Shown here piece after piece: positions 1 through 32,000 of a stretch of 32,000 nucleotides of DNA. The notes below the pieces were generated by a model. The model made no database searches and was not told where the DNA came from. It worked only from the letters and a program-made list of their open reading frames with translations. How positions within the stretch are numbered: position 1 is the first letter of the stretch; each line of letters opens with the position of its first letter. Both the position numbers and the translations under genes were made by a program. Source of the stretch: Wallemia ichthyophaga EXF-994 (taxonomy: Eukaryota; Fungi; Basidiomycota); the NCBI RefSeq assembly GCF_000400465.1, contig NW_008806274.1, positions 750,244 to 782,243 on the forward strand, written 5' to 3'.

Positions 1-74
1 ATTTATAGCAACGATCCACCCACCACTCTTTCCCATCAGCAGCACTTTCTTCATCTTCTTCATCTTCACCGTCG

Positions 75-3000
75 ATGAACAACGACGACAACAGCGACTA
101 CTGGGCGTATATCGCAGGCATAAGAGATCTGGGCGTGGGCGGGAGCACATCCACTCACCCGACCCAACACATCACCCAGAGCAGCACCAGTAAACAAGAT
201 AACTCTGAAAGCGATGCTTCTGGTGAAGATGACGTTGAATTGGATTTGGATTTAGATTTAGATTATACGCGTGTGACCCAGCAGCCAGCTCACTTGGCTC
301 ATCCACATCATCCACCCACCCAAATGAGCCACAACGACGTAGAATCGCGCAACCAGCGTGAAAGTCGCATCAGAAGCGATCTCACCACCGCCAGTGCCTC
401 TTACATAAACGAAACGCTCAACCAGCGCACCAAACGCGACAAACAGGGCTCGAATCCGAAACGCGATGCAGGTAGTTCGGGCGACGCGGATAACGGAGTT
501 GATAACGCAGGTAACAACAGAAATACTAGCACAAACAGTGGACACAGTCTACGCTGTGCTTATTGCTTGGGCGACTACGCGTATAATAACAAGACGCAGA
601 GACAAGAAGCTATGGTGACATGTGCACGCTGTGCGAGTAGTGGTGGGTAGCACCGTAGTTGATATCACCCGATTTCTAACAACCCCCAAAAACAGCTCAC
701 CCTACCTGTTTGCACTTCACACCTACCCTCACACAAAACGCTCAGGCATACGACTGGTGTTGCGTCGATTGCAAAGGGTGCGAGGTTTGCAGACATAAAG
801 GAAACGAGGATGATATCATCTTCTGCGACTTATGCGATCGTGGTTGGCACATGCATTGCTTGAGTCCTGCCATCACTCAACCCCCACCGGGTGATTTTGC
901 CTGTCCTGTGTGTAGAGGTGTGTCTTATCAGCAGCGGGTTGAGGAAGAGGAAGATAAAAGGAGAGAGGAAGAGAAGGAGAAGGATAAAGAGAAAGAGACA
1001 TTGATAGCACAGTCTACTTCCCCTACAAACACCAATCACACAACGAAACATACCACTACAAACCCAAGTCTCCCACACCACACCTCACAATCACCTCTAG
1101 CTCTACAACTCCAAATGCAGCTGCAGAATCCAACGCTCGCCCCAACTTTCCAACCTCCGCCGCCAATGCACGACAACCAACCAACACCGCGACAATCAGC
1201 AACCATCCTCAACGCTAGTAAAGCAATGCTGATGGGAAGACAGACACTGCCGCACTCACTTCTCCCTCAAACGCCCGATTTAAGCACTGTGGTTCCCACT
1301 GAGACACCACTCAAAAGAGGCAGAGGTAGACCACCAAAGAAAGTGCAGGATGGCCCATTAGGTACTCCTCACTTATTCAAGGATAAGCCTGATAAACCTA
1401 AAAATCCGGTTGGGAGGCCACCAGGACCGAGAGCGTCACTAAGTGCTCCCAAGAGAATAAACACTTTTGTCGTTATCGATAATGATGAAGATAAGCTTGT
1501 GGAGAAGGAAAAGAAAGAGAGGGATGAGAGAGAGGAGAAGGAGAAGGAGGAGAAAATTGATATGGGAAAAAAGAAACATGCTGAGAATATGCAGGTGGAT
1601 GGCCAACCACATAAGCAAGAACATCGACAATCACCTTATCCAGAGACTCGGGACGACTCAGGGCAGCAGCCGATGGAGGGTGTGGATACTGCTGAGAGTG
1701 CTGCTCCATCTGCACCTGTTGAACAGTCTTATAGGGAAATGCAGCAACTCCAGCAAATCTCCCAAAAAACCCTCCAACAACCTCCTCATCCACACCATAT
1801 TAACAGTGAAGACAAGGAGAATGAGCACGACACAGAGGATAATGACCCATTTGGTGGTGTGCTCAAACCCGATGAAGCCCAAGTGCTACATACGACCCCA
1901 CATGCGGAAGAGAAGAACAAATTTGAAATTACACGCAGAAGAGCTGAGGTAGGTTTCCAGTTTGCTTTAGCTTTCCCTTACATCCCGACTAACAACCACC
2001 AATTAGATCGAACTGCAGCAGAAAGCAAAACGACCAGCCCAAGTACTACAAACAGTGCCATCAACCTCACACACGGACGAGCACAAGTCAAAATCGCAGC
2101 CCATCAAATCGCTCCTCTTTGGCGACTACGAGATACAAACTTGGTACGCCGCTCCGTATCCTGAAGAATACACCAATCTACCCAACGGCAGAATGTATCT
2201 GTGCGAGTGGTGCTTGAGTTATCGTAAATCTGAATTTCAAATGAAGAGGCACCATCGCAAGTGCAAATACCACTCTCCACCAGGCGATGAAATATACCGG
2301 AGTGGAAATGTAAAGATATTTGAAGTTGATGGTCGCAAGAATAGAATATACTGTCAGAATCTCTGTCTCCTCGCAAAGATGTTCCTTGATCACAAGACGC
2401 TTTATTACGACGTAGAGCCTTTCCTCTTCTACGTAATCACTCAGCATACACCGCTAGGGGAGGAATTTGTTGGATATTTCAGCAAAGAGAAACGCTCGGG
2501 TATGGGATACAACCTAAGTTGCATCATGACGCTCCCTATTCGACAAAGGAAGGGATGGGGCATGTTTGCGATAGATTTCAGCTATCTGTTATCGCGCAAG
2601 GAGGACAAGATCGGTACACCCGAACGACCACTGTCGAAACTTGGTTTGCTGTCGTATAAGAGATACTGGACGACGGCTATTTACAAGGCTTTGCTTAATA
2701 CACCCGAACCACACACTCTAGGACAATTGAGTGATGTTACAGGAATGACAATTCCAGATGTTACTTACACCCTCCGACTCAATCATCTCATTCATGGCGT
2801 CAACACGGGCGATGGGGAAAATCACTACGTCAACGAATCTAACACTTACAGAACTCGAACGAATAAGCCAGTGCTTGAGGAACACCCAGAAAGAGTGAAG
2901 AATGACGACCCTACTAGTGTGCCAGTACCGCCACCAAATAGTTACAGAATTAGCTTTAATAGAAATACACTGGAAGCTTACCTAGCAAAAGATGCTATAA

Positions 3001-3239
3001 AGGGTTATGTTAGACTTGATAAGGATCAGCTGAGGTGGCAGCCATTCATTACTCATCATACACAATTGTTCAAATCTGATGACAAGGAGAAGAAGGTTGA
3101 TGAGGAAGGGAAAAAGGAGAGTAGTGATAATGTAGAACAGCGTATAGCGCAACAAACAGACCAGCAAATAGAAGAGCATAATGACGAACCATCTTCACAG
3201 CAGACACAACCCCCACAAGATACCCCAATGACATGCTAA
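75..3239 (+). CDS. MYST-family histone acetyltransferase with N-terminal double PHD finger and AT-hook(s) (MOZ/Sas3-like), ~1017 aa
   Basis: Exons 75-642, 696-1948, 2007-3239; introns GTGGGT..CTAAC..CAG (53 nt) and GTAGGT..CTAAC..TAG (58 nt). Splicing restores PHD1 (CAYC..CARCASSAHPTC..WCCVDC); PHD2 is CEVC..CDLCDRGWHMHC..CPVC. AT-hook KRGRGRPPKK. MYST core: WYAAPYPEEY, C2HC finger, YCQNLCLLAKMFLDHKTLYYDV, QRKGWG, GTPERPLS. The frame is open back to a TAG at 6-8 that could be a splice acceptor, so an upstream exon outside the window is possible. Confidence 0.93.
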
Positions 3240-3415
3240 GTTAATCACACTACTAATCAAGAGAGTATCAAATAAACAAATATTCTTGTACAAGTACTAC
3301 AATATTTAAACAAAGAGTGTTTTCCTTAAAAGTTGAAAAAATTGAAGAGGTTGAAGAGATAGAAGGGATTGGTAGGATAATACAGCGTGAGATTTGGTGA
3401 TAAGCGTAAGTGTCG

Positions 3416-5628
3416 TTAGTCTATAAGTTCTTCAAATCTGCCCCTCTTTCTATGGATATGTGATTCAACGCTGTCGTCGTCCATGGCACGTTTAGCAGCA
3501 GCAGTAGCTATAGCCACTGGTGACGCTCTTCCTTGATAGTTGCTAGAGCCATCCATAGCACCCGAAGCTAATATACCTTGCAACATATTAACATAATTCT
3601 CATCTGACATTCCCATTGAAGCTAATGGATTAACAGTTTCACCATCATCGCTCGTCATTGCTTGGGCAGCTAGAGTTGCAGGGTTGAAGTGAGAATGAGA
3701 ATCCTGATCTTGATGATTTGGTTGTGGTTGTGGTTGTGGTTGTGCCTGTGGTTGTGGTTGTGCAGGCTGCTCTGTTTGCTCTGGTTGCTCCGACTGACTT
3801 TGTTGATTAGGTATAACTGCTTGAGCTGTCGATTGTAAGGCTTCAGATATGGATTGGTCATTGAGTGGTGGTAAACCTAGCGCACGTGGCACTTCACATA
3901 ATTGTTGCATCGTCTTGAGATGTAATAAGTGCTTCTCTACCATACCAAATAAACCTTCTTTGGTAAATGGTTTTGGTAGAATATCATTCATTCCGTGGCT
4001 AAAGTAGTTGAGAATGTCATTTGGATTGCTATTAGAAGTCATTGATATAATTGGTGTCATTGGGTCAAATTGTCTGATAAGATTTGTCGCTGCAACTCCA
4101 TCGAGATTTGGCATGACAATATCCATCAACACTAAATCATACTTGGTGTAATTCATTTTGTTTACCGCTGACACTCCATCGTCCGCAACATCTATAGTGC
4201 ATCCGAATATTTGTAGAAACTTGGATGAAAGCTTCCTACACACTGCATCATCTTCAACTAGCAATACCCTCGGTGGTACTGTCCAATGAGCTTCAGGTTT
4301 TTGAAGACTTTGTAAGCTTATGGGGGGATCTTGGGGTTCTTGTTTAACAATCGATGTAGATGCACCGAGATTTGAAGTTTGTGCGGCTGGTTGTTGTTGA
4401 TAAACGTTGTTTTCACCGTCTCGTTGTCTGAGCTGACCCAATGTGAAGACTTTCAAACCTTGAGTTGAGGGAGTTGCAGATGTGGGGGCTGACTGAGCTG
4501 TGGATTGAGATGCTGACTGAGATGCTGATTGAGATGTTGAAGTCACTGATTGAGGCTGAGGGCCATGCACCATTGGTGGTGTGGGTTGTACTTGGGAGGA
4601 AGATCTCTTTCGTTGAGAAAACTGAGTGATTCTGCCATTCAAATCGTTTAAGAGGTTAAAGGAACTTAAAGAAGCATCTTTGTAGTTGGATATAAGTCTA
4701 TTAACGTTATCGCTGTCAAGGTAATTGTTATTACTTGAGATATTCTGTTGGATGAGGTGATGTAAGATACTTTGCATATGTTGATCCTGGTTGATAAGAG
4801 AGCGCTGAAAAGACATGATACCATTTACTACGTGATTATAATTGGATTGTAAGTTGTTCAGCTGAAAATTCGATTCCTGTTGATTTTTGGTCAAGTTTTC
4901 AATTTGTTGTTGAATGTTAGTAATCTCGTTTACAGTTGTCTGGTTTTGTAATTCTTGCGCAGCGTTTGTATTCTGTTGTTGAGCAGTTGGTTTACCTTTA
5001 CCAGTAGGAGCTTTTCTTTTGATATTTTCAAGGGAATGACGACAGTTAGCTTTGAATTCGGGATGTTTAAATTCCCAAGTCTGATCACCCCAAGGTTTCT
5101 CTTCACCTTCCTCCCTCTTTACTTTGTGAAAATCGTATTTGTTTAGTTGTCTAACGAAAGAAGCAAAGTTTGAGTGTTTGAAGTGGCGTGGAAGTATTTG
5201 TTTAGTGAACTCGTTCATTTCCTGTGTAATGTCAGATGTGAGTTTATATAACATCAGATAACACACCTTCACAACAAATGATTCACCTGAAGGGGACCAA
5301 CAAACAACAGAAGAGTACTGCGAATCTTCAAGCATCCTTGATTAAGAAATATAAGTCGTTTACTTGATAAATCTTAGTCAACCACTCACATGAACAATTT
5401 CTTTACGAAATCTGAAGGACCAGAAGAATTGTTATTCATTGGTTGAAATGAAGGTTGAATAGAATTATCACTCTGTATAACTGATTGCCATTGATCTTGT
5501 GGTTGTGCTGTGGTTGTGGGTACAGTACTAGCAGTACTAGGAATACTTCCTGAGCTCCCAGCACCACTAGAATTCCATCCGGAATTCCAATTATTTGTTG
5601 AATAATATAAATTATTATTGAATTCCAT
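3416..5628 (-). CDS. SKN7: HSF-type DNA-binding domain plus response-regulator receiver transcription factor (Skn7/Prr1 family), ~704 aa
   Basis: Exons 5628-5390, 5336-5267, 5221-3416; introns 53 and 45 nt. HSF motifs SDFVKKLF.MLED and ILPRHFKHSNFASFVRQLNKYDFHKV, followed by a coiled coil. Receiver domain RVLLVEDD..YDLVLMDIVMPNLDG..ISMTS..DILPKPF with the phospho-acceptor Asp. Confidence 0.93.
3719..3762 (-). repeat. Imperfect hexamer repeat (CAACCA/CAGGCA-type) encoding a Gln-Pro tract in SKN7
   Basis: GTTGTG reiterated on the + strand; translates as QPQPQAQPQPQPQP. Confidence 0.8.
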
Positions 5629-5727
5629 ATCCTTGACGTTTATTTGATAGGTTTGCTGATATGATTTATTTGGTTTAAATTACAAGATAATCTTTAGAAA
5701 AATTTCAACAGCAATGCATAATCCTTT

Positions 5728-6829
5728 TTATAAAGGTAATTGACTTAATAATCTCCTCTCAATCTCATAATAGTCTGCGTCTTGATCAAGTTCCATTGAT
5801 TGATATGGTTCAATGCAACTTGATCTTCTACTATTCCCCTTACCTGCTATTTGTGCATATGACCAAGGTGATGTTGATCCAACGCTTGAATTCGATTGAG
5901 GTGGTGATGAAATGGTTTTGAATGTGTTGTTTATAGTATTCATCGTATTCATAGCATTCATTTGCTGAATCCTTTCATTCTTCTCTTCTTCTCTTGTCTC
6001 CCTCCTTGTTGTTGGACTAACTGACAAGTTCAATTTCAAATCTGGGTATTGCTCCAATGACGCAGCAGCAATCGCTTTAGCGTTAGTATCATGAACATGT
6101 GCAACTGACTTTGAAGGAGGCTTTGGTGCTCTTCCTGATGATTTATCCCAGCAAGATTCACCAGAAACTACGAAAACTGGAATCTTTAGCGTCATTGCAG
6201 TCTTGATTTCATCAAAGCAGAGTGCTTTACTAGTTTCAATGCGTGTTGGCGGACGTGGACCACCTCTAGTCAAACATTTTGGTCCATTCTTGCAACTATT
6301 ACGCTCTGCCCAATTAGTGAGGCCACATTGAGCGCAAACCCAATCGCCGAACTGCGAATAATAAGCCAATAAAACACCCAACCAAATCAAATCTCACCTT
6401 CCAAAAGTAATCAATGGTAATATCATTTCTACCAATTTGTGCAAGGTGCCTGATAAGCAATGGTGATGTTTGGTGTGCCTTACTGCCGACACCGGGTAAC
6501 TTTAATTGAGCGGGTGTAAGGTGCTGAGGAATATCGCAGTAAATGGGTAAATAAGCGATGGTTGATCTATCCTTTCCAACTCCTTTAAGCTTCAAAAGAT
6601 CCTGTGTGCTTCTAACTTGCAACGATCCCAATGAAGGACCAAGCCATTGGACTAAAACTAAGACAATCTTCCTATCATCAGATCTTGCAAGTGGTGGAGC
6701 TGGTAGTCCAGAAACACTGACAGGTGGACTCAGTGGCGGTGAATTGTAATTCTGTGAAAGTGTGATATCATCTAAGCTCGTCTTTGGGTTGAGTACGCGC
6801 TCCCTGATCCTATCGTAGTAGCTGTCCAT
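5728..6829 (-). CDS. Uncharacterised protein with one RanBP2-type zinc finger (possible RNA-binding protein), ~351 aa
   Basis: Exons 6829-6398 and 6351-5728; 46-nt intron GTGAGA..GCAG joins DYFWK to FGDWVCAQCGLTNWAERNSCKNGPKC (GDW-x-C-x2-C-x3-N signature). Confidence 0.72.
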
Positions 6830-7165
6830 ATTTACAATATATTCACAGAAACTTGATCGTCCGTGTGATAGTGTTGGCTACGATGGCTGTTTGTCACCCC
6901 ATCTCCTTATCCGCCAAGACTCTTCTAGAATTTCATGAGGCTTTTATTGTTTCGTATCTCGTTTATTCATTTATTGTAAATTATATCACGCTCACGGTTA
7001 TTCCCGGGTTTATTTGAGTGTGTGAATATTTTGAGGTATACGTTATCAGCCTGTATTTCGAGATTGAGTTAACAGCTTTGTTGTACAACTCTAAACACCA
7101 CTAGACCACCAAATATCTCTCAATATCTCTCAAATTGTTATTTGTCCTTCTTCTTCTCAACGTCG

Positions 7166-9485
7166 ATGATCAAATCGATTTACTCTCGACAGCACAGCTC
7201 AACGACGCGTACGCATTCTTCTCTACACACCTCAACTCCCCACTTATCTTACTCTCAGCTCCAAATACGCCTCCTGTCCCTCAATTGAAGAAATCTATTC
7301 TCAAGGAGAACGGTACACCTGCGAAAGGCAACTCAGTTCGATTCTTTAGCAGGGATGCTAACTCTTCAACGCCTTCATTCGAAAAACCAAAAGAAAGCGA
7401 TAATCACAACCTTCCTAGTCTAGATATCATCTCTAATTCCCCAAATCCCTTTTCAAGGCCAATGCCTGCTAATCACCCAGCTTCTATACAAGATGATAGC
7501 TTGGTTGATGAACAAGTAAAGGATATCCCGCGTTCTTCCCCTCCAAAATTGGAATCTGATGGTGCAGATAGCCTCGTTGATAGTGCTGTGGACTTGGAGA
7601 GATTACGATTGCTTGAAGACGTCGTTGACGCTCTCAAGAATGAGCTCGACGTTGAGAGACAGCGTCACCAATCCGCACAAAATGAAGTTGAGCGTATCTC
7701 AAATGTATTGGATAATAATCATGTTGAAGATCAATTGAAATCAATGCAGACTTCGTATCAAACGTTGAAAGATAAGATTACTGATAAGATCAAGCATTAT
7801 GAAACGGAAATTTCTGTGTACAATACACGCATCGAGCACTTGGAATCGTCTAATCAATCACTCGAATCCACAAACAGCTCACTGAGCAACACCAATACAA
7901 CACTCGAATCTGAAAATATATCCTACAAGAATACGCTCACTGAATTACAATCAACCAGGCAAGAATTAGAAAGAGCATTAGATATCACACGTGAGGAACA
8001 CAACAGCGCGCTGACAGCGAGGGATGAAGAGCGTGCACATTCGGACTCTTTAGCGGTAAAGCTCAGTGAGCTACACAAAAAGTTGGAAGGTTTACAGAAA
8101 ATAATTGCTAATAGATCGAATGAGCAGATGCTATCGCAGTTAAAACAACTCCGAGACAATTCAATGGAGCAGTTGGCAGAAATGCACGACGAGCTAGCGA
8201 ATCAAAGAGACAAATACGAGGCACAGATTCACACACTTCAAACCCAACTAAATGAATCCCTAGACGAGCGTATCAAACAGGAGCACAAGTCTAGCACTCT
8301 CAGTCATCAAGTTGAAACTATGGAAGCTGAACTGCGTAGCGCTGATGAAGAAATGGCTAATTCCTTCAACTCTCATCAAGTAGAACTGAACGCTTTGCGC
8401 AGTCGTATTGAAGAGCTCTCAGATATGCAGCGACAACACGAAATCGAAAATCAAAATCAAGCTCCAACCATGGAGATGCAGCAAGAGATGCAACAACTCA
8501 ACATTTCGATGGAACAATTCAAGGAACATACTGCTGCTTTAGAGAAGGAGTTAAGTGATTCACAGCGGATATTGCATAACGAGAGATCGCAGTCGGAGAA
8601 TGTCTTTGAACGACTTTCTGCGCTACAGGCAGAATATGACGACTTGAGCGAGATGAACATGGAGCTTGAAAAATCGCAGATAAGGTTACAGAAAGAGATT
8701 ACGAGTTCAGGCAAATATCATGACCAGTCGCATGTCATCGAGAAACTTACAAGGGATATGGAGAGATACAAGCAGGCACACAACAACGATGAGCTTGTGA
8801 TTGACAAACTTCAAGGCGAAAACGCGAGACTTGTTGAAGATTTCGAAAATATCAAGATTGCTTTGCAGGCAAAGCAGCAAGAGGTACACTCTGTAAGTCT
8901 TCAGATGAATAGTTTAACAAAGACTAACTTGATTAGGTGCGACGGATATCAGGTGTGCAGAAATTACTAACATCCGACGACACAACCATGAACAGTTCAA
9001 GACGCACATCCAGGCGCTCATCAGGGTTTGAAGGTAAATTGCCATCGCGACCTGCGATGCTAAGACGAGAAAGTAATCCTCCCAGAGACGACAGGCCATC
9101 AGAGGTACTAAGACGGTCTGCGACTACGCCATCCACCGATGTTCCTCCCCGTCCTCCTACTTTGCAAGGTAGCAGACGGAGAAAATCAGAGGCTATGCGC
9201 ACCTTCCTGGGATCTTCCACATCCACTGTGAAGCCACTATCTAATCGTACGGGGATTCTCGAACGGTCGCCGTCGCCACCACCATCAAACACTACCCACA
9301 GCTCTATCAACGTGTCTCACGGCCAAAATCAGGACATACGTTCACCCTCGTTCATAAATGGTGTTCAGGACCAACACCACGATGCACATGCTCAACTAGA
9401 AAGAATGGCGACCTCGGAATTGAGCTTTGACAGCTCTACGCCATCACTCCCCGAGCTATCTGGACAATTATCATTTGAAGTGTAA
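7166..9485 (+). CDS. Long coiled-coil protein with Ser/Pro/Arg-rich ends, function unknown, ~741 aa
   Basis: Exons 7166-7208, 7259-8892, 8937-9485; introns GTACGC..CAG (50 nt) and GTAAGT..CTAAC..TAG (44 nt). The central ~400 aa are E/Q/L/K-rich with heptad-like periodicity. N-terminal motif KSILKENGTPAKGNSVRFFSRD. Confidence 0.8.
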
Positions 9486-9578
9486 TGTTTATAAGAAAAA
9501 TGCAAACGAGGAAGCTGCTTATTTATAATTTAAATTCATAACAACAGTTTGTATTAATAATATTACCAACTAGACTAT

Positions 9579-11500
9579 TTACTCCTTTCCAAGAGCCTTC
9601 TTGTAGCGTGAGAGTGCTCTATCACGCGCGAACTTGTGATCGACAAGTGGCTTAGGATAGTTAAGTTTTTGAAATTCGTTCTTTGAGAGGTGCTTGGATG
9701 GTTCAAAAAGAGCAGGTGGTTTGATATCTCTCAATTCAGGTAGCCAATGGTGAATGTACTCGCCACTAGGATCTGCCTTCTGCGATTGCGAGATAGGATT
9801 AAATATTCTGAAGTAGGGTTGAGCGTCTGTGCCTGTACCTGCAGACCACTGCCATCCCCCATTATTCGATCCGAGATCGTGGTCAATGAGCTCCTTTGCG
9901 AATATCCTTTCACCTTCTCTCCAGTCTAACATGAGGTCCTTGCAGAGATACGAGGCGACTGTCATTCTCATCCTGTTGTGCATCCAGCCCGTTGTTGTGA
10001 GCTGGCGCATCGCAGCATCGACTATTGGCCAGCCTGTCTTGCCTTGATGCCATGCATCGAGGTGCTCTTGGTTGTATTCCCACTCAACGAATCTGTACTG
10101 TCTCAAGAATGGGTGACCCATTGATACGCGAGGCTGTACACACAGTACCTGAGACAATTTAAAGGCGTGTCATTTTACTGCTGCAAACACTCACATTTTG
10201 ATAGAAATCTTTCCAGATGACCTCCTGTGACCACATCCCAACACCAGATTCTCTAGTAATGTCCATGTTATATCCGCTCTTCAGCTTCTGGGCTCTATTG
10301 AAACACTGTCTAACGCTGATCTGTCCAGAGGCGAGATAAGGTGAAATTTTGGAAGTCGTCTCACCAGTGGTGATGTTACGCCCATCAGCATATTGTTTGA
10401 TTCGCGAATTTCTGTCATCCTTCTCTGCACCTTCGCCTAATGGCGTCGACTCAGTCGCTTCTTCACGATTCTTGTAGTGGAGGAACCGGTCCAAGATTTC
10501 ACTGGCAGTTGTGCGCCCAACTGGCCAGAGTTCTCTCATTTTATCCTTGTCGTGACATTCAAAGCCTGCAATCTCGTCAGGTACTTGTTTTTCAAACAGT
10601 GCCTTGTAGTCTTCTTTCGCTGATATATTGTTAGCACCAATACGCTCAGTTTCATCGCGATGTGTAGGGTCCTCAAGCACGATCTTTTGCCATCCCTTGC
10701 GGAAATGTGAGTATTTGTTTGAGTTATAATATCAAACACACCTTCAAGTACGCGGTGAAAGTCATTGGAGGCTTAGAAGTAGTCTTCGTGAGTACCTTGA
10801 AAGGTGGGACGACCATGTTATCATGCTCCAGCTGCACCTCTACCTCCTGCTCATTTGCAAGATTAATAAGCTGCATGTCTCTGAACAGCTCATCGATCTC
10901 GTACTCGATATTGCCGTAAAGATGTTTAGAATTGTATTGCTTGACGAAATCGATGACTTTCTGTGGAATATGCTGACGCTGCTCTACTGTGAAGGTGTAT
11001 AGCGGTATGTTCATCTCCTCGAGCTCCTCCTTGAGACTTTTCAATTTGCGGAGCACGAAATCGATTCGTCTGCACGATCTGTCGTGCGCTTCGTAATCCT
11101 GTGGGGAGAAAACGTGTATTATGATGAGGGGAATGTTATGCTCCTTAGCGTATTCATATGCAATTGTCAGTCCACGGGAGTCAACTATTCTCAAATCATG
11201 CATACGCATCCAGAACACGACACTCTTTTCATCATCACTGTGAGCTTGCTTTGTGCGTTCTTGTATAGCTTTATTCAGACGTAATACCGGTGGATTCTCA
11301 TCTATCCTGTCCGCTTTCGCTATCGAGCAGGCCTTGACGCGACCATATGACGGATACCCACCGAGGTTCTCTTCTTTCTTGATCTTTTCCTGCGTTTGCT
11401 TCTTGTTCTCGTGGAGGTGAGGGCTAGGTGAGCGTGTGGCTGCTCGCTTTACGCCTGCTTCCTGTATTGGCGACGACGGCTCTTTCTTTAGATTTCCCAT
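9579..11500 (-). CDS. PHR1: Deoxyribodipyrimidine (class I CPD) photolyase, ~609 aa
   Basis: Exons 11500-10742, 10695-10195, 10148-9579; two 46-nt introns. Motifs FWMRMHDLRIVD, TSKISPYLASG, EVIWKDFY, GKTGWPIVDAAMRQL..TGWMHNRMRM.VASYL.KDL..DWREGE, NNGGWQWSAGTGTDAQPYFRIFNP. The Trp-triad positions are present. Confidence 0.95.
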
Positions 11501-11593
11501 TGTCGGTTTAGCGTTGCGTATTAATGAGCGAAGAATACTGGAGTTACTGAAGAGAGCGGACGCGTTTCAGGACATTCTTGGAGCAAGGTTCAG

Positions 11594-11601
11594 TGACGTC
11601 A
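11594..11601. promoter_or_regulatory. Perfect CRE/ATF palindrome TGACGTCA upstream of the photolyase
   Basis: Exact match ~95 nt upstream of the ATG at 11500; function is inferred only. Confidence 0.35.
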
Positions 11602-11676
11602 ACTGAAGCCGAAAATATTAGCAATCACGATACAAAAATAAATCAAAAAAAAGTCATAAAAATAGCAAAATAGATC

Positions 11677-12239
11677 TCAAATATTGGCTTTGGATGAGCT
11701 GCCGACGGCATCTCCGTACTCTTGCGTGTTCTCGAGCTGAGCCTCAACATACTCTTAATGTTTGTCAAGAGTGTCTTGGTAGAATTCTTGGTTGAAAAGC
11801 TTCGATTTGTTGAAATCATCAACACTCTTATCATGCTCTATGTCAGAGCTGTCTTAATTGCCACCAGTTTCCTTTGGAGCGTACCAGAGAGTTAGACGTG
11901 TACTTTCCCCAACACCATGATCTTACCACCCTACTCGGTGTCAGTAGGATAAGCCTTGTAACAAATAACGGTGCTTAAATATTAGTCAGTCCTATACTGC
12001 GCTCTATTGGTAGAGAGCTTGATGTCCGTTTGCCATCACTGTAAGTAGGATAGTCTGGGGTCGCTAGAAGCTGGCCTTACACTGGTTGAGCTTGAGCTTG
12101 GCATCAACTGGCCGTCGTTGTGCATCGTAGGAGGATCGACATCGCTGTCTCGTGCGATTGCAGAGTATGCGACATGCGCAAGACCAATTGACATTGTGGA
12201 CACAGTGAATAGACTATTGAAGACTTGAGTAAGGAGCAT
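11677..12239 (-). other. Unresolved small gene or pseudogene (coding-like segments, several splice-like signals, no clean model)
   Basis: A CT-rich leader and CACAATCGCCATG at 12239; donor-like GTAAGG, GTAAGA and GTACGC; branch/acceptor-like CTGACATAG and CTAATATTTAAG. A hydrophilic frame ends at TGA 11679-11677, followed by a T-rich 3'UTR-like tract. I could not assemble a stop-free model with introns of normal size. Confidence 0.3.
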
Positions 12240-12510
12240 GGCGATTGTGTTGTGAAAAAGGAAGAAGACGCTAGAGCGCGTTTTGAAAACCCTTCCGAAC
12301 AACTAGAAGCAATGTGAAATATTTCACCGCGCTCATGAGAATGGCTTTCCTTGAAGCTATGGGCTGAGTCATGAAAACATTGTGTGAAAGAAGCCAATGT
12401 CAGAGTGGAAGGATGTCAAAACGCCACCTCCATCATCGCAGTCTTGCCTTTAAAATACTCACTTTCCACACCACTCACCGCTCACACTGCCAAGTTTAAA
12501 TGTATTGCAT

Positions 12511-13665
12511 CTATGCATCCGCTAAGAGACTATCCAACAAAGCATCCTGTTCAGCAGTCTTGAGGTGATCCACAAACCAACTCAGCCCCACTCCGCTTTC
12601 GAAGAAAGACTGGAGGTCGCTGAGCGAGAGGTTAACTCTATGATCAGTAATGCGAGATTGTGGGTAATTATAAGTTCTAATTTTATCGCTTCTATCCATA
12701 TTCCCAATCTGACTAATGCGACCCTTCTTCCTCTCATCGATCTCATCCTGCATTCTCTTACTGAGTAATCTCGACGAAAGGACCTGATAAGCGCGCTGAC
12801 GATTCTGCTGCTGTGAGCGAGTATCCTGCATACTGACTTGTATGCCTGTGGGTATATGTGTCAATCGCACTGCGCTTTCTGTCTTATTGACATGCTGTCC
12901 ACCTGCACCCCTCGCTCTCATCACCTCGAGCCGGACATCTTTCTCGTCGTAGAGGGCTTTCTCGGCCATCTTGTCCACTACAGGCATAACAAGGACGCCT
13001 ATAGTGGAAGTATGCACGCGACCCTGCGTTTCTGTAAGAGGAACTCTCTGCACTCTATGGACGCCTTTCTCGAAACGGAGCAAGGGCCATGTATCAGTCC
13101 CTTTTATTTCCAAAATCGCCTCTTTGATAGCGCCGCTGACCTCATTGTTGACATACGTCGTGCTGAGCAGGGAGCTTGACCAGCGTTGCGAGTCGCTGAA
13201 TGCTGTATACATCTTGAGCATATCCTGTACGAATAGAGCGGATTCAGAACCACCTACACCCGCCTTCAATTCTAGTAGGATTCCCTTGGGTGATAGCTGG
13301 CTGTGAGCGTTGGAGGCTAGAATGGCCTCAGTGAGGCTATTGTAGTTGGATTGAAGCACTGCGCTACACTCTTCCATCTCGGCTGCAGCCATCTCGCGCA
13401 AAATATCGTCCGGCTCGTCAGAAGCCATCTTCTCGGTTGTGTGGAGCGTATCCATCGACTGCTGGTAGCTGCTGTATAAATCTGGCAGCGTATCAAGCTC
13501 CTTGAGTCTGCGAGATCGAACTGCTAGCGTCTTGTTGTCGAGATCGGATGACTTCTCAACCAACGACAGCCGCTCATCGAGGTACTTGTTCGCTAGCTTG
13601 AGTAGTTTATCGTGTCGTGTGTTTGCGCTGAGTGGACGCGCCCATCTGCATAAACTCAATCTCAT
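12511..13665 (-). CDS. MRF1: Mitochondrial peptide chain release factor 1, 384 aa
   Basis: Single ORF. Arg/Ser-rich presequence-like N-terminus; FEKGVHRVQRVPLTETQGRVHTST (RF1-type PxT); RARGAGGQHVNKTESAVR (GGQ); KIRTYNYPQSRITDHR. Confidence 0.95.
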   Translation of the reverse strand: MRLSLCRWARPLSANTRHDKLLKLANKYLDERLSLVEKSSDLDNKTLAVRSRRLKELDTLPDLYSSYQQSMDTLHTTEKMASDEPDDILREMAAAEMEECSAVLQSNYNSLTEAILASNAHSQLSPKGILLELKAGVGGSESALFVQDMLKMYTAFSDSQRWSSSLLSTTYVNNEVSGAIKEAILEIKGTDTWPLLRFEKGVHRVQRVPLTETQGRVHTSTIGVLVMPVVDKMAEKALYDEKDVRLEVMRARGAGGQHVNKTESAVRLTHIPTGIQVSMQDTRSQQQNRQRAYQVLSSRLLSKRMQDEIDERKKGRISQIGNMDRSDKIRTYNYPQSRITDHRVNLSLSDLQSFFESGVGLSWFVDHLKTAEQDALLDSLLADA

Positions 13666-13773
13666 CCCAAGCTCAAGCTGATGATCGCAATTACGAATAG
13701 AATATGATTACATTGGAATTAAAGTATTTAGATAATTCAGTTTCTTTAAAAATTCTCAAGAGTTTTGAAACTC

Positions 13774-15050
13774 TCACTCTCCTCTCATCTCCTTCCCTTG
13801 GCTCACCTTGCTATCATTCTTAGACAACTTCCCAAACAAAATTTTCACATCCCCTTTGATACGCTGGCTGAAGCTGCGTTTCGGTGTGACTTTGCTGCTC
13901 TTTTGGCTGCTCACTTGGCTGCTGTCGTGGCTGTTCTCTTGCGCATTCGCTTTTTCATTTTCTTGTGCACTTTCACGCGCATTCTCCTCGGTATTTTTCA
14001 CTAGGTTAGCAGAAGAGGATGGAGGAGATACATTGTGGGCTGTCTTGTCAGTCGCTATGGTATTAGCCTGTTCAGACTTAGTCGACTTGGCCCCATCTGC
14101 GCTCTTACGTTGGGCATATTTGTTGGCTACAACAGCTGATGCAGCGCCGGCACCACCAACACCCGCAGTAACACCTGCCAATGCTTCTGTAGCTTTATTA
14201 CTTTCTTGTTGCTTCTTTTCTTCTGTCTTCTTCTCGTTAAAGGTATTCTCAACACGCGCAGCTGTTACGCCTTCAATGTGTGGTATCGTCGATGGCTCCG
14301 TCTGCAATTTCTCCAGAGTAGGGAATGTACCACTGGGAAATTCCATTGGATTTGATAAAGTGGAGAATTTGGTGTGTTCATCTTGTGCTCTACTTGCCTT
14401 GGTTGACTCATTTGCTGCAAGACCTGCAGCCACACCCGTACCTGCGCCGACACTTGCGCCTGTCAAACCAGCAACAGCAGCAGCAGCTTTCTCTGAGTAT
14501 TCTCCAAGCACACCTGGCTGAGTGTCATTTGCGAGGTCTTTCACGGGTATGGATGGATCATGATCGTCTTGTTTGAGCTTCTCAGCAACTTCATGCAGAT
14601 TGCTCGCTTCTTGATCGTTGGCTGATTTCGCAATATGATCTGCGTATGCGTCTACTTTCTGAGATGCTGTGTCGTACGCTCTCGCTGCTGCGTCTTTAGC
14701 CTGACCAGGGGCGTCTTTGAGGGACGCAGCGGATGCACCCGCGCCTGCTGTACCCGCTGAAGCGTATCCACCGGGCATTTTGGTGCTCAAGTCAGGGGTA
14801 CTAGATTGCTTATGTTCATTCTGCTCCTTATCAGCGTTGGTAATTGGATTTGAGAGGTTGGCGGTGGTGTTTGTGGTGCTTTCAACGCCCTCCGCACCAT
14901 TTTCACCGCCAGTATCCCCAGCAACTCCAAGTGCGTCTAGGGAGTGTGAGAAATGTGATGATATGCGTGCGTATTCAGCCTACTCTGTACATCGTTAGCC
15001 CAATCATCAGAATTTTCTGGTGGCGTGTTTATTGCTGGTTTTTGGTTCAT
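13774..15050 (-). CDS. Ala/Gly/Thr/Lys-rich hydrophilic LEA/hydrophilin-like protein, ~409 aa
   Basis: Exons 15050-14984 and 14936-13774; a 47-nt intron GTAGGC..CTAG extends the ORF-track frame to MNQKPAINTPPENSDDWANDVQNALGV. Low complexity, no Cys, LEA-like AKDAAARAYDTASQKV. The C-terminal SFSQRIKGDVKILFGKLSKNDSKVSQG resembles a CsbD-like motif (inference). Confidence 0.75.
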
Positions 15051-15176
15051 CTTCGGTGTTATGATGGAAGCGTCAGCGCCTGCGTCTACGTCACTGGAAA
15101 TTAAGACGCGTATTTGGAATTGAGGACGATGGAAATGGTTTAAATTTTATTTTAACATTTCTACTTAAATTTAAGT

Positions 15177-17191
15177 TTATAATACATTTTTATCTAATTC
15201 ACGTGTTATCACCATCCTCACCTCACGCAAAGTCATTGCCGATTTCCGCTTCGAAGGGCTGTCAACTTCTGTGCCTGTGAGCGGTGATTTGGGTGATTTG
15301 GGTGACTTTGGTGGGTGTGTTGTGCCACTACTAGCATTGTTTGGTGTGGTAGCGGCAAGCAGTGGGTGTGCACTTGGTGACGGTGGCACTATCGCGTGTC
15401 CAGCAGAGCCACTTAAACCGCTTAAACTTGTTGGCATCTCCAGATACTCCACCCTATCTACCAACTTGAGGAAAACAAAATCCGGGCAAAGATTGCATAG
15501 CATCTTCAGCGAATCGCATGCTTCAGCTGTTTGTAGTTGTACTGATCAGCACAGCACACTGTGATAAATTACTTCAAAACTCACCAGCTGACATTGCAAC
15601 CTTGCTTGATTTGACAATCACAGTCGCAACCTCCTGCAATGGCCTCGCTCTTCTTTTGCGCGATGTTGGCGTCGGCAGACTGGCAGAAGGCGACGAAGGC
15701 ACGTTTGAGACATTCGGGGCGAATAGCCTGTTATATAGTGTGATGAGAAAGAGTGCTTTAAATGGTCGCAAACCCAAATTAAACCCACAAATAAACAGCT
15801 TCAGCAACAGCTGGTAATCTAGACAATCTACTGCGACGTTGGAACACCTCCGACTTGACAGCGTGTGATTGTTTGTTGAACTCACTGCCTCCACCCAACT
15901 GCTCCTCTTTTGCCTTACGCTTTAGTTCCATCTTGGCTCGGACGCTGGCTTCGAGGTTCTTCTTGCGCTCCGCCATGGTCATAGTTGACGGAGCCTTGGT
16001 GGGCGTTGCCGGTGCTTCTTTGGATGGCGTTCTGAACACATCATTCACATTACTCTCATCTTCCTCCGCCATCATTGTTTTGGCTTTCTTGAGCGAACGC
16101 GGTGGCGGTGAGGGTGACTTGACGCGTGCACGCTTGACTGGAGCAGTCTGCATCAATTTCTCAGCATTATTGTATGAAGCCATTCTCTTCAGTGCATCTG
16201 ACGGTGTCTTCGGTCTGGTTTTCATAGGCAGCTGCGGTAATTGCTTTGAAGGCGTGTTTGTGACACTGCGCAGGAAGTCTCCCGGGTATACTTTTCTCTC
16301 AGAAGGCGACTGAGGCGTGCTGTCCTCTTTCTTGGCTTTCCCTTTAGATGCGGTGGATGGGGGTGTGAGGAGACCTGATCTGGTTATAGAGGAGGACAGT
16401 TGATTGGAGTGTGATTTGGGTGTTTTGGTGACATCTTCGAGCTGGCTATTCATCCATGTCTCGAACTGCTCATTAACCCAAGCTTTAGCCCTCTCTGTCA
16501 CAATCTCTCTCCTCCTGTCTGTCTGTCGGAACCACTCATCTTTGGCTCTGGCAAAGTCTCTCATGACCCCAATCGCACCTTTTGCAGTCTTCTCCTCTTC
16601 GATAGCCACTTCCATACCAATAGAGTACTCTTTGACGCGTGTGGTGGCGATGATAAAGCCAATATCGTCGTTCCAGAGATATTTGAGTTTAGATAGAGTA
16701 GCTGGATTAAGGTTTTTGGAGCTAGCTGATGCGACGAGCTTCGACAGCGTATCAAGATCGATGAGGGTATCAAAACGGAGGATGTGTAAACCTTGTTTGT
16801 AAGTCTTGAGTGAGGAATGCCCAGCTCTGTGAGATTCCGAAAAAGGCATGATTAGTGGAGGAGGCAAGGCTGAGGAAGTTGATAAGTGAATTCTGAACGC
16901 GTTCTCAACGGCATTGTGTAGATCGATAAGGCTCTCTACAGCAACAGGCAGGCGTGAGTTGAGTTTTGAGCGCGTAGGGCGTGCAGGCGGTGCGTTGAGA
17001 GAGTATGAAGGGCAATGAGAGGATGAAGTGGTGGGTTGTGGCTCATTAAAATCCTCTTCATCAGATGAAGGCAAATCCTCATCTAATAACCTGCGTTTGC
17101 CCTTGTTGGCGGGAGTGTTACGCGTTTGTTGAGCGAGTTTGAAGAATGGGCTGTCTTGCAAGTCGATATGGGCATTTCTAGGCGTTGGCAT
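15177..17191 (-). CDS. CDT1: DNA replication licensing factor Cdt1-like protein, ~631 aa
   Basis: Exons 17191-15789, 15727-15585, 15526-15177; introns 61 and 58 nt. The spliced C-terminal winged-helix-like region reads RRSRLSRLPAVAEAVYLLF..RKRRARPLQEVATVIVKSS..MSAAEACDSLKMLCNLCPDFV..VEYLEM..LREVRMVITRELD, as I recall for basidiomycete Cdt1 C-termini. Confidence 0.78.
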
Positions 17192-17200
17192 TGTAGAATA

Positions 17201-17206
17201 ACGCGT
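17201..17206. promoter_or_regulatory. MCB-like element ACGCGT in the CDT1/RDI1 divergent gap
   Basis: Exact hexamer 10 nt from the CDT1 ATG. cdt1 is an MBF target in fission yeast, but this hexamer is common in the window. Confidence 0.3.
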
Positions 17207-17306
17207 AATTATAATAAATTGATTTCACTTGTGTGACGAGACGACGAATGAGTTGGATGCGCTTGAACAAGAACCCAATCGACGACGATATCAACGATAT
17301 TTAAAA

Positions 17307-17997
17307 ATGACTGAAAAGATTGACGATCAAGAGCTGCAGACATCTACAACGCCTGGATATAACCCTGGAGAGAAGAAGACGCTGGATGAGTACGCGCAGT
17401 TAGACTCAAACGATGAGTCATTGAACAAGTTTGTCTGGCTTTTGAAGCTTTATACATTCTAATCCACCCGCCTCAGATGGAAAGCTTCCCTTGGTATTGG
17501 TGCAGGCGCTGCGAATGAAAATGGCCCAAAGGTTGGTGTCATTGGTATCCATTTGACATATCCCCCTCACAACACACAACACACAGATTGAATTCATCAG
17601 CCTCTCGCTCGAATCAGCTACTCGCCCTGAACCAATCGTATTCAACTTTGCAGAATTAGAAGGCAAAAAGGAACATATCAAGAAGAATCCTGTCTCTATA
17701 AAGGAAGGCACTGAGTACAACGTTAAATTAGACTTTAAGGTCAACCACGACGTCATCTCTGGCTTGAGATACGTTCAGGTCGTCAAAAGAACTGGCATGA
17801 CTGTCGACAAAATGGAAGAAATGGTTGGGTCGTACGGTCCTAGCCAAAATCCTTATGAGAAGAGATTTGCTACTGAGGAATCTCCTTCAGGAATGCTTGC
17901 TAGGGGTACTTACAGTGTCAGATCGCGTATCGTCGATGACGATGGCCATATCTACGTCGATTTCGACTGGGCATTCAAAATTTCTAAGGAGTGGTAA
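17307..17997 (+). CDS. RDI1: Rho GDP-dissociation inhibitor, 195 aa
   Basis: Exons 17307-17428, 17477-17531, 17587-17997; introns 48 and 55 nt. Motifs GYNPGEKKTLDEYAQLDSNDESLNKWKASLG, IKEGTEYNV, SGLRYVQVVKR, MVGSYGP, PSGMLARGTY, W.FKISKEW. Confidence 0.95.
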
Positions 17998-18294
17998 TGG
18001 TTTATTATTCGATACTGCTCTATTACTCTCCTCGCTTTCTCACTTTCCACACTTTTCTCTCTTCACTTCTCCCACTTATATCACACCAATAACAAACACC
18101 CAGTTCTATGGAATATCAATACGAATATCTCCCTCTTTTTACTTTGAAATATCAAACGTATATCAAAATACATGTTAGATTTACAAAAAGCTGAATGAAA
18201 AATCTGACTTGATGGGAGTGATACAGTTGTGGAATGGTTTTGTCGATACATCCGGGTACAGCTAGCAAAACAACTTCACTTCAAGTGCCCACAT

Positions 18295-18526
18295 TTATTG
18301 ATAGTTCTGCGCGTTGTAGGCATCCATGGCAGCTTGGTTCTTGATTGTACCGCTTGATTGAGTTGGTGTAGCGTGAGCCTGGTAGATGTTTACCTAGTTA
18401 TTGAGTTATTAAGGCATCTTACTTCCATGGCCAACTCACAGAACGTGCTTTGTGCATGTTTGTAGGCGTTGGTACGGCAATTGCGATAGCAGCGATTGAT
18501 AAGACAGCGTATCCGAATAATTTCAT
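18295..18526 (-). CDS. Small secreted Cys-free prepropeptide, 61 aa (absent from the ORF track)
   Basis: Exons 18526-18440 and 18393-18295; 46-nt intron GTGAGT..CTAG; start context AAAAATG. Product MKLFGYAVLSIAAIAIA-VPTPTNMHKAR-SVNIYQAHATPTQSSGTIKNQAAMDAYNAQNYQ. Confidence 0.82.
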
Positions 18527-18996
18527 TTTTAGGTTGTGAGGTGGGGGTTGTAGTTTTGGTTGCGATAGAAGAAAGAAACTATTCCATTATGGGCCTAATC
18601 TTTACCCAAATTTAAAATTTTCTTTGTGACTGCGGATAGTGAAACGAAACAGAGTTGTGCTACTTGTGAGTGTTTGTGGATTTGAAACTGGTTAGGTTTG
18701 GTTAGCCAGCAACTCTTAACTCAGCCTTAGCTTCACATATCCATATTGGGTTTAATTGATCACTTCCTTTTCAGTCTGAGAAGATAGCTCGGATAGACAT
18801 CAGCTGCAGATCATCAAATGCTGCTGAAAATATGCAGAGGAAGAAGCTGTCGATTAAAACTTACTGCAATCCTCACTTTCAAGACAATTTGCACACATCA
18901 ACTCATCAAATCAAATCAAGTCGTAATTCATGTAATCGTTATTTGCTATCACATCTGAAAAGTGGGCTAATCACGCTGCGAAATGTTCAATTCAAT

Positions 18997-19269
18997 CTAC
19001 TTCTGCAGTTGTTCGTCCACTTTGCCCAGCTTACCCATGTGGGAAGAAGGGCGAGAGCTTTCGAGGACTGCTGGATCGTTGGTGAACACGCGATCATCCT
19101 GTGTGTTGAGATTAGCAGGCTATCAACGACGTTGGCTGTTACCCACCACGTTCAGAGTCTCTGCACCATCACCGCGAGAATTAGTCGTCGCTGTCGTTGT
19201 GTCTTTCTTCATTTCTCCTTCCTCGTTGCTGTTCTTAAGCTTGTTGAGCATATCCTTTGTAGTTTGCAT
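18997..19269 (-). CDS. Small hydrophilin-like protein, ~74 aa (63 aa if a further intron is spliced)
   Basis: Exons 19269-19147 and 19098-18997; 48-nt intron GTGGGT..GCTAAT..CAG. A 53-nt 5'UTR intron GTATGT..CAG (19322-19270) ends directly before the ATG. Product MQTTKDMLNKLKNSNEEGEMKKDTTTATTNSRGDGAETLNVDDRVFTNDPAVLESSRPSSHMGKLGKVDEQLQK. Confidence 0.75.
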
Positions 19270-19686
19270 CTGCGTAGTGTGGCGTTAATTTAGCTCAATT
19301 GCGTCGAAACACAATCACATACTGTTTAGATGTTCGTTGTGAGATATTAACCGTGGAAAGTCGTCTACGATTGTTCTCACCCTCTCTACACATGACATTA
19401 CGCACTTGAGACATATGACGTTTTCATTTCTTTTCACACACTTATCTTGTTCCATTGAATGTTTACAAGCGCGGTCAACGAGAGTATTTGCTACTGATGC
19501 TGAGCTTGTTTAATGCATAGCAAATGCATCCGTTGCTAGTCTGGTGATGATGCAACTGAATGTTGAATAGCTAGACTGGAAAGTAGCGGAATTTTACAAG
19601 GCTGGTAATTACTCAGCATCATACGGCTACTTAAGGAGTCAAAAGTGATGAAGATTTTCACCTGCTTATGGATTTGGTAAAAATAA

Positions 19687-19760
19687 CTCTCCGAGGTGGG
19701 CTCGAACCACCAACCTCCCGATTAACAGTCGGACGCGCTAGCCAATTGCGCCATCGGAGA
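19687..19760 (-). tRNA. tRNA-Asn (anticodon GTT), intronless
   Basis: TCTCCGA-TG-GCGC-AATTGGCTA-GCGC-G-TCCGA-CTGTTAA-TCGGG-AGGTT-GGTGG-TTCGAGC-CCACC-TCGGAGA-G. Full cloverleaf, G discriminator, T-run terminator just downstream. Confidence 0.97.
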
Positions 19761-20525
19761 TTTTTTACCTGTGCTAAAGCTATAGCCTAATTACACTGAT
19801 TTTGTATTTCCCGCTCAAATTTTCATCGATTGTATGCTTTTCCAACCGTTTTCGACTAATCGATTCATCTACACGCATTGCGCGTGGCACTGACGACAAC
19901 ATATCTCATAGAATTTCTTATGTAAAAGACACATAATGACCAGAATCACATTAAAAAGAAAGATTACCAAGATCAATATTCAGTTTGAATTAGGTCCAAT
20001 ACTCAGAAATTTACACTCTATACAAGCCCTTTACGAGGTCTTCAAACCGCAATTGACTACGTACCAAAGATTCTCCGGTAATTTAGCGTAACTGAGAACC
20101 ACCAACAATTTACAATTTACGACAATAGTCGAGAAACGCTTCCAGCAAATTTGGTACCCCCTTGAGTCCTCATGCTTTAAGAAATATTGATGGACGCAAT
20201 TTTAAACATGTATGGTCTTAACAATATCTTCAGATCTCATCATCATCATCATGTTTTTGCAAGCTCGTATGGTAATTCATCAGATTCCGAAATCTTCAAA
20301 AACACGCACATCATCTTTAAACTCTCAATTTGTTCCGGTCGTACGTCGATGCTATTCGCTGTCACTGTGATGATACCTGGCTATCGCCAGACGGGCCTAG
20401 CACCGTCCACCCTTAGATAAAGACCCTATAATGTAGCTGCCATGCTTTACTTTTGTTCAATGCTACCTTTGCCGCTGCTAAAGACCACATCCACACGTCC
20501 TCAGGCCTAACCTCGTCTCACAAGA

Positions 20526-21125
20526 ATGGTCACGTTCCAAATATCTGCAGTACGCTGCGCAATATACAGTATCCTGTCAGCAGTAGTGATAGCTTATTTT
20601 ATACCTAATAAATTCATTACCAATCTCAAAAGTATAGCTGCAACGGTAGTAGCTGCGTCACTTTTCCAACACCTAAGTAAATACAGCCTAGCAGCGGATA
20701 GTCGATGGTATTCACCCCCGGATCATAACAAAGTGCCTTGAATTACCGCCAGCATCCTCTTAACGACTCTTATACTTCGAGATATTATCTTTAGTCGGAC
20801 GTCAAACACACCTAGGCCACAAATGAAGAGTAAAATAATAACGCTAATGGTTAAATTTCTGATGGAATGCTTTTATAGGAGTTTCTTTGTGTGTTTCCCA
20901 TCTTGGTTTGTCACATTGTATGTGAGAGATCGGCTGCTAATGGAAACGTATGCTTATCTTATTGCTTTATTATCGGTTGCATGGGTTGGATTGCGCGGTT
21001 TTATAGCTCTACTAGAGACTTACAGGGAAGGAAAGCAAGGGACAACAGCGGCAGACGAGAATGCCATATCATTAGAGAATAACGGCGATTTCGAGAAGGT
21101 TAGTAAGCTCGCTGTTTATAACTGA
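20526..21125 (+). pseudogene. Multi-TM membrane protein paralog A (199 codons) interrupted by one in-frame TGA at 20739-20741
   Basis: ORFs 20526-20741 and 20823-21125 share a frame and are joined by 27 sense codons (ITASILLTTLILRDIIFSRTSNTPRPQ). Gapless by-eye alignment to the 21505 ORF. The status (pseudogene, split gene or recoded) is unresolved. Confidence 0.7.
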
Positions 21126-21492
21126 ATATCACACCGTGCATCAAGTGTAATCCCTCTAGATGTCGCTATAAATGTCTCTAAATTAAAGCATAATGAGACC
21201 TTGATACATGTTAAAACAGCATAATGAAATCCTAATACCTAACATTAGGGCGCAGACATTAAGCATTGCATTTATCAGCGCCGCGTCGACTTGCTTTTGA
21301 CCGATTTGGAAACCTTATGGTGTTGACAAATAAAGTACTTGGCAGCAAATACAAGCACTAAGTATTACCAACGCACTCTTTTGTGTTTCAAACGCATCTG
21401 TACTCGCCTGGATTCTTTACTTTTAAATGAGTCCATATCGATAAAATTCGAAGCTCGCCCGAGCCCCGCGCGCATCCAGGCCGGCTAAAATC

Positions 21493-21527
21493 TCGTTCTT
21501 TTCTATGATGTCGTTCTTTTCTATGAT
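21493..21527 (+). repeat. Perfect 17-nt tandem duplication (18-nt period) spanning the start codon of paralog B
   Basis: TCGTTCTTTTCTATGAT at 21493-21509 and 21511-21527; gives in-frame ATGs at 21505 (also 21508) and 21523. Confidence 0.9.
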
Positions 21528-22059
21528 CGTAACTCGTATTATAGTGGAACTTTTTTCATTTATACTTCTCATTTCACTGCAAATTTATGGATTAAGGAAG
21601 CTCCTACCCATTTCATTAGAACATGATATAAAGAGCCAATTTATCTACGCAATAATCCCAGGGCTCTACGGAGTCCTCAACGATTATAATCTATTACCAG
21701 ATTTCAGATGGTACGATATACCTGACTACTGCGTATTGCCTTGTACAATCGCTGGAGCGCTTTTCCTGGCTGTCGTTATGCCAGAGAAAATGTTTGCTTA
21801 CCATCCTTCGTTCAAAGGCGCTCCACCACACAAGAACAGTTTCACTCCACTCTTAGCATACATTATGACGTTTTCAGACACAAGCTTCTTTCTCACTTCT
21901 CCACTCTTCTTATGTATGGTTTTGGCGTCCTTCTTTTTGGAGGATAAAAAGCCTTTAAGAAGAATGTTTGGAAACGCGGTAGGTCTCTATGCGATTATGG
22001 CGGTTATGTCACGTGGGATGGTTGAAGTGATAGAGGCGTGCAGCGAGGAGAAGCCGTAG
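21505..22059 (+). CDS. Multi-TM (about 5-6) membrane protein paralog B, 184 aa, with a 43-codon coding-like in-frame tail after its TAG (to 22191)
   Basis: Several hydrophobic segments. Shares KS..L(F/Y)..L..Y.L..D.RWY..PD....P and SFF...P with paralog A in register. After the TAG (22057-22059) the frame continues KATAEKRVLPEEEKGRNEMTGEAAESAGEKGLLKKEEIEVDGS to a TGA at 22189-22191. Confidence 0.7.
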   Translation: MMSFFSMIVTRIIVELFSFILLISLQIYGLRKLLPISLEHDIKSQFIYAIIPGLYGVLNDYNLLPDFRWYDIPDYCVLPCTIAGALFLAVVMPEKMFAYHPSFKGAPPHKNSFTPLLAYIMTFSDTSFFLTSPLFLCMVLASFFLEDKKPLRRMFGNAVGLYAIMAVMSRGMVEVIEACSEEKP

Positions 22060-22589
22060 AAAGCAACAGCCGAGAAGAGGGTTCTACCAGAGGAAGAAAA
22101 GGGGAGAAATGAGATGACAGGCGAAGCAGCGGAATCTGCAGGCGAGAAGGGGTTGTTGAAGAAGGAAGAAATAGAAGTTGATGGAAGCTGAGACAATGAA
22201 ATACCAATGACGAGACATTCATAGACAAACGAAGAGCTTATATGCATGATGAAGAAATTGAGATAAAACTTACTTATTGATATAGATGAACTAACGATAG
22301 AGTGATATAGAGTGCAATAGTGATATTTTCAGTGTGTTTTGATGTCTTGAAGTGAGAGAAAGCTGAAATACGAGACACTATAAATAGGTAAAAGGAATCA
22401 GTGATAGGCTAAAAGCATGTTGCGAAATTATACATGACATCGATCAGGGAGAGAAAGCCTTTACTGTCACGACAGTAAACCCTTTTGTTTAGAGTATCGG
22501 AATATTCGAAACCTAGATTGAAGGAATAGCGGAGCATGTACCAAAGTGACTTGTTCGTATTGCAGACACAAGCAAATGTCGTCGTACTG

Positions 22590-23292
22590 AGCGAACAGCT
22601 CTTAATCTTGATCAGTTAGACCGACATGAACGAATTAGAGATGTTGAAGTGTCGGAAAGACGTCTGTGAGTTCAGCGAGGCTGAGATAATTCAAGGGGGC
22701 GATGGAAGACATGTCCTAAAGATGCTGGAGAAAGTGAGGAATTGGGAGCACTGCGCGGTGAGCTCGTTGAGTGTGTCGGAGGAAGGGACCATGCTCACGG
22801 CGTCTTCTGGCAATGTTACCCGGTTGAGCTTGGAATAGTCTGTGTTAGTTAGTCCGCATGTGTATCTTGGGGAGTTATCCATGCGCATGTCGAGAGTGAG
22901 TGTGGAGAGGTGCGGGAGGCGTGAGATGCCATGTGAAAGGTCAATTAGAGCACCTATTTGGGCATTTATGAAGAAATTGAATCCTCTTTTAACTTGTGCT
23001 TGAAAGTGACACTTGCGCCAATTGTATGTTTTAGATACTTAACTGTCTTTTCAGAGCTGAGAAAGTCGATCAGGTTGTCAATCTAACCAATATTTCCAGT
23101 CGATATAAATGTTTCATGGTCAAATTAAATTAAGGCGCAGTGAATGTGTACCAGAGGATAGACTGGCAGATCTGTTGAGTCTTCTGGGAGTTGCGGGAGG
23201 TTGCTGAGCTTAAATGTGTGAATTTTATGGTTATTCTTGTCCAGAGTGGATGTCTGCTGAGCCCAGCGAACTTTTGCCTTCACTTTAGACAT
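22590..23292 (-). pseudogene. Degenerate multi-exon gene with LRR-like fragments
   Basis: Fragments MSKVKAKVRWAQQ..LPVYPL, IDNLIDFLSSEK.., ..LSHGISRLPHLSTLTLD..YSKLNRVTLP and HFLQHL*DMSSIAPLNYLSLAELTDVFPTLQHL*FVHV lie in shifting frames with TAG/TAA stops. One intron-like GTACAC..TTAG is visible. Boundaries are approximate. Confidence 0.4.
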
Positions 23293-23388
23293 TCTAGGTG
23301 CAAGTAAACAAAGGGAGCGATGCAATGTAGAATTGCGATATAGTAATACAATCTAGCAATACATAAGTCTATAAAAAGGCATTGTTAC

Positions 23389-24037
23389 TTAACCAAGGAT
23401 CGTGATTTGCTGATAAACCAAAGAAGGCAGGCTTGTTCTGAGTTCATCGCCCAGATCACAGACTTGGTCGTATAGATGGTGCAGTTGCTGCTTATCGTGT
23501 GTATCTAGCTTCTGTCCAAGCTTTTTATCAACGACCGGCACAACAATCTTCTTTGTCTTCTGTTCAGTGTATCTGATGAGGTTATTGATCTCACTGTAAT
23601 TGAAAATTGTAGTGTTCTTCATGTTGAATCTGCTCAATTCGCCACTAGCACTTTCAATTACGCTATTCAGCTGCTCCAGTAGGCTATTCATCACTCTAAC
23701 ATCTCCAGACGCGCTAATATCCTCAAGTTCGCTCAACGCCTGCGTGTAGTTGTTATTCAGATCGATATTTCTCACTATCTCCGCTATCGATAGTTCCCGT
23801 GGAGGCGTTGTTGTGGTATTGGTGGCGGTATTATTGAGAGCGATTGGTGTAATAGTTGTACCCTGTTTTTCACCCTGAATACCCTCTGTATTTCCCATTA
23901 CTTCTTTAACCAAAGGCTGAGCAAAAGCAGTGGCTATTTGAGTATCAGCAATTAGGCATTACGGCACCACTGATCCACCCACCTGCAATTGCAATCGCAA
24001 ATGCACTAAAAATTAACCCTATTTTATTCAGCAACAT
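23389..24037 (-). CDS. Secreted protein of unknown function with a Thr-rich stalk and several N-glycosylation sequons, 199 aa
   Basis: Exons 24037-23983 and 23933-23389; a 49-nt intron GTGGGT..GCTGAT..TAG adds the signal peptide MLLNKIGLIFSAFAIAIAATAFA-QP to the ORF-track frame. Confidence 0.8.
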
Positions 24038-24285
24038 GGTTGTACTTGTGTAAGATACTAAACATTGTTTCCGAATTTGGGCGCAGTGAGGCTGCGGAAT
24101 TTAGCAAAATGACGTGATGGGTGTAGAGGTATAAAACACACCAAATAATACTTCCACTCCCAATCCCACTCAGTGACATATATTTTTCTGTTCCTCGCCA
24201 CTCCAATCTGTCAGTCTTATTTTTATTCGTACCTGGTGCTATTTATACCATGGCCAAGATGATCTTCATATATCGTCATACAACA

Positions 24286-26783
24286 CTAATCCAATCTCGG
24301 CTGCTTGTTTTGCTGCTTAATCTCTCCAGTGTCGCTCTTGCGCTTCCCGAATGTTATCTTGCCACCGAGTTTGAGTCCACCGGCTTGTGCGCCTGCGCCT
24401 GTGCCTGTGCTTGTGCTTGCACCTAAACTACCAATGGGTGCGAATGTCGACTTGGCGGGCTGCTCTTGCTGCTCCGGTGCCGGACTGCTGCCGACGGGGA
24501 CGAAAGAGGAGGTGCCATTAGCTTGCGTGTGTTGATTATCTTCTGGAGGAGCAAGTGTACTAGTGCTAGTGCTTGCAGTTGTATCATCACCTGCCCTATT
24601 ACCAACACTTTCAACTGCATTCCCACTCCCACCGCTCCTCTTCTCGAGTCGAGAACCAGCGTCGAACAAAGAATCACTCTGAGGAGCAGCACCTCTATTA
24701 CCAACAGAGAGCACCATATGTGCTGAACCAGTGGCTTCTCTCCTAGACTGAAATGCCCCCATGACATTGAGCGGAGTTTCGCCACTAGTCATAGCCATCT
24801 GCCTACGTTCCATCTCAATTTGTCTAAGTTTCTTCTCCTGCCCCTTGGTACCCTGACCTCTACCATGAAATTTATAATTGAGGTATTTCCACGCCTCCTT
24901 AGCTGTCTGCGCGCGCCCAGTCTCGTCATGGTACTTGATATCGACCGACGGTTTATAATTGCGCTCGAATGCTTCTTTGTCTTCCTGGGCAGAACGTGCG
25001 TCGCGCGAGCGCAATTCACGATCACGATCCTGCTGCGACTTGGTCTCGTCGAGACGGATGCGTTGGCGGTGCTCCTCGCGTACTACCTCTCGCGCGCGCT
25101 GGTCAGCGAGGAAATGTAGACTTTCACTCTGCACACGCTCTCGCTCTCGCTGTTCTGGCGTTAGTGCTTCTATCTGGCCCTGCTGCTTGAGCGACGCGAG
25201 GAGTGATCCGAGCCCTTTAGCGTGTGTGGTGTGTGTGGGGGGATTTGTGGGTGTGTTTGCGGTGGATTCCTTTTCGAAACCTCCGTCTCCTTGGTAACTT
25301 TGTTCTCCTTTCTCCTCCTCCTTCTTTATCCCATCCACATCCTCAATCGTTACATCCATATCGGCAGCCACGTCGAGGGGTTGGTCACCATCTACACTTA
25401 GATCAGGCTCCTTCTTCACACTCACACTCTCATGTACCTCTTGCGCCTCTTGTTGCGGTGCCATTTGGACAGTACGTATGAATTCACTAGTATCGTCCAA
25501 CACCAGCGACTTTGCCTTTCCATCGAACTCTTTTTCCGTCTCTTCACCATTTCTGCGCATATCAATCTCATCCAGCTCGCCAATCTCAGCTGCTATTTCT
25601 TCAGGCTTCTTCTGGCGCACCGCCTTGCTCCGCCGCTGCTTATCTCGCCTCTGCTTCGCCAGGGCTATTTGGAGATCATCGTCATCTATCATGTTGGTGT
25701 GTTCAAGGTTGGCACGTTCACGTGGAGCGGGTGGTTTCATTTCTACATGTGTACTTGTACTTGTGTCTATCTGCATATCGCCATCGACCACTTCAGCCTT
25801 GCGTGTGCTCCTCTTCTTAGTCTTTTTGGTCTTTGGTTTCTTGAATCCTACATCACCCTCTTTGAGGAAATCGCTAGGCTGCTCATTCTTCAGATAGTCA
25901 AGACTGAGAAGAGTTTTGTTAAGTTTTTCGGTAGGCTGAGTGAGGGTGGAGTTGTCATGATTATCTGTGGTATTTTTAGAGGTGTGCGCGGTTGCATCAC
26001 CTAGTCTGAATCCACTATCTGCACCAGCGAGCTCCTCATCATATTTACTAAGTAGGGCTGGCTTTTTAGCTGCACCATCAGCTCCAAACTCCTCATCATC
26101 TAGACCTGTATACTGACGCGCTTTCACGCCTTTACTCAGCTCCGCTCTCTCTCTACCCCGTTCATCCTCTGCTAGGTCAAGATTTTGTAGCTCGTCATCG
26201 GCGTCGTCGAGCACAGCGCCGTCTTTGAGAGTAAGGATGTGGTCTTTACCCTCAGCGAAATCATCGACATTGTGACCCACTCTCAGTCCGGAGAGGTGGG
26301 ATTCGTTGTAGTTGGAATCATCCTGAGTGTACAGGTTGTCTTGCTCCAATTGCGCCCGCGCTACTCGCTCAGCAGCCTCTTTCTGCTTACGTTTAAGTCG
26401 TTTGGCCCATTTCTTTGCATCATCTTCTCCGGTATCCTCACCAAGCGTTTTACCTTTAAGGCGTTTATTCAGTTGTAGTTTGTTGCGGGTACGCTCGATA
26501 TTCACTCGCTGCTCTTCACTCTCGCGCTGCTTCTGCTCATCTGCTTTGAGAGTGGCGTAGTTGGATTCTGCTGACTGTGGGGGTTTTTAGAGGGGGTAAA
26601 ATATATATAAATAAAAATACGCGCACCTTTTCATTGTTCTGTGAGCTATTGTCATCTTGAATTGGCTGTGAGAGATGTGAGATGGGAGATGGAGATGAGA
26701 TGGAGATGCGTCACCTTCAAACCAAGCTTGACACGCATAGCGTTGGTGTCCTCGAGGGACATTGATTCCGTGGCTTGCGACAT
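24286..26783 (-). CDS. SNU66: U4/U6.U5 tri-snRNP protein Snu66/SART-1, ~798 aa
   Basis: Exons 26783-26715, 26665-26627, 26574-24286; introns 49 and 52 nt. HIND-like motif MSLEDTNAMRVKLGLKPI; LSGLRVGHNVDDF..ILTLKD; YKPSVDIKYHDETGR..KEAWKYLNYKFHGRGQG..KKL. Confidence 0.93.
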
Positions 26784-26865
26784 GCCCTATATACACAGAT
26801 GATGGACGTAAGAGATAAACAAGTAAATCGTCATGAGTAAAGGAAGAATACAAAATAAAGATAAA

Positions 26866-27488
26866 TCAGACAACGCCAGGCTTTGGGTCAGCGGTAGTTT
26901 CACCAGTGCTGACGGATTGAGCAACATCAATCGAGCCAGTGAAGGAGCCACCACGCTCTTGGGCCTTTGACTTGTAGTTTCTAATAGCAGAGCGAATAGC
27001 GTCTTCAGCGAGCATGGAGCAGTGGAGCTTGACAGGTGGGAGGGAGAGTTCGCGTGCAATGTCGGTGTTCTTGATAGCACCTGCTTCGTCGAGGGTCAAG
27101 CCTCTCACTCTCTCAGTCATGAATGAAGAGGAAGCGATGGCAGAACCACAACCGAAAGTCTTGAACTTTACATCAGAGATGAGTCCCTTATCGTCGACCA
27201 TTATCTGCAGCTTCATAACATCACCGCATGCAGGTGCACCAACGACACCAGTACCGACATCCATATCGTTCTTGTTGAGTGAACCGACCTGCCAAGTGTT
27301 TTAGTAGATATTCTCATCTTTTACCAGCCAACGCCACTCACGTTACGTGGGTTTGAATAATGGTCCATTACGCGTTCATGGTAGAGACGAGCAGTGGATG
27401 GTGCAGCCAATGTGCGTGGCTGTAGCTGAATAGCTGGCCTGGCCACGCTGGCAATTCTTGTCGAGCTTCTTAATACGTTTGTAAACAT
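26866..27488 (-). CDS. ISU1: Mitochondrial Fe-S cluster scaffold (IscU/NifU-N family), 189 aa
   Basis: Exons 27488-27342 and 27288-26866; 53-nt intron. Presequence, then YHERVMDHYSNPRNVGSL, VGAPACGDVMKLQI, FKTFGCGSAIASSS, LPPVKLHCSMLAEDAI. Confidence 0.97.
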
Positions 27489-27549
27489 GTTGATTGTTTA
27501 TGTTGAAGAAGTCACGGGCTACGTCACAGAGTCATATTTTTTGAAAATT

Positions 27550-28296
27550 TTAATCAATTTCATTATAGAGATCAGCTTGTCCAAATCCGCCGATTACACA
27601 CATGAGAACCATCCATGTGTTTTTGGTCGTCGGTGGGTTGTTGATATTGATCAATGACATAACACCCCTAGCCAATACTCTCAAATTACTAACGAGATTT
27701 CCACTAAAATCTTCAGGTCGGCTAGCCATCAAGAAGACTAACCAACGCGTTTGCAGATCACCGAGATTCTGGTTTTGTTGTGCATCCTCCACTAAGAAGG
27801 TCATTAGAGTGATAGCGGAGACGCAAGTTAGTGATTTTAAAATAGAAATCTTTGGTTCATGCGATTGATTGTTGATGTAATTGATCCACCCGGATCTATC
27901 CTTTTTACCTGGGAACGGCATGTACCCGTGTGGCAAATGGGATAGTGGGGGTGGCTTAATAGTGGCTATCAGACTCCGGAGTTTCTTGAAGTTTGCTGAA
28001 TAAGATTGCTGCCATTCTGAGTGAGTGAATGAGTGGCTGCTTGATTGGGTATTTGAACCAGCCACTTGGACTCCCTCATACGGATTCAACACGCGTTTCT
28101 GATTCGGTATTCTGGCTGCCTCGCGTCTTTTCTGGCGTTGAGCGTATCACACTCATAATCCCATCACCCACCTCACTGTAAACAGATACTGGGCTCCATC
28201 GGCCACCTCTCCACTGAAATCCATTGGCAATTCAGCCACAGGAAGTACTTGTGCGCCAGTTGAGATATCCTTGCTCTCATCCCGATCACTGCTCAT
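27550..28296 (-). CDS. Gemin2/SIP1 (Brr1-like) snRNP assembly factor, ~233 aa
   Basis: Exons 28296-28172 and 28126-27550; a 45-nt intron GTGGGT..AAAG restores QVLPVAELPMDFSGEVADGAQYLFTVRREAARIP (DG.EYL..VR.EA signature). The C-terminal half has WLVFLMA..P..LRVLAR and FGQADL. Confidence 0.75.
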
Positions 28297-28341
28297 CGCC
28301 GTGTCTGTTGAACAACGTCCACCACCATCCACCACCATATC

Positions 28342-29828
28342 ATGTCTTTGTTCAGGCCATTTAGAAATTCAATTCCCTTTAGGAGTTTATCCACCAACGC
28401 CGCCGCCTATATCCACCCCACACACCCAGACTCCCCCCAACCCCAGGCCACGCACGACAAACTCGCGCGCTACTCTCGCAGTGTTCTCAACACATACGCA
28501 CGCCCACCAATAATCTTCACCCGCGGAAGTGGTCTCTACCTCTACGACTCCCAGCACCGATCCTACCTCGACATGAGCGGCGGTATTGCCGTCAACGCGC
28601 TCGGGCACGCTGACGAGGGCGTGGCGAGGGTGATGGGCGAGCAGGCTGCCAAGCTCGTGCACAACAGCAACCTCTACCACAACGAGTGGTCGGGTGAGCT
28701 GGCCCACTTGCTCACCACCCTCACCAAGCTCCATGGCGGTATGGGCTACCAGCCCAATTCCGCCGACTCGTCCGGCCTCAAAGTCTTCTTGGCCAATTCA
28801 GGCACCGAAGCCAACGAGGGTGCCTTGAAGTTCGCCCGTGTCTCCGGCAAAGCCAGGGCAGAGAAGGTGGGTGTGGATGCCGCGGACAAGAGCGAGCTCG
28901 TCTGCTTCCGCAACGCCTTCCACGGCAGAAGTATGGGTGGTTTGTCCGTCACACCCAACCCCAAATACCAAGACCCTTTCGCACCTCTCATCCCAGGCGT
29001 GCGCGTCGGCGATATCAACGACATCCACTCCCTCACCTCCCTCGTTACCGAGAAGACATGCGGCGTCATCATCGAACCTGTCCAAGGTGAGGGCGGGATA
29101 CACAATGTGGATGTGGAATTCCTGCAGGCTCTCCGCAGACGCTGCGACGAGGTCGGTGCTGTGCTCATCTACGACGAGATTCAGGTGTGTGCCGTTTGTG
29201 TAGGTGGATAATGACCCTTCTAACTTTGCCTCCAGTGCGGTCTCTTCAGAAGCACCGACCTCTGGGCCCACTCCGCTCTTCCACCTAACGCACACCCCGA
29301 TCTCATCACCATGGCGAAGCCACTCGCAAATGGGTTCCCTATCGGTGCAGTGATGATGCGTGATAGTGTAGCTGAGCATGTGTCGCCTGGTGAGTGGTTG
29401 ATTTCTTTGCCACACGCGCCATTTAACTCTCTTCAGGCTCCCACGGCACCACTTTCGGCGGGTCACCACTATCCACGTGCGTGGCACACCACGTACTCAC
29501 ACGTCTGGCGCAGATGCCCGACTTGAAGGCGCGCGCGGGAGTTCTGCGCGAGAGGCTCGACGGTCTCGCTGCTGCATACCCCGATGTGGTAAAGTCGCCG
29601 GTGCGCGGGAGGGGCTTCCTCCTCGGCCTGCCTTTCCTCAACTCGGCTCACCCCGCACGCGCACTCACCCTCGCACGCCAACGCGGCCTCCTCATCCTCG
29701 TTGCGGGATCAGACGCCGTGCGTATCGTGCCCAGTCTGACCATCGCTGAGAGCGAGATACATGAAGCTTGCCATGTTCTCGAAGCTGTTCTCGAGGTACT
29801 GAGGAGGGAGAGTGAGCATGGCGTGTAG
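28342..29828 (+). CDS. ARG8: Mitochondrial acetylornithine aminotransferase (class III PLP enzyme), 462 aa
   Basis: Exons 28342-29184, 29236-29389, 29437-29828; introns 51 and 47 nt. Motifs YLDMSGGIAVNALGH, NSGTEANEGALKFAR, FHGRSMG, EPVQGEGG, YDEIQCGL, DLITMAKPLANGFPIGA (PLP Lys), HGTTFGG, VRGRGFLLG. Confidence 0.96.
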
Positions 29829-29956
29829 TTGCGTGAGTGGGAATGTGAATGCGCAATCCACTGCCCGTTTATATGCTTGTTTGTAATCCATTTTAAAGAT
29901 AGATTTCGTTTATTTAAACCCACATCACTCTTATCAGCCACAGCCACACACACACA

Positions 29957-30929
29957 ATGCGCGGTCTGGAACGAGAGAGAAGAGCGAGCGAGCAACGCAT
30001 GGCGCCAGCCGAGGCAGTCGATCCCGCTATGCCCGTCCACGAGGGCTACAAGAGCCAATGGGCGCGTTACCGCAACATATATCGTGGCGAGCTCGCGGAG
30101 TTTCTCGCGACATTGGTCCTCATAGTAATAGGCGCAGGTGTAAATTGCCAGTATACACTACAGAACAGCGGTGTCGCCCTTAGTGTTCCTCTCACCTGGG
30201 CGTTTGGTGTGGCTGGCGCAGTCTGGGTGAGTGGCGGCGTCAGCGGTGGGCATCTCAACCCAGTCATCACCATCTCTCTGGCACTCTTCCGCGGATTTCC
30301 TTGGAGGAAAGTCCCCACCTACGTTGTGGCGCAGGTTGTGGGATGTTTCACTGGTGCTTGCGTAGCATATGCCAACTACTACTATTCTGTAGATCAGTAT
30401 GAGCATGGCTTACGCACTATTCACGGTCACACCGCCACAGCTGGCCTATTCTTCACAATGCCCCAACCATATCTGCCCGCTTTCAACTGCTTTTTCGACG
30501 AATTCTTAGGCACCGCTGTGCTCGTTGGTATAGTCTTTGCCCTCTCTGATAGATCAAACCTCAGCCCTCCACATGGCACAATGCCTTTCGCGCTCTTTCT
30601 CACCATCTTTGGTTTGGGTGCTGCCCTAGGCGGTAACACAGCGGGTGGGTTTAATCCAGCGCGTGACTTGGGTCCTAGACTCATGTGTTGGCTTGTCGGA
30701 TATGGCGATGAAGTGTGGTCTTTCTTCGGTCAGTATTGGCTTTGGTGTGGTTGGCTTGCCCCGCTTAGTGGGGGTATCGCTGGGGCTTTAGTTTATGATG
30801 TCTTCATTTACTCTGGTACTGATTCACCGATTAACACGTGAGTCGGCAGTTGTCTCACTTCCACTCTCCCCATTCTCACACACCCACAGCAGCAAACACC
30901 CGGATACTCTCGAATCCAGCCACGCTTAG
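29957..30929 (+). CDS. Aquaglyceroporin (MIP family, GlpF/Fps1-like subfamily), ~306 aa (start may be the ATG at 29999)
   Basis: Exons 29957-30837 and 30890-30929; 52-nt intron. AEFLAT..IGAG, SGGHLNPV (loop B) and NPARDLGPR (loop E). The Asp after the second NPAR is diagnostic of glyceroporins. Confidence 0.95.
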
Positions 30930-31254
30930 ACTGTTGGCTGTTCAAAACGGAATTATGTTGCTTGCCAATACCACATTCATGCACAAATGCACATGCACAT
31001 ATCTTCACTATAAACTGCATTTATCAAAGAGTACGAGACAAGTGAGCTACGATGAGGGTATTTGTGTAGGTTATTAGAATATTCCGTTGGTACCAAGAAA
31101 AGTGAAAAAGAGTGATGAAACGAGGGGCTTTCTGAATTTCGTCTTTCGTCATTCGTTCTGAGGTGGGAGTGAGCGTGTCAAACCAACACCACAGAAACTC
31201 CCCACTCACACTAATATGCTGCTGCTGATTTCGTTGTCGTGATTATCGTATCAA

Positions 31255-31914
31255 TCAAAATCCAAATGTGTTCTCTCCTGAGTCTGGCGTGTGTGTGAGC
31301 TGCGTCTGTATTATACCCCACACTCCACTCACAAGTAACGTATAAGAAGCCGTCCTCATCTTTGTGCTCATTGTATATTGCACTCATTAGCGCTGCAGTT
31401 GGTGGAAGCTCTTCATTAACGAATATGAATATGGCCTGGTGTGGTAAGTTAGAAGATACACACACACACACCATTCTCACCTTCTCTGGTGCCAGCTTTA
31501 TTCTCTTTCTGATTACGTAGACGAATTGGCCGACGGTGAGGTCCTTTGAGGCTGCATGAGCTGTGCAAGCTTTTATACCACAACCAAACCCACAGAAGGT
31601 ACCAAATATTTTTTCTTATCGATTGTTGGAATGTCTGTTTTATCTCCTTTCTCGCAAATTACCTGGCGTCATCGTTGAGTCGAGCCGGGTGGATGAATGA
31701 GCGCAACACCCACAGGTATTCTGTCTGGATACTTGGATCTAATCCTCTCAGCTTCAGCTTTGCGTTTCTCTGGAGATGGTTAGTTGTGTAAGTGGTTGTG
31801 ATTGGTGGCTGCGTATGGTGGATGCGTACCAAATGGATGCTCGTCCTTGTAGCTTGTTAGCAGTAGCTCATATCACTCACATCACTCCCTCCTCACCTTG
31901 AATTTAGATCTCAT
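31255..31914 (-). CDS. ATG8: Autophagy ubiquitin-like protein Atg8, 117 aa
   Basis: Seven exons: 31914-31897, 31845-31830, 31769-31714, 31662-31594, 31543-31481, 31435-31333, 31283-31255. Product [84 protein letters not shown]; Gly116 is followed by one residue. Confidence 0.97.
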
Positions 31915-32000
31915 GACTGTGCGTTATCAACAAAGCGCGGCGTTGCGAAACGCCTTAGACAATTTATAATAAATACAAAAACTGTGAAATTCAAGTGAAA

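Follow-up and report, generated by a model that had tools for sequence, protein, structure and literature searches.

When two neighbouring genes of one family are each interrupted by exactly one in-frame stop codon, and the frame stays open beyond both, are these stops read as stops or are they bypassed on purpose? This question is raised by a tandem pair of genes, copies A and B, in Wallemia ichthyophaga, a halophilic fungus. The stretch of DNA analyzed, called the window throughout, comprises 32,000 nucleotides and is 100% identical to EXF-994 KE007224.1 of the reference assembly (L009); all coordinates are those of the window, and the features of the locus are collected in Table 1. The comparison covered two other NCBI strains (L005 and L011) and three independent Logan assemblies (L001, L003, and L004). 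From 19270 to 23388, the annotations of the reference, L005, and L011 contain no gene model. The locus is very probably a decaying tandem array of Wallemia-only membrane-protein genes, in which the stops are ordinary nonsense mutations that are read as stops, with no recoding involved.

Table 1. Features of the A-B array and its surroundings in the window.
Feature	Coordinates	Strand	Remarks
Copy A, N-terminal piece	20526..20738	+	71 codons; first hydrophobic helix and conserved D-x-RWY-x-x-PD-x-x-x-VP motif
Premature TGA of copy A	20739..20741	+	Codon 72
Copy A, post-stop piece	20742..21125	+	127 codons and terminal TGA; open, family sequence recognizable, unconstrained
B1 upstream region	21378..21504	+	Repeated 5' of B2 in the three-copy haplotype of L005
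18-bp tandem duplication TCGTTCTTTTCTATGATG x1.9	21493..21527	+	TRF; gives B1 its 'MMSFFS' extension and an alternative upstream ATG
Copy B (= B1), ORF	21505..22056	+	184 codons; every predicted helix of the family inside
TAG of B1	22057..22059	+	Codon 185
Former acidic C-terminal tail of B1	22060..22191	+	43 codons and TGA, now 3' of the TAG
Putative recombination-junction interval of the deletion (419-nt spacer and B2 body lost)	22090..22192	+	B1-specific bases to about 22088, then B2 downstream flank
F-box-like gene remnant, degenerate	22539..23295	-	tblastn; two in-frame stops, two HSPs abutting at 22715; no reference gene model

Translation of the two frames bears out what a preliminary description of the locus had reported: copy A is a frame of 199 codons (20526-21125) with one internal stop, the TGA at 20739-20741, and copy B a frame of 228 codons (21505-22191) with one internal stop, the TAG at 22057-22059. 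The sequence at the stop is CCT TGA ATT ACC in A and CCG TAG AAA GCA in B. The open frames are not a product of chance. Mononucleotide shuffles are expected to contain 12.5 stops in the A frame and 14.1 in the B frame; the 127 post-stop codons of A contain none against 8.4 expected (P about 1e-4), and the openness of the 43-codon tail of B, taken alone, is not significant (P 0.08). The two copies are, as had been proposed, collinear paralogs without a frameshift in either. The TGA of A aligns to Cys80 (TGT) of B, the distance from that position to a common SFF is 46 residues in both copies, and the similarity claimed for the best block is recovered by BLASTP (13/39 identities, E 9e-7 for the pair), the gapless identity over the whole common span being only 24/143. 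When the post-stop piece of A was compared with B by BLASTP, nothing was found. The homology of this half of A rests on a tblastn alignment of the two copies that extends across the stop without gaps (150 aa, E 3e-8), and on a profile built from B1, B2, and P0123 (see below) with A left out, which matches both the N-terminal (E 4.7e-15) and the post-stop (E 1.2e-15) pieces of A.

The stops are not assembly errors either, an eventuality for which a check on other strains had been suggested. The TGA is present in L009, L005, and L011, as well as in the independent assemblies L001, L003, and L004, and is common to all four haplotypes examined; the TAG is found in all three B1-bearing assemblies, namely L009, L005, and L011. 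An intron excising either stop was considered and rejected, given that the flanking residues align to intact single-exon relatives and that no plausible GT-AG interval exists. An alternative genetic code was also rejected: W. ichthyophaga is a basidiomycete, as guessed in the preliminary description, with the standard code, and the long conserved ORFs of the window read normally.

The nature of the two stops becomes clear from the intact relatives. P0123, a protein of 253 aa encoded at the corresponding syntenic site of a W. hederae-like species (L006), reads VPC, with Cys (TGC), at the position of the TGA of A, and EKLEK, with Glu (GAA), at the position of the TAG of B. The search for further family members that the preliminary description had advised also revealed a third member, which had been overlooked there: B2, an intact copy of 229 aa in strain L005, which is deleted in the reference and makes the array variable in copy number. 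Copy B of the window is hence called B1. At the TAG site, GAG (Glu) is found in B2 and GAG also in a chimeric copy of L001; at the TGA site, B1 has Cys (TGT) and B2 has Phe. Since sense codons occupy both positions in intact relatives, both stops are single-base nonsense mutations. Thus, although the locus looks like a case of recoding, with one stop per paralog, a TGA opposite Cys, and a conserved tail past the TAG, recent nonsense mutations account for the pattern when intact relatives are brought into the comparison. The remainder of each copy is still recognizable. The N-terminal piece of A is 47% identical to the N-terminus of P0123 and the post-stop piece is 42% identical to the same protein, whereas the sequence after the TAG of B1, rightly taken in the earlier reading for conserved coding sequence, is nearly identical to the translated tail of B2. 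A, B2, and P0123 have all kept a tail of acidic character.

As judged by the sequence searches, the family appears to be restricted to Wallemia and previously unannotated. Among 1.84 billion representatives searched exhaustively with a HMMER profile, P0001, P0124, and P0123 were the only matches, and word-indexed homologue searches with B1 and with the C-terminal piece of A returned only the respective L001 counterparts. No relatives were found in the JGI metagenome contigs scanned, no family was matched in Pfam scans of B1, the A pieces, and B2, and a profile search of PDB sequences gave nothing at E up to 5. For P0123, Pfam gives a match to Per1 (E 0.014) that, at 15.5 bits, stays below the cutoff of 25.3 and was taken as chance. 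Exact-sequence look-ups of the window B1, the 100-aa A ORF of the window, and the L005 B2 found none of them on record. In W. mellicola and W. hederae, the family is missing from the syntenic site, which indicates that it is dispensable in the genus; candidate W. mellicola relatives at L007 16600-17900 were not accepted, their tblastn matches being very weak, non-collinear, and all of E > 0.2. A modest addition is the family itself, predicted small membrane proteins that are confined to Wallemia and missing from the annotations, and of which an intact copy occurs both in some W. ichthyophaga strains (B2) and in the W. hederae-like species.

The members of the family, about 200-250 aa long, are predicted to be small helical proteins and are probably located in the membrane; the predicted four to five hydrophobic helices are followed by an acidic, disordered tail at the C-terminus. 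In the AlphaFold2 model of B2, made from a 7-row alignment, confidence is low (pLDDT 43.8, pTM 0.23) and only the helix pattern was used: helices are predicted, with low confidence, at residues 4-33, 43-63, 75-101, 115-145, and 150-182, and residues 183-229, equivalent to the tail of B1 after the TAG, are predicted to be disordered. The TGA of A truncates the protein after the second predicted helix.

Copy A is a pseudogene without purifying selection, and presumably it has no function. All 8 substitutions that separate its window and L001 versions are nonsynonymous and none is synonymous, whereas six flanking ORFs show 32 synonymous and 17 nonsynonymous ones (Fisher p=6.5e-4); the counts in A are small, however, and 0:8 fits positive selection too. 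Seven of the eight differences lie in the post-stop piece, all of them nonsynonymous, and L001 carries a second TGA at codon 85 of A (CGA-to-TGA), so that loss of purifying selection is accompanied by a further disabling lesion. To the question of whether the sequence downstream of the stop of A is constrained, these observations give a negative answer. The F-box-like gene next to the array, whose counterparts in W. mellicola, W. hederae, and the L006 species have no interruption, is likewise a pseudogene here. The reading that the preliminary description had considered the simplest, a lineage-specific family newly inactivated by single nonsense changes, is therefore upheld by the Cys and Glu codons of the intact relatives, by the lack of constraint on A with its second TGA in one lineage, and by the decayed F-box-like neighbor.

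The haplotypes differ in the number and structure of the B copies. In L005, the window sequence 21378-22192 is matched twice with a unique 419-nt spacer in between, which defines a three-copy haplotype; the spacer was sought in the window and has no counterpart there. In L001, the B copy is a B1/B2 chimera, which resembles B1 up to about 21590-21720 and B2 thereafter and carries a 1-nt frameshift, the resulting product being found on two contigs. B1 and B2 themselves are nearly identical at their ends and 27% divergent in the central region. The island in which the window and L001 differ by 27% was considered to be a hyper-divergent allele, a reading rejected because L005 has two B copies and L001 is a B1/B2 chimera; RIP-like mutation was rejected as well, as all substitution types and indels are present in the island. 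Strain comparison across arrays of this kind pairs non-orthologous copies, which here created a false 27%-divergent island in a background of ~1%.

From these haplotypes, the following order of events may be proposed. The ancestral W. ichthyophaga arrangement would have been A-B1-B2. In A, a Cys codon (TGC or TGT) would have changed to TGA before the sampled strains diverged, leaving the rest of the gene to drift neutrally, and in B1 a GAG-to-TAG change would have removed the tail, the product being a truncated protein of 184 aa. B2, the only intact copy, may have been deleted from the reference by unequal homologous recombination within the near-identical B1/B2 tails, while in the L001 lineage recombination would have occurred in the 5' parts instead, generating the frameshifted chimera. 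The locus, 4 kb without annotated genes in a genome that is otherwise 74% coding, would then be an example of copy loss via unequal recombination, and such a loss fits the gene-poor, reduced genome reported for W. ichthyophaga. The array resembles the nonsense pseudogenes of tandem orphan families that lose copies by non-allelic homologous recombination, in that single-base stops lie at codons that are sense in intact relatives, other alleles carry more lesions, constraint is relaxed, copy number varies, and chimeras arise at repeat boundaries. It differs from the usual cases in that the Wallemia family had been neither described nor annotated and has relatives in neither Pfam nor PDB, and in that B1 loses only a disordered tail, which may be tolerated.

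This last difference leads to the alternative that survives best, namely that the TAG is simply the new stop of B1, that the tail-less 184-aa protein still functions, and that only A is dead. It is a possible reading, albeit an unlikely one. The 184-codon ORF keeps all hydrophobic segments, according to hydropathy and to alignment with the low-confidence B2 model. About two residues separate the final predicted helix from the TAG, which lies where the predicted disordered tail begins and would cost B1 only this acidic tail and no predicted helix. Moreover, the allele persists in haplotypes both with and without B2, and B1 shows a single substitution among three strains, a divergence too low to gauge its constraint. 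On the other hand, the conservation in character of the acidic tail in A, B2, and P0123 argues that this tail was functional ancestrally, and B1 is called by no annotation pipeline. An omega of about 1.1 in the B1-B2 central region speaks against the alternative too, although such a value may reflect either neutral evolution or diversifying and purifying selection combined. The truncated product may or may not work, and loss of B1 function appears the more plausible outcome.

Further from the evidence is the proposal that the array evolves fast as part of a system of conflict or recognition, for example of the killer-immunity or self/non-self type, and that its copy-number changes and mosaic and null alleles are kept by selection and do not represent decay. 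Such a family could well show the near-identical ends and divergent center of B1 and B2 with an omega of this size, mosaic alleles and three haplotypes among few strains, a patchy presence across the genus, and predicted multi-pass membrane proteins. Nonetheless, relaxed constraint and gene conversion explain the pattern equally, the unrelated neighboring gene has decayed too, no haplotype contains more than one intact copy and the reference contains none, and there is no similarity to known families, the Pfam wtf model included; the proposal is accordingly highly improbable. The version in which A-B1-B2 are under conflict- or recognition-type selection in a recombining Wallemia population, so that truncated or null alleles are segregating functional states and the tail-less form of B1 is an isoform-like allele, is also very unlikely. 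A comparable known system would be the wtf poison-antidote genes of Schizosaccharomyces pombe, likewise a small multi-pass membrane family that is tandem or clustered and fast-evolving, with gene-conversion mosaics and many pseudogenized members. The Wallemia array, in contrast, lacks sequence similarity to them (the Pfam WTF model is not matched), has 2-3 copies at one locus only, and shows no LTR association.

That both stops are bypassed or removed on purpose, by A-to-I editing of UAG and UGA into UGG or by programmed readthrough, to yield short and long isoforms, was the second reading offered in the preliminary description, and it is now scarcely credible. The single stop in each copy, the lack of frameshifts, and the open frames 3' of the stops are compatible with it; however, the 127 open codons of A, which readthrough would require, are also predicted by recent pseudogenization, and A is unconstrained past its stop, with the second TGA in L001. 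Known leaky stop contexts are UGA-C/CUAG and UAG-CAR-YYA, and neither stop has one, since an adenine follows both. [quoted passage not shown] The UAG of B1 does have U at -1, but no notable hairpin is predicted at either stop (z 0.10 for B1 and 1.36 for A), and the stop of A is a UGA whose adenosine is preceded by G, whereas UAG is the stop in all 71 cases known from Fusarium (PMC11156358). Furthermore, the documented cases of this editing come from filamentous ascomycetes, earlier claims for basidiomycetes having been retracted as artefacts (PMC11156358). The array shares with the 'PSC pseudogenes' of Fusarium graminearum (PMC10776026, PMC11156358) a single in-frame stop in otherwise open frames, one of the two stops here being UAG. 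It differs from them in its basidiomycete host, where such editing is not established, in its UGA, which is not the substrate type, and in the absence of both a hairpin and constraint past the stop.

Finally, the idea that the TGA of A is a selenocysteine codon, suggested by its position opposite the Cys of B1 and P0123, as in eukaryotic selenoproteins, is effectively refuted: the loss of the Sec machinery has been placed at the base of Dikarya (10.1101/314781), the Phe of the paralog B2 indicates that the residue is not redox-essential, the second TGA of L001 lies opposite Arg, and no SECIS turned up when 19000-24000 was scanned against Rfam at E up to 10, the only matches being a tRNA-Asn and three sub-threshold ones to unrelated families.

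A further difference among the strains concerns the 18-bp unit TCGTTCTTTTCTATGATG at the start of the B copies, which is single in L001 and duplicated in both B1 and B2 of L005.

Each frame of the tandem paralogs A and B1 contains a single internal stop by translation, as had been described, while shuffled sequences predict 12-14 stops in frames as long as these. The 127 codons that follow the TGA of A are free of stops, where shuffles lead one to expect 8.4 (P about 1e-4); the openness of the 43-codon tail of B1 alone is not significant (P 0.08). Gapless alignment likewise bears out the position of the TGA opposite Cys80 (TGT) of B1, the 46-residue spacing to SFF in both copies, counted from this TGA/Cys position, and the best block of 13/39 identities (BLASTP). 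The C-terminal halves of A and B1 yield no BLASTP match, and gapless identity between the copies is 24/143. Although weakly similar, these halves are homologous, since a gapless tblastn alignment passes through the stop (E 3e-8) and a profile from other family members matches both pieces of A (E about 1e-15).

Features discussed in the text (window coordinates unless another locus is named)
Feature	Coordinates	Strand	Remarks
Skn7-like gene	3416-5335	-	HSF-type DNA-binding domain and response-regulator receiver
Stretch without gene models	19270-23388		4.1 kb
tRNA-Asn(GTT)	19687-19760	-	
Copy A	20526-21125		199 codons
TGA of A	20739-20741		
18-bp perfect tandem duplication	21493-21527	+	
Copy B1	21505-22191		228 codons
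TAG of B1	22057-22059		
F-box-like gene remnant	22539-23295	-	two in-frame stops; two HSPs abutting at 22715; unannotated in reference
NifU/Isu1 and SART-1/Snu66	24286-27264	-	
F-box-like orthologue, W. mellicola	L007 14454-15925		uninterrupted
F-box-like orthologue, W. hederae	L008 about 13860-15380		uninterrupted
F-box-like orthologue, W. hederae-like species	L006 3981-5474		uninterrupted
Hydrophobic ORF, W. mellicola	L007 16610-17017	-	135 aa; unannotated
P0123 region with internal duplication	L006 3032-3793		

The family has no relatives detected in Pfam or PDB, its interrupted members being searched as the pieces flanking the stops. Two word-indexed searches and an exhaustive HMMER profile search of 1.84 billion representatives retrieved three proteins only: two fragments of one gene from a close W. 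ichthyophaga-like genome (L001, Logan SRR25394091) and P0123, an intact protein of 253 aa (L006, Logan SRR25399871), from an organism whose SART-1 is 73-76% identical to that of W. hederae and 56-60% to that of W. ichthyophaga. P0123 is syntenic with A and B1 (family gene, F-box-like gene, 199-aa gene, SART-1) and nearest to A, with 47% and 42% identity to its two pieces. At the two stop positions P0123 has sense codons: A reads GTG CCT TGA ATT where P0123 reads GTG CCT TGC ATT, and B1 reads AAG CCG TAG AAA where P0123 reads AAG CTG GAA AAA. It follows that each stop arose from a sense codon (Cys and Glu, respectively) by the change of one base, and that the sequence after the TAG is ancestral coding sequence, as had been suspected. 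B2, the third copy found in strain locus L005, also has a sense codon (GAG) at the TAG position; the TGA is common to the sampled strains. P0123 contains an internal tandem duplication of ~50 residues comprising a loop and one helix (residues about 97-146 and 147-196), whose repeats, judged by eye, retain about 50% identity and can be recognised in the DNA as well. Neither W. mellicola nor W. hederae carries the family at its syntenic site, so the genus has lost it repeatedly. A W. mellicola ORF lying roughly at the family's place was not accepted as a member (similarity very weak, non-collinear, E above 0.2).

Judged by hydropathy, the proteins would cross the membrane four to five times. A low-confidence AlphaFold2 model of B2 (pLDDT 43.8), used for its secondary-structure pattern only, contains five helices (4-33, 43-63, 75-101, 115-145 and 150-182) and a disordered tail (183-229). 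The best conserved element, D-x-RWY-x-x-PD-Y-x-x-VP, is situated just ahead of the predicted third helix and is followed by Cys in B1, in P0123 and, by inference, in the ancestor of A. According to this model, the TGA of A is predicted to be destructive, cutting the protein after two helices, while the TAG of B1, ~two residues past the last predicted helix, would remove the acidic tail alone and is possibly tolerated.

The array varies among strains. Outside a sharply bounded 430-bp island within B, which is about 27% divergent, L001 and the window share about 99% identity. A hyper-variable allele was rejected as the explanation of this island, because L005 (GCA_004918415.1) matches window 21378-22192 twice and the L001 B is a B1/B2 chimera. 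In L005 the order is A (with TGA), B1 (with TAG, one substitution from that of the window), a unique 419-nt spacer and B2, an intact ORF of 229 aa with Phe at the Cys position. Neither the window nor L001 contains anything that corresponds to the spacer, so the three-copy form appears to be ancestral and the two-copy forms deletions. The window carries B1-specific bases up to about 22088 and then the downstream flank of B2, which places the crossover that would have removed B2 from the reference strain within ~100 identical bases of the B1/B2 tails. In L001, B resembles B1 as far as about 21590 and B2 beyond about 21720, consistent with recombination within its 5′ part, and a 1-nt deletion leaves ORFs of 152 and 88 aa, the former encoded on two contigs. 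L011 (GCA_004918455.1) is arranged like the reference and carries the TGA as well as the TAG. The L010 contig (GCA_004918405.1, SPOO01000073.1) terminates in the shared B tail repeat, at window 22074, and is presumed to be a two-B haplotype that broke assembly. In about eight strains (cluster members including P0126, P0128, P0130, P0131 and P0134) the SART-1 contig is just ~18-22 kb; L010, the one short contig inspected among about eight, suggests a two-B haplotype that occurs commonly and disrupts assembly from short reads. In their N-terminal part (L001 1425-1814), the L001 and L005 'B2' alleles show a dS of 0.12 against about 1-1.5% in the flanks, which the L001 chimerism accounts for in large part, though perhaps not in full. 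The 18-bp duplication, which gives B1 six added codons (MMSFFS) and a second ATG, is present in L005 B1 and B2 and single-copy in L001.

All 8 codon differences in A between the window and L001 are nonsynonymous, one being a second TGA (CGA to TGA, codon 85); against L005 there are 2 nonsynonymous and 1 synonymous. Six flanking ORFs show 32 synonymous and 17 nonsynonymous differences between the window and L001 (Fisher's exact test against A, p=6.5e-4). A therefore lacks purifying selection on both sides of its stop. Its inactivation is recent relative to the species split, since >40% identity to P0123 is kept in both halves, yet it is older than the sampled strains, every one of which has the TGA. 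B1 and B2 are nearly identical at their ends, whereas their central region shows a dS of 0.30 and omega of about 1.1. This pattern fits gene conversion of the ends and a middle under weak or mixed constraint, neutrality and diversifying selection both being compatible with the data.

The preliminary description had also contemplated recoding, editing or readthrough of the stops, for which no support was obtained. A UGA opposite Cys is the textbook signature of selenocysteine, but no SECIS or relevant RNA family was found in 19000-24000, loss of the selenocysteine machinery is placed at the base of Dikarya (10.1101/314781), the residue of B2 at the site is Phe, and the second TGA of L001 lies opposite Arg. 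A-to-I editing of fungal mRNAs has a strong preference for U at -1 and for hairpin loops, with known stop corrections from UAG to UGG; it is documented in filamentous ascomycetes, and basidiomycete reports have been judged artefacts (PMC11156358; PMC10776026). The adenosine of A's UGA is instead preceded by G, and shuffled sequences fold as well as either stop region. Against readthrough, the base after each stop is A, which is not known as a leaky context. Nor can an intron remove either stop, since intact single-exon relatives match the residues that flank it. The simpler proposal, that a lineage-specific membrane-protein family has recently been inactivated by nonsense changes, is supported by the sense codons of intact relatives and the unconstrained state of A. 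A is with high confidence a pseudogene, its Cys codon having presumably mutated before the sampled strains diverged; the function of B1, a tail-less allele, is uncertain; and B2, the strain's only potentially intact copy, has been deleted from EXF-994. The novelty lies in an orphan family that lacks annotation and in its haplotypes of differing copy number, the underlying phenomenon being ordinary.

The gene neighbours (a Skn7-like HSF and receiver protein, a MYST acetyltransferase, mitochondrial RF1 and SART-1/Snu66) are eukaryotic; the SART-1 ORF is 99% identical to W. ichthyophaga proteins, and the EXF-994 record KE007224.1 matches window 14286-32000 at 100% identity. The reference annotation was produced with GeneMark-ES (PMC3849046) and those of the population genomes with MAKER (PMC6738226). 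Neither the reference nor the L005 and L011 annotations spanning the locus place a gene model in the stretch that holds the tRNA, A, B1 and the F-box-like remnant, a conspicuous gap in a genome reported to be 73.6% coding with 4884 predicted genes (PMC3849046). The remnant sits directly downstream of the array, and this wreck, together with the patchy presence of the family, is consistent with the decay of genes in a reduced genome. The Skn7-like gene encodes an ordinary fungal stress-response regulator. MAKER models in L005, L007, L010 and L011 fuse NifU/Isu1 with SART-1/Snu66 into one 'hypothetical protein' of 913-937 aa, which the reference keeps as two genes of 189 and 791 aa.
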